Assembly: GCA_964410185.1 (NCBI GenBank)
Contig: CAYPFM010000001.1
Coordinates: 208,860-272,859, forward strand
Reading direction: 5' to 3'
DNA length: 64,000 nucleotides
Source: an uncultured Candidatus Saccharibacteria bacterium
Lineage (GTDB): Bacteria; Patescibacteriota; Saccharimonadia; Saccharimonadales; JAUPVS01
A program made the position numbers and the translations under genes. The notes beneath the pieces were generated by a model that did no database searches, had not been told where the DNA came from, and saw only the letters and a program-made list of their open reading frames with translations. Below are positions 1 to 64,000 of the stretch, piece by piece. The stretch's first letter is position 1, and each line of letters begins with the position of its first letter.

Positions 1-979
1 ACATCACGCCACCAACCCCGATAATTTCGTAGCTCAAACCCAGCTTCTTGCGAATAGCATCCAGCCGTTTAACCATATCCAGCCCAGCCCACTTAATGCC
101 AGCACCACAGACGCCACTATTGAGGCGGTTTGGCCCGGGTAGAGCCTGTTCACCGTTTTCGTCTACAACTGGAGCCGAGATAGTGTTAATCGACGAAATG
201 GCCGAAATATAGGGTGCTATGTCGGTAATGATTGTTTCTAGTAGCTCCTGTTGTTCCTCCGAAAAATAGCCGAACTTAGCCACTAATGGCAAATCGCCAA
301 TCCGTTCGCGGGTCTTCTTGCAAATACTGACGACGGCGTCGTGGGTGTAGCAAAGCACGCCCTCGGTGGCGACATTCGGGCAGGAGAGGTTGAGTTCAAT
401 GGCCTCAACACCGGTGCTGGCCGCCAGTTCAGCGGCAGCGGCGAAGTCATCGTAGTAATCATCGGCTGAGCCACCTTCTTTAATGGTGCCGACCACACTC
501 ATTATTAATAGCTGTCCTTTGCCTTGTGCCTGGACGGCTTTTTTGAGGTCATCAACCCAAAAGTCGGGGCCGCGCGAGGGATTACCAAACGAGTTGGTAA
601 TCGAAAGCTTATCGAGTGGTTTGTCGGTATCAATTGTGCCGAGCTGTGGCTTGGCGGCTTTCTCGAGTGTAAGGTCTCCGTCCACATTCAAGTAGAGGAC
701 ATTAGGGAACTGATTGCAATCAAACGGCACGCTCCGTTGGGTTTTGTAGCAAACAATGTCAAAACCTTGCTGGAAGGCGTAGGTGGTGTGTTTGCTGTTC
801 AGTAATGGGCCGGCAGGGATACCAAAGGGCGAGTAAACCTTCTTGCCGAGAAATGTGAAGCTGGGTTCGCCCTGGTTCACATAGGGAGTATTTTCTTGCA
901 GGAGCGGGAAAGGCCCATTGTCAAAGTTATCGTCGAATGTTTTGGTCGGATCATACAGAACAGCGGGCTTGTTAGTCAT
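1..979 (-). CDS. pyrD: dihydroorotate dehydrogenase, 3' end runs off the window (absent from ORF track because truncated)
   Basis: Hand translation of the minus strand from ATG at 979 (MTNKPAVLYDPTK...) is open to position 1. It contains the AIELNLSCPN motif typical of DHODH and sits next to pyrF, pyrE and pyrB. Confidence 0.75.
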   Translation of the reverse strand, partial: MTNKPAVLYDPTKTFDDNFDNGPFPLLQENTPYVNQGEPSFTFLGKKVYSPFGIPAGPLLNSKHTTYAFQQGFDIVCYKTQRSVPFDCNQFPNVLYLNVDGDLTLEKAAKPQLGTIDTDKPLDKLSITNSFGNPSRGPDFWVDDLKKAVQAQGKGQLLIMSVVGTIKEGGSADDYYDDFAAAAELAASTGVEAIELNLSCPNVATEGVLCYTHDAVVSICKKTRERIGDLPLVAKFGYFSEEQQELLETIITDIAPYISAISSINTISAPVVDENGEQALPGPNRLNSGVCGAGIKWAGLDMVKRLDAIRKKLGLSYEIIGVGGVM

Positions 980-1022
980 GCTTGGCTCCTTATGTTGCTA
1001 CATGTATAGTAATGGAAATACT

Positions 1023-1781
1023 ATGGATTTTAAACGCAAACCAGTAAACCTTGCCGCAAAAGACCGAATTTTTGTGGCCCTGGACGTTGATACGCTCCAG
1101 GAAGCCAAACAAATGATGGACAACTTGGCGGGGCTTGTCACCAATATCAAGGTTGGCCTGCAATTAGCTACTAGCACTAGCTGGGCCGAAGTGGTGGCTG
1201 CTGGACACGAGCGAGGCTTTAAAGTCTTCTGCGATAGCAAATTTAAGGATATTCCTAACACTGTCGAGCACGCCGCCGCGGCCTTGACTCACCACAAACC
1301 AGACTTTTTTACTGTTATGGCCGACAACAGTATTGATGCCTTGCGGGGCATTCGGGCAGGTGTTGATGGTGCCGCCGAAGCTTCCGAAAAACCAAAAATC
1401 ATCGCTGTTACTGTCCTGACTTCGATTGGTCCCGAAGAATGCCAGTCCATTTATGGTGGTGACGTCCAAACCAAAACCAAGTTATTTGGCACCAATGCCA
1501 TGCAGGCAGGCCTGGATGCAATCGTTTGCTCACCCGAAGAAATCGAATTATTCCGTAGCGACGAAGCCTTTAATGACACGCTCATCATTACCCCGGGTGT
1601 CCGACCGGCCTGGGCCGCCAGCAACGACCAGAATCGTTTTGCTACACCTGGTGACGCCATTAGACGAGGTGCCGACATGCTGGTTATCGGTCGCCCGATT
1701 ACCCAGCCCCCAACCGAAGTTGGAACTTCCCAAGAAGCTGTTCAGCGAATCATTAAAGAAATCGAGGAGGCCCTACAATGA
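1023..1781 (+). CDS. pyrF: orotidine 5'-phosphate decarboxylase
   Basis: ORF 918..1781. I use the internal ATG at 1023 (MDFKRKPVNLAAKDRIFVALDVD) because the TTG at 918 overlaps pyrD. Shows the DxKFxDIPNT-like motif (DSKFKDIPNT) and VIGRPI. Confidence 0.85.
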   Translation: MDFKRKPVNLAAKDRIFVALDVDTLQEAKQMMDNLAGLVTNIKVGLQLATSTSWAEVVAAGHERGFKVFCDSKFKDIPNTVEHAAAALTHHKPDFFTVMADNSIDALRGIRAGVDGAAEASEKPKIIAVTVLTSIGPEECQSIYGGDVQTKTKLFGTNAMQAGLDAIVCSPEEIELFRSDEAFNDTLIITPGVRPAWAASNDQNRFATPGDAIRRGADMLVIGRPITQPPTEVGTSQEAVQRIIKEIEEALQ

Positions 1782-2389
1782 GCGGAGTATCAGAACAAAC
1801 CAAACGAGACGTGGCACTTAGTTTACATAAATTTGGAATCTTACAGTTTGGCAGCTTTACATTAAAGAGTGGGCTCGTCGCGCCGTTTTACATTGATATG
1901 CGTATTGTGCAGTCTTTCCCCGAGGCACTGCACAGTATTACGGCTATCTACGCCGAAATGCTCAAAGACCTTCCCCAGGACGTTTTGTTGGCTGGTATCC
2001 CCGAAGCCGGCATCCCCATCGCCACCGCTGTTGGGTACGAAACCAACCGCCCGCTCATCCAGCCTCGCGCCAAACTCAAAGAACACGGCAAAGGCAAAGC
2101 TATTGAAGGCGAGTGGAAGCCTGGCGACAAGGTCGCTATCATCGATGACCTGGTCACCAAAGGCGATTCTAAGATTGAATCAATCGCTCAGTTTAAGTCG
2201 TGCGATCTAGATGTGATTGGGTTTTACTTGTTGCTCGATCGCGAGATGGGCGGCAAAGAACTGGTCGAAAAAGCCGGTTATAAAGTGACAATCGCCATGA
2301 CGATCACAGAAGTCATTAATATCTTGCTGGAAGAAAAGAAGCTCAGCCAGACGCAAGCTGACGAAATGCTCGCGTTCATCAACAGCTAG
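1778..2389 (+). CDS. pyrE: orotate phosphoribosyltransferase
   Basis: 203 aa with a PRTase motif (VAIIDDLVTKGDS). N-terminus reads FGSFTLKSG. Overlaps the pyrF stop by 4 nt. Confidence 0.85.
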   Translation: MSGVSEQTKRDVALSLHKFGILQFGSFTLKSGLVAPFYIDMRIVQSFPEALHSITAIYAEMLKDLPQDVLLAGIPEAGIPIATAVGYETNRPLIQPRAKLKEHGKGKAIEGEWKPGDKVAIIDDLVTKGDSKIESIAQFKSCDLDVIGFYLLLDREMGGKELVEKAGYKVTIAMTITEVINILLEEKKLSQTQADEMLAFINS

Positions 2390-3300
2390 ATACTAAACAA
2401 ATACTCGAGTAGCGCCATGCGCATGTACAGGCCATTTTTGACTTGGGCAAAGTAGCGGGCCCGGAAGTCTTGGTCGACGGCCGGGTGGATTTCATTAACA
2501 CGCGGCAAGGGATGCAAAATAATGGCGTCTTTCTTCATCTTTTTAACAATTTGCGGGGTGAGGATGAAGCTATCTTTAAGCGCTTGGTAATCCTGGATAA
2601 ATTTAAAGCGTTCTTTTTGGACGCGGGTCATATATAGCACGTCGAGCTCACCGATAATGTCATCCCAATTGTCGCAAAGCGTATAGGGCGTTTCGTGCTT
2701 CTTGAGGATATCAAGATACTTTTTAGGGAGCTGTAGTTGCATTGGTGCAATCAAATACAGCTCGACTTTGTACAAAGCCAACAGCTGGATAAATGAGTGA
2801 ATGGTGCGGCCGTTTAACAGATCGCCCACCATGCCAATCTTGAGGCCATCAATGGTGCCGTGCTCCTTTTGGATTGTATATAAATCGAGGAGGGCTTGGC
2901 TGGGGTGTTCGCCGGCACCATCACCGGCGTTAATGACCGGCACATCCGAAACAGCGGCAGCCCGATCAGCCGAACCAACCTCGGGGTGACGAATGACAAT
3001 GCCATCGGCGTAGGCGTTAAGGGTCAAGATGGTGTCCTCAAGACTTTCGCCCTTCTTGGCGGAAGAAAAATCCCCGGCATTTTCGACGGTAATGAGTTTA
3101 CCGCCTAAGTTCTGAATGGCCGTCTCAAAAGAAAGTCTGGTGCGGGTGCTGGGCTCGAAAAAAATCGTCGCGATGGTGAGGTGTTCGAGTGGCTTGGGGT
3201 ATTCTGCCAGCGGCATGGCCGCAAAGTCAGCCGCTCGTTTAATAAGTCTGTCCAAGACGGCTTTGTCAGTGAACTGCTCGGTCGCTATGGCGTGTTTCAT
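2386..3300 (-). CDS. pyrB: aspartate carbamoyltransferase catalytic subunit
   Basis: 304 aa with STRTRLSFE, HPSQALLD and HPLPR motifs. Confidence 0.9.
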   Translation of the reverse strand: MKHAIATEQFTDKAVLDRLIKRAADFAAMPLAEYPKPLEHLTIATIFFEPSTRTRLSFETAIQNLGGKLITVENAGDFSSAKKGESLEDTILTLNAYADGIVIRHPEVGSADRAAAVSDVPVINAGDGAGEHPSQALLDLYTIQKEHGTIDGLKIGMVGDLLNGRTIHSFIQLLALYKVELYLIAPMQLQLPKKYLDILKKHETPYTLCDNWDDIIGELDVLYMTRVQKERFKFIQDYQALKDSFILTPQIVKKMKKDAIILHPLPRVNEIHPAVDQDFRARYFAQVKNGLYMRMALLEYLFSI

Positions 3301-4262
3301 ATCTGGTTTTGTCCGTCAAAAATAGCCGAGACGGATAAACCAGAGAAACTGGCGCTGATGGCATCGGCGATAAGTGGGGCAATCGAGAGTACTTCAATTT
3401 TGGCGCCGATAGGAACCGGCAAGGTGTTGGTGACAATAACTTTAGTGAAGGCTGATTTTTCAATGCGCTCCAAGGCAGGGTCGGACAAGATGCCGTGGGT
3501 AGCCAGGCCATAAATCTTTTTAGCACCGTGTTCGGCCAGGAGGTCAGCAGCAGCACAAATCGTCCCGGCTGTATCGATCATATCGTCGATAATGACACAG
3601 GTTTTACCCTTTACGTCCCCAATTAAGTACTTGGCCTCAACGCTGTTGTGTTTGGTATGAGAGCGCTGTTTATGGATGATGGCGATGGGGCAGTCGAGAG
3701 CGCTGGCGTAGCGTTCGGCTGATTTAACCCGACCGGCGTCTGGGGAAACAATAACCAGGTCTTTTTGGAGATTCTTTTTAATGTAATCACGTAAAACCGG
3801 CGCCGCAATTAAATGGTCAAACGGTCCGTTAAAGAAACCCTGAATTTGGCCAGAGTGGAGGTCGACACTCATGATGCGGTCGGCACCGGCGCTGGCTAAC
3901 ATATCAACGATTAAACGAGCCGCGACTGGTTCTCGGCCACTGGCCTTGCGGTCTTGGCGGGCATAACCCAAAAATGGGCAGACGGCAGTAATAGAGTGAG
4001 CCGAGGAGCGTTTAGCAGCATCAATCAGCAGGGTTTGTTCCATGATGGCATCATTCACTGAACCGCCGCCGTGAGCTTGGATAATAAAGACATCGCTCCC
4101 GCGCACCGACTCCTCAAGCTTGCAGCTAACCTCGCCATTGGCGAAATTTCCAAGCTTGGCCTTACTCAGCGAAATGCCTAATTTCGCCGCAATCTCTTCG
4201 GCTAGTTCAGGATGGGCGCGCCCCGTCAGGAGCTGTAAGCCGTGCTGTGCAACCTCAATCAT
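3297..4262 (-). CDS. prs: ribose-phosphate pyrophosphokinase
   Basis: ORF 3297..4343. The internal ATG at 4262 avoids overlap with the upstream Nudix gene. Shows the PRPP-binding loop (CVIIDDMIDTAGT) and the GYARQDRK motif. Confidence 0.9.
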   Translation of the reverse strand: MIEVAQHGLQLLTGRAHPELAEEIAAKLGISLSKAKLGNFANGEVSCKLEESVRGSDVFIIQAHGGGSVNDAIMEQTLLIDAAKRSSAHSITAVCPFLGYARQDRKASGREPVAARLIVDMLASAGADRIMSVDLHSGQIQGFFNGPFDHLIAAPVLRDYIKKNLQKDLVIVSPDAGRVKSAERYASALDCPIAIIHKQRSHTKHNSVEAKYLIGDVKGKTCVIIDDMIDTAGTICAAADLLAEHGAKKIYGLATHGILSDPALERIEKSAFTKVIVTNTLPVPIGAKIEVLSIAPLIADAISASFSGLSVSAIFDGQNQI

Positions 4263-4290
4263 TGCATCCAGTGTATCATGGCCCCGCAAG

Positions 4291-4830
4291 CTAGATTGTT
4301 GTTTTATAAAACGCCCAGGCGGCCAGCCCCGAGTAGGTAACAAGCTCTCCGTTGCGAATCATTTCGTCAATTTCTTGTTCGGTGAACCAGTAATCTTCAA
4401 GTTCTTCTTCGATGTCTTGGGTCTTTGAGGTGTCCTCGGAAATATTGGTTGCCAAGAAAACGAAGAACTTACTATCTTTACGACGATTATCAAGGTAGTA
4501 CCACCCCAACAGCTTTAAATCACCCTTGAGTGACGATTCTTCGGCCAGTTCACGAGCGGCGCCGTCTTGAGGAGATTCACCGTCTTCGATTGCTCCACCG
4601 GGCACTTGGTATAACCATTCATTTGGCGGATAGCTATACTCTCGTTGCAGTAGAATCTTGCCCTCAGTGTTAACAGCCAGAATACAGGCGGCATCCTTGT
4701 TTTTGGCAAAACGTACGTATTGGGTTTTGTGGCCGGAGGGTAGCTCGACTTCATCTTCGTAAACAGTTATTCGTGGATGCTCCAGGAGCAATTTTTGGGA
4801 CAGCTTCTTCCACCGAGTGTTACTTGGCAT
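4291..4830 (-). CDS. NUDIX hydrolase (ADP-ribose pyrophosphatase-like)
   Basis: Nudix box GGAIEDGESPQDGAARELAEESSL. Confidence 0.8.
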   Translation of the reverse strand: MPSNTRWKKLSQKLLLEHPRITVYEDEVELPSGHKTQYVRFAKNKDAACILAVNTEGKILLQREYSYPPNEWLYQVPGGAIEDGESPQDGAARELAEESSLKGDLKLLGWYYLDNRRKDSKFFVFLATNISEDTSKTQDIEEELEDYWFTEQEIDEMIRNGELVTYSGLAAWAFYKTTI

Positions 4831-5941
4831 GGTTATTCTCCGTGAATTTTACGATAGTGCTTGCGAACTTTTGCTTGAAATTTTCTGTCGAGAACGCCCG
4901 GGCGTGCTCTCGCAAACGAGCGGCCTTAAACTTGCTGGCAGAAAACTTTTGCAAACTTGCAGACAAAGATTCGACTGTTTGTTCGGCAAAAAATTCACCA
5001 GTGACGCTGGGTTTCACGTAGTCCAAGGCGCCGCCGGCTTTGTAAGCAATAACTGGGGTGCCGGCGGCCATTGCTTCGACCGGTGTGATGCCAAAATCCT
5101 CCAACGCAGGGAAGAGAAAGGCTTCGGCATGTTGCATGTAGCTGACTACGGCTGCGCTATCGGCATTATCATCAAAGTGCACACTCGGACCGGCTATTTT
5201 GACGAGCTTGGCATGGTCTGGCCCGCGCCCAACAACCATTAATGGCAGGTTCAATTGAGTACAAGCAGCCACCGCTAGGTCAATGCGCTTATAGGGCTGC
5301 TGCCGCCCAACCACCACAAACCCGCCACGCTCGTGCGCCTCGTCGCTTATAAACCGCTCAACGTCCACGGGTGGGTTAATGACTACCGAATCGCGCCCGT
5401 AGTAGGTTTTGATGTCAGTCTGGATATGAGTCGAATTGGCAATGTAATAATTGGGTCCTTTTGAGGCACGCAAATCCCAGCGACGCAACGGCCCAACCAA
5501 TAGCTTAAGGCCCAACCGAGCCAAAGGGTTAAAAACGCCAAAGCCTGGTTCGGCCAGGTACTGATTGTAGTTGCGCCAATAAAAATGGGTTGGCGTGTGG
5601 CAGTAGCAAACATGCGTTGCTCCTGGCCCAACGCGAACGCCCTTAGCCTCGCCATTGCCGGAGCTGCTAATCACCAAATCATAACCCGTTAGGTCTAGGT
5701 GCGAAAACCAATGCTGTCGTAGGACTGGCAGAAACTTACGCAGGGCCGAGAAGGGCCAGTGTTGCAGGTAGCCGGTTACTACTCTGGCTGGTGCCAGTTT
5801 TTGTCGCCATTCATCAGAACAGTAGCTCGTGTAAATAGGTGCGTCGGGGTAGAGCTCGCTAATGGCAGCGACGACCTTTTCGGCACCTCCGCCCACAAAC
5901 CAGTCATGAACGATGGCGACCCGGAGTTCTTTAGCTGCCAC
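4820..5941 (-). CDS. glycosyltransferase family 4 (GT-B)
   Basis: C-terminal EDFGITPVEAMAAGTPVIA motif typical of GT1/GT4 enzymes. Confidence 0.8.
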   Translation of the reverse strand: MAAKELRVAIVHDWFVGGGAEKVVAAISELYPDAPIYTSYCSDEWRQKLAPARVVTGYLQHWPFSALRKFLPVLRQHWFSHLDLTGYDLVISSSGNGEAKGVRVGPGATHVCYCHTPTHFYWRNYNQYLAEPGFGVFNPLARLGLKLLVGPLRRWDLRASKGPNYYIANSTHIQTDIKTYYGRDSVVINPPVDVERFISDEAHERGGFVVVGRQQPYKRIDLAVAACTQLNLPLMVVGRGPDHAKLVKIAGPSVHFDDNADSAAVVSYMQHAEAFLFPALEDFGITPVEAMAAGTPVIAYKAGGALDYVKPSVTGEFFAEQTVESLSASLQKFSASKFKAARLREHARAFSTENFKQKFASTIVKFTENNHAK

Positions 5942-7370
5942 TAAACAGTACCCGCACGGTCTTTAACAGGATCACGATGTCATTCCAGAAGGTCCAGTTC
6001 TGGACGTAGTACATATCCAGCTTGCGACGCTCATCAAAGCTAATGCTGCGGCGTCCTGATACCACGGCCAACCCGGTTAGGCCAGATTTAACGCTGAGGA
6101 TGGCATGGCGCTTTTCGTAGACGTTAAGTTCCTGGGGGATTAACGGACGGGGGCCAACCAAGCTAAGATCGCCTTTAATGACGTTGAGTAATTGCGGCAA
6201 TTCATCAAGACTGGTAGCGCGGATCAAACGACCGATACGGGTGATGCGTGGATCATTCTCCAAGAAGTCCCCGTTCTCACGGTACTGTTTGCTCAGCTCG
6301 GGCTTGCCCATAAGCTCAAAGGACTCCTCGGGGGTGATACCAGTGCTGTAACGGCCATGCATAGAGCGAAACTTATACAATTTAAACTCTCGGTTGTAGC
6401 GTGTTAGGCGGACATGGCTGTAGAGGACGGGGCCGCGACCACCAAATAACTTGATGAGAAGCGCAGTTAAGAGCATCAAAGGGCTGACTAAAATGAGCAC
6501 CGGTATAGTGACAGCTAAGTCGAATAAACGCTTGACGATGCGCCCCCAGCCAATTAACGGCGTTTGGTGAATCGTAATAACCGGGACGGAAGACAGGAAC
6601 AAATCCACTTCGATATTACCGACGAATAGCTCGGTATTACCGGGGATGAAGCGATATGAAATGTGGTGCTCCTGAGCATAGTTCATGATTTCGTCATTAC
6701 GGTCTGTATCCTTGTAGAGTTCGGTCTGAATGATGCTATGAATTGTTTCCGACTTCAGCGCCTTAAAGGCTTGCTCGGCGGTATGAAAAACGGTGATATC
6801 GTTGTAGTCAGCCTGTGTGAAGCTCTTGCCGCCGACCACGCCGACCACGCGGTAGCCGGTTGCCCGACTATGGCGCAACGACCGCACCAGTTCTTTTGCA
6901 ATGTCGGTGTCGCCAATTATCAAGACGTTACTAATGCCAATGTTATAGCTAAACAACATGGTGCGAAGGGCTCGGGCTAAATTACGAAAGATAACCAAAA
7001 ACAAAAAGGCTAAGCAGAAACCGTAGATTGGCACCAACTTTGCTGGAAAAATTGGCTTGACCGACATAAAATCAACAGCAATCACAAATAGTAGGCCGAC
7101 AAACGAGCCCATAAACAGCCGCCCCAGTTCACTAAAGCGCTTTTCGTAAATGTTCCGATTATAGAGGCCAATTAGACCGAAGATGAGAATCCAGAAGGGA
7201 AGCAGCAGTAGGAAGAGCTGAAGGTAAGTAACTGCAGGTACAGCTTGGGTAATCGCTTTATCACTAAAGGTGACTCGCAACAGATAGGCGCCGACAAAAG
7301 CCGCCACCAGGGCTAAAAAGTCGCCGATGACGAGGCAAAAGCTATAGACGAACGAGGCATTATTCTTCAT
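5931..7370 (-). CDS. polyprenyl-phosphate sugar phosphotransferase (WbaP/exopolysaccharide-type bacterial sugar transferase)
   Basis: 479 aa. N-terminal TM helices and a C-terminal [22 protein letters not shown] motif. Confidence 0.85.
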
Positions 7371-7396
7371 TGGCTATATACTAGATTGTAACATCT

Positions 7397-8737
7397 ATGA
7401 AGCAATCTGCCGCCCCTACAAAACAACCAAGCCAATTATCGTTTTTGGCAAGCTATTTGATTACGGCGATTCTGGTCTTGTTACCGTTCCATGCGCTACT
7501 AACCACCTGGGTCGGTAGTAACTTTGGTCATCTTGATGCCTTCCGAATCTGGAAGGAGTTATTACTGGTTCCACTCGGAGTCTACGCAGCCGTTCTGGTG
7601 TATAAAAGACCCGCGCTGTATAAGCGTTGGACGAGCTCGTGGCTCGTCTGGCTGAGTCTGGCCTATGGCCTGCTCTTTGCTGGCTTTGCTCTCAAGCTTT
7701 TGTGGAGCCACCAAGCAGCCAGCGCTGCGATTGTCTACAGTCTGCTCAGTAACCTGCGCTTTGTGTGGTTCATGTTGGTGGTTTGGGCGGTAACTTATGA
7801 AAATCCCTTTGTGCGCCGATATTGGGTCAAGATTGTACTGATACCCGCGACCCTAGTCATCGGTTTTGGTCTGGTACAGAAGTTCTTGTTGCCGGCTGAC
7901 TTTTTGCGACATTTTGGATATAGCCCTAAAACCATCCCGGCCACAGAGACGGTTGACCAGAAGTTAGATTACCGTCGGATTCAAAGTACGCTCCGTGGTG
8001 CCAACCCGCTAGGGGCATACCTGGTTATTCCGATTACGACCGCGATAGCCTACATGCGTAAAAAGAGCTATCTTTGGATTTTTATTGTCGCCGCATTGGT
8101 CACATTGTTCTTTACCTACTCCCGGAGCGCGGTAATCGGTCTAGTCGTCGCCGGGGCTTTCTTTGGCTGGCATAGTCTGCGGAACAGCCGATTGCGACAC
8201 GTGCTATTGGGCGGCGTTATTGTCGGCGTACTGCTTTTGGCTAGTCTTACCTGGCTGCTGCGAGACAATAATACGGTACAAAATACCCTGTTTCATTCTG
8301 ACGAGACATCTCGTTCGAGCTTGAGTAGCAACGCGCAGCGCACAACTGCGCTTGGGACGGCGGCGCGAGATGTCTGGCAGCAGCCTCTCGGCCGTGGTCC
8401 TGGTACGGCTGGTCCGGCTTCAACCCGCAATAATGTCCCCCCGCGGATTGCCGAAAATTATTACCTACAAATTGCTCAGGAGGTTGGTGTTATTGGGTTG
8501 GCTTTATTCATCGCGATTAACCTTTTGGTAGTTTGTCAGTTGTGGCGACGGACCGACACCTTATCTCGCGTTTTATTGGCCAGTTTTGCGGGTCTAACGG
8601 TTGTTAACCTCATTTCTCATGCCTGGGCTGATGATACGCTTGGCCTGTTGTGGTGGGGATTGGCTGGTGCAGCCCTAAGCGCACCTGATATACTGAAGCG
8701 TAAGCATGAACAAAAAGCAAAAACCAAAAAAATCTGA
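7397..8737 (+). CDS. O-antigen ligase/polymerase-like membrane protein (Wzy_C-like)
   Basis: 446 aa polytopic membrane protein. YSRSAVIGL segment followed by an extracytoplasmic loop, located in the glycan cluster. Confidence 0.6.
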   Translation: MKQSAAPTKQPSQLSFLASYLITAILVLLPFHALLTTWVGSNFGHLDAFRIWKELLLVPLGVYAAVLVYKRPALYKRWTSSWLVWLSLAYGLLFAGFALKLLWSHQAASAAIVYSLLSNLRFVWFMLVVWAVTYENPFVRRYWVKIVLIPATLVIGFGLVQKFLLPADFLRHFGYSPKTIPATETVDQKLDYRRIQSTLRGANPLGAYLVIPITTAIAYMRKKSYLWIFIVAALVTLFFTYSRSAVIGLVVAGAFFGWHSLRNSRLRHVLLGGVIVGVLLLASLTWLLRDNNTVQNTLFHSDETSRSSLSSNAQRTTALGTAARDVWQQPLGRGPGTAGPASTRNNVPPRIAENYYLQIAQEVGVIGLALFIAINLLVVCQLWRRTDTLSRVLLASFAGLTVVNLISHAWADDTLGLLWWGLAGAALSAPDILKRKHEQKAKTKKI

Positions 8738-9137
8738 GCTCGTCCGCATAACCGAGTATTTCATTAGTGGTGGCGCTTATTTCTGGAGCGGCTACTTTAT
8801 CATCGTATTCTTAACACCGGTAATCGGGTTGTGGTGGGCAAACCTGCTCGGCAATGGAGTCGGCGTGACTATTAATTTTATCCTGGAACGCTATTGGGTG
8901 TTTAAGAATCCCAACAGTAAAAAGCTTACCGAGGTGAGCACCAAGTACGTGATCTACACCGGCTTCAACTTTCTCTTAAATTACGCCATTTTACGTGGTC
9001 TACAAAGCATCGGCGTTCAAGTGGCGATCGGACAATTCATCGCCGCCGGTTTCTTTACCTTCTGGAACTACTTCTGGTATCGCAACTACATATTTAAGGG
9101 TAAAACGCACCACAAGCGAATTCATCATCATGCCTGA
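8706..9137 (+). CDS. GtrA family membrane protein
   Basis: 143 aa with 4 TM helices and a GGAYFWSGY / RYWVF pattern typical of GtrA-like proteins. Confidence 0.65.
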   Translation: MNKKQKPKKSELVRITEYFISGGAYFWSGYFIIVFLTPVIGLWWANLLGNGVGVTINFILERYWVFKNPNSKKLTEVSTKYVIYTGFNFLLNYAILRGLQSIGVQVAIGQFIAAGFFTFWNYFWYRNYIFKGKTHHKRIHHHA

Positions 9138-9609
9138 ACCTGTCAACGACCAACCCGAGTCACTACGTCCAACAAAGAAGCAAAAGGAACTACTGACCTT
9201 TATTGAGGCCTTCATTGCCGAACATGGTTATAGTCCGAGCTACCGCGAGATTATGCGCAGCTGCAACTATACGTCGGTGGCTACGGTTGCTCTGCATGTC
9301 AACAGCCTCATCAAACGCGGGCATCTCAAAAAACGCGATCACGCGGCCCGTTCACTCGAAGTAGTTGAGGCGCCCAAAACGCCGACCCTCGTGACGAACC
9401 AGGTGAAGCCCGGGGATGAAAAATGGCTGGTCGACAAAATCGATCATTATTTTGCCCAGGCAGAGGAGAATAAAGCGCTTGGTGACACCGAGATCGATCA
9501 ATTATACGTGTTAGTTGGTGCCCTCAAGGTGCTTGGTCTCGATGGCGCGGCGCAAAGTTTTATTCCGCGTTTGTCTGAGCTCAAAAAGCGCTATACTAAG
9601 TCGGTATGA
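9130..9609 (+). CDS. LexA-type winged-helix DNA-binding protein lacking the S24 peptidase domain
   Basis: ORF 8995..9609. I use the ATG at 9130, which overlaps the gtrA stop by 8 nt. LTFIEAFIAEHGYSPSYREIMRSCNYTSVATVALHVNSLIKRGHL resembles the LexA N-terminal domain. No Ser-Lys peptidase region follows. Confidence 0.6.
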   Translation: MPEPVNDQPESLRPTKKQKELLTFIEAFIAEHGYSPSYREIMRSCNYTSVATVALHVNSLIKRGHLKKRDHAARSLEVVEAPKTPTLVTNQVKPGDEKWLVDKIDHYFAQAEENKALGDTEIDQLYVLVGALKVLGLDGAAQSFIPRLSELKKRYTKSV

Positions 9610-10406
9610 CGATTCTACAAGCAATCTTTTTGGGCCTCGTTCAGGGCTTCACCGAGTTTATTCCAGTTTCCAGTTCAGGGCACTTAATTTTGGCGCGCCA
9701 TTTTATTAACATGCCCGTCACCGGGTTGACCTTTGATGTCGCCCTAAACATCGGTACTCTTGCTGCTTTGGTAATCTACTTTTACAAAGACATCTGGCTG
9801 CTTACAAAAGCCATCTTTACAAAACAAAAAGAAACAAGATTGGCTTGGATGCTGGTGATCGCTACTGTCCCTGCGGTGATTGCCGGGGTACTGCTAGAAA
9901 AATCGGCCGAAACGGCCTTTCGTTCGCCAAGACTGGTCGCAATTAACCTGTTAATCGTGGCGATTATTATGCTCTTTGCCGAGCGTTACTATCATTTGCA
10001 TGTAAAGAACCCAACCAAGATTAACGACGTCAGTAATAAACAGGCCATCGGTATGGGTATTGCTCAGGCGGCGGCCTTGGTGCCTGGGGTATCGCGTTCC
10101 GGGAGCACTATTTCGGTTGGCTTGTTCTTTGGCATGGATCGGGTGGCAGCGATGCGATTTTCCTTTTTGCTCGGTATCCCGATTATGTTTGGCGGCATTG
10201 CTAAAAAACTACTGGAGCCGGGTTTTGCCAGCGGCTTTCAGCATGAGCAGGCCCAATATATTGCCGGTATCCTCGCTGCCTTTGTGAGCGGCATGATTGC
10301 CATTCGCTTCTTGCTGGGCTATTTGAGCAAACACAGCCTCTCGATCTTCGCCTACTACCGCATTGCTTTGAGCGTGATCGTTCTGTTAGTCCTAGCGCTT
10401 AACTAA
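9606..10406 (+). CDS. uppP: undecaprenyl-diphosphate phosphatase
   Basis: 266 aa with GFTEFIPVSSSGH and PGVSRSGSTI motifs. Confidence 0.9.
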   Translation: MTILQAIFLGLVQGFTEFIPVSSSGHLILARHFINMPVTGLTFDVALNIGTLAALVIYFYKDIWLLTKAIFTKQKETRLAWMLVIATVPAVIAGVLLEKSAETAFRSPRLVAINLLIVAIIMLFAERYYHLHVKNPTKINDVSNKQAIGMGIAQAAALVPGVSRSGSTISVGLFFGMDRVAAMRFSFLLGIPIMFGGIAKKLLEPGFASGFQHEQAQYIAGILAAFVSGMIAIRFLLGYLSKHSLSIFAYYRIALSVIVLLVLALN

Positions 10407-10444
10407 AGCAAAAAATACTACATATAGCGTAAGCGCCGCATGCT

Positions 10445-10611
10445 ACACTGGTTATATTGACAATTAAATTGCCGGAATCAGGTGCGAATCCTGAGCTGTG
10501 CCGCAACTGTAAGCAGATTAATCTGTAAGCCAGACACGGTGTTAAATCTCCCGAGCAGGAGTAAGGCTATTTTTAGCCACCCCCTCGCTCGGTAGTCGAA
10601 CGAGGGTTTTT
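10445..10611 (+). promoter_or_regulatory. cobalamin-riboswitch-like leader ending in an intrinsic terminator
   Basis: GCCGGAAtcaGGTGCGAATCCtgaGCtGtGCCGCAACTGTAA (10471-10512) matches the remembered B12 aptamer core (GGGAA-n3-GGTG-n-GAATCC-n3-GC-G-CCCGC-ACTGT). AAGCCAGACAC at 10527-10537 resembles the B12-box end. The terminator (10582-10611) abuts the ATG at 10613. Confidence 0.5.
10582..10611 (+). terminator. intrinsic terminator (expression platform of the leader)
   Basis: ccctcgctcgg-tagt-cgaacgaggg stem followed by TTTTT. The 5' half (gctcgg, 10587-10592) can instead pair with cccgagc at 10550-10556. Confidence 0.55.
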
Positions 10612-10612
10612 A

Positions 10613-12145
10613 ATGCTTCCAGCCACTGCCGAAATGGTTCACCAGTCTCTAGAACAGCCGCCGATGGCTATCCTGGTGCCAGAGATGTTGGAAGACGAGT
10701 TGGTGCGCCGGCGAGCCGATCGTTTCATCCGCTTCGCGGGGGCAGTGGGGGTGGCCGAGCAAGTCCAAGTTGAAGCGGTCGATCGGGAACACACCCCGGA
10801 GGAGCAAACAACCAGCTTGATGGACTCAATTCACCGCGCTGCTTGGGGCGATCAGATGGCGCGCAAAATGGTGGAAATAAATACCCGAACTGACATGATT
10901 GAGCGCACCATCAAGGCCGGCCATATCATCGCGGTTGATATTTTTGAAGACGATGACGGTAACTTGGTGCAATATGGCCAAAGCATGGAGTCAATCCAGG
11001 CCAACACCCTCCGTTTCGCGGCCGATACTGCGGCCATGCGCGAGCGCGCCGAAGCCGAAACGCATAACACCTTCCGGATTAAACAGTTCCACGAACAGGG
11101 TCTACTCAAGGATTACAACTTTGTGGTAATTTCACGTTTCCCCGATCGCCAGAGCATGTCGATTCAAGAAGCCAAAAAAGCCGGTTTCTTTGTAGACACT
11201 ATGTCGGCCGCCATTCAGGTCACGGGGACTGGCCCACATGGTTTACAGACCGAATCAGCCTTCGTGGCTGGTGTGAGCGGTCCTGATGCTCAGCCGCACG
11301 ACGAGGCCGCTATAATTGCCCTTGGCCAGGCTTTCGAAGTTGATTACTCGGGCAAGACAGCCGCTCAAATTATCGATATGCCTCTGTTGATACATAAAGA
11401 CGCCATGCCAAACGGTGTCTCCGACCTCGTCAAGCTCTATGATCAGTTTGCTGGCGGCACCTTCTTTGGTCAGAATGAGCCAGCTCAAGACTATCAAGCC
11501 TATCGTGAGCAGTGTCGCCAGCGTGAAACTGCCCTGGAGCCAGCCGTCCAAGCGGTTGTCGAGGAACTCATTAACCAAGCTGAACACCTTCATACGCCGC
11601 TTGAGGCAGTCGAAAAGCTAGACGAGCTGTCCGAGCGCGATATGGTAAGGTATAGCGTCAAGTATGATCACTCGATAGACCCACTGGTGTTTGGCGAAGA
11701 GGCGGCAGGCTATATCCGGCAAGCCAGAGCCTACGAACTAGAAGGTGACACGCAAAGTGCCGAGCGAGCTACCGAACGGGCCCAAGAAACGGCCGTCTCA
11801 AGCTCCTGCCCAACCGCGCGCAAAGCGGCTAACGAGGCCAACGAGCAAGAGGAGGTCGAGGTTATTGAATCACCCGAGTCAAAGGCCGGTAAGATCCGTT
11901 GCATCAAGTGCCGAGAGTACGTTAATAAGCGGGAAGTGGTGAAGGCTAAATCCTGGTGTTGTCCAAAGTGTAAGTACGAGGTTGATATATGCAACGGCAA
12001 GGTGCTGAACGAGGCTCAACCTAAACCACAAGCTGAGCCAGAGGCGCATCCCGTAGCAGAAGTGATTTCGTTAGTAGACAAACGCCAACCAGTCGAGTTA
12101 GCTAGCAACTTGCCCAAAGAAGATAGTACAATGAGAGCAGCATAA
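10613..12145 (+). CDS. hypothetical protein with C-terminal CxxC...CxxC zinc ribbon
   Basis: 510-aa ORF. CIKCREY...CCPKCKYEVDIC near the C-terminus. I recognise no other family. Confidence 0.6.
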   Translation: MLPATAEMVHQSLEQPPMAILVPEMLEDELVRRRADRFIRFAGAVGVAEQVQVEAVDREHTPEEQTTSLMDSIHRAAWGDQMARKMVEINTRTDMIERTIKAGHIIAVDIFEDDDGNLVQYGQSMESIQANTLRFAADTAAMRERAEAETHNTFRIKQFHEQGLLKDYNFVVISRFPDRQSMSIQEAKKAGFFVDTMSAAIQVTGTGPHGLQTESAFVAGVSGPDAQPHDEAAIIALGQAFEVDYSGKTAAQIIDMPLLIHKDAMPNGVSDLVKLYDQFAGGTFFGQNEPAQDYQAYREQCRQRETALEPAVQAVVEELINQAEHLHTPLEAVEKLDELSERDMVRYSVKYDHSIDPLVFGEEAAGYIRQARAYELEGDTQSAERATERAQETAVSSSCPTARKAANEANEQEEVEVIESPESKAGKIRCIKCREYVNKREVVKAKSWCCPKCKYEVDICNGKVLNEAQPKPQAEPEAHPVAEVISLVDKRQPVELASNLPKEDSTMRAA

Positions 12146-12153
12146 GCGAAATC

Positions 12154-12705
12154 ATGAAAAAAATCGGCATTTACTCTGGGATATTCGACCCCGTCCACCA
12201 CGGTCATATTTCATTTGCCCAAAAAGCCATGCAAGAGCTGGGACTCGACAAGGTGTATTTTATGGTTGAACCGACTCCCCGACGCAAGACCCAGCAAAGC
12301 GACATTCGGCACCGCCTGAATATGATGTGGCTGGCTTTACGTGATCAGCCTGGGCTGGAGCTGTTACATAGTGACCATCAAACCTTTTCGGTCGCCGAAA
12401 CGCTACCCTGGCTCGAGGCTAAATTCGAAGACGCCAAACTGCACTTCTTGATGGGTTCAGACCGGTTCCTAAAGCTACATACCTGGCCAGGTTTTGAACA
12501 ACTACAATCGAAGGTAAACTTTGTTGTTGGCCAACGGGCCGGTGATGATACCAGTGAAGTCGCTATCGAGCATCAGCCAATTAGGACTGGCTTATCGGAT
12601 CTCGCTTCCTCCGGCGTTCGTAGTCTGCCCACCAATCAGATGGCGACAGTTGTGCCAGACACGGTCGCGCAATACATTCAGGCCGAACAACTCTATACGG
12701 ACTAG
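12154..12705 (+). CDS. nadD: nicotinate/nicotinamide-nucleotide adenylyltransferase
   Basis: GIYSGIFDPVHHGHISFA (cytidylyltransferase HxGH motif), 183 aa. Confidence 0.8.
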   Translation: MKKIGIYSGIFDPVHHGHISFAQKAMQELGLDKVYFMVEPTPRRKTQQSDIRHRLNMMWLALRDQPGLELLHSDHQTFSVAETLPWLEAKFEDAKLHFLMGSDRFLKLHTWPGFEQLQSKVNFVVGQRAGDDTSEVAIEHQPIRTGLSDLASSGVRSLPTNQMATVVPDTVAQYIQAEQLYTD

Positions 12706-14414
12706 TTTTCCTCGCGACCAGTTTCGCTTTGAGAGAATTCTTCGTAGTGAGTCTGTAAATACGCCAGGTGTTTTTCGCGGTACTGCTTGAACTCACTCTT
12801 TTTGAGGCCACTCCGTTTAATAAAGGCGCCAATTTTTTCGGTACCCAAGAAGTGCGGCAAAATGACATAGGCTACCCCTTGGCTATAGAGGTCGGCAGCT
12901 TGCTCAAGCGAATCGGCAGTACAAATAAACACTGTTCGCGGATTATGGGCAGCCAGCCAATTGGCGAGGAACTGGTTAGTCGGGAAGTCAGTAATCATCG
13001 AAACCACCAGCTTCGAGGTCTCCAGGTTAATTTCACTCAGTAGCTCTAGATCGGTCGCATCACCATAGACGTAGCGATTTTGTTTGGCTTCCAGTGTGTC
13101 GATGACATCGGGGTCATAGTCGACCACGACGTAGGGCTTCTTGAGTTGCTCAAAGACATGCAAAAAGTCGCGACCACCTTTATGGTAGCCAAATAGGACG
13201 AGGTCAAAGTGCTCGGTATGTTCGTGCTCGGAGCGGACCTTGTGTCGTTCAAATAGTGACAAATAGCGCTCAAAGAAAGTGTAGAGCTGGTCGGAGTACG
13301 TGATGACATAACTCGACACCGCAATAGTAATCAGAGCCACTACCGTCACCAGAGAGAGGACGGAATTGCTAACCTGACCCAGTTGGTTAGCCAGCAAGAG
13401 GAGAATGAAAGAGAACTCACTAACCTGCGCCCCGGCGATACCAGTCTTAAAGCTGGTTTTCTTGGTGTAACCAGACAGCCCCATGATGGTCATAACGACA
13501 ATTGGATTGCCAACCAAGACAACGGCCGAAAGTAGCAAAGCCCGTGGCAGAATACTGACCACATCTGATAAGACTAGGTGCGAGCCGAGCGATATAAAGA
13601 AAAGTATGATAAAAAAGTCACGCAAGGGCTTGAGCCGTGAGCTGATTTCCTGGGCATATGGTAACGAAGCCAGCGTGACGCCCGCCAGCAAAGCACCGGT
13701 CTCTAAGGAAAAGCCAGCCCAGCTGAAGAGTGTGGCGATACCCAGCCCCCAGCCAATCGCAAATAGGAAAAGAAATTCCTGGGAGTTGGCGATAAAGCGG
13801 TGTAGCTTAGGTAGGATTACCATACGCATCAGCACCAACCCAGCGACCAACAAGGCCATCTTGGTGAGCAGCCAGCCAACGTTCTCGATGTCCAGTCCGC
13901 CCTTGGCGCTGGCCGAGACACCAATCAGCACCAGGGTGGCAATAAGGTCTTCTACCAGCAAGAAACCAATTGAAATCTTGCCGTACAACCGATTTTGTTC
14001 TTTTTTGTCAGTTAGCAGCTTCAGGATAATAATCGTACTCGAGAAGGAGAGGGCCAGACCTAAATAGAGCGAAGTCAGGTTAGAGTACCCAAAAAGTTTA
14101 CCTAAGCTGTAGCCCACAAGGGTGGCAATCGTCACCTTGCCAATGCCAATCAGGGCGGCGATTTTCCCAACCTCCTTAATGACACGTGGGTTCAAGCCCA
14201 GCCCAACGATTAAGAGCAGGAGGGCAATACCGAATTGTGCGAAAATTTCGATACTTTCAGCTGACCCAATAACGCGCAAAACGGTGGGACCAACGACGAT
14301 ACCAGTGAGGATGTAGCCGATAATCATCGGCTGCCGAATAATGCGCATAAATAGGCTGATTAAGACGCCAATTGCGATGACGATGCTGAGGTCGGTAAAA
14401 GTAGCGCTGTGCAT
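12702..14414 (-). CDS. cation:proton antiporter (CPA2/Kef-type) with C-terminal RCK/TrkA-N domain
   Basis: ORF 12702..14477. I prefer the ATG at 14414 (MHSATFTDLSIVIAIG). Polytopic N-terminal part and a C-terminal Rossmann-like LVLFGYHKGG...VVVDYD region. Confidence 0.8.
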   Translation of the reverse strand: MHSATFTDLSIVIAIGVLISLFMRIIRQPMIIGYILTGIVVGPTVLRVIGSAESIEIFAQFGIALLLLIVGLGLNPRVIKEVGKIAALIGIGKVTIATLVGYSLGKLFGYSNLTSLYLGLALSFSSTIIILKLLTDKKEQNRLYGKISIGFLLVEDLIATLVLIGVSASAKGGLDIENVGWLLTKMALLVAGLVLMRMVILPKLHRFIANSQEFLFLFAIGWGLGIATLFSWAGFSLETGALLAGVTLASLPYAQEISSRLKPLRDFFIILFFISLGSHLVLSDVVSILPRALLLSAVVLVGNPIVVMTIMGLSGYTKKTSFKTGIAGAQVSEFSFILLLLANQLGQVSNSVLSLVTVVALITIAVSSYVITYSDQLYTFFERYLSLFERHKVRSEHEHTEHFDLVLFGYHKGGRDFLHVFEQLKKPYVVVDYDPDVIDTLEAKQNRYVYGDATDLELLSEINLETSKLVVSMITDFPTNQFLANWLAAHNPRTVFICTADSLEQAADLYSQGVAYVILPHFLGTEKIGAFIKRSGLKKSEFKQYREKHLAYLQTHYEEFSQSETGREEN

Positions 14415-14533
14415 ATTTGTTTTGCTTATGTTTGGATATATTGTAACGTAAAGCCAGCAAGGAAAGAAATTTTCCATACACTACAGGCTAAAATATTAGC
14501 CGAACACCAGTGTGCACAGCCTCACAAAAATGT

Positions 14534-14562
14534 TTGACAAGCATAAGCAGTCTGTGTAATAC
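14534..14562 (+). promoter_or_regulatory. sigma70-like promoter TTGACA-17-TAATAC
   Basis: Consensus -35 at 14534-14539, a 17-nt spacer, then -10 at 14557-14562. Confidence 0.45.
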
Positions 14563-14678
14563 TAACGGCACTTCGTTCGTAGAGTAAAACTCTAAGAGAA
14601 GATAAAAACAACAAAAAAATAAAGTTCGGCAAGACTGTTTTTACAGTTGGTTCGTGGAGTGCCCCGGAGGGAAAACAG

Positions 14679-14771
14679 ATGCCTGTAAAGGTAAAAGTTA
14701 TGAATTCACCCGAAAAGCGAGTGATCGTCAAAGTGCAGCGCCCATCGTGGCAACGTTTCCTGGTCTACTAG
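14679..14771 (+). CDS. candidate 30-aa basic small protein (below ORF-track cutoff)
   Basis: GGAGGG Shine-Dalgarno sequence 8 nt upstream of ATG 14679. Translation MPVKVKVMNSPEKRVIVKVQRPSWQRFLVY. Promoter upstream and terminator downstream. Confidence 0.3.
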   Translation: MPVKVKVMNSPEKRVIVKVQRPSWQRFLVY

Positions 14772-14786
14772 GAAGTTAGAGCGCGT

Positions 14787-14820
14787 ACAAAAGAAGCCTC
14801 TTCTAAAGAGGTTCTTTTTA
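14787..14820. terminator. bidirectional intrinsic terminator
   Basis: gaagcctctt / aagaggttc hairpin flanked by an A-run and a T-run. Lies just downstream of the minus-strand gene that ends at 14839. Confidence 0.5.
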
Positions 14821-14838
14821 TTGGTTTAAGTGGCCAGA

Positions 14839-15477
14839 CTACTGCTGCGAGGAGTTTTTGATGGCTTCGTCAATGACTTGGCTAAACGCCTCAAGTGAGT
14901 TCGGGTTCTCGATCTTTTTGCCGTTCAGAATAAAGGTTGGCGTACCACTGGCTCCGAAGGCCTGTACTTCGGAAGTGTCAGCGTTGATAGTATTGAGAAC
15001 GGCTTGGCTCGCCATATCTTGCTTAAATTTGGTGATATCTAGGCCAAGACTAGTGGCGTACTGTACAAAGTAGGGGTTGGGATCGCTACTGGCCGACCAG
15101 CTGTTTTGATTTTGGTAAAGCAAATCGTGCATTTCCCAGAATTTTCCCTGTAGGGCGGCGGCTTCTGCGGCACGAGCACCTACCATGGCATTTTGGTGAA
15201 TCTGAACCAAGGGGAAGTTTGCGAAGCGGAAAGTCATTTGATCAGCGTATTTTGTCTGGAGCTGCTTAACGATGGGGTAGAACTGCCCGCAAGCTGGACA
15301 TTGGTAATCGCCATATTCAACCAATGTGACTTTTTTGCCAGTTCCAAGCGTGTGATTAGAGACGGCACTGTTCGAGCTGGATTTACCAGGGGCAGCAGAC
15401 TTAGATTTACTAAAGAAGAAAATACCACCAAAAATAAGCACCAGCGCGGCTAAAATAAGTAAAAATCTTTTATCCAT
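14839..15477 (-). CDS. DsbA-family thiol:disulfide oxidoreductase, membrane anchored
   Basis: N-terminal TM helix, CPAC active site (YGDYQCPACGQF) and a thioredoxin-like fold pattern. Confidence 0.8.
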   Translation of the reverse strand: MDKRFLLILAALVLIFGGIFFFSKSKSAAPGKSSSNSAVSNHTLGTGKKVTLVEYGDYQCPACGQFYPIVKQLQTKYADQMTFRFANFPLVQIHQNAMVGARAAEAAALQGKFWEMHDLLYQNQNSWSASSDPNPYFVQYATSLGLDITKFKQDMASQAVLNTINADTSEVQAFGASGTPTFILNGKKIENPNSLEAFSQVIDEAIKNSSQQ

Positions 15478-15552
15478 ATAGGCAATATAATAGCAGATTA
15501 ACCTGAGAAATACCTGGTCTTTTAACGGTGAGGTGGGGTACTATGATGGTAT

Positions 15553-16605
15553 ATGCTCACGCTTATTACCATCATTGGTTTTGCACTCATCACCCTCTTG
15601 GCAATTATTTTGCAAAAGACCTACAGCCAGGTTAGTCCCAAGGAGTTGAAGCGACGGGCCCAGCAGGGTGATGCCAGTGCCAAGATACTGTACCGGGCGG
15701 TGGCCTATGGGGTTAGTCTCAAGGTTTTACTGTGGATTGTCATGGCTGTTAGCACGGCTGGCCTATTCTATGTTGTGGCCACAGGCTTACCGCTGCTAAT
15801 TGCGCTGGCAGCTATCATTGCCCTGTTTGTAGTTGGCTTTGTTTGGCTGCCGAATACCAAAGCCACCAAAGCCAGCCAGCAATTGGCCTGTTGGGTCACG
15901 CCAACCTTGGCCTGGGTGTTGAATTATGTGCATGGTCCACTGCAGGCTCTCGGCCTCTTTGTTACTAATCACTCTAATTTGGCGCGGCACACGCAGCTGT
16001 ACCAAAAAGATGACTTAATTGAGCTGCTTGAACATCAAGAAAAACAGTCCGACAACCGGATAACCCAACAAGAGATTGATATGGCCGTACACGCCCTAAC
16101 CTTTGGCGACCGTCTGGTGCGTGATATTTTTATACCTTTCAGCCAAGTAAAAACCGTCAAGCTTACGGACAGCCTCGGTCCAGTATTGATGGGTGAACTA
16201 CATGACAGCGGCCATTCACGTTTCCCCGTTTACGACGGTAAATCCGATAATATCGTCGGTATATTGTATCTCCATGATCTGTTGAAGGAGCAACATGGCG
16301 GCAGCGTCCGGAGCATCTATCACAAACAAGTGGTCTATGCGCACGAAGAGCAAAATCTTTACCAAACGCTCCAAGCCTTTCTTAAAACTAAACGCCACCT
16401 TTTTGTCGTCGTTAATCGTTTCGAAGAGGTGATTGGCATTGTGACAATCGAGGACGTACTGGAACAAATTATCGGTCAGCCAATTGTCGACGAGTTTGAT
16501 CAGTATCAAGACATACGGGCTGTAGCCATGCGTATGGCCGAAAAAATTCACAAACAACAAAAACACGAAACGCTAACACCTAATGAACCAGAGGTGGTAG
16601 AATAG
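15553..16605 (+). CDS. CNNM/DUF21 transmembrane protein with CBS pair (HlyC/CorC family)
   Basis: N-terminal TM region, then EIDMAVHALTFGDRLVRDIFIPF...GHSRFPVYDGKSDNIVGILYLHDLL. Confidence 0.8.
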   Translation: MLTLITIIGFALITLLAIILQKTYSQVSPKELKRRAQQGDASAKILYRAVAYGVSLKVLLWIVMAVSTAGLFYVVATGLPLLIALAAIIALFVVGFVWLPNTKATKASQQLACWVTPTLAWVLNYVHGPLQALGLFVTNHSNLARHTQLYQKDDLIELLEHQEKQSDNRITQQEIDMAVHALTFGDRLVRDIFIPFSQVKTVKLTDSLGPVLMGELHDSGHSRFPVYDGKSDNIVGILYLHDLLKEQHGGSVRSIYHKQVVYAHEEQNLYQTLQAFLKTKRHLFVVVNRFEEVIGIVTIEDVLEQIIGQPIVDEFDQYQDIRAVAMRMAEKIHKQQKHETLTPNEPEVVE

Positions 16606-16724
16606 TTTTGATATGACTACTTGGTATAACAACGATACGAACCCTAGGGTCGGCCACTGCTAGACGCGCAGCCGGCTGATGACCCTGCACGAGTCGTTAT
16701 ACAAGCAAACAAGGAGAGAATTAA

Positions 16725-18047
16725 ATGAGAGTTTTGAGCGATGAAGTCATCAAGCATGTTGGCAAGCCTATCCAAATCGAAGGTTGGTTACACAAAAAGC
16801 GACTAATGGGTGGACTGGCGTTTATTAATGTCCGCGATCGTCGCGGCCTGGTGCAGGTGGTTGTGCAGGATAAGGACGAAGTTGAGAAGCTGCGTGGGCA
16901 ACAAATTGGCACGGTACTACGGGTGAGCGGCACAGTAGTTGAGGAGCCCCGTGCTCCTGGTGGCGCCGAGCTGCACGATCCCGAACTGACGGTGTTAGTC
17001 CCTGTCACCGATGAACCGCCTATCGAAATTGATAAGCCCCTGAGTCATAAATCAGAACACCTCGAAACCCTATTCGACAACCGTGTTATTGGCCTACGCA
17101 ACCTGCAGGAGCAGGCAGTCTTCAAGACCAAGGCTCGTGTGGCTCAGTCTATCCGGGAGTTTTTTGCCGATAATGAGTTCACCGAAATCCATACGCCAAA
17201 GTTATTGGCCGAGGCTACAGAAGGCGGCGCCGAAGTCTTTCAGCTTGATTACTTTGGTAAGACCGCCACGCTTGCTCAATCGGCACAATTCTACAAGCAA
17301 ATTATGGTCGGTGTTTTTGAGTGTGTTTACGAAATCGGCTCAACCTATCGCGCCGAACTGAGCGCCACCACCCGGCACATGTCGGAGTTCCTGACTGTTG
17401 ACGGAGAAATGGGTTTTGTAACTTTTGACGAGCTCATGAATACCGTTGGTCGCCTGTTGATTCATGTTGTTGATGACACCTGGAAGCACTGTGAACCAAG
17501 CTTTAAGAGCTGGAACGTAGCTAAGGCCAAGCTACCCGCCACTGCCGAGGAGATCCCGCGCATTGCAATCAGTGAAATACACGAAATGTTCCTAAAGGCC
17601 ACCAAAGAAGATCACACTAACGAGGGTGACCTCGCTCCAGCCGAAGAGAAGTGGATTTGCGAATGGGCCAAGAAGAACAAGGGCAGCGACGCCGTCTTTG
17701 TTACCGGCTGGTCAGCCAAAGATAAAACCTTCAAGTTTTATCATAAAGCGAGTCAGGATGACCCGACGATTGCCGAACGAGCCGACCTACTTTTCCGCGG
17801 CATCGAAATCACGACCCTGAGTATGCGCCAAAATGACTACAAGGTACTGGTTGAGCAACTGAAGGCACTTGGTGGTAACCCGGATAACCCGGGCTATGCC
17901 GCTTACTTAAGCGCCTTTAAGTTTGGTATGCCTCCGCACGGTGGTTTTGGTTTGGGCCTCGAACGCTTAGTTGAAAAACTTCTTAACCTCAGTAACGTCA
18001 AAGAAGCGGCTTTATTCCCACGTGATATCAATCGTCTAGCGCCATAA
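16725..18047 (+). CDS. aspS: aspartate--tRNA ligase, short archaeal/type-2 form (possibly non-discriminating)
   Basis: 440 aa with an N-terminal OB fold and class II motifs (FRAE-like YRAELS, GGFGLGLERLV). Confidence 0.85.
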   Translation: MRVLSDEVIKHVGKPIQIEGWLHKKRLMGGLAFINVRDRRGLVQVVVQDKDEVEKLRGQQIGTVLRVSGTVVEEPRAPGGAELHDPELTVLVPVTDEPPIEIDKPLSHKSEHLETLFDNRVIGLRNLQEQAVFKTKARVAQSIREFFADNEFTEIHTPKLLAEATEGGAEVFQLDYFGKTATLAQSAQFYKQIMVGVFECVYEIGSTYRAELSATTRHMSEFLTVDGEMGFVTFDELMNTVGRLLIHVVDDTWKHCEPSFKSWNVAKAKLPATAEEIPRIAISEIHEMFLKATKEDHTNEGDLAPAEEKWICEWAKKNKGSDAVFVTGWSAKDKTFKFYHKASQDDPTIAERADLLFRGIEITTLSMRQNDYKVLVEQLKALGGNPDNPGYAAYLSAFKFGMPPHGGFGLGLERLVEKLLNLSNVKEAALFPRDINRLAP

Positions 18048-18067
18048 GTACGGTATAATAGCCCTAG

Positions 18068-18424
18068 ATGGTGGAAGACACACAAAATACCAATGCTGCG
18101 CAGGGTGCTAGCCCATCAACTGGTGGCTCACTCCAGCCACTGGCGCAAAGCGGCTTACAACCGCAGCCCGAAAATAACCTGCAACTGCCGGCCGGCAATG
18201 ATTTGCAGCAAACCAGTAGCCAGAGCATCAATGCGATTAACCAACTCGACCAAGGCGTGACAGCTATTAATTTGAACGCAGTTAGCAATAACACGGTTGC
18301 GACCACTCAAGTTGCCACTTCCAAGCCCGTAAACACCAAGCCGGTGATTATTTATGCTGGCGCTGGCCTGTTGGTCATCAGCATTATGGGCTACATGACA
18401 TATCGCCTTATGCGAGCACAGTAG
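18068..18424 (+). CDS. hypothetical Gln-rich protein with C-terminal TM anchor
   Basis: 118-aa ORF. Low-complexity N-terminus and a VIIYAGAGLLVISIMGYMTY helix. Confidence 0.45.
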   Translation: MVEDTQNTNAAQGASPSTGGSLQPLAQSGLQPQPENNLQLPAGNDLQQTSSQSINAINQLDQGVTAINLNAVSNNTVATTQVATSKPVNTKPVIIYAGAGLLVISIMGYMTYRLMRAQ

Positions 18425-18458
18425 TTTTCTGCTAGAATAAGCTCAAGCAGAAAAAAAT

Positions 18459-20297
18459 ATGGCAGACAAGAAAAAGCCCCAAACTAAGGCCGAATCAACA
18501 CCGCAAGCGCAGGAACCAACCTCAGCGCCCCCCCTGCCAGACCATTTGGCGGCTACGCTGACAGCGGAAGCAATCCCAGAAGAAGCAGCCGAAAAATCTG
18601 ACGACCCAAAGACAGATGCGGCCATCGATGATATTACCGAACACGAGGCTGATGAGGTTCTAGAGGCCGAGGACGCAGATTTGGCCAAGGCTTTTGATCC
18701 TTCGGCCGAACCAAAGGGCTTCAAGGCTAAAGTTGCGGCCGTTGCCAGAGCTTGGTGGAACAATAAGTGGCTTCGCTACGGCACATTCGCCGCATTGGCG
18801 GCAATCATCGTAGCTTTAGCGGCAATACCTCAGAGCCGGTACTTCATCCTTAACACGAGCGGCGTGAGGAGTAGTGCCACGGTCATGGTGATGGATGATA
18901 GCACCCAGCAACCGCTCAAAAATGTTGATGTAAAGTTGGCCAACCAAATGGTTCGAACGGATAGTAACGGTGTCGCCAAGCTGACACATCTTAAGCTTGG
19001 TGCTACCAAGTTAGTGATTGTCCGACGGGCCTTTGCGCCAATCACCAAAAACCTAACCATAGGGTGGGGAAGTAATCCGTTAGGAAACTTTAATCTCAAG
19101 CCAACTGGAACGCAGTATACGTTTGTGATTACCGACTTCTTATCCGGTAAGCCGGTCACCAAAGCCGAAGCCAATGCCAACGAAGCCAATGCCGTCGCCG
19201 ATGAAAAGGGCGAAGCTGTTCTCACGGTTGACGCCAACGAGAATAACGACCTATCGGTTACCATTAAAGCCGAAGGTTACCGCGATGTTACCATGCCGCT
19301 CAGTCTCGATGATAAGTCGGTGCACAAAGTGGCTCTAGTGCCCTCCCAAAAGCATGCCTTTGTCTCTAAGCGCTCCGGTAAATACGATCTATACGCCATT
19401 GACGTTGATGGAACCAACGAAAAAGTCTTGCTCGCCGGTTCCGGGAACGAGCGTGATGATATTAGTGTTGTGCCGAACCCAGCCGCCAGCGTCGTGGCGC
19501 TCACTTCTAGCCGAGATAATAACCGCAATAAAGACGGCTTTCTGCTAACGAGCCTGAACGTTATTGATACTAAAACGGGTCAGCGAACACCAGTTACACA
19601 GTCAGAAAGAATCCAGGTTATCGATTGGATTGGCAGTCGTCTGATTTTTGTTCAGGTGGCCGCCGGCGCTAGCGCCAATAATCCTCGAAGGCAACGACTG
19701 ATGAGTTACGACTACACCACCAATACCCAGAAGGAGCTAGCTACCAGTAATTACTTTTATGATTTGGTGGCCGCCGGTGGCAATATCTACTACGCTACTT
19801 CTGATGCTGCCCAGGTAGGTCAGGCGGGCTTTTTCAAATCTAACGCCGACGGCTCAAGCAAGATTACCTTACTCAACAAAGAGGTTTGGAATATATTCCG
19901 AACCCAGTACGACCATCTGAGTCTGGCAGTTGGCCAGGATTGGTATGACTATAAGGTTGGGGATGCCTCAACAAATAAGTCTAGTGCCCCAGCCAGCCAG
20001 CAAAATCGGGTCTACCAAGATGATAGTGGTCGCAAGAATAGTTTGTGGGTGGACAGTCGTGACGGGAAGGGCGTTTTACTGAAGTATGACACTACTACCC
20101 AAAAGGATGTGGTGCTGAAGACACAAAGTGGTTTGAGTAGCCCTATCTACTGGCTCAACGACCACTATGCCGTCTACCGTATTCATACCGATCAAGAAAC
20201 AGCCGACTACGTCATCAATCTTGATGGTGGCCAGCCGCGCAAAGTAAGTGATGTGACAAACACTTCCGGGTTGGGGCAGTGGTACTACTATCAGTAA
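18459..20297 (+). CDS. hypothetical membrane-anchored extracytoplasmic protein
   Basis: 612 aa. Acidic disordered N-terminus, one TM helix (YGTFAALAAIIVALAAI) and a large beta-rich C-terminal region. Confidence 0.55.
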   Translation: MADKKKPQTKAESTPQAQEPTSAPPLPDHLAATLTAEAIPEEAAEKSDDPKTDAAIDDITEHEADEVLEAEDADLAKAFDPSAEPKGFKAKVAAVARAWWNNKWLRYGTFAALAAIIVALAAIPQSRYFILNTSGVRSSATVMVMDDSTQQPLKNVDVKLANQMVRTDSNGVAKLTHLKLGATKLVIVRRAFAPITKNLTIGWGSNPLGNFNLKPTGTQYTFVITDFLSGKPVTKAEANANEANAVADEKGEAVLTVDANENNDLSVTIKAEGYRDVTMPLSLDDKSVHKVALVPSQKHAFVSKRSGKYDLYAIDVDGTNEKVLLAGSGNERDDISVVPNPAASVVALTSSRDNNRNKDGFLLTSLNVIDTKTGQRTPVTQSERIQVIDWIGSRLIFVQVAAGASANNPRRQRLMSYDYTTNTQKELATSNYFYDLVAAGGNIYYATSDAAQVGQAGFFKSNADGSSKITLLNKEVWNIFRTQYDHLSLAVGQDWYDYKVGDASTNKSSAPASQQNRVYQDDSGRKNSLWVDSRDGKGVLLKYDTTTQKDVVLKTQSGLSSPIYWLNDHYAVYRIHTDQETADYVINLDGGQPRKVSDVTNTSGLGQWYYYQ

Positions 20298-20514
20298 AAA
20301 AGCGAAACCCTGGTTCAAAAAGCTCCGTGGCAGCTATATCCCCTGCAGTTGGCAGGGCGCGCTAACCTACATCCCGTTTGTTGTCTTTCTGCTCACCGTT
20401 TTAGTGGCGGCTCTACGCACTCAGCAATCGGTGAGCGATGTCTTTTATATGATTTTCCCGCAGTGGGTGGCGGCCGCGGTGGTCATGACTTGGATTGCTG
20501 CCCGTAAGTCATAG
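20290..20514 (+). CDS. candidate small 2-TM membrane protein without a canonical start codon
   Basis: Open frame ...ISKKAKPWFKKLRGSYIPCSWQGALTYIPFVVFLLTVLVAALRTQQSVSDVFYMIFPQWVAAAVVMTWIAARKS*. There is no ATG/GTG/TTG before the first helix. The ATC at 20290 is the only near-cognate option. Confidence 0.3.
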   Translation: MSKKAKPWFKKLRGSYIPCSWQGALTYIPFVVFLLTVLVAALRTQQSVSDVFYMIFPQWVAAAVVMTWIAARKS

Positions 20515-20528
20515 CCTATAATAGGGGC

Positions 20529-21323
20529 GTGCAAGAAGCTGTTTGGGACTATTACACTCACCACGGACGTGACATGCCTTGGCGTCACCCCGACGTTGGC
20601 GGTGCTTTTGATGCGTACAAAATCCTAGTCTCGGAAATCATGCTGCAACAAACCCAGGTCAGCCGCGTCACCCCAAAATACCTCAGTTTTATTGAGCAAT
20701 TCCCAACGGTTACTACACTTGCTCGGGCCCCGCTCGCGGAGGTACTCAAGGCATGGAGTGGTCTGGGTTATAACCGACGCGCCCAGTATCTGCACCAGGC
20801 TGCTCAAATGACCGGGAAGCAGTTGCCAGCAACACTTACAGGCTTGGTTGCGCTCCCAGGCATAGGCCCAAATACCGCTGCCGCAATTATGAACTACGCC
20901 TACAATCAACCGATCCCTTTTGTCGAAACCAACATTAGAACGGTTTACATCCACCATTATTTCAGTGACTACAAAGAACCCGTCAGCGACAAGAAGTTGT
21001 TGCCACTGGTAGCAGAAACAATCGATCAGGAGCATCCGCGGGAATGGTTTTGGGCATTAATGGACTACGGCGCCCACCTTAAGGAAACGGTTGGCAATCT
21101 CAATCGCCAGAGCGCGCACTACACGAGGCAGTCTGCGTTTGAAGGCTCACGCCGACAGATTCGAGGGCAGGTGATAAAGCTACTCAATCAGGCGCCCCAC
21201 GCCCAAGCAGACTTGGCGCGACAAATCCCGGACGAACGACTTGATTCGGTGCTGAGCGACCTGCTGCGTGAGGGGCTGATAGTTAAGACCAAAACAATGT
21301 ACAATACACCCCATGACATTTGA
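20529..21323 (+). CDS. MutY-like HhH-GPD adenine DNA glycosylase, cysteine-free
   Basis: SEIMLQQTQV, WSGLGYNRRA and LPGIGPNTAAAI motifs. The 264-aa sequence contains no Cys. GTG start. Confidence 0.75.
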   Translation: MQEAVWDYYTHHGRDMPWRHPDVGGAFDAYKILVSEIMLQQTQVSRVTPKYLSFIEQFPTVTTLARAPLAEVLKAWSGLGYNRRAQYLHQAAQMTGKQLPATLTGLVALPGIGPNTAAAIMNYAYNQPIPFVETNIRTVYIHHYFSDYKEPVSDKKLLPLVAETIDQEHPREWFWALMDYGAHLKETVGNLNRQSAHYTRQSAFEGSRRQIRGQVIKLLNQAPHAQADLARQIPDERLDSVLSDLLREGLIVKTKTMYNTPHDI

Positions 21324-21645
21324 TGAATACCAAAAAGTGGCCCTTACCACGGCCATCAACCACCCCGACAAACTAATGAACCAGACCATCTTTGCGATGG
21401 GTATCTCTGGTGAAGCCGGGGAAGTGCTGGAAAAGTGGAAGAAGATTGTCGCCTACGAAGACGGTGTCATCACCGACGAGAAGATCACCGACCTTAAAAA
21501 AGAACTTGGTGATGTAGTTTGGTATGTGGCCGTTATGGCGCACAGTCTTGGGCTGAGTTTTGACGAAGTTATGCAACTGAATGTGGACAAATTAGCCAGT
21601 CGCAAAGCCCGTGGCACCCAACGAGGGCACGGCGACAACCGATAA
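21313..21645 (+). CDS. MazG-like nucleotide pyrophosphohydrolase
   Basis: 110 aa with GEAGEVLEKWKK...ELGDVVWYV EExxE/D-type motifs. Overlaps the upstream gene by 11 nt. Confidence 0.75.
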   Translation: MTFDEYQKVALTTAINHPDKLMNQTIFAMGISGEAGEVLEKWKKIVAYEDGVITDEKITDLKKELGDVVWYVAVMAHSLGLSFDEVMQLNVDKLASRKARGTQRGHGDNR

Positions 21646-21675
21646 TATACGATACCGCTCAGCTAAGCATAAGGG

Positions 21676-21704
21676 TTGCATTCTCATTGAGGAATCAGTA
21701 TAGT
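21676..21704 (+). promoter_or_regulatory. promoter TTGCAT-17-TATAGT
   Basis: Hexamers at 21676-21681 and 21699-21704, upstream of the ORF starting at 21727. Confidence 0.45.
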
Positions 21705-21726
21705 CCAAGTATTAAGGATAAAAAAT

Positions 21727-23067
21727 ATGCCTGCTAAAACAAAAAAACAAAAAAATGGCTCCAGTAACATATTCACAAAATTTTCTAACAGCTCGGGTAA
21801 GTTCAAGCTCTTATCGTTCATAGTTGTCTTTGCGGTGATTGGGCTGGCGACAGTTCTGCTCTCGCACGCCGCGACAGGAGATGGGAGTGTACCAATCTAC
21901 CGTTCCTTTAGCCCGACAGCTAAAGCCCACCTGTTCACAGCCAATGGTACAGAGGCCAATGGTACGCAGGGTCTCAGTTACGAAGGTGTTGCATTTTATG
22001 CCTGGAGCAACGGTCTGGATGGGCGAGTTCCGGTTTACCGAATCTTTGTTAATAACAGCCATCTTTACACATCCTCAACAGCCGAAAAGGATATTGTTCT
22101 AAAAGGTGGTGGCAAATTAGAGGGAATTGCTTGGTATGCCTATTCAGGAGCTGCCCCCGCGAGAATCCCGATCTATCGTTTAGCAGCCGCTAACGGTGAC
22201 CATATGTATGTGGCCAGTGCTGGTGAGCGAGACGCAATCAGTGGTCCGGGCAAGGGCTATACCTACGAAGGCATCGCCTTTTATGTATCTGATCACAGTG
22301 TGCCTCTTAACTACAACGCACCAAGTGGCGTCGTTGATACTGCGACTTGTAAAAACATTGCCGGATGGGCTGTCGATAAAGACTTACCTGATAATGGCGT
22401 GCCTATTAATGTGTACATCGATGGCAAAGGCTATGACCTAGGCTTTACCTCGGTTCCTCGTGGTGACGTCAATGCTGCCGCTCGTGTGGCAGGCAACCAT
22501 GGGTTTAACATGGCTGTTCCGGCAAGCTGGAGCGACGGCCAGGCACACACCTGGGTTGCTTACGCGCTGAACATTGATTCATTCAAGAACGTGATTGGTA
22601 GAAACGTTGAACTAAAACGCGGTGAGTGGGCATGTAACAGTGCTGGTCAGGACGTTATGCCGCAAATTCTAGCGCAGCGAGCCGAAGCAGAACGGCAACG
22701 GCTAGCCGCGATTGCTGCAGCAGAGGCTAAGGCCGAACAGGACAGAAAGATTATCGCTTATGCCGTTGCTGTCGAACAAGCCAAACAGAACGAAGCCGCT
22801 GCCGCTGCCCAGAGTCAGCAAGTGGCAGCTGCTATCAACGCAGCAGCCAGTGGTGTACGGAACCGACAAATGGCAGCCGTCATTACTATCGCCGCTGCCG
22901 AGGCTCGTAACAAGCAAAATGCCGCCCAAGTACTTAGCTCGAACGTTAACAACGCTGCCGCCCAAATAGTTGCCCAGACCATAACAAGTAGCCTGAATGG
23001 CCCAATCGGGGCAATCAATGCCAGAAGTGCCATCGGCGCAAACATTGGCCGCGCAATCTCAAGATAA
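21727..23067 (+). CDS. secreted/anchored protein with three tandem repeats and an Ala/Gln-rich tail
   Basis: N-terminal TM or signal segment. Three repeats of the form (V/I)P(I/V)YR...H(L/M)(F/Y)...YEG(V/I)A(F/W)Y. C-terminus is low complexity. Confidence 0.6.
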   Translation: MPAKTKKQKNGSSNIFTKFSNSSGKFKLLSFIVVFAVIGLATVLLSHAATGDGSVPIYRSFSPTAKAHLFTANGTEANGTQGLSYEGVAFYAWSNGLDGRVPVYRIFVNNSHLYTSSTAEKDIVLKGGGKLEGIAWYAYSGAAPARIPIYRLAAANGDHMYVASAGERDAISGPGKGYTYEGIAFYVSDHSVPLNYNAPSGVVDTATCKNIAGWAVDKDLPDNGVPINVYIDGKGYDLGFTSVPRGDVNAAARVAGNHGFNMAVPASWSDGQAHTWVAYALNIDSFKNVIGRNVELKRGEWACNSAGQDVMPQILAQRAEAERQRLAAIAAAEAKAEQDRKIIAYAVAVEQAKQNEAAAAAQSQQVAAAINAAASGVRNRQMAAVITIAAAEARNKQNAAQVLSSNVNNAAAQIVAQTITSSLNGPIGAINARSAIGANIGRAISR

Positions 23068-23089
23068 GTATAAATAAAGGAAATAAAAC

Positions 23090-23512
23090 ATGAAAACTAA
23101 CAAAATACTACTAATCATCGCCATCGTCGTTGCCGTGCCAGCACTATTATTTGCGGGCTTCGCTTTCCGAGGCTACTACGAAACAAAGCAGGAAAAGGCT
23201 GCTAGTAGCGTCGCAAAGACGTTCGTCGCAGACATCGCAAGTGGCAATACAAATGGGGCTTACGCGCTTACAGGCAAGGCGCTTCAAGCTGGACAGAAAT
23301 CAGATGAGTTTAATTCGACCATGGCCGACTTAAAAGCCAGCTCTCCGAAGTACGAAGCAGCTCAGGTTATGCGACAGGGCTCCCAAGTCTTCTATGTGCA
23401 GCGAGTCACTGGTTTACCAACTACTAAAACAGGTAGTGACGCCGGCAACTTCTATCTTGCGCTCAGCAAAGAGGGCGGTAGCTGGAAGGTAACAACAGCA
23501 ACCGTATTCTAG
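23090..23512 (+). CDS. hypothetical N-terminally anchored protein
   Basis: 140-aa ORF with one N-terminal TM helix. Confidence 0.5.
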   Translation: MKTNKILLIIAIVVAVPALLFAGFAFRGYYETKQEKAASSVAKTFVADIASGNTNGAYALTGKALQAGQKSDEFNSTMADLKASSPKYEAAQVMRQGSQVFYVQRVTGLPTTKTGSDAGNFYLALSKEGGSWKVTTATVF

Positions 23513-24813
23513 CTCTCGGTTTGACTAAACCGTTCACGCAGCCACTCATCGAGGCTGTCACCACCGCCACCGGCCATACCAACCACCATATCGCCCTGCG
23601 CGAGGTGCTTACGGATTACAGTTTCCAAAGCCTCGTCACGCTCCATGGCCGTAGCGAGTGAGGGGTCAGCCAGGTGCTGGATCATTTCAGCCGGTGGGAT
23701 AATACGCTGTTTGGGATCTTCTCGGGCTAGGTAGCTTGGTATCCAGTAAACGTGCTGAGCGCCGCTAAAACAATCCTTATAATCATCAATCATGTAATGC
23801 TGTCGTCGGTTAGTTAGTGGCTCGTAAACAACGATGAGCTTCTTGCCCTGAGCTTGGGCCATTTCCAGGGCTACACTCATACCGCCGCGAACCTTTTCGG
23901 GTGTATGGGCGTAATCACTGTAAAGACCGGGCGCAATCACTTCCATACGGCGTTGTGTACCCGGGAACTGGTTGATCATCTGTACGAGCAACGAAACGGC
24001 CGAGCCGGTGATTTGATGTACCGCCTGAACCGCCAGCCAGGCATCTAAGCGGTTATAGTGGCCTGCCAGCGTAATTGTACTGATCTGAGGGTCGGTAGCC
24101 CTCAAAACGCCTAACCGTGGCTCTGCCTGCAGGGAAAGATAACGGTAGTCTTCTTCCCAAATAAAGGTTTTCTGGCTCTGGTTAATAAAATCCCGAAAAG
24201 CTTGCTGGTAGTCGGCGCGCTCCGGGAAAATTTCATGGTGATCCCAGGTTACGCCGGTAATGAGGCTAACGAAGGGTCGAAACGCCAAAAAATTACGGTC
24301 AAACTCATCGGCCTCGTAAACAAAGTACTGACTCACCGGGTTAAACTGCCCCATTTCACCAAAACTAATCTTGGCACCAACTGAGTAGCTGATAGGGTGC
24401 TTCAGTTGCTTAAAAAGCCAAATAACCATTGCGGTGGCGGTGGTTTTTCCGTGCGTGCCAGCGATTGCCACCAACTGAAGCTTCTTCTTTTCTAGTATCA
24501 GGTTGAGGAGCTCGTCTCGCTTGCTGACTCTAATCCCATTGGCTCGAGCGAACTCTAGCTCCGGATGATGCGGATTTTCCTTGGAAATCGCCGAAGAGTA
24601 GACGAACCAGTCAATGGGCTCTGCTTGATGGACGGCAGCTATGCTGGCTTGATCCTGCCCAATATGAATGTTACTGAGGCCATGCTTCTTGAGGTAGTCA
24701 ATGTATTGCGAGGCTTGCTTGTCTGACCCGGATACTTCGAACCCAGCCTGCTTGGCAATTAACGCCAGAGGGCCGATGGCGGTGCCACCAATGCCCGAGA
24801 AGTAGATATGCAT
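23509..24813 (-). CDS. Mur ligase family protein (MurC/Mpl-like)
   Basis: MHIYFSGIGGTAIGPLALIAKQAGFEVSGSD N-terminus and a GTHGKTTATAM P-loop. Confidence 0.8.
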   Translation of the reverse strand: MHIYFSGIGGTAIGPLALIAKQAGFEVSGSDKQASQYIDYLKKHGLSNIHIGQDQASIAAVHQAEPIDWFVYSSAISKENPHHPELEFARANGIRVSKRDELLNLILEKKKLQLVAIAGTHGKTTATAMVIWLFKQLKHPISYSVGAKISFGEMGQFNPVSQYFVYEADEFDRNFLAFRPFVSLITGVTWDHHEIFPERADYQQAFRDFINQSQKTFIWEEDYRYLSLQAEPRLGVLRATDPQISTITLAGHYNRLDAWLAVQAVHQITGSAVSLLVQMINQFPGTQRRMEVIAPGLYSDYAHTPEKVRGGMSVALEMAQAQGKKLIVVYEPLTNRRQHYMIDDYKDCFSGAQHVYWIPSYLAREDPKQRIIPPAEMIQHLADPSLATAMERDEALETVIRKHLAQGDMVVGMAGGGGDSLDEWLRERFSQTES

Positions 24814-24929
24814 AACCTAAGTCTACCAGATACAGAGGCCCTAGTCAGTAGCTCGTACTGCCGTCCTCGCTTCGCTGCGGGATGTAGTACTCACAACTGG
24901 CTAGGACCCAAGTCTGGTATACTTAGGTT
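24814..24929. promoter_or_regulatory. 116-nt imperfect palindrome filling a divergent intergenic region (probable mirror-image promoters)
   Basis: Arms aacctaagtCtaccaga (24814-24830) and tctggtaTacttaggtt (24913-24929), plus inner matched blocks cctagTcagt / actgGctagg. The outward-facing hexamers are TAGACT and TATACT. Confidence 0.45.
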
Positions 24930-24949
24930 AGTAACTCTAAAAAATAAAA

Positions 24950-25561
24950 ATGAACAAAAAGCATCTGCATCATATCTGGCGCAAACTTCGGTCGGTTAAA
25001 CCGTGGTATTTCTTGGCGGCTGCGGTTATTTGCGGCTTAGTTGGTATCTACAGCTTGCGCCAGAATAACCTGACGATGGTTCGGCTGCGCGAAAAAGTCT
25101 ACCAAGCTGACCAGAGTGGCCAGAACATAGAAGGCTCTTTGCGTGACCTGCGGGAATACGTTTACGCCCACATGAACACCAACCTAACCAGTGGCAATAA
25201 TGCCATTTATCCGCCGATTCAGCTTAAGTACAGTTATGACCGCGCGCTTAACGCGAGCAAACCAGTTGGCGATGACCCCAATACCAAGATCTATAGTGAT
25301 GCTCAAGCCGAGTGTGAGAAACAGTTCCCGAAGGGCCTATCCGGAAGTGGGCGAATTCCTTGTATCCAAGAGTATGTGGCTAGCCACGGAATTAAAGAAA
25401 CGACCTTGCCGGTCGCTTCTTTGTACGAATTTGATTTTGTGTCACCGCGGTGGTCACCCGATGTGGCTGGTCTGAGCTTAGTGGCTGCAGCCATCTTCCT
25501 GATTCTCTTCATCCTACGATGGCTATCAGAGAAGTGGCTGCGAGCCGAGCTCGAGAGCTAA
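24950..25561 (+). CDS. hypothetical membrane protein (TM helix at each end)
   Basis: 203-aa ORF. Confidence 0.5.
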   Translation: MNKKHLHHIWRKLRSVKPWYFLAAAVICGLVGIYSLRQNNLTMVRLREKVYQADQSGQNIEGSLRDLREYVYAHMNTNLTSGNNAIYPPIQLKYSYDRALNASKPVGDDPNTKIYSDAQAECEKQFPKGLSGSGRIPCIQEYVASHGIKETTLPVASLYEFDFVSPRWSPDVAGLSLVAAAIFLILFILRWLSEKWLRAELES

Positions 25562-26161
25562 CTACTGCTTCTTAGTAGTTTCGTTGGCAGCAGGCGTGCT
25601 ATTTGCTGCTGGTGCTGCACAGTTCTGGCCATTTGGGTTTTGCTTTTGGAAGTCTGCGATTGCCTTGGACACTTGGCCATCACTCTTAAGGTTTTCCCAG
25701 AAGACGACTTGCGAAGCATTAATGACCATCTGGTCTGAAGGACCGTGTAATTCACAACCAAGCTTGACTAGCGAGACATCATTTGATGATGAGCTGTTGG
25801 CATTTGGCTGTACAGTCTGATTAACACGCAAGTAGTAGATGTTACTCATGGCAATGTACTTTTCGTTCAGAGAAGTAATTTTACCGAAGTAAACCTGACC
25901 GCCATTTAGGAAGACTGCCTGGTACTGCTTAGTATCGACATACTTGCTTTCTTGACGAGTCTTGCTTGTAGCGATTGAAAACACTAAAGCGATGAGAAGC
26001 ATGACAACTGAGAATAGTAAAACGAGGGAAGCCCACTTAAGGACGACACCCAACTTTTTATTATTCTTTTTAGAACTTGATGCACTTTTCGGTGCTGGAG
26101 CTCCGGCTGCTGGAGCAGGGGCATTATTGCGCTGTGCAAAATCCATGATTTTTGTGACCAC
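25562..26161 (-). CDS. hypothetical N-terminally anchored protein
   Basis: 199-aa ORF with a basic, low-complexity N-terminus followed by a TM helix. Confidence 0.5.
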   Translation of the reverse strand: MVTKIMDFAQRNNAPAPAAGAPAPKSASSSKKNNKKLGVVLKWASLVLLFSVVMLLIALVFSIATSKTRQESKYVDTKQYQAVFLNGGQVYFGKITSLNEKYIAMSNIYYLRVNQTVQPNANSSSSNDVSLVKLGCELHGPSDQMVINASQVVFWENLKSDGQVSKAIADFQKQNPNGQNCAAPAANSTPAANETTKKQ

Positions 26162-26283
26162 CTTTACCTTTAAACACTAATGAATGGTAGTAGTGTAATA
26201 CATAAGCAGATTGTTATGCAACGGGGTTGTTATAAAAACTTTAAGAAACAGGGGTCCACCGTTGTGGATTAGTTATAAAACTG

Positions 26284-26312
26284 TTGACAAGCGCTGCCAC
26301 CCTCGTTATGTT
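26284..26312 (+). promoter_or_regulatory. promoter TTGACA-17-TATGTT
   Basis: Hexamers at 26284-26289 and 26307-26312, upstream of the small ORF at 26358. Confidence 0.45.
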
Positions 26313-26357
26313 AGGGATACATTACTAAGTCATAAGAGAGAGGGAGAGAATCTTACC

Positions 26358-26555
26358 ATGGCATACAAGCACACGAACAGTAAGGGTGTTACATACTACC
26401 TAAACAGCAAAGACGTCACATTGCGCGGCGGCAAATTACAGCGCATCTACTACTTCAGCAAAGACGAGCGCCCAGAAGCCTCAGATCTTCCTGATGGCTA
26501 CTCAGTCAATGAAAACCCACGCAATGGTTTCTTGACCATCAAAAAAGGCGCCTAA
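26358..26555 (+). CDS. hypothetical 65-aa protein
   Basis: Internal ATG of track ORF 26211..26555, preceded by the purine-rich agagagagggagagaa. Own promoter and terminator. Confidence 0.5.
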   Translation: MAYKHTNSKGVTYYLNSKDVTLRGGKLQRIYYFSKDERPEASDLPDGYSVNENPRNGFLTIKKGA

Positions 26556-26583
26556 GTAATACTTAACGCTTTTCAAAACTCCA

Positions 26584-26613
26584 AACACCCGGGCCAAGCG
26601 CTCGGGTGTTTTA
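26584..26613 (+). terminator. intrinsic terminator
   Basis: aacacccg...cgggtgtt hairpin followed by TTTT. Confidence 0.5.
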
Positions 26614-26614
26614 G

Positions 26615-26643
26615 TTAACACGTTAAGTAACATCTGATATAGT
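26615..26643 (+). promoter_or_regulatory. promoter TTAACA-17-TATAGT, 6 nt from the ATG (leaderless-type)
   Basis: The -10 hexamer ends at 26643 and the ATG is at 26650. Confidence 0.45.
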
Positions 26644-26649
26644 GGACAT

Positions 26650-27408
26650 ATGACAAAAGACATCTTAACCGTCAAAGACCTGACCAAAAAATACGACGAT
26701 AAAACCGTCGTCAAAGGCATCAGTTTTAGCGTAAAAAAGGGCGAAATTTTCGGTATTCTTGGCCCCAATGGGGCGGGCAAGACGACTACCCTAGAAATGA
26801 TCGAAGCCTTACGAGAAATAGATGGTGGTGAAGCCTGGGTAGATGGCTATGACGTCTCCAAAGACTCCCAAAAAGTGAAGTATATTATTGGCGTTCAGCC
26901 ACAAAGCCCTGCTTTCATGGACAAGGTCAAACTGACCGAGCAGTTGGAACAACTGGCTTCGGCCTACGGCCAAACGGTTCATGCTAAAAAACTCTTGGAA
27001 GAAGTTGATTTGGCCGATAAAGCCGGTAGCTACGTCGAGAATCTCTCTGGCGGTCAACGACAACGCTTTAGTATCGTCGCTTCGCTTGTACACAAGCCAA
27101 AAGTCTTCTTTATGGATGAGCCAACAACTGGCCTCGACCCACAGGCCCGTCGAAAACTCTGGGATTTAGTTAAAACTACCCGTGACTCGGGCGTCACCAT
27201 TATTCTAACCACACATTACATGGAAGAGGCCGAAGTGCTCTGTGACCGGGTGGCAATTATGGATCAGGGTAAAATCATTGCCCTCGACACCCCCCAGAAC
27301 CTCGTTCAGCAACTTCTTAAACGAGGTTTTAAGAAGTCGCAAAAAGTTGAGCAGGCCGATCTAGAAGATGTCTTCATCGATCTGACCGGGAAGGGGCTTA
27401 AGGACTAA
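26650..27408 (+). CDS. ABC transporter ATP-binding protein (ABC-2/DrrA-like)
   Basis: Walker A GPNGAGKTT, signature LSGGQRQR and Walker B VFFMDEPT. Confidence 0.9.
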   Translation: MTKDILTVKDLTKKYDDKTVVKGISFSVKKGEIFGILGPNGAGKTTTLEMIEALREIDGGEAWVDGYDVSKDSQKVKYIIGVQPQSPAFMDKVKLTEQLEQLASAYGQTVHAKKLLEEVDLADKAGSYVENLSGGQRQRFSIVASLVHKPKVFFMDEPTTGLDPQARRKLWDLVKTTRDSGVTIILTTHYMEEAEVLCDRVAIMDQGKIIALDTPQNLVQQLLKRGFKKSQKVEQADLEDVFIDLTGKGLKD

Positions 27409-27410
27409 TT

Positions 27411-28523
27411 ATGAGCCGACTACCAAAATCACTCCTTCCTGTTAAAGTCTTTGCCAAGGTGGCAATTCGTCGCACCTTCCGCGACAAAACGGCGCTGTTC
27501 TTTACCTTTGCCTTCCCGTTAATTTTCTTGTTTGTTTTCGGGGGCATCTTTGGTAAAAGTAGCGGTACTTCCTTTAAGGTGGCTGTTATCAACGAGTCAT
27601 CATCACCATACGCTAAGCAGGTGACCGAGCAGGTTAATGGCAATAAATTGTATAAGGTCAGCCAAGGTGTTAATACGCTTGATGCTGCCAAGGATAAGAT
27701 GAACCGTGGCCAGCTCGATGCGGCGATTGTTTTGCCAGCCGACTTTGGCAATCAACAAGGGGATACCCCATCAGGCAAGGCCGTTGTGTACTACACTCAG
27801 AATAACGTTCAGGCCAGCCAGGCACTCACCTCCATTTTGCAGGCTCAGCTTCAGGGCATGAACCAGAAGTTTGTCGCCACAGCGACACCATTTACGGTCA
27901 CCGCAACGCAACTCAACCTTAAGGGCCTGACACAGTTTGATTACACCTTCGCTGGCCTGCTTGGGTTCTCGATTATTGGGTTGGGTATCTTTGGACCAGT
28001 CAACGTCTTCCCGGAGCTCAAGAAGCAGGGTATTCTGCGCCGATTGCACACCACGCCGCTCCGGGTTTGGCAGTACTTTATGGCTAACGTGGTCTCGCAA
28101 ACAGTGGTCGGCTTGCTTACGATGGCGCTACTATTTGCGGTTGCGATTGTCGTCTTCCACCTCAATGTGGTTGGCAACTGGTTCGCGGTCGTTTTCTTCC
28201 TGAGCATTAGTATCATTATGATTCTCGGAATCGGTTTAGCACTGGGTGGCTGGGCTAAGAACGAACGGCAGGCCGCACCGCTGTCGAACATTGTGGTCTT
28301 CCCAATGCTGTTCTTGTCAGGCACATTCTTCCCACGCTTCCTGATGCCACAGTGGCTACAGACTGCCTCTAATTTTCTGCCCCTGACACCAGTTATTGAT
28401 GGTATCCGACTGATTACGACCGAAGGTAAAACGCTGTTGCAGCTTGGTCCGCAAATCGGCTTGATTGCCGTCTGGACAGTAGTGATTTACTTCATCGCTT
28501 TCCGCGTCTTCCGCTGGGAATAA
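27411..28523 (+). CDS. ABC-2 type transporter permease
   Basis: 370 aa. One N-terminal TM helix, a large loop, then a C-terminal bundle of 5 TM helices. Adjacent to the ATPase. Confidence 0.8.
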   Translation: MSRLPKSLLPVKVFAKVAIRRTFRDKTALFFTFAFPLIFLFVFGGIFGKSSGTSFKVAVINESSSPYAKQVTEQVNGNKLYKVSQGVNTLDAAKDKMNRGQLDAAIVLPADFGNQQGDTPSGKAVVYYTQNNVQASQALTSILQAQLQGMNQKFVATATPFTVTATQLNLKGLTQFDYTFAGLLGFSIIGLGIFGPVNVFPELKKQGILRRLHTTPLRVWQYFMANVVSQTVVGLLTMALLFAVAIVVFHLNVVGNWFAVVFFLSISIIMILGIGLALGGWAKNERQAAPLSNIVVFPMLFLSGTFFPRFLMPQWLQTASNFLPLTPVIDGIRLITTEGKTLLQLGPQIGLIAVWTVVIYFIAFRVFRWE

Positions 28524-28544
28524 TCACCCCTAGAGCAACAGGGG

Positions 28545-28573
28545 TTGTAAAATTTGCATAAGCGTGATATAAT
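28545..28573 (+). promoter_or_regulatory. promoter TTGTAA-17-TATAAT, 6 nt from the ATG (leaderless-type)
   Basis: Hexamers at 28545-28550 and 28568-28573. ATG at 28580. Confidence 0.5.
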
Positions 28574-28579
28574 ACTAGT

Positions 28580-28882
28580 ATGACATTTGAACAGCCCGAT
28601 CTCTTTGGAGATGTGCCAGCTAAACAGCAACAATTTGACGCACTTGAAGTAGCCTCGCGTATTGCAGCTACGGCCCGCGACAATCCATATGCCGAGCAAG
28701 AGCTACGTGCAGCTCGTATTGCAGAGCAAAGAGAAGGCCGGCTTATCACTGATCAAACAGAAACCCAAAGCATGGCTCCTGCCAAACCAGATGGCCACGA
28801 TGAGTATGAACCGCTTACACGAACAGCTGAAAGTATTGGTCTCCCTGCTGTTCAAGCCATCCGTAATACTCTCAAGAGATAA
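28580..28882 (+). CDS. hypothetical protein
   Basis: 100-aa ORF with its own promoter. Confidence 0.45.
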   Translation: MTFEQPDLFGDVPAKQQQFDALEVASRIAATARDNPYAEQELRAARIAEQREGRLITDQTETQSMAPAKPDGHDEYEPLTRTAESIGLPAVQAIRNTLKR

Positions 28883-28884
28883 GT

Positions 28885-29709
28885 ATGCCTCCACGTAGTG
28901 CTCACCCGCAGGTTGGAGAAATGGTTCTGCCGTTTGAAGGTGGGTTGCCACCACAAGTTATGGGGATAGACTGGGGTCAAAGAATCAGCTTTAGTCGGTT
29001 ACTGAACGTTCTGAGTGCCAGCGAGCCAAGCCTGGAGAGCATGGGACAAGTAACTGTTGAGGAGCTAGAAATAATCAACCCAGCGGCAATTAATGCAGCC
29101 CTACTCGTCGGTTCAGATCGTAGTAAAGTCCAAAACGCCTATAATGGGCTTGTCTTACCAGATGATGACTATCTCGCAGTTGCAGGTAGCCCTCGGACAT
29201 TGGCTGAGCGGACCATGGCAAGAACCGCTCGAAGCCGCAAAGGCATGAGTCCCCCTGATGTTACCGAAGCAGCTAAACTGCGTTCAGCAGGCCATGTATT
29301 GGAAAAGAAAGTGGCTGCCAGCCGGGCCCGCGCACAGGTTGTTGAGACAGAAAACACGGCGGTGAAAGTTGTCCTGGCAGAGTCAAAAAGCAAAGGCGCT
29401 GCGCATTATAAAGCCGGGAATTTATACCCTAAAGTTATCCTTGCTCGTGATACTATTGAGCAAATGGTAGAAGTTGCCGGTAAGCGAATTGGCTGGAGTG
29501 TTGATGACCACACACTTGCCAAGAATGCTCTATACGTTCAATTGCTTGGTCGTCGTGGGGGCGGGGATCAGAGAACGGCAAATTGGGCTCAGTATGGTGG
29601 TGATGCTTATCGCTATGGACGCAGGCGAGCCGCAATTATCCGTAGTGCAGCCTCTAGTGCTGAACGGGAACTGTACAAATATAAGCCTGCCCTCGAACGG
29701 GGTCGTTAG
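28885..29709 (+). CDS. hypothetical protein
   Basis: 274-aa ORF starting 2 nt after the previous stop. Confidence 0.5.
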   Translation: MPPRSAHPQVGEMVLPFEGGLPPQVMGIDWGQRISFSRLLNVLSASEPSLESMGQVTVEELEIINPAAINAALLVGSDRSKVQNAYNGLVLPDDDYLAVAGSPRTLAERTMARTARSRKGMSPPDVTEAAKLRSAGHVLEKKVAASRARAQVVETENTAVKVVLAESKSKGAAHYKAGNLYPKVILARDTIEQMVEVAGKRIGWSVDDHTLAKNALYVQLLGRRGGGDQRTANWAQYGGDAYRYGRRRAAIIRSAASSAERELYKYKPALERGR

Positions 29710-30680
29710 TGCAGGACTTGCCTAAACCCTTCCTGGTCCTCGCTCCAATGGACGATGTTACGGACACCGTCTTCCGACGGGTGATTGCCGGCACGGCGCC
29801 GCCAGACCTATACTTTACGGAGTTTGTGAACGTTGACGGGCTACAAAGCGTGGGCAGGGAAAAGCTCCTCCCCAAGCTGCGGTTTACTGCTAAAGAAAAA
29901 CCAATTATTGCCCAAATTTGGGGCAAAAACCCAGAAAATTATTACAAAACTACTCTGGAGCTCAAGCAAATGGGCTTTGCGGGGGTAGATATCAACATGG
30001 GCTGCCCAGATAAGGCCGTGGTCAAGAACGGCTGCTGCAGCGCCCTGATCAACGACAGGGAAGCGGCAGGGGAGATTATCCGAGCCGTCCAAAAAGCCGC
30101 CGGGGAAGACTTCCCCGTTTCGGTTAAAACCCGGATAGGTTTCGGAACCATCGACTTAACCTGGATCGAGCACTTGCTATCGTTCAAACTTAACATGTTA
30201 ACTATTCACGGTCGGACGACTCGTGAGATGTCCAAGGTGCCGGCGCACTGGGATGTGATTGGCCAGTGCCGCGAGTTACGCGATCAACTCTCCCCCACCA
30301 CGCTGATCGTTGGCAACGGTGACGTAAAAGACTATCAGCACGCGCAGGAACTAGCCGAGCAATACCAGCTCGACGGCATCATGATTGGGCGGGGGGTCTT
30401 TGATGACCCATACGTTTTCGCGGCCCAAAGCCCCTGGGCGACAATGTCATCCGAAGAGCAGGTGCGGCTATTCCAAAAGCATATCGAGCTCTACGCTGCT
30501 ACCTGGCAGAATAATGAAAGAAAGCTTCATACACTTAATAAGTTCTGTAAGATTTATATCAGTGGCTTTGATGGCGCCAAAGAGCTGCGTGAACAGCTGA
30601 TGGCCTGCCAAACAATCCAGCAACTACGCGATATTTTGATAACTGTGGTGCCGGGCACCCCAGTCGGACATCTTCACTAG
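29709..30680 (+). CDS. dus: tRNA-dihydrouridine synthase
   Basis: LAPMDDVTDTVFR, VDINMGCP and HGRT motifs. Confidence 0.85.
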   Translation: MQDLPKPFLVLAPMDDVTDTVFRRVIAGTAPPDLYFTEFVNVDGLQSVGREKLLPKLRFTAKEKPIIAQIWGKNPENYYKTTLELKQMGFAGVDINMGCPDKAVVKNGCCSALINDREAAGEIIRAVQKAAGEDFPVSVKTRIGFGTIDLTWIEHLLSFKLNMLTIHGRTTREMSKVPAHWDVIGQCRELRDQLSPTTLIVGNGDVKDYQHAQELAEQYQLDGIMIGRGVFDDPYVFAAQSPWATMSSEEQVRLFQKHIELYAATWQNNERKLHTLNKFCKIYISGFDGAKELREQLMACQTIQQLRDILITVVPGTPVGHLH

Positions 30681-30953
30681 GATTTCCTGGAGCTCTACCC
30701 CCTTCTGGGTCAGCTCATAGGTATAGCGCGGTGGATGCTCGCAGTACATTCGTTTATCAACTATTTTTTCATCCTCTAGTTTGCAGAGACGCTGACTCAG
30801 AGTACGCGGGCTGATACCGGCTAAAGACGTCTCGAGATCGCCAAAACGGGCCTTGCCAGAAGAGAGGTCGCGGATAATCAGGGGCGTCCATTTGTCGCCC
30901 ATAATGTCGAGAGTTGCCTGAATGCAGCCGGGACGTTTTTCAATATTTACCAT
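30624..30953 (-). CDS. HxlR-family winged-helix transcriptional regulator
   Basis: GDKWTPLIIRDL...FGDL...ISPRTLSQRLCKLEDEKIV...Y.LT.KG pattern, 109 aa. Confidence 0.85.
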   Translation of the reverse strand: MVNIEKRPGCIQATLDIMGDKWTPLIIRDLSSGKARFGDLETSLAGISPRTLSQRLCKLEDEKIVDKRMYCEHPPRYTYELTQKGVELQEILVKMSDWGARHHSYQNIA

Positions 30954-31043
30954 AACAACAGTATACTCTGAAAAAATAGACTTTACAAAGTATAGTTAGT
31001 GACTATACTAAGTGTAGTAATAGTAAGAAAAAAGGAAGCTACG

Positions 31044-31601
31044 ATGAGTAAGAAATTTGCAGTCATTATTGGTTCTACCCGCCCTACCCGCATTGGTCAC
31101 GATATCGCCGATTGGTTTGTCCGGACCGTTGCTGACACGCCCGATGCTCAGTTTGAGACGATTGATTTGCGCGAGGTTAACCTGCCATTTATGGACGAGC
31201 CGAATACGCCGTCACTTGGTCAGTACCAGAAAGACTATACCAACAAGTGGAAGGCATTAGTTGATTCGTATGATGGCTTTGTATTTGTTACGGCCGAGTA
31301 TAACGCTGGCTACCCAGCACCCCTTAAGAACGCCATAGATTACTTGAGTGCCGAGTGGCACGACAAGCCGGCAGCGATTGTCAGCTACGGATGGGGTGGT
31401 GGCGTTGGTGCGGCCGCCCAGCTACGTCAGGTACTAGAACGCCTCAAAATGCGCCCAACTGGCACGAGCCCGGCGCTAACCTTTGGTGCCGATACCTTTA
31501 ACGAATCCGCCCAACTCCAGGATGTTGATAAGAGTTTTGCGGTCAATGTTGACGAAGCCAAGCTGGCGGCCAAGCAGCTTGTGGACCTGACTACTTCGTA
31601 A
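31044..31601 (+). CDS. NADPH-dependent FMN reductase
   Basis: Internal ATG at 31044 with an aaaggaag RBS. AVIIGSTRPTRIG...FVTAEYNAGYPAPLKNAID. Divergent from hxlR. Confidence 0.8.
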   Translation: MSKKFAVIIGSTRPTRIGHDIADWFVRTVADTPDAQFETIDLREVNLPFMDEPNTPSLGQYQKDYTNKWKALVDSYDGFVFVTAEYNAGYPAPLKNAIDYLSAEWHDKPAAIVSYGWGGGVGAAAQLRQVLERLKMRPTGTSPALTFGADTFNESAQLQDVDKSFAVNVDEAKLAAKQLVDLTTS

Positions 31602-32256
31602 AGGTCAGGCTTTTTGTCACCAGCAGGTTGAAGTCGTTCAATACATCGGGGTTGGCTGGGGGTTGGGTGTAGCCAGCCACGTAGGTTTTGCCATTGGTGT
31701 AAAAAACGTAATTCACGACAATCGTCCCGTCGGCCAAGGCTCCCATGCCAGGTGTGTCCGAGGCAGCTTGCCCTTTTGCCGTACCGCTAATTTTCTTGCC
31801 CGTTACGCCATCGACAGTGACGTCAGTTTTAGTGACAGCCGTATAACCGGTTCCCAGTTCATAGTTGCTGCGTGAATCGCCGTCAGTAGACGTGATGTGC
31901 ACCTGTCCAAAGCCTTCCGAAGCACAAACTCCAACTGTTGCAGTGGTTGGTCCAAGCAGGAGGATCCCTGGGCTACAGAGCTCGGGGTGAGTAGCCTTAA
32001 CCCAGGTTGTTGGGTAGCGCAGAGCAAACTTACCGGCCGCATCGCTGTATACAGTCCAGGTCGCCGTAGGGTCGGCTTCTGTTTTAGGCACTGGCGTTGA
32101 AGTAGTTTTTTGGACAGTGGTTGTGGTGGTTGTCGCCGGTGCTTTCTTTTGGTTTTTGTAGACCAGCCAGCCCGCCGCGCCGATGAGCGCAACAATCAAA
32201 ATAATAAACAGGATGGTTAGTGCCGAGCCGGATTGGTTGTTTTGGAGTTTCTTCAT
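31591..32256 (-). CDS. hypothetical anchored/secreted protein with Thr-rich linker
   Basis: 221-aa ORF with an N-terminal TM helix. Confidence 0.5.
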   Translation of the reverse strand: MKKLQNNQSGSALTILFIILIVALIGAAGWLVYKNQKKAPATTTTTTVQKTTSTPVPKTEADPTATWTVYSDAAGKFALRYPTTWVKATHPELCSPGILLLGPTTATVGVCASEGFGQVHITSTDGDSRSNYELGTGYTAVTKTDVTVDGVTGKKISGTAKGQAASDTPGMGALADGTIVVNYVFYTNGKTYVAGYTQPPANPDVLNDFNLLVTKSLTFTK

Positions 32257-32323
32257 AGTACCCTAAGCATAAGCTGTGTTGATTTGTTTTGCAAAGAAGG
32301 GGCTATCCAATATAATCGGCAGT

Positions 32324-33421
32324 ATGAAGAAGATCCGCCTCTTATTGGCCATTGTTCTCGTGAGCATTGGCGTAGCCATCACTTACCATTATTTTGAATA
32401 CGCCGTCCACCATTCGATTACCTACATCTGGGACACCCTGCTCAACACCCAAACTCACCGGTGGCTGGTGGTGCCAACCTGTCTGGTGCTGGGGCTGGCC
32501 TTTTTTGGTTTACAACATTGGCTCGATCCAGCGTCCGAAAAGCATGCCAGTGAAGGGCTCGGCGAAATGCCAACCCCTACCATCGTTAACTTCGCCAAAG
32601 TGTTGTTTATCGGCTTCTTTTCGCTGGTGGCTGGAGCCTCGCTCGGCCCCGAAGCTATCCTGGTGCCCGCTTCGATGGTGATTGGCGGCTATGTCGGCGT
32701 GAAGCTATTCAAAAAAGACAGTCAATTGGCCAAGCTGTTGGCGATGGTTGGCTTCATTGCCCTGTTTGCATCCTTCTTTAATTCATTCATTGCCGGCATG
32801 CTAGGGCTGTTGTTGGTTACCAAGCAGGTCAAGATTAAGCTAAACACTGGCTTAGTACTTGTGGCTGCACTGGCATCAGTTACAACCGTGCTAGCACTCA
32901 AAGTCTTGTCATCTTCGGCCTTTGTAGAAATGCCACCATATAGCTGGCAGCAGTCACCACGGACATTGTTGACGCTAGTAGTCTTAGTTGTTGCCGGGTT
33001 CGCGTTGACCTACATCCTAAAGGGCTTACACATCGGCATTGATAAACTGCACGCCGTGGTTAAGCAATACCCGTGGTGGGTCAAGGGCACCGTGGCTGCA
33101 GTTGGTCTGTCGGCGTTGTACCTACTCGGTGGTTCGCTGGTGATGTTCACTGGTAACGAATCGATTGTACCTATGCTTCAACAAGCACCAACACTTGGTT
33201 TGGTTGGTCTGGCCTGGATCTTGGTGGTCAAGTTATTTGCCATAAGTTGGTCCAAGACCATGGGCTACCGCGGCGGCATGATATTCCCAACGGTCTTTGC
33301 GGCTAGCGTCTGCGTGGCTTTCTCGCAAACCATCGTCAAGGATGTGAACTTCGTTTACGGCTTAATCGCCGTCATCTTTGGCGTCCTGGCAGCCAATAAG
33401 AAGCTACAGATTTTGTTCTAG
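32324..33421 (+). CDS. ClC-family voltage-gated chloride channel-like protein (short form)
   Basis: Internal ATG at 32324, 7 nt after TATAAT (32311-32316). GASLGPEA and GGMIFP motifs resemble the ClC GxEGP and GxFxP motifs. Confidence 0.6.
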   Translation: MKKIRLLLAIVLVSIGVAITYHYFEYAVHHSITYIWDTLLNTQTHRWLVVPTCLVLGLAFFGLQHWLDPASEKHASEGLGEMPTPTIVNFAKVLFIGFFSLVAGASLGPEAILVPASMVIGGYVGVKLFKKDSQLAKLLAMVGFIALFASFFNSFIAGMLGLLLVTKQVKIKLNTGLVLVAALASVTTVLALKVLSSSAFVEMPPYSWQQSPRTLLTLVVLVVAGFALTYILKGLHIGIDKLHAVVKQYPWWVKGTVAAVGLSALYLLGGSLVMFTGNESIVPMLQQAPTLGLVGLAWILVVKLFAISWSKTMGYRGGMIFPTVFAASVCVAFSQTIVKDVNFVYGLIAVIFGVLAANKKLQILF

Positions 33422-33437
33422 CGACAGGGACCATACA

Positions 33438-33466
33438 TTGATAAATATAGTATAAAGTGATATAAT
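33438..33466 (+). promoter_or_regulatory. promoter TTGATA-17-TATAAT
   Basis: Hexamers at 33438-33443 and 33461-33466. ATG at 33476. Confidence 0.5.
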
Positions 33467-33475
33467 ATTGGTATT

Positions 33476-34774
33476 ATGTCCTCGGTCCCTGACATCCTAA
33501 TCCTCACTAGCCTCTCCCCAAAAGAGCAGGCTGGTATGTTGTATTCACCAAACCTCTCTGCTAAAGCCCAGGAGTATAGCCGGTACGAGGGGCAAATGTG
33601 GTCCAGCTATCTAGAGACTGAGCCGGGTGAACTTCTCGAAGAACATGAAGCACGGCGTCTTGCCGACTATTACCACATCAAAACTGCCGAAAAACTCCAG
33701 AATAATCCAAAGAATGCGCTGCTATGGACGGAACGGTTTAATCAGGCAGGGGTGGAGATATACGGTGATATTGACCCGGCAGAGGTTCAGTCTATTGCCG
33801 TGCAAGAACTTAGCTTACTTGGTGATGGTGATGGTGTCGGTTCGTTTGTCGTAGGAGCTTACCAGCGTCTAGCTGGAGAAGGCGGTGAGGTTATAAAATC
33901 TAAAGAAGCTCAGATCGATTTTGGGGAATTCAGGGATGTCTTATTCGATCAATTTAAACCAATCGTGGACACAATTGAAGCACTAGAAGAAGGTCAGTTT
34001 GAAGCACCGGCCGTTCGTGCTTGCTTTCAGGAAATAATCGACAAGTTAGCGAAAGAAGACCCCGAGTGGGACAACTGGAAAATCACAAATCCAGACGGGA
34101 AGACAATGTTAGCAGTAGTGTCACCAAACAAAGAAATCGAAATACCCGATGGTCGTGGCCCGGTTGGTAGTAAGCAGGAGCTGTTCGGGTTGGCCTTGCA
34201 TGAGTTGGGCGTCCATGCGACACGTGCGGTCAACGGTCAAAAAACGGGGGATAGCATGATGGAAAGAAATGGTTTACCAAACTATATAGACTTCGAAGAA
34301 GGGCTTGGTATCTTTTTTGAGTATATGGCCACTGGCAAAGTTCCTGAAAAAGCACGGGACAGGTATGTTGATATCGCCTTGGCAACCGGAGTTGTAGCGG
34401 GCTATCGTCTCAGCCGCGAGGAACTGATAGAACTGGGTAGTAGCCGTCAACAAGCGCGTGCTATGGCTGCGGGGCAAGAACAAGTTGCAGATCATGAAGC
34501 GGTAATCAGCCACGTCAATCGTATTTTTCGCGGTGGTAATGGTCTGCCAATACGCGACGTGAATGGCACCATCATCGACCAAGCGGTCTTCAATAAGGAC
34601 CTGGTGTACTACCAAGGTTTTCTCAAGGTGCAGGACTTTATTCGGACACAACTGCAAGCCGGCCTTTCACCCAAACAGGTGATTGATTATGTGTTGGCAG
34701 GTAAGTTTGATGCCACCAATCCTCGGCACGTTGCTTACGTTGCCCAAAAGCACCAGCTCTCGCTTACTGCGTAA
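33476..34774 (+). CDS. putative zinc metallopeptidase (HExxH; possibly DUF1704-like)
   Basis: LALHELGVHATRA contains HExxH. A downstream FEEGLGIFFEY motif follows. The family assignment is from memory only. Confidence 0.45.
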   Translation: MSSVPDILILTSLSPKEQAGMLYSPNLSAKAQEYSRYEGQMWSSYLETEPGELLEEHEARRLADYYHIKTAEKLQNNPKNALLWTERFNQAGVEIYGDIDPAEVQSIAVQELSLLGDGDGVGSFVVGAYQRLAGEGGEVIKSKEAQIDFGEFRDVLFDQFKPIVDTIEALEEGQFEAPAVRACFQEIIDKLAKEDPEWDNWKITNPDGKTMLAVVSPNKEIEIPDGRGPVGSKQELFGLALHELGVHATRAVNGQKTGDSMMERNGLPNYIDFEEGLGIFFEYMATGKVPEKARDRYVDIALATGVVAGYRLSREELIELGSSRQQARAMAAGQEQVADHEAVISHVNRIFRGGNGLPIRDVNGTIIDQAVFNKDLVYYQGFLKVQDFIRTQLQAGLSPKQVIDYVLAGKFDATNPRHVAYVAQKHQLSLTA

Positions 34775-34871
34775 CCTGTGCTCGAAGCAAGCTTCTGTGC
34801 GCGACATTGTTCTTCGAACCACTTTTGCTTTGCAAAAGCCTTGGTTTGCTCCCAACAACTCATGAGTAAAT

Positions 34872-34893
34872 AAAAACCATCCGGAAGGATGGT
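34872..34893 (-). terminator. intrinsic terminator oriented for the minus strand
   Basis: accatcc-ggaa-ggatggt hairpin (34876-34893). The T-run falls on the minus strand (A-run 34872-34876 on plus). It lies 10 nt from the left att core. Confidence 0.55.
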
Positions 34894-35132
34894 CTTGATT
34901 TACTGGTGGGGACGGTGTCGGCTTATTTGAAACACGCCCATTAGAAGACATCCTAGCAGATATAGCAGTTGGCTGGAATGATACTCGGCGTATCATTGGT
35001 AATCTGCGGTCCGGCACAACACCTGAATTAAGTTATGTCCTATAAGAGGTCATGACTATAAGACGAAAGTGTTTGAAACAAACAATATGCTTATGCTATG
35101 TCATACGGCATACACGGACTAAAATAGTATGA

Positions 35133-36884
35133 ATGGCATACCATCTTATAAGCATAGGAATAGCGGCATACTCAAACCCAGCAAATAATCTGGACTTCCC
35201 TGATGACGATGCGGGCGAGCTAAGCGCCATCATGAGACACAGTTTGGGTAGTGAGCTTACTTACGATGCTTTGCTTAGAGACAGTGAGGCAACCCAAATA
35301 GGCATCAGGACTGCACTTGAGGCGGATGAGCTAAAGGGCGCTACTGCTGGTGATACGCTCATTGTTTATTATTCCGGTCACGGCGCTTTAGTGCAGAACA
35401 ACGGCAGCGGGGAGGCTTATCTTGCACCTTACGATGTAAGTGGCAATGTTGCAGTATCGGGCATCTCTACAACTGAGATAAAAGCATTGCTTGATAATCT
35501 TAACCACGGAAACAAAATCGTGCTGCTGGATTGCTGCTATAGCGGTGGAGCGAATGCAAAAAGCATCAGCCATGTTAAGCACAAAGATTTGACTAGCATC
35601 AAGGCATTTCAAAATCAGAGCTATGCCGAGGGGACTTTTGTGTTTACTGCCTGTAAAGAAGATGAAACTGCTATTGAAGTACAAGACCTTAAGCACGGGC
35701 TATTTACATACCAGCTTATTGAAGAGTTGGTTAAAGGCACTGGCGAGAGCGTTGCTTTGAGTAGTTTACATGACCCAGTCACTAAGGCGGTAGAGGAGAC
35801 TGCGAAGAAGTATTCGCACAAACAAACCCCTACTATACAGATGAACGCGAAGGGTAGTATGACACTACCAAAGCTGGCTAAGCCACCCGTACTAAAGCCC
35901 GAACTTATAAAAGTTCCGACAGTCCAAAACGAAAAGCCGACTGTCGTGGCTGCGCCACAGATTGATATTAGTGACAAAAAAACGCAGGAGCTTGTTCAAG
36001 CGACTATTAGTTTGATAGAAGGTGCATCTAACACTAAATTGGGTCAAATCACCTTTCGCTCAACACTAAGCAAGATACTAGCCATTGTTAAAGACGCACA
36101 TGCTGCTCAACCTAAGCATGTAAACAAAGCCGATGAAGTTGCCGTTTTAGTGGGTAAACTTGAGGCTAAGAGTTTTCAGCTCATGCTTACTGCTGCCGTG
36201 GTTTCTGTAGCTGGCAACGAACAAACTCTTAAGATTTTCAGCGAAGAGGTCGGAGAGATGCTGGTTTGGAAACGAGGTCAGAGCGGTCTCGTAGCCCTGA
36301 TTGAGATGCCTGACGTTATTTTCTTGGCAGTTCTATACATTATGTTCGTGTGCGCTATTTATACAGATGACTATATGCCCGTCGGCAAACTACTCAATAC
36401 CCATGTATACGACCAGTATAGCGGTCGTAGTGGGAGCTATAAGCGCGTTTCACAACACTACGAGATACACTACGCCGATGCTTTAGGCGGTAACGCAAAA
36501 ACCGTAATGACACATATTGTTGACCTGCTTACTTCGCAGGAGTGGCTACTTGAACTGCTTGGGATTAACAAGGAAAAATTAACAAGTCTCATACTCCAAG
36601 CAAACTTATGCCTATGCGTCGTGATGTCACGGAGCGGAGAACGCACATATCCGGGCTACAATGACTTTGAGCTTGCTAATGTTGCACCGTTCGTAAATCG
36701 CATACGCACAGACGAAACAACACGCACCAATGTAGCCAAGCACTTACTAGGGGCTAAGCAGGATGAAGTCGCGCAAATATTTGCGGATGAGGTTGCAAAG
36801 CTTAACCAATCTAGCGGTAGCCATTGGTGGAGCTACTTAAGACCAGAGAGCTTTACTCAAGATGTTGATTTGGAGCAAGACTAA
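35133..36884 (+). CDS. caspase-like (peptidase C14) protease with an unknown ~330-aa C-terminal domain
   Basis: His-Cys dyad context: LIVYYSGHGAL and IVLLDCCYSGG. I recognise nothing in the C-terminal 330 aa. Confidence 0.75.
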   Translation: MAYHLISIGIAAYSNPANNLDFPDDDAGELSAIMRHSLGSELTYDALLRDSEATQIGIRTALEADELKGATAGDTLIVYYSGHGALVQNNGSGEAYLAPYDVSGNVAVSGISTTEIKALLDNLNHGNKIVLLDCCYSGGANAKSISHVKHKDLTSIKAFQNQSYAEGTFVFTACKEDETAIEVQDLKHGLFTYQLIEELVKGTGESVALSSLHDPVTKAVEETAKKYSHKQTPTIQMNAKGSMTLPKLAKPPVLKPELIKVPTVQNEKPTVVAAPQIDISDKKTQELVQATISLIEGASNTKLGQITFRSTLSKILAIVKDAHAAQPKHVNKADEVAVLVGKLEAKSFQLMLTAAVVSVAGNEQTLKIFSEEVGEMLVWKRGQSGLVALIEMPDVIFLAVLYIMFVCAIYTDDYMPVGKLLNTHVYDQYSGRSGSYKRVSQHYEIHYADALGGNAKTVMTHIVDLLTSQEWLLELLGINKEKLTSLILQANLCLCVVMSRSGERTYPGYNDFELANVAPFVNRIRTDETTRTNVAKHLLGAKQDEVAQIFADEVAKLNQSSGSHWWSYLRPESFTQDVDLEQD

Positions 36885-36940
36885 GGTCATCCGTATTTTT
36901 TATAAGAAAATGGATAGCGTAAGTCTCCACTACCCTTGCT

Positions 36941-36998
36941 ATGGACACTCCGCTGTATAAGTACCCAATTTTTGGGGGTGAGTTGACCAACGCTTTTT
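36941..36998. repeat. direct repeat R1 (~58 nt)
   Basis: ATGGACACTCCGCTGTATAAGTACCCAATTTTTGGGGG...CCAACGCTTTTT, similar to R2 at 38638-38695. Confidence 0.7.
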
Positions 36999-37563
36999 AA
37001 ACTTCTAGCAACTTATCGCGTAAGCTATCAAACTTTGTATAACCAGCTCTTTTATTAAAGTGACCAGCATTAGGTATGAATGACAGTTCAACGCCTAAGT
37101 GTTTTGCTAACTCTTTGCCATTATCTAATCCAACATAAGGGTCATCATCAGACTGATATACAACGAAGTTTTCAGCATTTTGTTTAATTTTGTCCCAATC
37201 AAAATCAAAACCGCTAAAGGCATTATCACGGTCATAGTTCAGTATTGGTCTAACGCCTATTGGTGCGCCGACAAAGAATGCCGCTTTAATCGGGTGGTCT
37301 AGCTTTTCCAAGACACGAAGTGTAAAAATACCGCCTAAGCTATGTCCAACAATAATCGTGTCTTTGGTAATCTTATCATCGTACTCTTTCAGGACATCAA
37401 ACCATTCAGAAATCTTTGCGGGAACGACAGGCGGCGAAGGAAACTGCGGAACGGTAACTTCATAGCCTTTTGCTTCAAGCTCCTGCTTTAGCCAAGGAAA
37501 CCAATTTTCCTGCGGGTGTCCTTCTGTGCCATGAAATATAAATACGTTTGCTAGCTTGCTCAT
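36997..37563 (-). CDS. alpha/beta serine hydrolase (YdeN/RBBP9-like)
   Basis: 188 aa with a GHSLGG nucleophile elbow. Short single-domain hydrolase with a late Asp and His (DDDPYV, NAGHF). Confidence 0.7.
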   Translation of the reverse strand: MSKLANVFIFHGTEGHPQENWFPWLKQELEAKGYEVTVPQFPSPPVVPAKISEWFDVLKEYDDKITKDTIIVGHSLGGIFTLRVLEKLDHPIKAAFFVGAPIGVRPILNYDRDNAFSGFDFDWDKIKQNAENFVVYQSDDDPYVGLDNGKELAKHLGVELSFIPNAGHFNKRAGYTKFDSLRDKLLEV

Positions 37564-38081
37564 AGTAGCTCCTTTGCTGTTTGCAGAAATGCCAAGTCAC
37601 GCTTTTGTATGAATTGACCTTCTAGGTTGTCGGGCTTGTCCTGTAATAACAAGGCTATCGTATCATCTATGTCCTTGGCTTTTATTTCAAACATGCCTTC
37701 AGCAAGTTCACCTTCTTCTAGTGCTGATGCAACTTGCTCCCCAACTTGCTTAGCAAGATAGCAGTAGGATGTTTGTTCCAAGCCGCCATCATCGTAATTG
37801 CGGTATTCAACGACAGTGCCAAGTTCAGCTACAATTTCAGCCTTGCAGCCAACTTCTTCCATCAACTCACGCTCTAGTGCTTGTTTTATATCTTCGCCAT
37901 CGTCTATACCACCGCCAGGTAGCTTATGATAGCCGTGCTTACTTACATTGAGTAGGTAAACCTGACCGCTGTTATCAAGCAGAACTGCCCTAGCTGCACC
38001 TCTCTTTCTAAAAGTAGAAGTATCAACTACCGGGCTATTCCGTACGATGTCTTGTTCTTTGATAGTTAGCAGGTTCTTCAT
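37560..38081 (-). CDS. NUDIX hydrolase
   Basis: Nudix box GGGIDDGEDIKQALERELMEEVGC. A 4-nt overlap with the downstream hydrolase gene. Confidence 0.8.
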   Translation of the reverse strand: MKNLLTIKEQDIVRNSPVVDTSTFRKRGAARAVLLDNSGQVYLLNVSKHGYHKLPGGGIDDGEDIKQALERELMEEVGCKAEIVAELGTVVEYRNYDDGGLEQTSYCYLAKQVGEQVASALEEGELAEGMFEIKAKDIDDTIALLLQDKPDNLEGQFIQKRDLAFLQTAKELL

Positions 38082-38560
38082 TACATTGAACCTCTGGCAT
38101 TCTGGTCAACTAAGCCACCAATTACTACGGCAGAATAAATCTCTGTATCGCCGTCATAAATCCACTCATTAACGGTGTGGTCGGTAATATCACCTTCAAC
38201 AGTACTTTTATATGTCAGCTTATCTTTTTTATATTCAGCAGGACCACGATAGGGATTATCCTCACCCGGATGTTGCAACGCCTCACGCAGAAAGTCATAA
38301 ACTTCATCTGCTGGCTTATCTGTTTTCCCGTAATAAACTTCCATAAAAACAGGCTCGGTTTTATAAAATATCACTAAGCGCCCTCCGTATGGTTCGCCAC
38401 CAAAGAAGTTATCGTGCATGTGATAATCGCCGTCTGTAAACTCAATCGTTCGTGAACCGTCTTGCTCCTTAACGGTTTTAGCTGTTCCTGTTGCGTGAGG
38501 TATATTTGCCTTTATCAGAAATGCTTTTAGTTCATCAAGATTTACGCTTTGTGTATCCAT
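38081..38560 (-). CDS. hypothetical protein (first gene of the three-gene operon)
   Basis: Track ORF 38081..38686. I prefer the ATG at 38560 (MDTQSVNLDELKAF) because the longer form reads through repeat R2. A 1-nt overlap with the Nudix gene. Confidence 0.55.
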   Translation of the reverse strand: MDTQSVNLDELKAFLIKANIPHATGTAKTVKEQDGSRTIEFTDGDYHMHDNFFGGEPYGGRLVIFYKTEPVFMEVYYGKTDKPADEVYDFLREALQHPGEDNPYRGPAEYKKDKLTYKSTVEGDITDHTVNEWIYDGDTEIYSAVVIGGLVDQNARGSM

Positions 38561-38637
38561 AACTACATAATAACAGCGGTAACTTACAATATCTACCTGA
38601 AAAGGAATGGGGGCGGGGTCGCCCGTTAATCTGGTAA

Positions 38638-38695
38638 ATGGCACTCCGCTGTATAAATGCCTAATTTTTGGGAGCAAAATCGCCAAGCGTTTTTT
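38638..38695. repeat. direct repeat R2 (~58 nt)
   Basis: ATGGCACTCCGCTGTATAAATGCCTAATTTTTGGGAG...CCAAGCGTTTTTT. The first 20 nt are nearly identical to R1 and the remainder is roughly three-quarters identical, judged by eye. Confidence 0.7.
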
Positions 38696-38940
38696 GGCAA
38701 AAAAGGAATGCCGAATATTTGGGGCTGACTTTGAAAATGAGTTATATTAAGAGTACATATTAACAATCTATGTATTTCATGTAGCAGCCAATACGGAGAC
38801 GACCCGCTCAAAGACCGGGGCAGCACAATACATGAAATGTAAGTAAAACGAGATACGACCTCGGCAAAAAACGGACTTACGAGCGTGGCTAACGATGCCA
38901 TAGCGTACTTTTGTATGTTTGTGGCTTGGGAGTAAAACCG

Positions 38941-39090
38941 TGAGTGCCGTATCTCAAGAGCAAAGCGAGACTGAAAGCAGTCTTAAAGACCTGATTGATG
39001 TTCTACAAGAAATAGATACATCAAGCCCGATGGCTAAAACAAACGAACAATCAATAAGCGACAATAACGGCGGGAGGATTATTCTGTAAT
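38941..39090 (+). CDS. candidate small acidic protein upstream of recombinase A (below track cutoff)
   Basis: Frame open from 38893. GTG at 38941 (or TTG at 38911) to TAA at 39088-39090. ...SLKDLIDVLQEID... Confidence 0.25.
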
Positions 39091-39109
39091 CTAACGCTAT
39101 ACTTGCAAT

Positions 39110-40717
39110 ATGTACGATGAACAAGAGGTAGACTTAAAGACGCTTAAATATGTCATGTACCTTCGCAAATCCACTGAGGATGAAGGAAGACAGATTAGGT
39201 CTATTGGCGACCAAGAAAAAGATTGTAAAGATTTAGTTAAACGGCTAGGCCTAAATGTCATTGATACAATTAGAGAAGAAAAGTCGGCAAAAAAGCCCGG
39301 TCATCGCCCCGCTTTTCTAGACATGCTCAAACGAATAAGACGCAAAGAGTTTGATGCGATTATTGCTTGGCATCCAGACCGACTATCGCGCAATAGTATT
39401 GAAAGCGGCAAAATATTACACATGCTGGACACGGATGTTATAAAAGACATCCGTTTTGTTTCTCATCAGTTTTCAAATGATGCAAATGGCAAGATGCTTT
39501 TGGGGATGCTATTTGTGTTTAGTAAACATTATTCCGATGACCTTTCTTCTAAAGTTAAGCGAGGCGTAAGAGGCAACCTTCGTGACTATAAATCGGGTGG
39601 CACGCCAAAACATGGCTACATACGCGACAACGAGGGTATATACCGCATAGATGGTAAGAACTTTGAGATTATCCAGCGTGCTTGGCAAATGAGAGCTAAT
39701 GGCGAGAATATTCAAATGATATGCGACTTTATAAATGAGCAAGGTTATCAAAAGTTCTTCAAAAAAGAAGACAAAGGGCATCAGACATTTGTAATGACGG
39801 ATAGCGTACTTAGCAACCTTTTCAAAGACACCTTTTATTATGGTGAGCTTGTGCAATCCGATGAAGTCATAGATTTAGTAAAAGCACCTGTACCTTTTGA
39901 GCCTATGATTGACCGTGACACATATTTCAGGGCGCAAGAGTACGGCAGAACTAACCAACGAACCAGCAAAGGTCGTAAGCCAATATTGCCATTACGCTAT
40001 ATGGTGTATTGCTCGGTTTGCGAGTTTGATAGACCAATGCAGGTTGGTCGTTCAAGAGGACGAGATGGAGTTACTCGCTTATATTACAGATGTCTTAATA
40101 GCAAATGCACCAGAGCGTACGGCAGTAGAAGTATTAGAGGCAAGCTAGTTTTTGACGAGATTGACCGAGTTATTAAAGAAAAACTAGAAAGTCTTCCGCC
40201 GGAGGCATATGACAAATACATTAAGGAAGTAAAAACTTATAGCACAACCGCCAAGACGAAAATCAGAGCCGACTTAACTAGAGCTAAAGCTACGCGAAAT
40301 GGTTACGAGGAAAGAGTTATTAAGTTGTCTACATCACTTGATTTAATTTCTAACAAGACAGCACTCAAGACAATTACAGACCAAATTAGCGAGGCAACTC
40401 AAGAGATGAACAGACTAGACCAAGCTATCAAAAAATATCAGAATGATATAGAGAAGGCTACTTTGCCTAAGATTGACCGCAAAGAGTTCGAAAGCACTAT
40501 TTCTCAACTGGGCGCTAAGCTAAAAGCAGCGGATGTGGTTCAAAAGGACATAATTGCTAGTAATTTGTTTTTGAACCTATATTTTGACCATCAAAAAATG
40601 ACGCACTACTCCTTAAAAGAGCCGTTCGCGTCATTAGTTGAGTTAAATGCAATCCAACTTGGTGGGGGTGGTTGGAATCGAACCAACTACCAAGTGGTTA
40701 TGAGCCGCCTGCTCTAA
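39110..40717 (+). CDS. large serine recombinase/integrase; last ~16 codons are antisense tRNA sequence
   Basis: YLRKSTEDE...DRLSRN resolvase catalytic domain, recombinase domain, zinc ribbon (CSVCEF...YYRCLNSKC) and coiled coil. The ORF crosses the att core at 40660. Confidence 0.85.
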   Translation: MYDEQEVDLKTLKYVMYLRKSTEDEGRQIRSIGDQEKDCKDLVKRLGLNVIDTIREEKSAKKPGHRPAFLDMLKRIRRKEFDAIIAWHPDRLSRNSIESGKILHMLDTDVIKDIRFVSHQFSNDANGKMLLGMLFVFSKHYSDDLSSKVKRGVRGNLRDYKSGGTPKHGYIRDNEGIYRIDGKNFEIIQRAWQMRANGENIQMICDFINEQGYQKFFKKEDKGHQTFVMTDSVLSNLFKDTFYYGELVQSDEVIDLVKAPVPFEPMIDRDTYFRAQEYGRTNQRTSKGRKPILPLRYMVYCSVCEFDRPMQVGRSRGRDGVTRLYYRCLNSKCTRAYGSRSIRGKLVFDEIDRVIKEKLESLPPEAYDKYIKEVKTYSTTAKTKIRADLTRAKATRNGYEERVIKLSTSLDLISNKTALKTITDQISEATQEMNRLDQAIKKYQNDIEKATLPKIDRKEFESTISQLGAKLKAADVVQKDIIASNLFLNLYFDHQKMTHYSLKEPFASLVELNAIQLGGGGWNRTNYQVVMSRLL

Positions 40718-40735
40718 CCGATGAGCTACACCCCC
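40660..40735 (-). tRNA. tRNA with CAU anticodon, most like tRNA-Ile2 (lysidine type); tRNA-Met not excluded
   Basis: GGGGGTGTAGCTCATCGGTTAGAGCAGGCGGCTCATAACCACTTGGTAGTTGGTTCGATTCCAACCACCCCCACCA folds as a cloverleaf of 76 nt with CCA encoded. The anticodon arm and variable region resemble E. coli ileX as I remember it. Confidence 0.8.
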
Positions 40736-40811
40736 GTGCTAGGGCCAACAAAGGCGCTAACAGGGTGAGTATAGCAGATTTTGGGTAAAGGATTGTATAA
40801 TAGTGGAGTCG

Positions 40812-41264
40812 ATGCTCGAAAAAATAAAAAACTACCAAAACTATCCCGACCTAAAGCAGCTGCAAGATGTGCGCGTGCTTGGATTGTTGGTATTTGTCGG
40901 TATCGCCATACTGGTGAGCTGGAGTACGATCTCGGCCATTCAAACGAACTACAGTTTGCAAAAGCAAATCTCGGCCTTACAGCAGGAGAACCAGGTATTA
41001 GAGCTCAAGAACAATAACCAAAAATTGGCCAACCAGTACTACAATACCAACCAATTTTTGGAATTGGCCGCCCGCCGACAGTTTGGCAAGGCCGCCCCAA
41101 ATGAAAAGCTGTTGCTGGTTCCAAAAGCGGTGGCGCTCGCGCATACGGTCGATCTCAAAACTACAGCAGCCAAGACCGCCGAGGCGCCGTCGCACACGTC
41201 GACGTACCAGCGTAATTTTCAGGCTTGGATGGACTTTTTCCAGCACCGCTTGAATGATAATTAA
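40812..41264 (+). CDS. ftsB: septum formation initiator (FtsB/DivIC family)
   Basis: One TM helix followed by a coiled coil (QKQISALQQENQVLELKNNNQKL) and a conserved ELAARRQFG segment. Confidence 0.7.
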   Translation: MLEKIKNYQNYPDLKQLQDVRVLGLLVFVGIAILVSWSTISAIQTNYSLQKQISALQQENQVLELKNNNQKLANQYYNTNQFLELAARRQFGKAAPNEKLLLVPKAVALAHTVDLKTTAAKTAEAPSHTSTYQRNFQAWMDFFQHRLNDN

Positions 41265-41284
41265 GGAACCGGTACTGTTAAGCC

Positions 41285-41602
41285 ATGAATCAAATCAATA
41301 AGTACACCTATCATCTACTGGTCGGGGCGGCTGTCTCGATGGTTGCCTTGGGCACCATTTTTTATCATCTAACCGAAAAGTGGAGCTTGCTCGACGCCTA
41401 TTACTTTAGTGTCGTCAGTCTAACGACGGTTGGGTACGGCGATCTGGTGCCGCAGACAGCCAGCGGCAAGCTATTTACGACCTTTTATATAATGGCTGGA
41501 ATCGGTATTCTCGGTGCCTTTATTAATGCCTTCGTAAAAGTGCGAGGCCAGAAGGTCCAAGAACGCGTGCACAAGCGGCAGGAAAGTAAGCATAAGCAGT
41601 AA
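41285..41602 (+). CDS. minimal two-TM potassium channel
   Basis: Selectivity filter TTVGYGD between two TM helices, 105 aa. Confidence 0.8.
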   Translation: MNQINKYTYHLLVGAAVSMVALGTIFYHLTEKWSLLDAYYFSVVSLTTVGYGDLVPQTASGKLFTTFYIMAGIGILGAFINAFVKVRGQKVQERVHKRQESKHKQ

Positions 41603-41668
41603 CACTACTTCCTTGACATAATTTCCACTTAGCGGGATGATTAAAATATCAACTAAGGAGGGATAACA

Positions 41669-42064
41669 ATGGTTGCACCAAAAAATACACCAACCGGGTG
41701 GGTTGGCTGGATCTACTTTGCCGGCATTCTTTTGCTCGTACGTGCTGTACTGCAAGGATTCTTTGGCGTGGTAGCTCTAACTCACAGTACATTCTATGTG
41801 GTTACTGCCAAGCAGCTCGCTGTCTATAACTTTACCGCGTGGGGCTGGATTCACCTGGCTCTCGCTGTCGTGCTCCTGTTCGCCGGTTTCTCAGTGCTAT
41901 CAGGTCATCTTTTTGGCCGAGTAGTTGCTATGATCGTCGCTGCTCTGTCTTTGGTCGCTAACTTGGTCTTTTTGCCAGCCTACCCAGTCTGGTCAATCGC
42001 CGCTATCGCCATTGACGCCTTGATCTTGTACGCTCTCGTTGTCCACGGTCACGAAGTCGAATAA
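41669..42064 (+). CDS. hypothetical polytopic membrane protein
   Basis: 131 aa with 4 predicted TM helices. Confidence 0.5.
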   Translation: MVAPKNTPTGWVGWIYFAGILLLVRAVLQGFFGVVALTHSTFYVVTAKQLAVYNFTAWGWIHLALAVVLLFAGFSVLSGHLFGRVVAMIVAALSLVANLVFLPAYPVWSIAAIAIDALILYALVVHGHEVE

Positions 42065-42077
42065 GATTCTGGGTACA

Positions 42078-42116
42078 CAAAAAACCGGTCGGTAGAATGT
42101 ACGGCCGGTTTTTTAT
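42078..42116. terminator. bidirectional intrinsic terminator between convergent genes
   Basis: 9-bp stem aaccggtcg / cggccggtt flanked by an A-run and a T-run. Confidence 0.6.
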
Positions 42117-42793
42117 TTGAATTCAGTGACGGGCGGGATGTTGTAGAGCTTGACCATGGCGGGGTCGGTGGCTGTACCGCCGTAGAGAACGACCCAATTG
42201 CCGTCGGCCTGCTTGAGATAGTAAGTCTTGCTTGCGTTCGCTGCGTTGGCGGTCGTCGCACAAGTGGCAGTGACCGAGGCGTAGTTCTTGTCGGTTGAGT
42301 AGAGGACTTTCTTTTTATCGGTGCCTGAAGTTCCCTGCGTATAGACCAGCGCTTTGGCAGTGGTTGGATCAACTTGTGCCTGGCAGTAGGCGGTGGTGGA
42401 TTTAATGACTAGCTCATCAGCAGTTGGCTGCGTGGTATCCTTCGTCAGTTTGTCGTTATCGGCCTTGAGCGCCGCGTTTTGAGTTTGCAAATCAGTTATC
42501 TGGCTCTCGAGTTCACCACGTTGGGCAATCAGTCGGTCGACATGTTGATGCTGCCAGTAAAACACACCATAACCAGCCGCGCCCGCGAGAGCGAGTACGA
42601 CAAAAATCATGAGTAAAGCTTTGAGGAACTTATGGCCACCCTTTTTCGCCTTAGCAGGTGGTGGAGTCGGGGTGACAGGAACGTCAGGCTTAAAAGGGTC
42701 TTCTTGAACAGGAGGAGTCGGCGTGACAAGCGGTGCTTGGGGGCCGGGTCCAGGAGGGTTTGAGACGGGTTTAAAATCCATATCCATTTGCAT
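42113..42793 (-). CDS. hypothetical protein (Pro-rich N-terminus, TM helix, coiled coil)
   Basis: 226-aa ORF. Confidence 0.5.
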   Translation of the reverse strand: MQMDMDFKPVSNPPGPGPQAPLVTPTPPVQEDPFKPDVPVTPTPPPAKAKKGGHKFLKALLMIFVVLALAGAAGYGVFYWQHQHVDRLIAQRGELESQITDLQTQNAALKADNDKLTKDTTQPTADELVIKSTTAYCQAQVDPTTAKALVYTQGTSGTDKKKVLYSTDKNYASVTATCATTANAANASKTYYLKQADGNWVVLYGGTATDPAMVKLYNIPPVTEFK

Positions 42794-42993
42794 CCATTAT
42801 TACCGAAGTTAATAATAAACACAAGCGGAAATGAAATGGTAGCCATAGATAGAATTACTTGGAACTTAATTAAGACTGAACTGATTAGTATGTCCCAAAT
42901 CGTCACAATGTACGATAAACATTATCGGGGGTTAGCCTAAGCGGACGTACTAGAACCCCTGAAAGAGCTATAAGCATTAGCATAACATTTTAT

Positions 42994-43021
42994 TTGATAT
43001 GTCAATATTCTCTAGTACAAT
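42994..43021 (+). promoter_or_regulatory. promoter TTGATA-16-TACAAT
   Basis: Upstream of the ORF at 43045, which has a gaggga RBS. Confidence 0.45.
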
Positions 43022-43044
43022 GGTAAGTAAACCGAGGGACGCAC

Positions 43045-45042
43045 ATGAGAATTAGCCACGTTGAGATAGAAAACTACCGATCAATCGAAAAGATTGAGCT
43101 AAGAGTGCTTGACCCGACCATAGCCTGTTTTATTGGAGGGAATGGTAGTGGAAAATCAAACATCTTAAGAGCTATTGCTGCAATGAAGACTGGTCAAAAG
43201 TTTGATGATGACGATTTTTATGTTGAGGCAGGCGAGGAAGATGAGATTAAAGTATCGCTTACATTTATTCTGGAAAAATCAGACTTAGAGCTTTTAGAGC
43301 CGATTGGGCTAAAGTCACAACACGTAAGCGGGTTTAAGGTTACGAAAGTACAGAAGCTTGGGCAGAAACACACCGTATATGCTGAGTTACTAGGTTATGA
43401 CAATGTATTAGAAAAGCGACTTGAGAGTAAGCTTAATGTCATTACGCGTGCCATATCGGCGCAACTGAAACCTGAAGACGACCAAGAAGCCCATCTTAAG
43501 TTGAGCGCGACGATTCGTAACAGTGAAGAAACTAAAGAAGTAATAGACGCTAGTATTGTCAGTCTGATAACCACCCTTAAGCAATATGTGCCAGATGTCT
43601 CTACGCTGGGCATCGACGAGAAAGAACTTGAAGCTTTGGCAAACTTTAAACAGCCCAATTTTGCATACAAAGACCTGTTTGGTGCTATTGATATAGAGCT
43701 ACTTTCACTCGACGACTATCAAATAGCAAATGAGGCTCCCATTGAAGAGCTCCAAGTTAGAGATAGTCATCCTTTCCTATTTGACCTACTCTCCATATCT
43801 GGGAAGTCTGCTACTGACTTTTTGAATGCTGAGGGCAATAAAAAAATCAATATCTCAGAACAGGCTTCAGAACAACTTACCGATACAATGCAGAAAGTTT
43901 GGGGGTCTCATGGGCTACCGCTCGTCGTTCACAAAGATAAGAAGGACACGACCCTATCATTCTGTAGCAGGACGCCAAACCAGAAGGCGATTCCTTTAGA
44001 GAGTGCGAGTAAGGGTACACAATGGTTTCTTCGATTTTACACGAGACTAATAACTGCAAGGAATCACTCGAAGCGTATTATTTGGCTTTTTGATGAGCCA
44101 GACCTTGGTCTTCATGCAAAGTCCCAACAGGACTTAGTGAAACTCATTGAGGAACAGTCTGGCGACTCCCAAATACTATATTCAACGCATCAACCAATAA
44201 TGATTCAATGGCATCGTCTAGAACGTATTCATGTTGTTGAGAACGTCCCGAAGGTAAAACAGGAAAAGTTTGGAAAGGGTACAAAGGTACATCAACGGTT
44301 CTGGGATGATGGGGATTTTGACTCGCCTCTTAAAGAGGTGTTAAAGCTATTTATTGGTGAAGATATTCTCTGGACAAAGGAACATGTGGTTGTCGAAGGC
44401 CCTTCAGATTACTTCTACTTTGTGGGCTGGGCTAATCGTTTTGCCAACGATAATCCAAATGCAAAAATCTGGAATGATGAGTTCTCTTCTCCAAGCAGAG
44501 CTTTTGTTCCGGCCGGTAGTATCACTAACATCCCTCTCTTCTTATTCTTTCTCACAAAGAGGAATGGCGCAGAAACTGTAAACTGGGCGTCTATAACTGA
44601 CACAGGGAAAGATCACAGTGATATTAAGCAGGTAATAAATAGTACATCTCGCCTAAAAAGGTTTAGCGACCGAGTTATTGAATTGCAGAGGCCTGAAGGG
44701 GAGAAACTTGATAAAGACTTTGACGTTGAAGATCTTTTTGACCGACAAGAGTTCTACGACAAGGCAGCAGAGTACTATGCAGCTACGTATCCAGACTGCA
44801 AATTCCCAAACTATAAGGACTTAGCTAAACAAGAAAAAATAACCAAAACCTTAACTTCACAGCTAAAGAAACTTAACAAAGAGAAGATGCCTAACATATC
44901 GTTTGATAAGCCTGGTGTGGCTCAGTATATATACTCCCAGCTAGTGGTTGAAAACAAACCATTCTCGGAAGTATCTTTAAAGAACTTTAGATCGACGCTT
45001 AATGCAATCAATAGGGCATTTAGTCTTGACCCAACTGATTAG
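43045..45042 (+). CDS. OLD-family nuclease: ABC-type ATPase fused to a TOPRIM-like domain (class 1 OLD or fused PARIS-like)
   Basis: Walker A GGNGSGKS, signature-like SKGTQ, Walker B IIWLFDEPDLGLH and H-loop YSTHQP. This is followed by HVVVEGPSDYFYF (TOPRIM/DUF4435-type Glu). Confidence 0.7.
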   Translation: MRISHVEIENYRSIEKIELRVLDPTIACFIGGNGSGKSNILRAIAAMKTGQKFDDDDFYVEAGEEDEIKVSLTFILEKSDLELLEPIGLKSQHVSGFKVTKVQKLGQKHTVYAELLGYDNVLEKRLESKLNVITRAISAQLKPEDDQEAHLKLSATIRNSEETKEVIDASIVSLITTLKQYVPDVSTLGIDEKELEALANFKQPNFAYKDLFGAIDIELLSLDDYQIANEAPIEELQVRDSHPFLFDLLSISGKSATDFLNAEGNKKINISEQASEQLTDTMQKVWGSHGLPLVVHKDKKDTTLSFCSRTPNQKAIPLESASKGTQWFLRFYTRLITARNHSKRIIWLFDEPDLGLHAKSQQDLVKLIEEQSGDSQILYSTHQPIMIQWHRLERIHVVENVPKVKQEKFGKGTKVHQRFWDDGDFDSPLKEVLKLFIGEDILWTKEHVVVEGPSDYFYFVGWANRFANDNPNAKIWNDEFSSPSRAFVPAGSITNIPLFLFFLTKRNGAETVNWASITDTGKDHSDIKQVINSTSRLKRFSDRVIELQRPEGEKLDKDFDVEDLFDRQEFYDKAAEYYAATYPDCKFPNYKDLAKQEKITKTLTSQLKKLNKEKMPNISFDKPGVAQYIYSQLVVENKPFSEVSLKNFRSTLNAINRAFSLDPTD

Positions 45043-45124
45043 CCTTTAGGATACTAGCTTCTATTTCCGCTAAAAGCTCAAAATATTCAACAAGCACAGC
45101 TAGTTCCTCGTCGCTTAGTTTCAT
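45020..45124 (-). CDS. candidate 34-aa protein translationally coupled to the upstream membrane protein
   Basis: ATGA start/stop overlap at 45121-45124. Translation MKLSDEELAVLVEYFELLAEIEASILKANQLGQD. Confidence 0.35.
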   Translation of the reverse strand: MKLSDEELAVLVEYFELLAEIEASILKANQLGQD

Positions 45125-45549
45125 TGGGTGCTATCGGGAGCTGTAAGTACTGGTGGCTCTGGTATTGTTGGTAGCTGTTGTCGGGTGCCTTCAGATTCAC
45201 TTATCGTTCTGTCCAGATCAGCTTGTGAGACAGTGAGCCAAGCGCCCATCGTAAGACCGTAGGCTAAAAGGATAAAGAGTATTGGCTTAAGAATGCGCCA
45301 CCACATTTTGGGCTTTGGTTTGCCAGAGCGTTTGCGAATGTAATAGTTCGCGGCGAGGATGGTAATAACGAGAAGCCCAACACGAGTAAAAGGGAAAATG
45401 GGGTAAAGCCACTGATGGGTAGCGTTTTCAACTTGAGCTACAATCGTTTCAAAGCCAAAGTTCACTAACAGGAAAATGCCGAAAGCCGCAGAATAAACCT
45501 TAACTCTACTCACTTTTTGTTTGGGTTTTGGGGAGCTGTCGTCCGTCAT
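45121..45549 (-). CDS. hypothetical membrane protein (3-4 TM helices)
   Basis: 142-aa ORF with a ggagga RBS upstream. Confidence 0.55.
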   Translation of the reverse strand: MTDDSSPKPKQKVSRVKVYSAAFGIFLLVNFGFETIVAQVENATHQWLYPIFPFTRVGLLVITILAANYYIRKRSGKPKPKMWWRILKPILFILLAYGLTMGAWLTVSQADLDRTISESEGTRQQLPTIPEPPVLTAPDSTQ

Positions 45550-45587
45550 GGCTGATCCTCCATTATGTTATTAATGGGGAGGCCTGA

Positions 45588-45616
45588 ATAAAAAAGGACA
45601 ACCCCTCTAGGTTGTC
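45588..45616 (-). terminator. intrinsic terminator inside the leader of the 45549 gene
   Basis: gacaacc / ggttgtc 7-bp perfect stem (45597-45616). The T-run falls on the minus strand (plus-strand ataaaaaa at 45588-45595). Confidence 0.5.
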
Positions 45617-45757
45617 TACACCAGCACAAGGTTGTACCCTGTGTTTTTCGAGAGGTTGCCCATTGTTGGGTACAACCAATCAAAGATTGGCTTTCACAAG
45701 CTTGTACTGATGTAGACCCCATAATAATAACAGAGAAGTTACTTCAAAATCATCACG

Positions 45758-46261
45758 GTGTATGATGTTCCTATGGCTAAACAGGTGAAGGATAAAAAAT
45801 GGCGTATAATTCGCCCACCGTTAGGAACTGGGTTCTATCTTCCAACAAGGGAAGATTTACTTAAGATAAAGCGGGGCGATGTCGTGAAACTCATCTTTCA
45901 GGCAGGCGAAGACGCACCCGAAAGGATGTGGGTTCAAGTAGAAAAATGTGGAGACTCTGAGCACTGGACTGGACGGCTTGATAATGACCCTGCGCAAGAA
46001 TACTTGGCCTCAGTACTAAAATACAAAGATGTAATTCGCTTTCACCCGCTTGATGTTATTAATATTGATTCCGAAAATAAAGTTCCAGAAGAGCCGAGCA
46101 TTGAACAGATTATAGATAAAAAACTAGGTGACGTTATCAACAGCGTGAACAGGCCGTGGTATAAAAACCCTAACATCATGGTACCGGCTGCCGCCACAAT
46201 CATTGTTGGCCTGCTAAGTGCAGTCGTAACTCTAATCGCTGCTCTCATTAATAAACACTGA
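45758..46261 (+). CDS. hypothetical protein with C-terminal TM anchor (possibly DUF2314-like)
   Basis: 167 aa. ERMWVQVEKCGDSEHWTGRLDNDP pattern. C-terminal helix AATIIVGLLSAVVTLIAALI. Confidence 0.45.
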   Translation: MYDVPMAKQVKDKKWRIIRPPLGTGFYLPTREDLLKIKRGDVVKLIFQAGEDAPERMWVQVEKCGDSEHWTGRLDNDPAQEYLASVLKYKDVIRFHPLDVINIDSENKVPEEPSIEQIIDKKLGDVINSVNRPWYKNPNIMVPAAATIIVGLLSAVVTLIAALINKH

Positions 46262-46531
46262 ACAGAGGTAGATTCTAGGTACACTTGCTTTGTCTCTACG
46301 CGCGAGCGTCTTCACCCCCCCTGCATAGTAGGGGGGTAGGCGTCGTACATTGTCTGATAATGTGCGATGACTATTGAAGCTAACGCATGTTGCAAAAGAA
46401 CTTTTGCGACTTGCTCCGCGCGAATAGCCGGTGTAATTATGTACCCCCACCTTCTCTTTTGTTTTTCCTTCTTCTCTACTTGGTGCACACACAAAATTTT
46501 TTTCTAGGGCAAAGTGTTTAATAATTAGGGC

Positions 46532-46996
46532 ATGACTGCGAATAATAACGGCAAGGTAGTAACCCAAGCACAGCTAGTGCGCATGACTTACATGAAGTTG
46601 TTAGAGCTGGAAGTTAAGTTTGACTTACTTGACACAAAACTTGAAAGCCTCCAGCAAGACGTAAGTAGGAATGTGTTCGTACGTAGTGAGTTAATTAAAA
46701 CTAGATTTGACCACAGGACAAACGAGCTTTATATCACGGAGCACTTTAAGATACCTTTTGAGGGTAACGAAGCCGCTCTGCTAGCCGTCATGTTTAAGAA
46801 GTCTACTGGCCAGCCTAAGAGAACAACCAAGTTCTATCCAGCAGAGCTTGCCGGTACGTTCCAAGACGCCACAGATGGTCTTAAAACACCTAAGGCAATA
46901 CACGGAACGATTGTCAGGATTGATTCAAGCATTAAGCACAGAACAATGGGCTTAGAGGTCTTTAAGATTACAACTAAAGTTTTCTATTTTTTGTAG
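46532..46996 (+). CDS. hypothetical protein
   Basis: 154-aa ORF with an N-terminal coiled-coil-like segment. Confidence 0.5.
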   Translation: MTANNNGKVVTQAQLVRMTYMKLLELEVKFDLLDTKLESLQQDVSRNVFVRSELIKTRFDHRTNELYITEHFKIPFEGNEAALLAVMFKKSTGQPKRTTKFYPAELAGTFQDATDGLKTPKAIHGTIVRIDSSIKHRTMGLEVFKITTKVFYFL

Positions 46997-47053
46997 CACC
47001 CCCTAGTAAGTTCGCGTGAGTTCACTTGCTATCGGTTTTGTTTAAATGGGCAA

Positions 47054-47233
47054 ATGCTATTTAGAGCAAACCAAGCCATCCCGATTTCAGAAGCTCGTGA
47101 GCTACTAGGCGACGAGAGCGACAGTATGACCGACGAAGAAGTGTTAAGGCTGATTGAAGACTTTGACATCATTGCACAGTACACAATTAAATTAGTTCAA
47201 AAGTTTAAACAAAATAAAGCCACAACAGGTTAA
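47054..47233 (+). CDS. candidate 59-aa protein upstream of recombinase B (below track cutoff)
   Basis: MLFRANQAIPISEARELLGDESDSMTDEEVLRLIEDFDIIAQYTIKLVQKFKQNKATTG. Ends 24 nt before the recombinase ATG. Confidence 0.4.
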   Translation: MLFRANQAIPISEARELLGDESDSMTDEEVLRLIEDFDIIAQYTIKLVQKFKQNKATTG

Positions 47234-47257
47234 TATAATGTTAAAATAGTTCTAAGT

Positions 47258-48808
47258 ATGAATAGTGTTGTATATGTCAGGGTATCAACAGACGAGCAAG
47301 TGCTGGGCACGAGCTTAGATATGCAACAAAAACAGTGTTTAGAGTTTGCAAAGGCGCATGGCTGGAACGTACCGAAGGAAAATGTCTTTCGCGATGAGGG
47401 CGAATCAGCAAAGGCTACCAATCGGCCGAAGCTTCTCGCCATGCTTGAGCATTGTCGCAAGAACAAACGCAAAATTGAAAAGTGTATTGTTTGGAAGTTA
47501 GATAGGTTTGCTCGCAACTCTGACGATCATGTAATGATACGTGCCATACTGCGCAAGAATGGCGTATCACTCGTGTCCGTTACCGAGCCTATTGATGACA
47601 GCCCGACCGGCAAACTTATGGAAACGGTGCTTTCAGGCTTCGCGCAGTTTGATAATGAAGTCAGAACACACCGAACAACGGAAGGAATGAAAAGACGCCT
47701 TGAGCAGGGCGGGTGGCCGCATGACGCACCTATTGGTTATATAAAGGCGCGCACTCGTGAGGGCGTAACAACCATCGCTCCGCACTCAGAAATGGCACCA
47801 AAGCTCACACTCTTTTTAGAAACATTTTCAACCGGCCAATACACCGTCAGACAAGCAACTGACCTCGCCTATGAATTAGGTATACGAAACGGTAAAGGTG
47901 AAAAGCGAACATGGCAAACAATTGAAAACACTATCAAGAACCCGATTTACGCTGGGTACATTCAGTCTAAGTACACAGACGGCAATCGCTACGTTGGCTT
48001 GCACGAGGCGTTGATTAGCGAAGCAACCTTTAACAAGAACCAGAGTATCCTTGTTGGTAAACAAAAAGTGTTTACCCGCAGTGACGAGGGTGACTATCCA
48101 TTACGGCGAGACTTTTTACGCTGCATACACTGCGGTAAATTCGTAACTGCGAGTGCGCCAAAAGGGGCAAGCGGTATTAAGTACCCACGGTATAGCTGTA
48201 TTAATTGCAAGACATCGGTAATTGGTAAAAAGGTCAGCAAATCAAGCGAAGAGATTCATAAAGAGTTCCGTGAGGTATTGTCACGAATCCGCTACAAGGA
48301 AAACAGGCTCAAAGTTTTCAAACGTATTGTGTTGCAGCGTTGGTGCGATGAGTATGATGACGCGCTCAAGGCAGCCTATCAAGTTAATAAAGAGCTTGAA
48401 ACCTTGCAGACCGAACGCGCCAAGGTTAATCGCAAGTTCGCCCGCGATGAGTATACGTTTACCGAGAAGCAGGAATTAATCAGAGACATTGACGCCGAAA
48501 TCGTAGACTACATGAAGAAAAAAGTTGAAGCCGACGAGTATGCCAATCAAAAGGAGCAAATCATTGATAATGCCATGCTGTTCATGAACGAGCCATCAGA
48601 GTTCTGGAACAGAGCACCATTACAGATACAAAAGGCAGTACAGCATACACTTTTCCCGCATGGTTTGGCCTATGACTTTGAAAATGGCTTTGGAACTATT
48701 GAGCTGAACGAGTCGTATCTGTTGCTACAAAAAATAGCGCCCGAAGACGCTAATGGTTCTATTGTGGTAGCGGCGACAAGATTTGAACTTGTGACCCCAG
48801 GCTTATGA
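47258..48808 (+). CDS. large serine recombinase/integrase; last ~11 codons are antisense tRNA sequence
   Basis: VYVRVSTDEQ...DRFARN catalytic domain, recombinase domain, zinc ribbon (CIHCGK...YSCINC) and coiled coil. The ORF crosses the att core at 48765. Confidence 0.85.
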   Translation: MNSVVYVRVSTDEQVLGTSLDMQQKQCLEFAKAHGWNVPKENVFRDEGESAKATNRPKLLAMLEHCRKNKRKIEKCIVWKLDRFARNSDDHVMIRAILRKNGVSLVSVTEPIDDSPTGKLMETVLSGFAQFDNEVRTHRTTEGMKRRLEQGGWPHDAPIGYIKARTREGVTTIAPHSEMAPKLTLFLETFSTGQYTVRQATDLAYELGIRNGKGEKRTWQTIENTIKNPIYAGYIQSKYTDGNRYVGLHEALISEATFNKNQSILVGKQKVFTRSDEGDYPLRRDFLRCIHCGKFVTASAPKGASGIKYPRYSCINCKTSVIGKKVSKSSEEIHKEFREVLSRIRYKENRLKVFKRIVLQRWCDEYDDALKAAYQVNKELETLQTERAKVNRKFARDEYTFTEKQELIRDIDAEIVDYMKKKVEADEYANQKEQIIDNAMLFMNEPSEFWNRAPLQIQKAVQHTLFPHGLAYDFENGFGTIELNESYLLLQKIAPEDANGSIVVAATRFELVTPGL

Positions 48809-48841
48809 GTCCTGTGCTCTAACCAACTGAGCTACGCCGCC
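48765..48841 (-). tRNA. elongator tRNA-Met (CAU)
   Basis: GGCGGCGTAGCTCAGTTGGTTAGAGCACAGGACTCATAAGCCTGGGGTCACAAGTTCAAATCTTGTCGCCGCTACCA, 77 nt with CCA encoded. The D arm and variable region are near-identical to E. coli elongator tRNA-Met as I remember it. Confidence 0.8.
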
Positions 48842-48994
48842 ACGGGGTTCCGGGTTGAGGAACAGATGTGAATATACCATGTTTTGCCTCTGTTGGCTAG
48901 CCAGTACGCGAGATTTGTTCGCCTTAGCGCGTATTACTTGCTATAATGTAATTCCAGTATGATTGCTGGAAAAAACATCATAATTTTGTCAACA

Positions 48995-49017
48995 AACGCC
49001 TCGTCTGAGGCGTTTTT
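48995..49017 (+). terminator. intrinsic terminator within the leader of ORF 49043
   Basis: aacgcctc-gtct-gaggcgtt hairpin followed by TTTTT. Confidence 0.5.
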
Positions 49018-49042
49018 CTTATTAAAAATGGAGGTGTAAGTT

Positions 49043-49357
49043 ATGACGATGGAAGCAGACCGTGTTGGACAAGAAGGCAGGAATTTTAATGCCGACGTGC
49101 ATGTAGCGCTCCAGTATCTGAAAGAACAGTGCGCCTGCCCAGATCCGGCACTTGCATTTGATCCGTCCGCAGCCCGGGCTGATCTTGACTGGTTGCAGCC
49201 GCTTGGCGACCCCAACTCAGAGGCCTCCAAGAGGTACAACGCTGCGATTAGTGCTTTTGCGCGAGGTAGCGCGACGCCAGAACAGCAAGCCCTCATCATT
49301 CAGACCGAAGAGATAAAAGGGGCATTTGGAGCCTTACAGGATAAGCCTCGTACATAA
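49043..49357 (+). CDS. hypothetical protein
   Basis: 104-aa ORF with a ggaggtg RBS. Confidence 0.45.
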   Translation: MTMEADRVGQEGRNFNADVHVALQYLKEQCACPDPALAFDPSAARADLDWLQPLGDPNSEASKRYNAAISAFARGSATPEQQALIIQTEEIKGAFGALQDKPRT

Positions 49358-49655
49358 ATAAAAGAACCCTTTCTGCAGAAGGGCCCTTTTATGAGTTTGT
49401 AGTGGTTTGTTTTACAAAGATGAGATTAAATCATCGAATTGCGAAACAGAGCTGTCACTGGTTTGGATGAATTCATACGCTAATTGGTTTTTCACTGGTT
49501 TGATTCTTCCTATTTATTTTTGTATTTGTTTGTCATTTTTGTTTCTTAATGACAAGTACTATTATACATGAAGTTGCTTAATTGTCAAGTATAATGTGAT
49601 AGATATGGTTGTAAAAGCCGCTTGTATCTGTTACGATGTAGCTTGCTCAATCCGC

Positions 49656-49730
49656 CGCGGGGTGGAGCAGTGGCAGCTCGCGTGGCTCATAACCACGAGG
49701 TCGCAGGTTCGAGTCCTGCCCCCGCTACCA
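49656..49730 (+). tRNA. initiator tRNA-fMet (CAU)
   Basis: CGCGGGGTGGAGCAGTGGCAGCTCGCGTGGCTCATAACCACGAGGTCGCAGGTTCGAGTCCTGCCCCCGCTACCA. The 1:72 pair is unpaired (C/U). The first 15 nt are identical to E. coli tRNA-fMet as I remember it. CCA encoded. Confidence 0.85.
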
Positions 49731-49737
49731 AGAAAAC

Positions 49738-49764
49738 AGACTCATCGAAAGATGGGTCTTTTTT
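49738..49764 (+). terminator. intrinsic terminator after tRNA-fMet
   Basis: agactcatc-gaaa-gatgggtct hairpin followed by TTTTT. Confidence 0.65.
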
Positions 49765-49926
49765 CTTGGTCACTGGAGAAGACGAGAACCTGTTGGGCGC
49801 AGCCCAGGTTCGATTATGACGAACACGCGCAGAAGCTTGCTTCGAGCATGTGAGGAAATACGAGCAAAGCGAGGACCTGCCCCCCCGAAGTCATAGGTTC
49901 CACTTCCGTTCGGTCACTGTTATGAT

Positions 49927-50493
49927 GTGGGCAATATGTACGCAGCTTTTAAACCCCTCGGGGTGTTATCGATTGCCATCGGATGGGCTTCAATGCTTTT
50001 TCTGATCACAAAGTGGCGTGGCGACAAGTCCATGTCGTTTAGTCAGCACGCTGCTGCCAATAAGCATGCCTTTTTGACTATGGCTGTCATGGAGTCAATT
50101 TTTTTACCAATGTACTTTATCTTTATTGCCACCTGGTTTTCGTACACTTTTCGGCTTCCACCGGTTTTTGTGTTTCTTAACGCAGTTTCGGTTATTGGCT
50201 TACTAGTTGCGGCTTGGGTGCCCGATGCGCCGGGTATTCGAAGCCGGATCCATCATGGAGTGTGTTACCCAGCTTATGCAGCCATGCCAATAAGTGCGCT
50301 TTTTCTCGTTACCTCTAACAGTGTCAGCCAATTTGCGAGAATCTATAGCTTAATAGCGTTTGTCATAATGTTGGTTTGTGGTGCTTACATAGCATCCAAG
50401 TCCAAGAGCGGCGGCAGTAAATTCTTGTTTTTGCAAGGCTTGTTCCTGGCCTCAATACATTCGGCAATCTTGGTTGCTACATATATTCGCTAA
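49927..50493 (+). CDS. hypothetical polytopic membrane protein
   Basis: 188-aa ORF with 5-6 TM helices. GTG start; ATG alternative at 49936. Confidence 0.5.
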   Translation: MGNMYAAFKPLGVLSIAIGWASMLFLITKWRGDKSMSFSQHAAANKHAFLTMAVMESIFLPMYFIFIATWFSYTFRLPPVFVFLNAVSVIGLLVAAWVPDAPGIRSRIHHGVCYPAYAAMPISALFLVTSNSVSQFARIYSLIAFVIMLVCGAYIASKSKSGGSKFLFLQGLFLASIHSAILVATYIR

Positions 50494-50582
50494 GCCTGCG
50501 ATTATTCATGCCTGCAGTTCTTAAAGAAGTAAAACTGATTATGCCTAGTGACTAGGATGCTAACTGCTGGTATAACTTGTGC

Positions 50583-51092
50583 ATGGCTACAATACAAACC
50601 CACGAAGAAAAACTGAAGCATCACCGACTGGTGGTACAGAGCCTGCGGGCAAAGGCTGATGCCAAAAGGACCTTTACCGACCGAGTAGCCGATAGCCTGA
50701 CCGCCAAATTTGGTACCGTTTTGTTCCTGGTCTTAAATGCCATTTGGTTCTTTGTTTGGATCGTGCTCAACACCAACATTATTCCTGGCGTAAAGCCGTT
50801 CGATCCATTCCCGTTTGGCTTGCTCACCATGATTGTTTCGCTGGAGGCTATATTCCTAGCCATTATTGTTTTGATTTCACAAAACCGCGCCGCCCGAATC
50901 GCAGAACTGCGTGAAGAGGTTGACCTCCAAGTTAACTCAATCGCCGAAACTGAGATTACGAAGATTATCGAAATGCTTGGTGTCTTGATGCAGAAGAACG
51001 GTGTAAAAGTCGATGACCCCGACATGGAAGAGATGATGCGCCCAATCCGCAGCCAAGACATCGAGAAAATCCTCGAAAAACAGCTGCAATAA
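50583..51092 (+). CDS. DUF1003-like membrane protein
   Basis: FGTVLFLVLNAIWFFVWIVLN...PFDPFPFGLLTMIVSLEAIFLAIIVLISQNR pattern. ATG at 50583 within track ORF 50577..51092. Confidence 0.55.
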   Translation: MATIQTHEEKLKHHRLVVQSLRAKADAKRTFTDRVADSLTAKFGTVLFLVLNAIWFFVWIVLNTNIIPGVKPFDPFPFGLLTMIVSLEAIFLAIIVLISQNRAARIAELREEVDLQVNSIAETEITKIIEMLGVLMQKNGVKVDDPDMEEMMRPIRSQDIEKILEKQLQ

Positions 51093-51169
51093 CTCCCTTT
51101 TAGTATTAGCAGGCGCCTGAGCTGTTCGACACGGACTGTTACAATAGATAGGGTAACGAAGGAGAAGCT

Positions 51170-51745
51170 ATGAAGAATACGCTTATTGTTGTTCTGGTGA
51201 TTGCAGTACTGGGTCTTGGTGGCTGGGTAGTCTATGACAGAACCAGGCCGAACACAGCGACTACAACGACCTCAACAACGGCAACTGCCGGCCAGCCAAA
51301 GTCTGCTAATACCTTAGATCTGAGCGACAAAGGACTGACCAAGGTTGGTCCAGAAATCTATAACCAGACCAACACTACTGCGTTGATTCTGTCTAACAAC
51401 AACATTCAAACGCTGCCATCAGAGATGGGCAAGATGACCAAGCTTGAGGTCTTTACTATCGACCATAACCGGCTTGACGGCTCACTGATTGGCGAGATAC
51501 GCAAAATGCCACTCAAAAGCCTCGATGTTAGCTATAACAACATGACGGGTATGCCAGCTGAAATTGGGCAGCTGAACAAGCTGGAGACACTTAATTACAG
51601 CTACAACAAAATAACAGGGATACCAAACGAGATTGCGAATCTAAAGAACAATCTCAAGGAGCTGAATCTTACCGGCAACCCAGTCAGTCAATCGACATTG
51701 GCCAAGCTGAAGTCGGAGCTACCCAGCACGAACATAATTTTTTAG
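51170..51745 (+). CDS. leucine-rich repeat protein, N-terminally anchored
   Basis: TM helix, Thr-rich linker, then about 6 LRRs (LxLSxNxIxxLPxEIGxLxxL). Confidence 0.7.
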   Translation: MKNTLIVVLVIAVLGLGGWVVYDRTRPNTATTTTSTTATAGQPKSANTLDLSDKGLTKVGPEIYNQTNTTALILSNNNIQTLPSEMGKMTKLEVFTIDHNRLDGSLIGEIRKMPLKSLDVSYNNMTGMPAEIGQLNKLETLNYSYNKITGIPNEIANLKNNLKELNLTGNPVSQSTLAKLKSELPSTNIIF

Positions 51746-51753
51746 GAGTTACC

Positions 51754-52005
51754 ATGAAACGAACGTTTACGAATGAAGAAGCGAAAGCGATTGGCGACAG
51801 CCTAGGGATAGACTGGCAACAGGTTAATCTTGAGCAGTTCCGCATGGGCCTAACTGTGGAGTTCGAGCACGGCTCGCATGATAGTGAAACGAATGTTACC
51901 AACGACGATACCACAATGACAGGGAAGATTGCTTGGGCCCATCTCAAAGAAATCCCGGACTACTATACGCGTCTAGCTAAAATGGAGGCCGAGGCCGAAA
52001 GCTAA
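51754..52005 (+). CDS. hypothetical small protein
   Basis: 83-aa ORF. Confidence 0.5.
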   Translation: MKRTFTNEEAKAIGDSLGIDWQQVNLEQFRMGLTVEFEHGSHDSETNVTNDDTTMTGKIAWAHLKEIPDYYTRLAKMEAEAES

Positions 52006-52085
52006 CAAACTGTGACCTAGGTCATAGAAATTGTCTGGTAAAAAGGTTATGCTTGTGACAAACAAGCTTTAAAAAGGAAACAAAA

Positions 52086-52631
52086 ATGGCCAAAAAAACA
52101 GATCGAAAAACAATTGATATGGTGTTTGTATTGCTCGGCGCCGCGATGACCTTAACACTGGTTGTGGTGGGTGGTATTTCTATGTACGCCTACAACTTTG
52201 CTACCACGAGCGTCCGCACCGAGCTCGTAGCCCAAAAGATATACTTCCCTCCAAAGGGTAGCCCAGCCCTTGATCCAAAGGAATTTCCTGACCTACAACA
52301 ATACGCTGGCCAGCAAGTTGACGATGGTATCAAGGCCAAGGCGTATGCCAATGGCTTTATTGGTCGTCACCTCGAAAAAGTAGCTGGTGGCAAAACCTAC
52401 TCCGAAGTTAGTACCGAGGCTATGAAAGACCCAACCAACCCTAAGTTGGCTGCTCAAAAGGCCACACTATTTCAGGGTGAAACCTTGCGCGGTATTCTAC
52501 TCGGTGACGGCTACGCCTACTGGACCTTTGGCCTAATCGCCTTCTACGCTGCTATCGCTGCCTTTATCGGTGCCGCTGTTATGGCTGTCCTAGTACTGCT
52601 CGGCTTCCGCCACATGTCTAAGCAAAAGTAG
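52086..52631 (+). CDS. hypothetical membrane protein (TM helix at each end)
   Basis: 181-aa ORF. Confidence 0.5.
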   Translation: MAKKTDRKTIDMVFVLLGAAMTLTLVVVGGISMYAYNFATTSVRTELVAQKIYFPPKGSPALDPKEFPDLQQYAGQQVDDGIKAKAYANGFIGRHLEKVAGGKTYSEVSTEAMKDPTNPKLAAQKATLFQGETLRGILLGDGYAYWTFGLIAFYAAIAAFIGAAVMAVLVLLGFRHMSKQK

Positions 52632-52681
52632 CTCAATCACTTCTCAGCCCGAATTAAGCCAGGCAGACTATACTACGAGTA

Positions 52682-53701
52682 ATGAAGTATAGTCTTGCCG
52701 ATACCCACCAACTCACTCCCAGCACTATTCTGCTGACGTTTGAGCCCAAAGGTGGCAAAGCCATTGGCTTTATGCCCGGTCAGTATGCTGCGTTACGCTT
52801 TAAGCACAATGGTCGACCAACGCCCGCCCGCTGCTTCTCGATTGTTAATCGGCCAAACCAAGAGGGCACACTACAATTCGCCGTTAAGGTAGAAGGGAAG
52901 TTCACCTCGGCGTTGAACGAACTAGCAGCTGGCGCGACCGTTGATATCGACGGGCCATTCGGTGAATTCGTCCATGACCGGCAGTACGACCAAGACTCGG
53001 TTATGTTGGCCGGTGGCATTGGCATTACGCCAATTATGAGTATTTTAGCCGATGCCGTTCCGCAGGGTGGCGACAATACTTTTACGCTACTTTACAGTAT
53101 TCGTGATCAACAAGATGCAGCTTACGCCGATGAGTTATTGGCGCTCGAAAAAACCAACCCTAACTTTCGGGTAGTTTTCTTTGTTACTGGTGGTGGGGCG
53201 CCGCGGTTTGACGCCAGTCACGCCATGTTCCGGCGCATAACCCCAGGTATTATCGCCAAGGCGGCAGATGACGACTTCGAAAATACCAGTTTCTTTATTT
53301 GTGGGCCGGCTAGTTTTATCGACTCTATGCGGGATATTTTGCGCCAAAAAGGCGTGCCACCCCTCCGCATTAACACCGAGGCCTTCACGCAAGCTAAAGC
53401 GGTAGTCGAGAAACCAAGCCTTGTCTCATTGTGGCAGCGTTTTTGGGTGTACGGTCTGGCGGCCGCCTCTTTTGTGCTTGTTATGGGCGCCGTCGCAACG
53501 ACTGACGTTTTGGCGAATTCCTCGGACGAAAAACCAACCACGGTGATTGTGCCAACGTCCGGCACTACTTCGACCTCATCCGAAAGTGAAGCGGGTGAAG
53601 ATACTGTTCCAGCCCAAACGACGACCCCTACAACTACTCCGACGGTAACAACGCCGAGAGCCACTCAAACCTACCAACGTCCAACCTCATCGGTGTCGTA
53701 A
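52682..53701 (+). CDS. FNR-like FAD/NAD(P)H oxidoreductase with C-terminal TM helix and Thr/Ser-rich tail
   Basis: RCFS (RxYS-type FAD motif), MLAGGIGITP and FFICGP. Followed by the LWQRFWVYGLAAASFVLVMGAV helix and a T/S/P-rich tail. Confidence 0.75.
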   Translation: MKYSLADTHQLTPSTILLTFEPKGGKAIGFMPGQYAALRFKHNGRPTPARCFSIVNRPNQEGTLQFAVKVEGKFTSALNELAAGATVDIDGPFGEFVHDRQYDQDSVMLAGGIGITPIMSILADAVPQGGDNTFTLLYSIRDQQDAAYADELLALEKTNPNFRVVFFVTGGGAPRFDASHAMFRRITPGIIAKAADDDFENTSFFICGPASFIDSMRDILRQKGVPPLRINTEAFTQAKAVVEKPSLVSLWQRFWVYGLAAASFVLVMGAVATTDVLANSSDEKPTTVIVPTSGTTSTSSESEAGEDTVPAQTTTPTTTPTVTTPRATQTYQRPTSSVS

Positions 53702-54618
53702 TGAAGCACCTGAGCCAGCAAACTAAAACTGCCTTGGGGTCCCAAGTGCTTTTGACCATAGTGAGCGATGAACCAGGTGAAGAATTGCTGGAGCAATTGT
53801 GGCGTAAGATTGACAGCTTTGAAGCTCGGTTTAGTCGGTTTAAAACCGACAGCGAGTTAACGCAATTTAATCACGCCGCTGGCCACGAAACGCCAATTTC
53901 GTCGGAGTTTCGGGCTATCTTACTGGCCGCCAAAGAGATGGCTGAAATAACCGATGGCTTGTTTAACCCCTTCATCCTGCCGGCTTTGCAAAAGGCTGGC
54001 TACAAGCAGTCTTGGCTGCGTGATAGCACCGTAGCAGCCGATTTTTCAGAACGGCGAGTCGCTGAGCCATCGGAGCTGATTATTAAGGCTACCACTGCCG
54101 CCATCCCGCCGGATGCCGCTATCGACCTAGGTGGGTGTGGCAAGGGCTACCTGCTTGATTTGCTAGCTAAGGAGCTGACAACAGCTGGCGTGACTGACTT
54201 CTGGCTGTCTTTGGGCGGCGACATCGTCGTCAAAGGCTGCGACGAGAACGGACAGCCGTGGCAGATTGACATTGCCGATGCACTGGAACCGGACCTGACG
54301 GTCGCGGTGGTGCAGGCACCAACGACGGGCCTGCTAGCCATCGCGACATCGGGAATCACCAAACGGCAGGGTATGCATCATGGTCAACCGTGGCACCACA
54401 TAATTAATCCAACCGATGGGCAGCCAGCGGAGACGGATATCTTGACCGCTACAATCTGCGCGCCAACCGGACTGGCTGCCGATGTCTATGCGTCTTGCAT
54501 AGTGACACTTGGTACGGCCCACTATCAGGCGTTTGCCAACGAACATAAACTATCAGATACACTCGTCCAAACGGTGGCTAAAAAAATGCTAAGAGGTGAT
54601 AGGATGAGCTTACGATGA
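53701..54618 (+). CDS. apbE: FAD:protein FMN transferase
   Basis: 305 aa with an ApbE-like pattern (FNPFILPA..., DLGGCGKGY, ATSGITKRQ). A 1-nt overlap with the upstream stop. Confidence 0.75.
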   Translation: MKHLSQQTKTALGSQVLLTIVSDEPGEELLEQLWRKIDSFEARFSRFKTDSELTQFNHAAGHETPISSEFRAILLAAKEMAEITDGLFNPFILPALQKAGYKQSWLRDSTVAADFSERRVAEPSELIIKATTAAIPPDAAIDLGGCGKGYLLDLLAKELTTAGVTDFWLSLGGDIVVKGCDENGQPWQIDIADALEPDLTVAVVQAPTTGLLAIATSGITKRQGMHHGQPWHHIINPTDGQPAETDILTATICAPTGLAADVYASCIVTLGTAHYQAFANEHKLSDTLVQTVAKKMLRGDRMSLR

Positions 54619-55229
54619 GTACTATGACGCTTCGATTCGCAGTTGAGCCGCATGTACGGGTTCTGCATACCTGGCCCTGGTATCTCACTCGGTCCTCGGG
54701 CCTTGTTGCCGCCATCTCTTTGGTGTTGTTGATGGTAACAGGGATTACGATGTTCATTGGCTACGAATTCAAGTTTATGCAGCCGCTGAAGGCGTGGGCC
54801 AACCACCGTACCTTGGGCATCGTTTTTAGTGTGAGCGTCGCGGTACACGTGCTGTCCCTGCTTTTTGATAAGTACATTTCCTTCAATATCCCACAGGTAT
54901 TGGTGCCTTTTGTTTCTGACTACAAGCGAACGCAGCTGCTAGGGCTTGCAGTCGGCTCCTTAGGGGTGGCCCTGGGAGTTATCTCGTTGTATCTGGTGAT
55001 AGCGATAGTCTACACCTCGCTGACTAAAACAATGACGAAACGTCCAGCCCTCTGGAAGTGGACTCACTATCTGAGCTACCTCGTCATTTTATTCATTTTC
55101 TTCCATAGCATCATGATTGGTACCGATCTTAAAAATGGTTTGTGGCGCTGGAGCTGGATCATTGCCAACGTCGTAATTTTAGTACTAGTTGGTTTACGTT
55201 TGCGCCGCGTTGGATCCCTTAACTCCTAA
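54615..55229 (+). CDS. ferric-reductase-domain-like bis-heme membrane protein
   Basis: Two TM helices carry His pairs spaced H-x13-H (HRTLGIVFSVSVAVH) and H-x12-H (HYLSYLVILFIFFH). ATGA overlap with apbE. Confidence 0.6.
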   Translation: MSTMTLRFAVEPHVRVLHTWPWYLTRSSGLVAAISLVLLMVTGITMFIGYEFKFMQPLKAWANHRTLGIVFSVSVAVHVLSLLFDKYISFNIPQVLVPFVSDYKRTQLLGLAVGSLGVALGVISLYLVIAIVYTSLTKTMTKRPALWKWTHYLSYLVILFIFFHSIMIGTDLKNGLWRWSWIIANVVILVLVGLRLRRVGSLNS

Positions 55230-55250
55230 ACTGTTTGCTATACTGCTGCC

Positions 55251-55802
55251 ATGACGGAATTATGGCAACTTTATAGCGAAGACGGCCAGCCACTAGTGGG
55301 CAAAGGCGCCACCAAAGACGAGACCTTCAAAAAAGGCCTCCTACACGGTGCGGCTCACGTTTGGGTTTGGCGACGGACACCACGCGGCGTCGAGGTTCTG
55401 GCGCAAAAACGAGACTCCAAAAAACGCACCTGGCCCAACACCTACGACGCCTCGTCGGCAGGGCACGTTAGTCTTAACGAGAGCCCTTTACAAACGGCAG
55501 TCCGAGAAACCGAAGAGGAAATTGGCCTAGTCGTTGATACAGAAGATTTGCAGCTTGTGGCGCGCCTGAAGCCCCGAAAAATTCAGCCTAACAATGTCGA
55601 TACCGAAAACGAGGTTCGCTGGATATATTTTTACGAGTTGCAGCACGATTTTGAATTTCGTTTGGAGGCCAACAAAGTGGCTGCTCTTGACTGGAAAAAT
55701 TTAGAGGAGCTAAAGCGCGAACTGTTTGAGTTCCCCGACCGTTATCTCCCACAGGGTGACGAGTATTATCAGACCTTAATTAGTGCGTTAGAAAAACTCT
55801 AG
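55251..55802 (+). CDS. NUDIX hydrolase
   Basis: Nudix box GHVSLNESPLQTAVRETEEEIGL. Confidence 0.8.
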   Translation: MTELWQLYSEDGQPLVGKGATKDETFKKGLLHGAAHVWVWRRTPRGVEVLAQKRDSKKRTWPNTYDASSAGHVSLNESPLQTAVRETEEEIGLVVDTEDLQLVARLKPRKIQPNNVDTENEVRWIYFYELQHDFEFRLEANKVAALDWKNLEELKRELFEFPDRYLPQGDEYYQTLISALEKL

Positions 55803-56236
55803 AGGCTAAGCGTAGTGATATCGCCGTGTAAGACAACTGGGCCCATGCCCCGGATCTCTTCGATGAATGATGATTCCTCGGGGAGTTCGTTTAGAACAAA
55901 GATTGGTTTGTTCAGGTAAAACGCTAGTGACATTTCGATTAGAACATTGCCACCCACGTAATCTTTAATGCCGTGCTTTTCATTGTTTACTACCAAGATG
56001 GCGTCGGCTTTTTCGATTTCACTAAAGTGGCCACGCATTAAATCAGCCTTTTTGTGGTAATCTTTGGCGTCCTCGAACCAGGTTTTATAATGGCTGACGT
56101 CAAAGTCGCCGGTTCGCTTCATCTCGAGAGCATTCGATGGAACAAGTACTTTATACCCCCGTTTCTCTAAAACTTCTTGGATATCGATTACTTGACGATA
56201 AAAATTGGCGCTGGAACAGATGGTGATTGTCTTCAT
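55799..56236 (-). CDS. hypothetical protein (possibly nucleoside 2-deoxyribosyltransferase-like fold)
   Basis: 145-aa ORF. MKTITICSSANFY N-terminus. The family call is weak. Confidence 0.4.
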   Translation of the reverse strand: MKTITICSSANFYRQVIDIQEVLEKRGYKVLVPSNALEMKRTGDFDVSHYKTWFEDAKDYHKKADLMRGHFSEIEKADAILVVNNEKHGIKDYVGGNVLIEMSLAFYLNKPIFVLNELPEESSFIEEIRGMGPVVLHGDITTLSL

Positions 56237-56286
56237 GTACCAATCATAGCAGAGAGGCTTTATACTAAGGGTAGAAGAGGGGACCT

Positions 56287-56952
56287 ATGGTATTTCGTAA
56301 AACAACTTCAACTGAGGCGATTACAGATTATGTTAGCGATATTCTTCGCACTAAACTGGGCGCTGGCGAAAGGGTTTTATGGCTGGTAGCCGGTGGTTCG
56401 GCCATTAGTGTGGCGGTGGCGGTGGCGCATAATTTACAGGGCTTGGACCTGAGCAACCTAACGGTTACCTTAACTGATGAACGCTACGGCCCGGTTGGGC
56501 ATCCAGATTCTAATTGGGCGCAATTGGAGCAGGCTGGCTTTAGTCTGCCAGGCGCACAGCTCGTGCCAGTTTTACATGGTCACTCCATCGAAGATTCCAC
56601 CACCGAGTTTGCTCGGCACTTACAAGAGTATTGCCAAGGCGCGACCTATTGCTTGGGACTTTTTGGTATTGGTCCCGATGGCCATACGGCTGGCACCTTA
56701 CCTCACAGCCCTGCTGTTGAGTCGACGGAGTGGGCGGCCAGCTACCAAGGACCCGACCATATGCGGGTGACTATGACGGCCTCAGCCATTGCTGCGCTGA
56801 GCGAGGCAGTGGTATATGCTATGGGGGAGGCTAAGGCCGAACCGCTAAAGCGTCTAAACACAGGGGTTCCAATCGCTGAACAGCCTGCCCAGGCTCTCAA
56901 AAAAGTGCCCATACTAACCATTTTTAATGACCAAATAGGAGACACCGTATGA
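56287..56952 (+). CDS. pgl: 6-phosphogluconolactonase
   Basis: GLFGIGPDGHTAG motif. Adjacent to gnd and zwf. Confidence 0.75.
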   Translation: MVFRKTTSTEAITDYVSDILRTKLGAGERVLWLVAGGSAISVAVAVAHNLQGLDLSNLTVTLTDERYGPVGHPDSNWAQLEQAGFSLPGAQLVPVLHGHSIEDSTTEFARHLQEYCQGATYCLGLFGIGPDGHTAGTLPHSPAVESTEWAASYQGPDHMRVTMTASAIAALSEAVVYAMGEAKAEPLKRLNTGVPIAEQPAQALKKVPILTIFNDQIGDTV

Positions 56953-57854
56953 AAATCGCAATTGCTGGACTTGGCCGGATGGGAATGCAGATTTCCCGCA
57001 AACTAAGTGAAGACGGACATGAGGTAATCGCGCACAACCGTAGTCAGGGCCCAATTGATGAAGCCGTCGGCTATGGTGCCAAGGCCGCGCCAACCGCCAA
57101 TGACGTTGTTGAAGCCTTTAAGGGTGAGCAGCTCATACTTTGGATTATGCTGCCAGCCAACATTATGGACGACACCATTGCTGAATGGCTCAAGCTTGTT
57201 CCCAAGGGCAGCATCTTAATTGATGGTGGTAACTCCGATTTTCGCCTGACCCAAAAACGATCTGAGCTAGTTGCAAGCCAAGGTTCAACCTTGCTTGATG
57301 TCGGCACCAGCGGTGGCGTGTGGGGCTACCAGAACGGCTTCTCGATGATGGTTGGTGGCGACAAAGCTGCCGTAGCAGTGATCGAGCCCGTCTTGAAGAC
57401 ATTGGCCGCGCCAGAAGGTGCCTACTTCCACTTTGGTCCCAGCGGCTCCGGCCACTACGTTAAGATGGTTCACAACGCGGTTGAATATGGCATGATGGAG
57501 AGTCTGGCCGAAGGCTACCGAATGCTCAAGGAAGGCGCCTACAAAGACCAGATAGATCTCGCTGCTGCCGGCAACGTTTGGCAGCACCATAGCGTGGTTA
57601 CGTCATGGCTAAACGAGCTGTGTCAGTCGGCTCTAGAAGAAAATCCCAACCTCGATGGCATCGAAGGCTTTGTGGCTGAGTCAGGAGAAGCGCGCTGGAC
57701 GCTCGAAGCCGCCAAAGACCTCGGTATCCCGCTACCGGCTATTCAAACAGCTTTTGACGTGCGTTTGGCATCACAAAAGGGTGAAGTTAATTTTGCTACC
57801 AAACTACTATCGGCAATGCGCAATAAATTCGGGGGCCACGAGCTAAACAAATGA
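56949..57854 (+). CDS. gnd: 6-phosphogluconate dehydrogenase (decarboxylating), short form
   Basis: IAGLGRMGMQI Rossmann N-terminus, GHYVKMVHNAVEYG motif, 301 aa. Confidence 0.8.
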   Translation: MKIAIAGLGRMGMQISRKLSEDGHEVIAHNRSQGPIDEAVGYGAKAAPTANDVVEAFKGEQLILWIMLPANIMDDTIAEWLKLVPKGSILIDGGNSDFRLTQKRSELVASQGSTLLDVGTSGGVWGYQNGFSMMVGGDKAAVAVIEPVLKTLAAPEGAYFHFGPSGSGHYVKMVHNAVEYGMMESLAEGYRMLKEGAYKDQIDLAAAGNVWQHHSVVTSWLNELCQSALEENPNLDGIEGFVAESGEARWTLEAAKDLGIPLPAIQTAFDVRLASQKGEVNFATKLLSAMRNKFGGHELNK

Positions 57855-59185
57855 GCGACATTACGCAGCCGACCATCCTGGTTATCATTGGTATCTCTGG
57901 CGACTTAGCACAGCGTAAATTACTACCGGCACTTCGTGAAATTGCCGAAGCCGGCGCCCTGCCAGACGCTTTCCGTATTATTGGTATCTCCCGTCGAGCC
58001 TTACAGCTGTCTGATATTGCACCGGCGGATGACACTTTCTGGGAGCAGCATCTAGAGCTACATCAGATGGATCTGAGCGACATACAGGCCTACCATGACT
58101 TCGCCACACAACTTCAGGGCATTGAACGTTCCTTGGGTGGTTCAGCCCAGCGCTTGTTCTATCTTTCGGTGCCGCCGGAGGCCACCCAGTCAGTTGTGGA
58201 GATGTTGGGCAACTCCGGGCTAGCCGAAGTACCAGATACTAAACTATTGCTAGAAAAACCATTTGGGACCGATTTAGCGTCGGCACAGCAGTTGGTCGAG
58301 CACTTACAGCAACACTTCAAAGAGGAGCAGGTCTACCGGATTGACCACTATTTGGCCAAGGAGATGGCTCAAAACCTGATTGTCTTCCGTTCTGCCAACC
58401 CCGTCTTTTCCGAAACCTGGAACAATAAATTCATCTCTAGCATTGAGATTATCGCCAGCGAAAAGATTGGCATCGAGGGCCGCAAAACTTTTTACGAGCA
58501 AACTGGTGCTTTGCGAGACGTTGTCCAAAGCCATCTTCTGCAGCTGGCTGCGCTGACGCTTATGGAATTACCAAAGCTGAACGATATGCAAAGTACACCA
58601 CGACTGCGCTGCCAGGCGCTATCAGCAATACGACCGGTTGAGGATATCGAGACCAATGTGGTGCGAGGCCAGTACCAAAGCTACAAAGACGAAGTCGGCA
58701 ATCCGGATAGCGCCGTTGAGACGTTTGTTTCGTTGCGCCTGCAATCGAATGACGAGCGCTGGAAGGATGTGCCAATTATACTCACCACTGGGAAAGCGCT
58801 CGCCGAGCAACGCACCGAGATTCGTGTCAGCTATCGCGGTGAAGGTAACACCGACGCAAACATTTTGATCCTGCGCGTTCAGCCTGACGAAGGTGTTCAG
58901 GTCTGTCTGTGGGTCAAGAAGCCAGGCCTTGATAACGCTTTGCAACAGATTCCACTCTCCTTTGAGTATAAGCATCACTTCAACGACAAACTGCCCGATG
59001 CCTACGAACGGGTTTTTGTAGACGCCATGCGCTCTGACCACAGCCTGTTTACAACCAGCCAAGAAGTTTTAGCGAGCTGGCAGATTTTGGCGCCCGTCCA
59101 AGAAGCCTGGAATCAGACCGATGCCGACCTACGCATCTACCCAGCTGACAGCTCACCCCAGGACATTATTAAAACCAAGCAATGA
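57851..59185 (+). CDS. zwf: glucose-6-phosphate dehydrogenase
   Basis: GISGDLAQRKLLPAL N-terminus and YRIDHYLAKE motif. Confidence 0.85.
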   Translation: MSDITQPTILVIIGISGDLAQRKLLPALREIAEAGALPDAFRIIGISRRALQLSDIAPADDTFWEQHLELHQMDLSDIQAYHDFATQLQGIERSLGGSAQRLFYLSVPPEATQSVVEMLGNSGLAEVPDTKLLLEKPFGTDLASAQQLVEHLQQHFKEEQVYRIDHYLAKEMAQNLIVFRSANPVFSETWNNKFISSIEIIASEKIGIEGRKTFYEQTGALRDVVQSHLLQLAALTLMELPKLNDMQSTPRLRCQALSAIRPVEDIETNVVRGQYQSYKDEVGNPDSAVETFVSLRLQSNDERWKDVPIILTTGKALAEQRTEIRVSYRGEGNTDANILILRVQPDEGVQVCLWVKKPGLDNALQQIPLSFEYKHHFNDKLPDAYERVFVDAMRSDHSLFTTSQEVLASWQILAPVQEAWNQTDADLRIYPADSSPQDIIKTKQ

Positions 59186-60066
59186 AAACAGCACTGCCCG
59201 CCGGACAATATGTCGTAGCCGTTTCGGGTGGCGTTGACTCAATGGTGCTATTGGATCTACTCAGCAAGCAGGCTGATCTGCAACTGACGGTGGCTCACTT
59301 CGACCATGGTATTCGGGAAGAGTCGTCCGAGGACCGCCTATTAGTGCAAAAAGCGGCACAGAGGTACGGCCTACCCTTTGTGTATAACCGTGTTGAGCTT
59401 GGTCCAGGAACCAGTGAGGCGGTGGCCCGCAAGGCTCGCTACGAGTTCTTGCATACAGTTCGTGTAGCGGCTCGGGCCCGGGCAATTGTCACCGCTCACC
59501 ATCAGGACGACATGCTCGAGACGGCCATTATCAACATGTTGCGCGGGACGGGCCGCCGAGGGCTCAGCTCGCTTAAGAGTCGGGATCGGGTAATTCGACC
59601 ACTCTTGATGTATACCAAGGCAGAAATAACCAGCTACGCTCATCGCCAGGGCATCCTTTGGCATGAAGATAGCACCAACCAGGACGAGACCTACCTGCGT
59701 AACTACGTTCGCCGCCAAATCCTCGCGAAGTTTACCGTCGCGCAGCGCCAGCAGCTCCTGGTTCACCTTAATACCGCCAGTGAGCTCAATCAGGAACTCG
59801 AAGTTTTATTAGCCAACAACCTGCATATCCAGCCGGCTCCCCACCAACTGGATAGGCAGTGGTTTATCCAGTTACCACACCAGGTCGCTAAAGAAATTCT
59901 GGCCAGCTGGTTACGTGAAAGGGGAGTCAGTTTTAATACCAAGACGCTCGAGCGGTTGTGCGTAGTGGCCAAAACTTACCAGCCGCACAAGCAAGCCGAC
60001 GTTAATAACGGGTATGTAATGGAGGTAAAACCAGCTTACTTGGCACTCAAGCAGGCCGACCGCTAG
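59182..60066 (+). CDS. tilS: tRNA(Ile)-lysidine synthetase
   Basis: PP-loop VAVSGGVDS, 294 aa. Confidence 0.8.
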   Translation: MKTALPAGQYVVAVSGGVDSMVLLDLLSKQADLQLTVAHFDHGIREESSEDRLLVQKAAQRYGLPFVYNRVELGPGTSEAVARKARYEFLHTVRVAARARAIVTAHHQDDMLETAIINMLRGTGRRGLSSLKSRDRVIRPLLMYTKAEITSYAHRQGILWHEDSTNQDETYLRNYVRRQILAKFTVAQRQQLLVHLNTASELNQELEVLLANNLHIQPAPHQLDRQWFIQLPHQVAKEILASWLRERGVSFNTKTLERLCVVAKTYQPHKQADVNNGYVMEVKPAYLALKQADR

Positions 60067-60103
60067 ATTTCCGGGTTTGGAGCCGGTATAATAGAATACA
60101 CAT

Positions 60104-61984
60104 ATGGATAAAAAACCTTTTCGCAACACTAGCTCATCTCAGCAACCAAAAGGCAGCAGAAGAGGTTTAAAAAATCTCATCCTTCTTGTCGTTCTTGCTA
60201 TCTTCGGCGTCGCCATCTTCGCCGCCTATAGCCAACCACGCAAGCTGGCCGAAGCGCCACTTTCCGAGGTTGTCGCCGCCGCCAATGCCGGCCAGGTCAA
60301 AGAACTGACCATTAAGGGGACCGAAGTCTTGGTTACCAAAAAAGACCAAAATCAACCAAGTCAGCGCGCTTACAAAGAGGCTGGCTCGACCATCTACGAT
60401 CAGGGTCTGAAGCAAAACGTCGAAGGACTGACGGTTAACCCAAAGCCAGATTCTGGCAATGGTGGTCTCTGGGTCTCGCTGGCGAGCGGTATTTTGCCAG
60501 TCATTCTGATTAGTGGTGTCTTGTTCTTTATGCTGCGCAGCGCGCAAGGGCAAGGCAACCAGGCCATGAGCTTTGGCAAGAGCAAAGCCCGTCTCTACGG
60601 TAACGAGAAGGATAAAGTAACCTTCAAGCAAGTTGCTGGTAGTGATGAAGCCAAGCAAGACCTCGAAGAAGTTGTTGAATTCCTCAAGTTTCCTAAGAAG
60701 TTTGAAGGGCTTGGCGCCAAGATTCCAAAAGGCGTTCTTTTAGTGGGCCCTCCTGGTACCGGTAAAACCATGCTCGCCCGCGCTGTTGCCGGTGAAGCCA
60801 ACGTGCCATTCTTCAGTATTTCTGGTTCAGAGTTTGTTGAAATGTTCGTTGGTGTCGGTGCGAGCCGTGTTCGCGACTTATTCGCCAAAGCAAAAAAGAA
60901 CTCACCTTGCATTATCTTTGTGGACGAAATCGATGCCGTTGGTCGCAAGCGCGGTTCTGGTATGGGTGGTGGTCATGACGAGCGCGAACAGACCCTCAAC
61001 CAGATTTTGGTAGAGATGGACGGCTTTGAACAAGGCCAGAACGTTATTGTCTTGGCCGCTACCAACCGTGCCGACGTGCTTGACCCAGCTCTGTTGCGCC
61101 CAGGCCGTTTTGACCGACGCGTTAACATTGGCCTACCAGATCGCAAAGACCGCGAAGCAATTCTTAAAGTTCACTTTGCCAAAAAGCCATTGGCAAAATC
61201 GGTTGATATCGATGCCTTGGCTGCCAAAACGGCTGGCTCATCGGGTGCCGACCTGGCTAATATCGCTAACGAAGCTGCCATCTTGGCCGCCCGTCACAAC
61301 AAGAAGGAAATCACCCAGGCTGAAGTGACCGGTGCCTTCGAAAAGATTGCGATTGGTCCAGAGCGCAAGAGCAAGATTATGAATGACAAAGAAAAGCAGA
61401 TGACTGCCTATCACGAAGCTGGTCACGCCATTGTCGGGCACGTCCTGCCAGATAGTGACATGGTGCATAAGGTGACGATTATCCCTCGTGGCGGTACCGG
61501 TGGTGTTACTTGGTTTATTCCACCCGAGGACAAGAGTTACCACAGTATCATTGAGTACAAAGACGTTCTGGCACGAATGCTGGGTGGACGCATCGCCGAA
61601 GAGGTCATTTATGGTCCAGAACGCGTCACCACTGGCGCCGGTAGCGACTTGCAAAAGGCTGCCGAATTGGCTCGCGACATGGTCATCAACCAAGGTATGG
61701 GTAAACAGCTACGCGACCAGGTTTTTCATGTTGACGAAGGCATCATGATGGACAAGCTCATGCACGAGCGTGAATATTCTGAAGAAACTGCCAAGATCAT
61801 CGATGACGAGGTTGAGGCCTTAATTACCGAAGCCGGCAAACGCGCCCGCGCTGTCATCAAGTCTAACAAGGCCAAGCTCGAAGAACTCAAGGACGCATTG
61901 ATCGAAAAAGAAACGGTTGAAGCCGAGGAAGTCCTGACGATTTTGAAGGGCTCACACCTGCCAAAAGAAGCCGCACTTTATTAG
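60104..61984 (+). CDS. ftsH: ATP-dependent zinc metalloprotease FtsH
   Basis: GPPGTGKT, the second region of homology, and HEAGHA zinc site. Confidence 0.95.
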
Positions 61985-62030
61985 AACTCCAGCGTGCAAT
62001 CGAAGCCACTTACTCTTATAATAAGGGCTA

Positions 62031-63617
62031 ATGAATCGATTCCTCAAGCGAGCTAACAAGCGTACGAGCCTTGGTAACGCTGCATTCCTGCTGATTGTCA
62101 TCTCCTTGGTTGGACAGGTGCTCGGTTTCTTGCGCTACAAGCTGATTAACGCTAACTTTTCGGCTGTTGGCCCGCAGAGTACAGACGCTTACTTTGCTGC
62201 CGTCAAAATCCCTGATTTCTTCTTCTTTACGCTAGCCGCCGGTGCTCTCGGCGTTGCTTTCATGCCAATTTTGGCGGAGCACATGAACCGCGGCGACAAG
62301 AAAGGCGTCTGGGAACTTTCGAACAGTCTGATTAACCTGCTTTCGATTGTGATGCTTATTGCTGGCGCATTTATTATCGTCTTTGCTAAGCCGATTATTC
62401 ATGGAATTGTGGCACCAGGCTTGCCACCGGAGCAGCTAAATAATGCCGTGACAATCATGCGCCTGATTGCGCTAAACCCGATGCTGTTTGCGATTTCGGG
62501 AGTGCTGACCAGTGTACAACAGACCTATGGCCGGTTTGTATTTTATGCACTGGCACCAATTGGCTACAACTTGGCAATTATCATTAGCATCTTTGCTTTC
62601 CGTAATAATATTGGCTTGATTGGTCTCGGTGTTGGTGCCTTGATAGGCGCTATTCTACAGTTGATTATTGTCCTGTTTGGTCTGCCGGGCATTAGTTTTC
62701 GATGGCGGCCCAAGATTATGTGGCGTAATAAGGACTTTAAACTTATCTTGCGGAACCTGCCGCCGCGCTCGATTGACCAGGGGATTGATTCTATTAACAG
62801 TATTGTCGAAACCAACCTGGCCGCCCGTATCGGCCTGGGTAACATCACCTATTACGAAAATGCCTATATCTTAAGCACGACGCCGGTGCTACTAATCGGC
62901 ACCGCGATTGCTACCGCCGCATTCCCTCGTTTAAACGACAGATTAGCCCAAGGGCGCAAAGATTTATTCCGTCGGGATTTTCTGCAGGTATTACGCGCCA
63001 TGATTTGGCTAGCGATGCCGTTAAGTATAATTTGTTACTTTGCCCGTGGTTACTTTGCCCGTTTAATTTTTACGACCAGCGCTCCAGAAATCGCCTTAAT
63101 ATTTGGCTTTCTTGCGGGGGCAATCTTCTTTAGAACGCTGTATTCGATTATTTCGCGCTGGTTTTACGCCCAAAAAGATACGGTGACGCCATTGGTGGTG
63201 TCGGTTATTTCAATTGCCCTTAACTTGTACTTAGCAATTACACTATCTCGTCCGAGTGCTTACGGTATTGCTGGTCTGGCTATGGCCCAGTCGATTGTGG
63301 CGACGGTTGAAGTAGGTATTCTATTTTGTATCATGCTCTATCGTGATCCAAAGCTGTTTGACCGTAAGTTCTGGGGCGGCGTACTCAAAATTACCTCTGT
63401 AACAGGTTTTAGCGTGTTGACGGCCTTCATTATGATTTCACTTTTGCCGCTCAGCTTGGGTGACCGCGGTTTTATCACGCTCGGATTTAAGTTAGCGGCG
63501 ATTACTGGCATGACCTTTGCGGTGCACGTTGGTGTTTCATGGCTGTTTGGGCTCGAGGAAGTTAACCCCGTGATTAGTAAAACTCGCCAAATCTTCAAAG
63601 CCACGGTTCGAATTTAA
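62031..63617 (+). CDS. murJ: lipid II flippase MurJ/MviN
   Basis: 528-aa polytopic protein with an MviN-like N-terminus (LGFLRYKLINANF). Confidence 0.8.
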   Translation: MNRFLKRANKRTSLGNAAFLLIVISLVGQVLGFLRYKLINANFSAVGPQSTDAYFAAVKIPDFFFFTLAAGALGVAFMPILAEHMNRGDKKGVWELSNSLINLLSIVMLIAGAFIIVFAKPIIHGIVAPGLPPEQLNNAVTIMRLIALNPMLFAISGVLTSVQQTYGRFVFYALAPIGYNLAIIISIFAFRNNIGLIGLGVGALIGAILQLIIVLFGLPGISFRWRPKIMWRNKDFKLILRNLPPRSIDQGIDSINSIVETNLAARIGLGNITYYENAYILSTTPVLLIGTAIATAAFPRLNDRLAQGRKDLFRRDFLQVLRAMIWLAMPLSIICYFARGYFARLIFTTSAPEIALIFGFLAGAIFFRTLYSIISRWFYAQKDTVTPLVVSVISIALNLYLAITLSRPSAYGIAGLAMAQSIVATVEVGILFCIMLYRDPKLFDRKFWGGVLKITSVTGFSVLTAFIMISLLPLSLGDRGFITLGFKLAAITGMTFAVHVGVSWLFGLEEVNPVISKTRQIFKATVRI

Positions 63618-63635
63618 TCCCACCTCTGTTATACT

Positions 63636-64000
63636 ATGCACACGATGGATCAGGAACAGATTAGAAACTTTTGTATCATTGCGCATATTGACCACGGTAA
63701 GTCGACGCTGGCTGACCGCTTGCTGGAATTGACCGGTACGGTAGAGAAGCGAGCCATGAAGGCTCAGCTGCTTGATAAGATGGACCTGGAACGCGAAAAG
63801 GGCATTACTATTAAGTTGGCGCCGGTGCGCATGAATTACAAAGGTTATCAGCTTAACCTGATTGACACCCCCGGGCACGTTGACTTTAGTTACGAAGTCT
63901 CGCGTAGTCTTGAGGCTTGTGAGGGAGCAATCCTGATTGTTGACGCCAGCCAGGGAATCCAAGCTCAGACACTCGCTAACGTCTATCTGGCGATGGCCGC
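63636..64000 (+). CDS. lepA: elongation factor 4 (LepA), N-terminal part, runs off the window
   Basis: Hand translation [31 protein letters not shown]...DTPGHVDF. Alternative ATG at 63645. Confidence 0.9.

Follow-up and report, generated by a model that had tools for sequence, protein, structure and literature searches.

We describe element B, a stretch of 5,928 bp (42837-48771, one core copy counted) in a window of 64,000 nucleotides of Saccharibacteria DNA, which is very probably a small integrative island that carries cargo and is mobilized by a large serine integrase, with the 3' end of an elongator-like tRNA-Met gene as its attB. As judged from genome comparison, the island is part of a large and apparently so far undescribed clade of integrases that are aimed at tRNA 3' ends in the same manner, and in this clade the reconstructed attP sits within the 3'-terminal part of the integrase frame. 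The integrase of the free circle ends in a conserved helix of about 30 residues, in place of which the integrated form carries 14 tRNA-antisense residues.

Boundaries and target site

The ends of the element, the target gene and the integrase gene are located as follows.

42837..42843, + strand: attL core TGGTAGC, the left boundary; sequence to the left is unrelated and sequence to the right conserved among related elements, and empty sites have one core
48765..48771, + strand: attR core TGGTAGC, antisense of the tRNA 3' end GCTACCA (last 7 nt)
48765..48841, - strand: intact 77-nt tRNA-Met(CAU), the target gene (ARAGORN); its acceptor and T arms are the B' arm of attB
47258..48808, + strand: large serine integrase, integrated form, 516 aa, with Resolvase and Recombinase Pfam domains and a 44-nt overlap with the tRNA

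The original prediction had delimited the element by two copies of TGGTAGC, the right one complementing the 3' GCTACCA of tRNA-Met, and both copies are present at these positions. Its description of the interior was also accurate: the element is AT-richer than its flanks (GC 0.431 against 0.497 and 0.467, with 0.500 for the window minus both of its predicted elements, A and B), and the cargo is followed by a small ORF (47054-47233), the recombinase and the tRNA, the large serine recombinase being the last gene and reading 44 nt into the tRNA. The repeat pair on its own is no evidence for the boundaries, because a plus-strand TGGTAGC within 10 kb upstream is expected by chance about 71% of the time (p ~0.71); the motif occurs 18 times in the window.

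Cross-genome comparison is decisive. In the window and in nine related elements with other cargo (L001/L014, L003, L009, L011-L013, L016 and L026), similarity starts exactly at the core, while the cargo differs and the left flanks are unrelated. Two further loci, L007 and L008, are exact empty sites of element B, in which the left flank, a single TGGTAGC and the tRNA follow one another (42836 joined to 48772); element A is absent from both as well. By this comparison the boundaries of element B are exact, and relatives with empty sites exist. Presence/absence polymorphism and conservation of the core repeat in homologous elements had been named beforehand as the observations on which the prediction would stand or fall. 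The polymorphism is found at the precise site, with L007 and L008 empty, the target restored and the tRNA intact in the occupied site, and the core is kept in elements with different cargo.

Integration leaves a complete tRNA gene behind, as read from the occupied and empty sites, since attP and attB share a core of 6-7 bp that covers CCA, the discriminator base and the first bases of the acceptor stem. An identical tRNA-Met in L009 is occupied by a related element. As to the identity of the target, tRNA-Met(CAU) is intact as claimed, and its elongator type is plausible as a lead only: the gene is presumably most similar to the elongator tRNA-Met of E. coli.

The integrase and its split reading frame

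The integrase matches PF00239 Resolvase (1.7e-34, residues 4-153), the PF07508 Recombinase domain, the integrase family phrog_95 (residues 3-453) and the A118 integrase C-terminal domain (4kis; residues 215-439). The catalytic residues R8 and S10 do not vary among 31 homologues, CxxC pairs are located at residues 289 and 314, and in an AlphaFold2 model of the homologue P0088 the zinc-ribbon region is rich in strands and precedes two long helices (350-446). The hallmarks of a large serine recombinase are present, namely the catalytic domain with its serine, the recombinase domain, a zinc ribbon with coiled coil, and short att sites. An IS607-type serine transposon was ruled out (516 aa, Recombinase domain present, target strictly the tRNA 3' end), and membership in the SCC/Ccr family was rejected (NCBIfam scores of 97.5 bits for CcrB and 46 for CcrC, each against a cut-off of 900; target a tRNA, not rlmH). 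A second recombinase (39110-40717) reads into another CAU tRNA 2.1 kb away and is 29% identical to that of element B, only across the N-terminal 178 aa; the window does contain two clearly diverged recombinases about 2 kb apart at different CAU tRNAs, as had been predicted.

The two arms of attP lie at opposite ends of the integrated element.

48733..48764, + strand: P arm of attP, formed by the last coding part of the integrase gene (attP reconstruction of 24 elements)
42836..42940, + strand: P' arm of attP and native integrase C-terminal tail (MVAIDRITWNLIKTELISMSQIVTMYDKHYRGLA*), continuous with the integrase frame in the excised circle alone

The integrase reads into the tRNA because attP is inside its reading frame and the codons of its native C-terminus lie at the left end of the element. 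The core and the antisense strand of the tRNA encode the final 14 residues of the integrated form (VVAATRFELVTPGL); the codons for the native final 25-35 residues, a conserved helix of the pattern W-N...E-L, lie at the opposite, attL end. The attL ends of 24 elements, inserted at Met, Glu, Ser, Gln, Ala, Val and Asn tRNAs, encode this tail, and the intact integrase genes of circular contigs carry it too. In an AlphaFold2 model of the free form, the core-encoded residues fall in a linker of low confidence; a helix of 27 residues comes next, with a pLDDT of 40-62 and no predicted docking site.

The reconstructed attP of element B consists of 48733-48771 joined to 42844-42880 and contains an inverted repeat (TTCTAT at 48755-48760 in the P arm, ATAGAA at 42850-42855 in the P' arm), the arms of which are located 8-13 bp to each side of the inferred centre. 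In the attP sites of 24 elements, the core has a length of 6-7 bp, and dyad symmetry reaches its maximum between core bases 5 and 6 (0.366 vs a background of ~0.25). This modest symmetry peak would place strand exchange at a crossover of 2 bp, with the A-G of TGGT[AG]C (tRNA positions 72-71) as the most likely pair. Recognition of attB would depend mainly on the tRNA half-site.

Distribution of the clade and free circular forms

A survey of 80 genomic relatives of the integrase (31-89% identity, several phyla) showed that in 70 the integrase frame runs into an antisense tRNA gene and stops there, the overlapped genes being Met, Glu, Ala, Lys, Arg, Ser and other tRNAs. The stop inside the tRNA nearly always falls in the same frame, nTG GTn (70 relatives), and the minimal core common to the clade is the 6-bp TGGnnn, which corresponds to CCA, the discriminator base and tRNA positions 72-71. 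Among the 120 closest database homologues, 109 (about 110) have a tail translated from the tRNA antisense strand. The proposal of a family of tRNA-3'-end serine integrase elements, not a one-off, is strongly supported by these counts; a confinement to CAU tRNAs or to small-genome bacteria did not hold, and the clade extends beyond both, with hosts among Saccharibacteria, other candidate-phyla bacteria, Acidobacteriota and others. Closely related integrases were found in different chromosomal contexts and on different CAU tRNAs, and the integrase genes of integrated copies are, in the great majority, intact and full length, both in the relatives and in the database homologues. Elements of the clade measure 3.3-11 kb and show no conservation in the flank downstream of the tRNA.

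Relatives of element B have free circular forms. Contig L090 is a 4.4-kb circle with an intact 542-aa integrase gene and no tRNA. Contig L057, a 5.45-kb circle, is 99% identical to the integrated L053 element; the permutation between the two breaks exactly at TGGTAG, and the actual attP of L057 is composed of the left side of the L053 attR, the core and the right side of the L053 attL. For element B itself, a metagenome scan for the attP junction gave only an attL with a P-like flank, and the viral collection gave no match. Nor was any transfer machinery found.

Tandem or composite arrays have formed in L004, L005, L011 and L042; a circular assembly can also come from a tandem array. The integrases of the circular-form relatives are only 35% and 46% identical to that of element B.

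Comparison with known systems

Like the phage integrases of A118/LI, phiC31, Bxb1 and TP901-1, the integrase of element B has catalytic, recombinase and zinc-ribbon domains in this order, the last with an embedded coiled coil. Phage large serine integrases also share with it short att sites with a small identity core (6-7 bp here) and an integrase gene at the edge of the element, adjoining attP. They target a protein gene or an intergenic site, however, whereas the element B clade targets a tRNA 3' end, with attP within the integrase frame and a C-terminus that differs between the free and the integrated state. Beyond the A118-like region, the clade has an extra C-terminal module of ~60 residues and the tail helix, and its elements, unlike temperate phages, are 3-11-kb cargo islands without virion genes.

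SCC elements (SCCmec; CcrAB/CcrC) resemble the clade as small islands of variable cargo with large serine recombinases, inserted at the very 3' terminus of a conserved housekeeping gene that is left active, and in forming tandem or composite arrays. They differ in their target, rlmH, and in using a recombinase pair, where element B has a tRNA and one recombinase with a gene spanning attP. Islands and prophages with tyrosine integrases (P4, Islander class) likewise restore a tRNA 3'-end target and have the integrase gene adjoining the tRNA, but their recombinase family is unrelated and the identity extends over tens of bp, compared with 6-7 bp here.

SSV1-type integrase genes contain attP and are split in the gene body. 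In mycobacteriophage BPs, with its integration-dependent immunity (a concept set out in PMC4557955), the gene that contains attP is that of the repressor, and integration alters or deletes the C-terminus of the protein. Both cases, like ours, have attP in a coding gene of the element, which would offer a built-in sensor of the integrated state; they involve tyrosine integrases, whereas here a serine integrase has only its last 25-35 residues swapped for a tRNA-antisense peptide. Serine recombinases at tRNA genes have been reported for Paracoccus phage vB_PamS_Pami6 at tRNA-Met (PMC6536676) and for 14 islands mapped by TIGER (PMC7192596), in both cases as isolated predictions that give no description at the family level, no att-site anatomy and no split integrase gene.

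A possible state switch and its alternatives

The tail swap and convergent tRNA transcription over the 3' end of the integrase gene may change integrase activity or level after integration, and the conserved small upstream ORF would be a directionality or regulatory partner. We tentatively propose, as a possibility short of even odds, that the split gene is a built-in state switch. The amphipathic helix of the free, full-length enzyme would be needed for attP x attB integration or would bias the enzyme towards it; integration would remove the helix, add the tRNA-antisense peptide and add convergent tRNA transcription, and the resident enzyme would thereby be silenced or re-tuned, e.g. to excision dependent on the small ORF. 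The nTG codon created by the junction at attL (ATG in the window) might even let the tail be made separately. If true, this would be a mechanism of directionality or regulation undescribed for serine integrases, and it would operate in a clade that moves between tRNA species and phyla by way of the near-universal CCA and T-arm geometry.

A somewhat less probable reading is that the element is real but the overlap of frame and attP is meaningless, the tail being conserved as DNA (a P' half-site with an outward promoter) and both forms of the integrase being equal. The TTGGAAC of the P' arm is nearly invariant as DNA even across very distant members, the tail helix is of low confidence and makes no contacts in the model, and integrated copies retain intact frames without the tail; part of the tail conservation could reflect a DNA-level constraint on the P' arm. 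Against this, the tail is the only open frame in all 10 close elements (28-34 codons, with 1-6 stops in the other two frames). Variable sites there are distributed as 13/9/18 over the three codon positions, so that third positions vary most, and pairwise codon differences comprise 242 synonymous and 358 non-synonymous changes, with synonymous variation in Ile, Lys and Thr codons. The amphipathic pattern W-N-x-h-x-x-E-L-h moreover survives among integrases of 31-36% identity, even in places where the DNA is no longer alike.

It is improbable that this copy of element B is fixed, unable to excise because integration removes a needed tail, and that its spread relies solely on transformation with homologous recombination of the entire tRNA region. 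Saccharibacteria are naturally competent, integration does part the tail from the enzyme, and the metagenomes and viral collection scanned contained no attP junction of element B; the circular forms of relatives, the intact integrated integrase genes and the scattered contexts and CAU tRNAs of close integrases nevertheless speak against this reading.

Still less credence can be given to a decayed prophage, phage satellite or remnant of a conjugative element in place of a self-contained island. That reading draws on the phrog_95 match of the integrase and on the serine-recombinase prophages reported at tRNA-Met in Paracoccus (PMC6536676), but PHROG matches among the ORFs of element B are limited to the integrase and the ATPase (the latter to a family of unknown function), and the 25 most frequent Pfam families among 146 cargo ORFs of 24 elements include no capsid, tail, terminase or conjugation families. 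The sizes of the elements, and of the complete circles (4.4 and 5.45 kb), also argue for a self-contained island. That the 7-bp repeat arose by chance and the recombinase is a resident chromosomal gene (invertase/resolvase) abutting a tRNA, with no mobile element involved, can be dismissed almost outright despite the frequency of TGGTAGC noted above, given the exact empty sites L007 and L008, the onset of conservation exactly at the core between unrelated flanks and cargo, and the matched circular and integrated copies of a relative.

Cargo and accessory genes

Besides the integrase gene, the island contains the following ORFs.

43045..45042, + strand: 665-aa ABC-type ATPase, OLD/AriA/GajA-like, cargo (Pfam AAA_15 1.4e-25, AAA_21)
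45121..45549, - strand: predicted membrane protein of 142 aa, part of the backbone of the close clade, with copies in related elements
45758..46261, + strand: 167-aa ORF specific to element B, no copy in related loci
46532..46996, + strand: 154-aa ORF, part of the backbone of the close Met clade, with 60-73% identical copies at the same position in 10 related elements
47054..47233, + strand: 59-aa ORF directly upstream of the integrase gene, candidate accessory factor

The 59-aa ORF has no Pfam, PHROG or NCBIfam match and is a candidate recombination directionality factor or regulator, as its position and conservation suggest. Throughout the clade, a small ORF with the motif (I/L)(S/T)VxEARxLLG...M(T/S)DEE...LI lies just upstream of the integrase gene; this holds also for members at Glu, Arg and Gln tRNAs and for those of other phyla. 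Copies of the 142-aa protein that are 40-69% identical occur in the L001/L014, L009, L011, L013, L016 and L018 elements. Neither this protein nor the 167-aa ORF has a family match in Pfam, PADLOC, PHROG or NCBIfam, and none was found for the 154-aa ORF.

The cargo ATPase is probably an anti-phage defence gene of the OLD/AriA type, as suggested by its best PADLOC match to AriA (1e-28), with Old and GajA also matching (range 1e-28 to 1e-19); its NCBIfam matches are all far below the cut-offs. No Toprim model gave a match, though a VVVEGPSD motif is visible in the sequence, and no AriB-like neighbour was found. An 84% identical copy of the ATPase is present in L026, the element of which occupies a different tRNA (initiator).

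Element B lies at the 3' end of a tRNA-Met (CAU) gene, into which it was inserted precisely and site-specifically, with the tRNA restored. The sequence features listed in the original prediction, namely two short repeats, an intact tRNA, a recombinase gene running into it and an interior AT-richer than the flanks, are all present. The heptamer TGGTAGC begins at 42837 and again at 48765, where it is complementary to the seven 3'-terminal tRNA bases (GCTACCA), and the element has a G + C content of 43.1% compared with 49.7% and 46.7% in its flanks. Three CAU tRNA genes were detected in the window with ARAGORN; their isotype labels rest on similarity to E. coli sequences and serve as leads only.

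Features at and around element B
40660-40735, minus strand: tRNA (CAU), Ile2-like, adjoining element A (ARAGORN)
43045-45042: cargo ABC ATPase resembling AriA, OLD and GajA
47258-48808, plus strand: integrase ORF of 516 aa with Resolvase (1.7e-34) and Recombinase Pfam domains
48765-48841, minus strand: tRNA (CAU) of 77 nt, target of element B (ARAGORN)
49656-49730, plus strand: tRNA (CAU), initiator with C1xU72 (ARAGORN)

The integrase ORF and the target tRNA overlap by 44 nt on opposite strands. Residues 3-453 of the integrase are matched by phrog_95 (phage integrase family) and residues 215-439 by the C-terminal domain of the A118 integrase, and the catalytic residues R8 and S10 as well as two CxxC pairs are kept. 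In its testable features, the enzyme is a large serine recombinase. Its assignment as a Ccr, XisF or IS607-type protein was rejected, and membership tests likewise led to the rejection of element B as a prophage, an IS607-like transposon or an SCC member.

On its own, the 7-bp repeat is weak evidence for an element boundary. TGGTAGC occurs 18 times in the window, and the chance of a plus-strand copy at most 10 kb upstream is considerable (p ~0.71). A displaced tRNA fragment in the form of a longer imperfect direct repeat is a mark of tyrosine-integrase islands; no longer repeat, perfect or imperfect, was found at the ends of element B, where identity ends at 7 bp. It is comparison with relatives, and not the repeat itself, that shows the boundaries at 42837 and 48771 to be exact.

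The closest homologues of the recombinase (88-89% identical) are encoded at two other Saccharibacteria loci, L001 (complete genome CP023991.1) and L003, and likewise read into a 77-nt tRNA-Met. All three loci have a second TGGTAGC upstream, with conserved sequence to its right (CATnnATAGAA..TTGGAACTTAATTAAG..). Between loci, neither the left flank nor the cargo genes are related (MerR and oxidoreductase genes in L001, GmrSD-like and DUF4238 genes in L003). Two relatives without the element, L007 and L008, were reached through a homology search with the left-flank protein, for which an exact-sequence look-up had given no match, probably since its start codon had been called differently. In L007, where the flank protein is 87% identical, the left flank of the window (..AACACAAGCGGAATGAACG) continues into TGGTAGC and directly into the tRNA, and L008 (flank protein 67% identical) has a complete empty site with both flanks syntenic with the window; both also lack element A. 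The presence/absence polymorphism expected of a mobile element was thus found in these empty sites, and the core repeat, predicted to be conserved among homologous elements, is indeed shared by those in L001 and L003 despite their unrelated cargo. The tRNA was ruled out as a part of the element, as conservation between elements ends at the core and the tRNA body tracks the host.

Past the upstream core of the window, translation in the integrase frame yields MVAIDRITWNLIKTELISMSQIVTMYDKHYRGLA*, and nine relatives have closely similar tails. Tails that are still recognisably alike ([LVM]V..x3-5..W-N-x-h-x-x-E-L-h..) lie at attL on Glu, Ser, Gln, Ala, Val and Asn tRNAs, in elements whose integrases are just 33-46% identical. 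In 10 close elements, the tail frame is open for 28-34 codons, with 1-6 stops in the other two frames; variable sites are distributed 13/9/18 over the three codon positions, and pairwise codon differences comprise 242 synonymous and 358 non-synonymous ones. Across the clade, the native integrase gene spans attP, and the overlap of the integrase ORF with the tRNA results solely from the replacement of the gene's end on integration. No prior description of a serine integrase whose gene spans attP was found in the literature searched, the coverage of which was incomplete.

Circular forms of relatives exist. L090, a contig of 4,444 bp with a 30-nt terminal overlap over which a 538-aa ORF closes, contains no tRNA and encodes an intact 542-aa integrase with the native tail. 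L057 (5,509 bp, 55-nt terminal overlap) represents a free circle of 5.45 kb that is 99% identical to the element at tRNA-Glu in L053, of which it is a circular permutation breaking exactly at TGGTAG; its attP consists of the left side of the L053 attR, the core and the right side of the L053 attL. The AlphaFold2 model of a free-form homologue, P0088, has a mean pLDDT of 82.5. Its confident core comprises the usual catalytic, recombinase, zinc-ribbon and coiled-coil parts and is followed by an additional module at the C-terminus, a linker of low confidence that the att core encodes, and a final helix of 27 residues, also of low confidence; confidence in the tail is too low to indicate its contacts.

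Through the adjacent base of the host flank, the orphaned tail ORF at attL gains an in-frame nTG codon (42836-42838 in the window). The window and L011 have ATG here, seven relatives TTG, L089 GTG and L021 CTG. Because the codon arises in frame, the tail peptide could be translated by itself from attL.

No attP junction of element B itself was found in public data with the pattern YCTATYGTGGTAGCCATNRATAGR, which had one match in the metagenome scan (L089) and none among viral contigs. L089 was rejected as a circle junction; it is an attL at a contig end with a P-arm-like host flank. This host-side flank (AAATTCTATCG; 170-240, minus strand) lies right after a terminator hairpin, and its resemblance to the P arm of attP could be coincidental, could be left over from an earlier element or could point to a natural attB of greater symmetry.

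Tandem arrays (L004, L005) contain internal junctions of P arm, core and P' arm as well. In L004 (4110-11431), one integrase reads over such a junction into a second complete element at the tRNA; in L005 (3983-9463), just a 77-aa ORF reads into the tRNA, and this may be a decayed second element. Two successive attL-type ends are present in L011 (2003, 2438) and L042 (138, 1116). Neither attL nor attR is expected to be a target of serine integrases.

When attL and attR were compared in 24 elements, the common core was minimally TGGnnn, which corresponds to CCA, the discriminator base and tRNA positions 72-71; its length is 7 bp in the window and reaches 12 bp elsewhere. In the reconstructed attP, dyad symmetry peaks between core bases 5 and 6 (0.366 vs ~0.25), and A-G is therefore the likely crossover dinucleotide. 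In the window, the symmetry centre is flanked at 8-13 bp by TTCTAT on one side and ATAGAA on the other. Beyond the tRNA, the downstream host flank shows no conservation. The tRNA half-site is thus probably what matters for attB recognition, and this would explain the movement of the clade between tRNA species.

A scan of one representative genome per species (185,579 species) recovered 445 relatives of the integrase, of which the best 80 (31-89% identical) were surveyed in detail. Of these 80, 70 have a reading frame whose stop lies within a tRNA gene on the other strand; four run off the contig, and the native tail is present in three of the other six. The 70 targets are tRNA genes for Met (CAU, 22), Glu (18), Ala (12), Arg (5), Lys (5) and Ser (3), with one locus each for Asn, Trp, Gln, Leu and Val. 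Among the 120 best database homologues, almost every protein ends in a peptide like ..VVAATGIEPVTSGL, the antisense translation of a tRNA acceptor and T arm, and a simple motif for such endings matched 109 of them. With 70 of 80 surveyed relatives and 109 of 120 database homologues ending antisense to a tRNA, the suggestion of a family and not a one-off is strongly supported. A search with the C-terminal 63 residues of the integrase against 1.84 billion representative proteins gave 58 matches, mostly contig-end fragments, and offered no guide to how large the clade is.

The relatives come from MAGs labelled as Saccharibacteria, other candidate-phyla groups, Acidobacteriota, Verrucomicrobiota, Omnitrophica, Chloroflexi and Nitrospira, and mis-binning may account for some of the labels. 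Saccharibacteria-type elements and tRNAs are found on contigs of MAGs labelled Limnocylindria (L010), Nevskiaceae (L013) and Aquaspirillum (L057); since these contigs look like mis-binned mobile DNA, the host labels of more distant loci need care.

In the CAU group, the elongator-like tRNA is the site of integrases with 44% identity or more, except for a subclade (L016 and L026, 68-70% identical) at the initiator tRNA, which is told by a C1xU72 or C1xA72 mismatch. For integrases of 35-41% identity, the site is mostly the Ile2-like CAU tRNA, with two loci (L048, L052) lacking a clear assignment. In the window, the initiator tRNA, of the kind occupied by related elements in L016 and L026, is free of any element. 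It is encoded on the other strand from the occupied elongator tRNA, at a distance of 815 bp, and the small gene separating them (48934-49357) is conserved in L008. In the elongator-like tRNA-Met of these Saccharibacteria (window and L009-L024), A31 and G39 are mismatched at the base of the anticodon stem, and this is kept across species despite differing stems (e.g. CAGGA/GCCTG and TCGGA/GCCGA).

The backbone genes common to the relatives are ORFs of 142 aa (membrane), 154 aa and 59 aa and the integrase gene. The three backbone ORFs and an element-specific ORF of 167 aa had no match in Pfam, PHROGs, NCBIfam or PADLOC. Throughout the clade, a small ORF with the motif ..(I/L)(S/T)VxEARxLLG..M(T/S)DEE.. 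lies directly upstream of the integrase gene, and its product is a candidate directionality factor or regulator. An 84% identical copy of the ABC ATPase of element B is carried by the element at the initiator tRNA in L026. The cargo of 24 delimited elements includes restriction-modification genes, OLD-like ATPases, DUF4238, KAP NTPase and detoxification/stress genes, and no virion or conjugation families were found among its 25 most frequent Pfam families. The cargo ORFs of these elements (alignment A3) also include two HTH_17 excisionase-like proteins and four tyrosine recombinases (Phage_integrase), which may represent nested or captured elements. With their defence and stress genes and their stacking at tRNA genes in arrays, elements of the clade are plausible vehicles for moving genes in organisms with reduced genomes.

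In the proposed mechanism, a serine-integrase strand exchange would take place at A-G, with the product of the small upstream ORF presumably acting as accessory factor. Replacement of the C-terminal helix by a tRNA-encoded peptide would have a functional consequence, as would convergent transcription of the tRNA across the 3' end of the integrase gene. That tail exchange and convergent transcription together form a regulatory switch is a possible, if somewhat doubtful, reading. The split gene provides a testable hypothesis on the sensing and control of direction in serine integrases, a matter under active study for genome-engineering tools.

Element B resembles SCC-type islands in being a cargo island but differs in its tRNA target and in the integrase gene spanning attP; it shares the tRNA target with tyrosine-integrase islands but differs in its serine integrase and, again, in that gene arrangement. 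Genes for tRNAs are usually regarded as tyrosine-integrase territory, and a large, phylogenetically broad clade of serine integrases dedicated to tRNA 3' ends is a large exception to this textbook rule. Serine integrases at tRNA genes appear in the literature searched as isolated, unverified cases only; one is a Paracoccus phage with a serine recombinase predicted at tRNA-Met (PMC6536676), and others are 14 islands mapped by TIGER (PMC7192596). An earlier description of the clade, or of its occurrence in Saccharibacteria/Patescibacteria, was not found in this incompletely covered literature. The elements may also offer genetic tools, with natural landing sites of 6-7 bp identity in genes that every bacterium has. 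Matched attP, attB, attL and attR sites can be read from the data and could serve Saccharibacteria and other candidate-phyla bacteria, which are poor in such tools.

The neighbouring element A (34904-40735) has the same design as element B, with an unrelated serine integrase. The two recombinases are clearly diverged, as had been noticed from the sequence (29% identity, limited to the N-terminal 178 residues in the comparison with ORF 39110-40717). This ORF reads 58 nt into the Ile2-like CAU tRNA (40660-40735), and the upstream core copy (TGGTGGGG) lies at 34904, right after a MATCAP-like gene. The cargo is a caspase-like Peptidase_C14 protein (35133-36884), and the gene order at the corresponding site of L007 is MATCAP, tRNA, DivIC.

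Follow-up and report, generated by a model that had tools for sequence, protein, structure and literature searches.

A conserved Saccharibacteria operon predicted to encode a split NOX/FRE-type electron-transfer chain with an ApbE-family flavin transferase

Introduction

Saccharibacteria and their relatives are viewed as symbionts that live by fermentation and have next to no redox machinery in the membrane, and CPR bacteria are generally believed to lack haem synthesis. In a survey of extracytosolic flavin electron transfer, CPR were 'strikingly underrepresented' (Meheust et al., 2021, PMC8238504). A three-gene operon in the window (the whole 64-kb stretch of DNA analysed here) raises the question of what an FNR-like dehydrogenase, an ApbE-family protein and a ferric-reductase-domain (FRD) protein do together in such a bacterium, and which residue, if any, receives the flavin. 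A search found no literature on Saccharibacteria together with ApbE.

Operon organization and conservation

The genes and the elements discussed below are listed by position in the window, strand and content, with the basis of each assignment in brackets.

52682..53701, + strand: gene 1 (339 aa), predicted cytoplasmic FNR-type NAD(P)H dehydrogenase with a TM helix and an extracytoplasmic tail (Pfam, AF2, PDB matches)
52691..53332, + strand: FAD-binding barrel (aa 4-97) and NAD(P)H-binding Rossmann domain (aa 108-217) of gene 1 (Pfam envelopes, motifs)
52829-52840, + strand: RCFS, aa 50-53 of gene 1 (motif coordinates)
53012-53032, + strand: GGIGITP, aa 111-117 of gene 1 (motif coordinates)
53297-53308, + strand: ICGP, aa 206-209 of gene 1 (motif coordinates)
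53441..53503, + strand: TM helix of gene 1, aa 254-274, predicted N-in/C-out (charge counts, fusions)
53504..53668, + strand: juxtamembrane D-[VL]-x-x and hypervariable Thr/Ser/Ala/Pro-rich linker of gene 1 (homologue alignment)
53552-53578, + strand: PTSGTTSTS, aa 291-299, inside the gene 1 linker (motif coordinates)
53669..53698, + strand: C-terminal motif of gene 1, TYQRPTSSVS-COOH, with candidate FMN site Ser339 and Thr336 at -3 (homologue C-termini)
53701..54618, + strand: gene 2 (305 aa), predicted ApbE-family FAD:protein FMN transferase without signal peptide (Pfam, PDB matches)
54615..55229, + strand: gene 3 (204 aa), predicted 5-TM bis-haem ferric-reductase-domain protein (Pfam, AF2/Foldseek, fusions)
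54804..54848, + strand: gene 3 helix with H64 (54804-54806, putative inner haem) and H78 (54846-54848, putative outer haem) (invariance)
55065..55106, + strand: gene 3 helix with H151 (55065-55067, putative inner haem) and H164 (55104-55106, putative outer haem) (invariance)

The ORF coordinates bear out the overlaps given in the preliminary description: 1 nt between gene 1 and gene 2 (junction TAATG) and 4 nt between gene 2 and gene 3 (junction ATGA). A promoter/terminator scan gave no more sites than were seen in shuffles. Of 76 genome loci, 64 show the order g1-g2-g3, which also recurs on about 10 metagenome contigs. In eleven of the 12 other loci the operon is incomplete and lies at a contig end or close to one; the last one (L059) has gene 1 and gene 3 without a neighbouring ApbE and keeps the C-terminal motif of gene 1. 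The carriers are nearly all Saccharibacteria, plus a few other bins labelled CPR (ultra-small bacteria). The adjacency of the three genes is not due to chance, and the operon is conserved as a unit, a point on which the original proposal had been made to depend. No further conserved gene was found beside the window-type operon; near a paralogous type of the operon a fourth gene is conserved (49 loci). An exact-sequence contig look-up with the window gene 3 gave no match, and a cluster look-up returned only the generic name 'ferredoxin-NADP reductase'.

The dehydrogenase subunit and natural fusions

Gene 1 is an FNR-like flavoenzyme as judged by PF00970 and PF00175 together with the motifs R-x-[YF]-S, G-x-x-[ST], GGxGxxP and CGP. 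The motif residues are invariant or almost so in 60-66 homologues. The Pfam scores were 51.5 bits for FAD_binding_6, 46.8 bits for NAD_binding_1 and 31.1 bits for NAD_binding_6 (ferric-reductase NAD domain), and sequence matches in the PDB comprised FNR-family reductases and the dehydrogenase domain of SpNOX (5e-13). Pfam and the motif positions confirmed the order first read from the sequence, FNR motifs, then a TM helix, then a Thr/Ser/Pro-rich tail. In the AF2 model residues 1-235 have pLDDT >95, residues 247-280 form a helix and the tail is disordered. Among the homologues the flanks of the TM helix carry 2.4 K+R upstream and 1.4 downstream, and 0.35 D+E upstream and 1.04 downstream.

Rare natural single-chain FNR-TM-loop-FRD fusions (P0298, P0299, P0300 and P0302) consist of a gene 1-type helix, a loop of 10-30 aa and then the first FRD helix, with the domain order FAD-NAD-TM1-FRD. 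Because these proteins place the FRD directly after the helix, they show the gene 1 helix to be TM1 of a six-TM ferric-reductase domain, and gene 1 and gene 3 to be the halves of one functional unit. By the same comparison the operon is shown to encode a NOX-type enzyme in two polypeptides, cut in the first extracellular loop (loop A); its domains come in another order than in NOX, with the dehydrogenase at the N-terminus. Fused and split versions together document such a permutation of a NOX-type enzyme and a cut inside an extracellular loop. The roughly 10 metagenome contigs with the split operon, each including ApbE, came from a scan for which the four fusions served as seeds; it brought up no further fusion with an N-terminal dehydrogenase. 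Five ApbE-FRD 'fusions' in high-GC actinobacterial data (P0049, P0330, P0375, P0382 and P0406) are apparent gene-call or frameshift artefacts and were excluded.

The haem subunit

A match of gene 3 to a ferric-reductase profile had been set in advance as a test. Gene 3 scored 31.5 bits against Pfam Ferric_reduct (PF01794; gathering cut-off 28), and NOX and STEAP folds match it. The AF2 model (pLDDT 88.5) gave SpNOX, the NOX5 TM domain, NOX2 and STEAP1 as top Foldseek PDB matches, with probability 1.0 and TM-score 0.43-0.58 for SpNOX, the NOX5 TM domain and NOX2. The His pairs H64-x13-H78 and H151-x12-H164 are located on two TM helices, in agreement with the H-x13-H and H-x12-H spacing reported initially. 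None of the four His varies across an alignment of 24 sequences with identities as low as 26%, and the fusions keep them too. Gene 3 is equivalent to TM2-TM6 of NOX; its N-terminus lies outside and its C-terminus inside, a topology set by the fusions. In the paralogous type the N-terminus of gene 3 is signal-peptide-like.

Several homologues are named 'methionine sulfoxide reductase heme-binding subunit' or YedZ (JGI), as would be expected if gene 3 were an MsrQ/YedZ-type subunit serving a periplasmic methionine-sulfoxide reductase. This role is highly improbable. The hallmark that defines YedZ and STEAP is that Arg occupies the position of the first haem His (PMC3591440), whereas the first His of gene 3 (H64) is invariant and no Arg is found there. 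The gene 3 family profile does match the STEAP4 TM domain (1.7e-6), and H78 and H164 align with STEAP4 haem ligands; H64 aligns with a position that is non-His in STEAP/YedZ. No MsrP/YedY-type partner gene was found conserved near the operon, and electrons come from a dedicated FNR module, which relatives even carry fused to the FRD. Gene 3 was also compared with the NOX signature residues His119 and Thr178 (NOX2 numbering; Zhang et al., 2013) by motif register, without structural superposition, and on that basis both are absent: the residue at H78+4 is L82, and L120 precedes the invariant G121. Of the NOX/FRE affinity suggested earlier, the FRD fold and the His spacing stand, and the signature residues speak against an MsrQ/YedZ type as well as an O2-type NOX. 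It was concluded that gene 3 is FRE-like and belongs to the four-His NOX/FRE branch of the FRD superfamily, with predicted haem binding.

The ApbE-family protein

The ApbE assignment of gene 2 was confirmed by Pfam (ApbE, PF02424, 171 bits), and PDB matches to ApbE were obtained at 7e-23. S217, H233 and D261 align with Ser241, His257 and Asp285 of the V. cholerae enzyme and are invariant in 71 operon copies. Gene 2 is a member of the ApbE family, with FAD:protein FMN transferase activity predicted. As assessed by hydrophobicity and ORF boundary rather than by a trained predictor, a signal peptide or TM helix is absent from all operon ApbE copies and from the 120 closest homologues; the gene 2 reading frame leaves no room for an upstream extension, and the N-termini of all copies are free of hydrophobic stretches. 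The extracytoplasmic ApbE of the preliminary description is contradicted by these results.

ApbE/Ftp proteins are able to hydrolyse FAD, as in T. pallidum Ftp. Gene 2 might likewise be a FAD pyrophosphatase or flavin-trafficking protein that supplies FMN, or handles FAD, for the dehydrogenase; the predicted cytoplasmic location (no signal peptide) and the lack of a canonical acceptor motif in the operon are in keeping with such a role. We consider it quite unlikely. The residues of transferase chemistry are invariant, although they do not strictly discriminate between the two activities, and an Ftp-like role leaves unexplained both the invariant C-terminal motif of gene 1 and the missing ApbE near the tail-less fusions.

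The gene 1 tail and the search for a flavin acceptor

The tail that follows the TM helix is 47-197 aa long in the homologues (median 92) and consists of 21% T, 16% S, 13% A and 11% P. D275 of the juxtamembrane D-[VL]-x-x is near-invariant (at least 90% conserved). PTSGTTSTS, which had been put forward as a possible flavinylation site, is located in the hypervariable linker in unconserved columns; conservation is found instead in the last ~10 residues. Among 179 unique gene 1 homologues, 60 terminate in Y-x-x-P-x-[ST]-x-x-S, with S in the last position and S/T at -3 in all 60 and V at -1 in 51. The remaining C-terminal classes keep T-[TS]-x-S within C-x-T-[TS]-x-S-G-...-C, ...TTPSKIP or PRTTVS. 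In the fetched loci the motif is restricted to gene 1, and it is the sole family-specific invariant Ser/Thr element among the operon proteins. The Gly-Ala core of D-x-x-[ST]-G-A-[ST] is absent from T-[TS]-x-S; the closest acceptor candidate, P-T-S-S-V-S, has S/T at -3 and 0 and V at -1, and no Gly at -2. In AF2 modelling of gene 1 with a 60-sequence alignment, the C-terminus was not docked on the FNR domain and the tail was disordered (pLDDT 42-56).

The tail and the C-terminal motif are absent from the four fusions. ApbE was not found on the fusion contigs (best tblastn E = 4), which are short (2.4-9.3 kb). In complete split operons ApbE lies between the halves in all cases except L059. The gene 1 tail and ApbE therefore co-vary, a relationship that rests on four protein clusters on short contigs.

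A scan for [ST]GA[TS] in all six frames of the 64-kb window gave one match, antisense to a real gene, and no real ORF of the window contains this motif or D-x-x-[ST]-G-A-[ST]. If a canonical motif is required, the substrate must therefore be elsewhere. The haem/dehydrogenase chain would then stand as described, ApbE would flavinylate a canonical substrate elsewhere in the genome, e.g., an FMN_bind protein, and the C-terminal motif would serve in docking (to gene 3 or the cell wall) or carry another modification. FMN_bind proteins are indeed used by known MsrQ-like clusters (PMC8238504) and by an actinobacterial relative, L076. We regard this explanation as unlikely: the FMN_bind protein on one Saccharibacteria contig (L007) has its own cluster and its own ApbE, and the window-type operon has no further conserved neighbour. 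The position of ApbE exactly between the halves in all complete operons but one, and the failure to find it on the contigs of tail-less fusions, also argue against it.

A cytoplasmic site within the operon proteins was considered as well, either the gene 3 B-loop T-G-x-[ST]-[FY] or the FNR phosphate-binding G-x-x-T. The B-loop drew interest because it is cytosolic; it adjoins the inner haem, and FMN would be fixed between dehydrogenase and inner haem. The signal-less ApbE fits such a site, localisation-controlled ApbE specificity is on record (PMC12052999), and T-G-x-[ST] occurs in the B-loop of 86 of 121 gene 3 homologues, 10 of them with TGATF, a perfect core motif. As a general flavin site the B-loop was rejected. 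It reads I-G-Y-E-F in the window gene 3, in 22 of the 121 ApbE-linked copies both candidate positions lack S/T, and T-G-x-T is retained in the ApbE-less fusions. The conserved Ser/Thr of the FNR domain were also rejected, all being within generic FNR motifs; we take them to be the residues common to the FNR family. A cytoplasmic site is thus very unlikely.

Proposed mechanism and significance

We propose that the operon specifies a NOX/FRE-type NAD(P)H:acceptor oxidoreductase that spans the membrane and is self-contained. Gene 1 would contribute TM helix 1 as well as the FAD/NAD(P)H dehydrogenase in the cytoplasm, and gene 3 would provide TM helices 2-6 with two stacked b-haems, the inner one held by H64/H151 and the outer one by H78/H164. 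Electrons would pass from NAD(P)H to FAD, the inner haem, the outer haem and then the external side of the membrane. This core chain from NAD(P)H via FAD to two haems, with putative FAD and haem occupancy, is very probably correct: the Ferric_reduct profile, the invariant His and the conserved operon support the split NOX/FRE-like chain first suggested for this reduced genome. The general view that haem synthesis is missing in CPR bacteria weighs against it. The gene 1 share of the extracellular loop would be the disordered Thr/Ser/Pro-rich tether of 47-197 aa ending in ...YQRPTSSVS-COOH. ApbE, encoded between the halves and translationally coupled to gene 1, would attach FMN to the invariant terminal Ser by a phosphoester. 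The leashed flavin would take electrons from the outer haem and deliver them to an external acceptor, possibly Fe(III), O2 or a partner surface.

Covalent FMN on the gene 1 tail, placed there by ApbE, has in our estimate an even chance of being right. The best overall reading (NAD(P)H, FAD, two haems, then covalent FMN on a tethered C-terminal Ser) is equally finely balanced. It has been reported previously that tags of 7 aa suffice for ApbE, that a terminus is best, that Ser is accepted and that Ala-to-Val at -1 is tolerated (PMC12052999), and that in FMN_red proteins ApbE acts on a C-terminal extension that is unstructured (PMC11334425). Cytoplasmic ApbE of Klebsiella modifies a cytoplasmic target only (review PMC12052999). 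One argument against tail flavinylation is location: ApbE carries no export signal, while by prediction the tail is extracytoplasmic, so that FMN would need to be attached before export unless ApbE itself gets outside by another route. The missing Gly-Ala core, the motif kept in L059 without an adjacent ApbE, the AF2 tail with neither structure nor docking and the small basis of the co-variation also count against it. It is possible, though rather doubtful, that the signal-less ApbE loads FMN on the last Ser in the cytoplasm and that the gene 1 tail is then threaded through the membrane. The outcome would be a domain-free flavin on a leash of roughly 50-200 residues above a two-haem exporter.

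The operon, widespread in Saccharibacteria, would oxidise NAD(P)H across the membrane in a complete and self-contained manner. The near-absence of CPR from the flavin survey is due in part to the discarding of signal-less ApbE genes. If the tail is an ApbE substrate, the substrate range of ApbE widens to a non-canonical, domain-free terminal peptide, the question of pre-export flavinylation arises, and a natural template for flavin-tagging of proteins is at hand. If pre-export loading is true, the tail would amount to a minimal 'flavin tag' found in nature, its T-[TS]-x-S acceptor being non-canonical, and fermentative CPR symbionts without a respiratory chain could dump NAD(P)H electrons on external acceptors or the host surface.

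Comparison with known systems

The operon proteins share with SpNOX (8qq7/8qt6), csNOX5 (5o0t), NOX2 and yeast FRE the TM fold and the four-His two-haem geometry; NOX and ferric reductases also have the FNR-type FAD/NAD(P)H module and are the best structural matches. NOX proper is a single chain of FRD, FAD and NAD(P)H domains, while the operon version is split in loop A, permuted in order and supplemented by ApbE and the tail. It also differs at the O2 signature, with Leu at the positions of NOX2 His119 and Thr178. The E. coli MsrQ-Fre two-component 'NOX-like' system (Juillan-Binard et al., 2017, cited in PMC8238504) likewise has an FRD haem protein and a flavin reductase on separate polypeptides. 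MsrQ belongs to the YedZ type, having Arg where the first His would be, and its partner Fre is a soluble, unlinked protein; the operon reductase is membrane-anchored, co-operonic and predicted to provide TM1, and its FRD has all four His.

NQR/RNF-like two-subunit systems of Actinobacteria and CPR (Meheust et al., 2021) resemble the operon in having apbE, a fusion of membrane module and NAD-binding domain, and an anchored flavin carrier. One example (L007, 10392-13132) is found on the same contig as a copy of the operon, and its ApbE has no signal peptide. These systems differ in their NqrB/RnfD-like membrane module, the lack of a haem FRD and a canonical FMN_bind carrier with ITGATFTS. The C-terminal extensions of FMN_red (Huang et al., 2024) and the engineered 7-residue 'Flavin-tag' (PMC12052999) are similar to the gene 1 tail in that a short unstructured terminal Ser/Thr suffices for ApbE. 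Both have the canonical [ST]-G-A-[ST] core, and FMN_red has a flavin-binding domain into which the flavin folds back; the gene 1 tail has none attached.

A close parallel in organization is with the 'MsrQ-like' flavinylation-associated electron-transfer clusters, mainly from Actinobacteria (Meheust et al., 2021, eLife, PMC8238504; Huang et al., 2024, PMC11334425). Both combine a PF01794 di-haem membrane protein, apbE and an NAD-binding FNR-type module, and the proposed flow is from NAD(P)H to an extracytosolic covalent flavin; by the operational definition of the survey, a PF01794 gene clustered with apbE, the operon is MsrQ-like. In the known clusters the dehydrogenase is fused after TM6, whereas in the operon it is on its own polypeptide, N-terminal to TM1. 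The FMN_bind (PF04205) protein of those clusters is missing from the operon, no PF04205 match having been obtained among its own or the flanking proteins, and the operon ApbE does not pass the survey filter (signal peptide/lipobox on ApbE or FMN-binding protein). The putative acceptor is instead a C-terminal motif of ~10 residues on a disordered tether, without a G-A core. L076, an actinobacterial MsrQ-like example with a 4-His FRD, a signal-less ApbE and an FMN_bind protein on a TM helix and Pro/Thr linker, follows the same logic but with a folded flavin domain. The operon is a variant of the known 'MsrQ-like' flavinylation systems, and the variant itself is new.

Operon organization and conservation

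The operon consists of three open reading frames:

52682-53701, + strand, gene 1, FNR-type dehydrogenase with a transmembrane (TM) helix and a tail, 339 aa
53701-54618, + strand, gene 2, ApbE, 305 aa
54615-55229, + strand, gene 3, ferric-reductase-domain (FRD) protein, 204 aa

The junction sequences are TAATG (genes 1/2) and ATGA (genes 2/3), which correspond to overlaps of 1 nt and 4 nt. The coordinates, overlaps and motifs listed in the preliminary description were all found as stated there. One genome per GTDB species was scanned by pattern, which yielded 77 loci, the majority in Saccharimonadales bins and a few in bins with the label Paceibacteria, Parcubacteria, Nomurabacteria, Berkelbacteria or Dormiibacterota; homologues are named Candidatus Saccharibacteria or Saccharimonadales. 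The operon is conserved as a unit: the order gene 1-gene 2-gene 3 with tiny gaps or overlaps is present in 64 of 76 loci and in about 10 more metagenome contigs. Eleven of the 76 carry a partial operon only, at or near a contig end, and one (L059) has genes 1 and 3 without ApbE. L059 (5764-7576) is the sole complete locus in which gene 3 directly follows gene 1. Its gene 1 end is intact (...YYQQPVTSVS) and ABC-transporter genes lie downstream.

Two paralogous operon types exist, and some genomes have both. Window-type gene 3 is about 205-220 aa long. In the second type, the gene 3 N-terminus is signal-peptide-like (e.g., ...ATVFA|) and a fourth gene is present (49 loci), encoding an N-terminal anchor and a Cys-containing Ig-like domain. 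Neither a second operon copy nor the fourth gene was found in the window. The fourth gene adjoins gene 3 downstream (loci L001-L055; e.g., L029 7564-8187). The conserved Cys of its Ig-like domain lies in N-x-C-P-x-E-P-L-x-V-Y ... W-x-R-I-H-D, and its tail, ending in GGGDN or DD, has P-[IV]-Y motifs resembling those of the paralogous-type gene 1 tail. Its sole Pfam match is Big_14, below threshold.

Gene 1 encodes an anchored dehydrogenase

Gene 1 matched Pfam FAD_binding_6 (51.5 bits), NAD_binding_1 (46.8 bits) and NAD_binding_6, the ferric-reductase NAD domain (31.1 bits). In the PDB, its sequence matched FNR-family reductases and the SpNOX dehydrogenase domain. Its features are as follows (amino acid positions in gene 1):

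50-53, RCFS
111-117, GGIGITP
206-209, ICGP
254-274, hydrophobic helix
291-299, PTSGTTSTS

The AF2 model shows a confident FNR fold (residues 1-235), a helix (247-280) and a disordered tail. In gene 1 homologues the N-terminal flank of the helix is richer in K+R and poorer in D+E, which argues for an N-in/C-out orientation. The post-helix tails are 47-197 aa long (median 92) and T/S/A/P-rich. In two loci (L061 4376-5848 and L070 741-2150) the end of the gene 1 tail is instead formed by a Peptidase_S74 domain ("chaperone of endosialidase"; 26.9 bits in L061), which in phage tail fibres is a self-cleaving module for trimerisation. In L070, ...VTTAS immediately precedes the S-D-K-R-L-K motif of this domain, and cleavage would thus put T-T-x-S at or beside the new C-terminus.

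Gene 3 is a four-His ferric-reductase domain

Gene 3 matched Ferric_reduct at 31.5 bits (cut-off 28), and the four His residues proposed earlier as haem ligands (H64, H78, H151 and H164) are invariant in 24 homologues with identity down to 26%; both results bear out the first assignment. The other invariant residues are R26, D85, P98, G121, S135, W147, Y155, G169, D171 and R195. The family profile matched the STEAP4 TM domain (1.7e-6) and, weakly, SpNOX. In the STEAP4 alignment the STEAP haem ligands correspond to H78 and H164, and H64 and H151 form an additional pair. Five long helices are seen in the AF2 model (pLDDT 88.5), and its best PDB structure matches are SpNOX, the NOX5 TM domain, NOX2, STEAP and DUOX.

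YedZ/MsrQ and STEAP proteins are defined by an Arg replacing the first His, and His119 and Thr178 are characteristic of the NOX enzymes that reduce O2 (Zhang et al., 2013, PMC3591440). Gene 3 retains the first His, which rules out MsrQ, and by motif register both of its NOX-specific positions are occupied by Leu (L82 and L120), which rules out a signature NOX. Gene 3 is therefore a four-His, FRE-like short form. Short bacterial FRD forms with all four His are rare and sit beside long FRE/NOX forms (Zhang et al., 2013, PMC3591440).

Natural fusions join genes 1 and 3

When 1.84 billion representatives were searched with a profile, 275 relatives scored E <= 1e-30. Four of the top matches (P0298, P0299, P0300 and P0302) are single chains with FAD_binding_6, NAD_binding_1, one TM helix, a loop of 10-30 aa and Ferric_reduct. 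The counterpart of the gene 1 helix leads straight into the W-P-W-Y-x-x-R-x-x-G start of the first gene 3 helix, and P0299 retains the D-L-x-x-x-P juxtamembrane motif. This architecture shows that genes 1 and 3 make one enzyme and that the gene 1 helix is TM1 of a six-helix domain, which places the gene 3 N-terminus outside and its C-terminus inside. The window operon is the same enzyme in two pieces: the break lies in the first extracellular loop, and the dehydrogenase is N-terminal. The core interpretation put forward at the outset, a split anchored dehydrogenase with ApbE and a bis-haem FRD, is supported, and electrons very probably pass from NAD(P)H through FAD to the two predicted haems.

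The gene 1 tail and C-terminal motif are absent from all four fusion clusters, and no ApbE was found in any frame on the fusion contigs (L078-L082). P0299 (L078 2566-4050) carries a perfect core motif (...HAQSGATAL..., residues ~292-300) in the extracellular TM1-TM2 loop of this ApbE-less fusion. The motif may be due to chance in an S/T/A-rich loop or may be the target of an unlinked ApbE.

ApbE and its candidate target

Gene 2 matched Pfam ApbE at 171 bits. S217, H233 and D261 (V. cholerae S241, H257 and D285) are invariant in 71 operon copies, and by these catalytic residues gene 2 would be expected to be a working transferase. No ORF of the 64-kb window has a canonical [ST]GA[TS] motif. PTSGTTSTS, at first tentatively suggested as the flavinylation site, proved to be wrong, as it sits in an unconserved linker. 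The conserved portion of the gene 1 tail is its very end, which in the window copy reads ...ATQTYQRPTSSVS, with Ser339 as the candidate FMN site and Thr336 at -3.

C-terminal classes among 179 unique gene 1 homologues
Y-x-x-P-x-[ST]-x-x-S, 60 (last residue S in 60/60, S/T at -3 in 60/60, V at -1 in 51/60)
C-T-T-[TS]-[QPA]-S-G-V-x-T-C-x, 69
C-x-T-T-x-S-G-x-C-x (typically CQTTPSGRCI), 15
...TTTPSKIP or ...RTTVS....P, 15
...[RK][TS]x[VATR]S, 10

The classes share the core T-[TS/R]-x-S with an invariant Ser, and in the loci examined the C-terminal motif is confined to gene 1. We also considered the cytosolic B-loop of gene 3 (T-G-x-[ST]-[FY]; TGATF in 10 copies) as the site and rejected it: neither the window copy nor 22 of the 121 ApbE-linked copies have it, yet the ApbE-less fusions keep it. 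Since the B-loop fails both ways and the fusions lack tail, motif and a nearby ApbE, ApbE co-varies with the gene 1 tail; no other co-varying feature was found. We give FMN attachment to the gene 1 C-terminal Ser by ApbE about an even chance.

Localisation of ApbE and the tail

ApbE had been assumed to be extracytoplasmic. This did not hold, as neither a signal peptide nor a TM helix was found in any operon copy or in the 120 closest homologues, and the ApbE ORFs cannot be lengthened upstream. The gene 1 tail should lie outside, at odds with a signal-less ApbE. The cytoplasmic ApbE of Klebsiella serves solely a cytoplasmic enzyme (PMC12052999).

Two loci pair a signal-less ApbE with an FMN_bind carrier, which softens this objection. 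L007, a Saccharibacteria contig with an operon copy, also has a canonical NQR/RNF-like cluster (10392-13132). There, an NqrB/RnfD-like membrane domain with a fused NAD_binding_1 accompanies a signal-less ApbE of 247 aa and an anchored FMN_bind protein (ITGATFTS); the charges flanking the anchor of this protein are ambiguous. In L076, an Acidimicrobiia locus, a four-His FRD is followed by a carrier and then a signal-less ApbE. The carrier begins with a strongly positive N-terminus and continues through a TM helix and a Pro/Thr linker to its FMN_bind domain (DTVSGATYTS). The gene 1 helix, linker and motif mirror this carrier, except that a peptide takes the place of the folded domain. ApbE is known to act on tags of 7 residues, and does so best when these are terminal; it accepts Ser, and a change from Ala to Val at -1 is tolerated (PMC12052999). 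An unstructured C-terminal extension of FMN_red proteins is an ApbE substrate (PMC11334425). It is possible that the unfolded gene 1 tail is flavinylated ahead of export.

Genes surrounding the operon

The neighbouring features are as follows:

40663-40735, tRNA
43045-45042, AAA_15/AbiEii-like ATPase
47258-48808, serine recombinase, its 3' end overlapping an opposite-strand tRNA (48768-48841)
50577-51092, DUF1003 membrane protein, upstream of the operon
51170-51745, anchored leucine-rich-repeat protein, upstream
51754-52005, DUF5661 protein, upstream
52086-52631, 181-aa protein with TM helices at both ends and no Pfam match, upstream
56287-56952, 6-phosphogluconolactonase
56949-57854, short 6-phosphogluconate dehydrogenase
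57851-59185, glucose-6-phosphate dehydrogenase

The last three, overlapping oxidative pentose-phosphate genes (56287-59185, ~1 kb downstream of gene 3), produce NADPH and could plausibly supply the reductant locally; in the other loci their position next to the operon is not conserved. A NUDIX hydrolase gene (55251-55802; Pfam NUDIX 54 bits, weakly resembling IPP isomerase) starts 22 nt past gene 3 on the same strand and may be co-transcribed with the operon. It is not a conserved neighbour, with a weak homologue nearby only in L031. Homologues of the 181-aa protein are found near the operon only in L029 and L065. At ~36000-49000, the stretch with both tRNAs, the ATPase and the serine recombinase, GC content falls from about 0.50 to 0.41-0.46; the stretch resembles a mobile or defence island that has integrated. 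Upstream of an ORF at 10613-12145 there is a partial match to the cobalamin riboswitch (10474-10537; model positions 47-167; 34.7 bits against a gathering score of 31.5).

Comparison with known systems

A search of the paper library used found no paper connecting Saccharibacteria with ApbE. The survey of Meheust et al. (2021, PMC8238504) excluded ApbE genes that lack a signal peptide and described CPR as strikingly under-represented. The window operon belongs operationally with its "MsrQ-like" flavinylation-associated clusters, although their usual features (an FMN_bind protein, an exported ApbE and a C-terminal dehydrogenase fusion) are missing. In its mode of action the system resembles a NOX/FRE enzyme; it differs from NOX in the placement of the dehydrogenase, which is N-terminal in both the window operon and the fusions.
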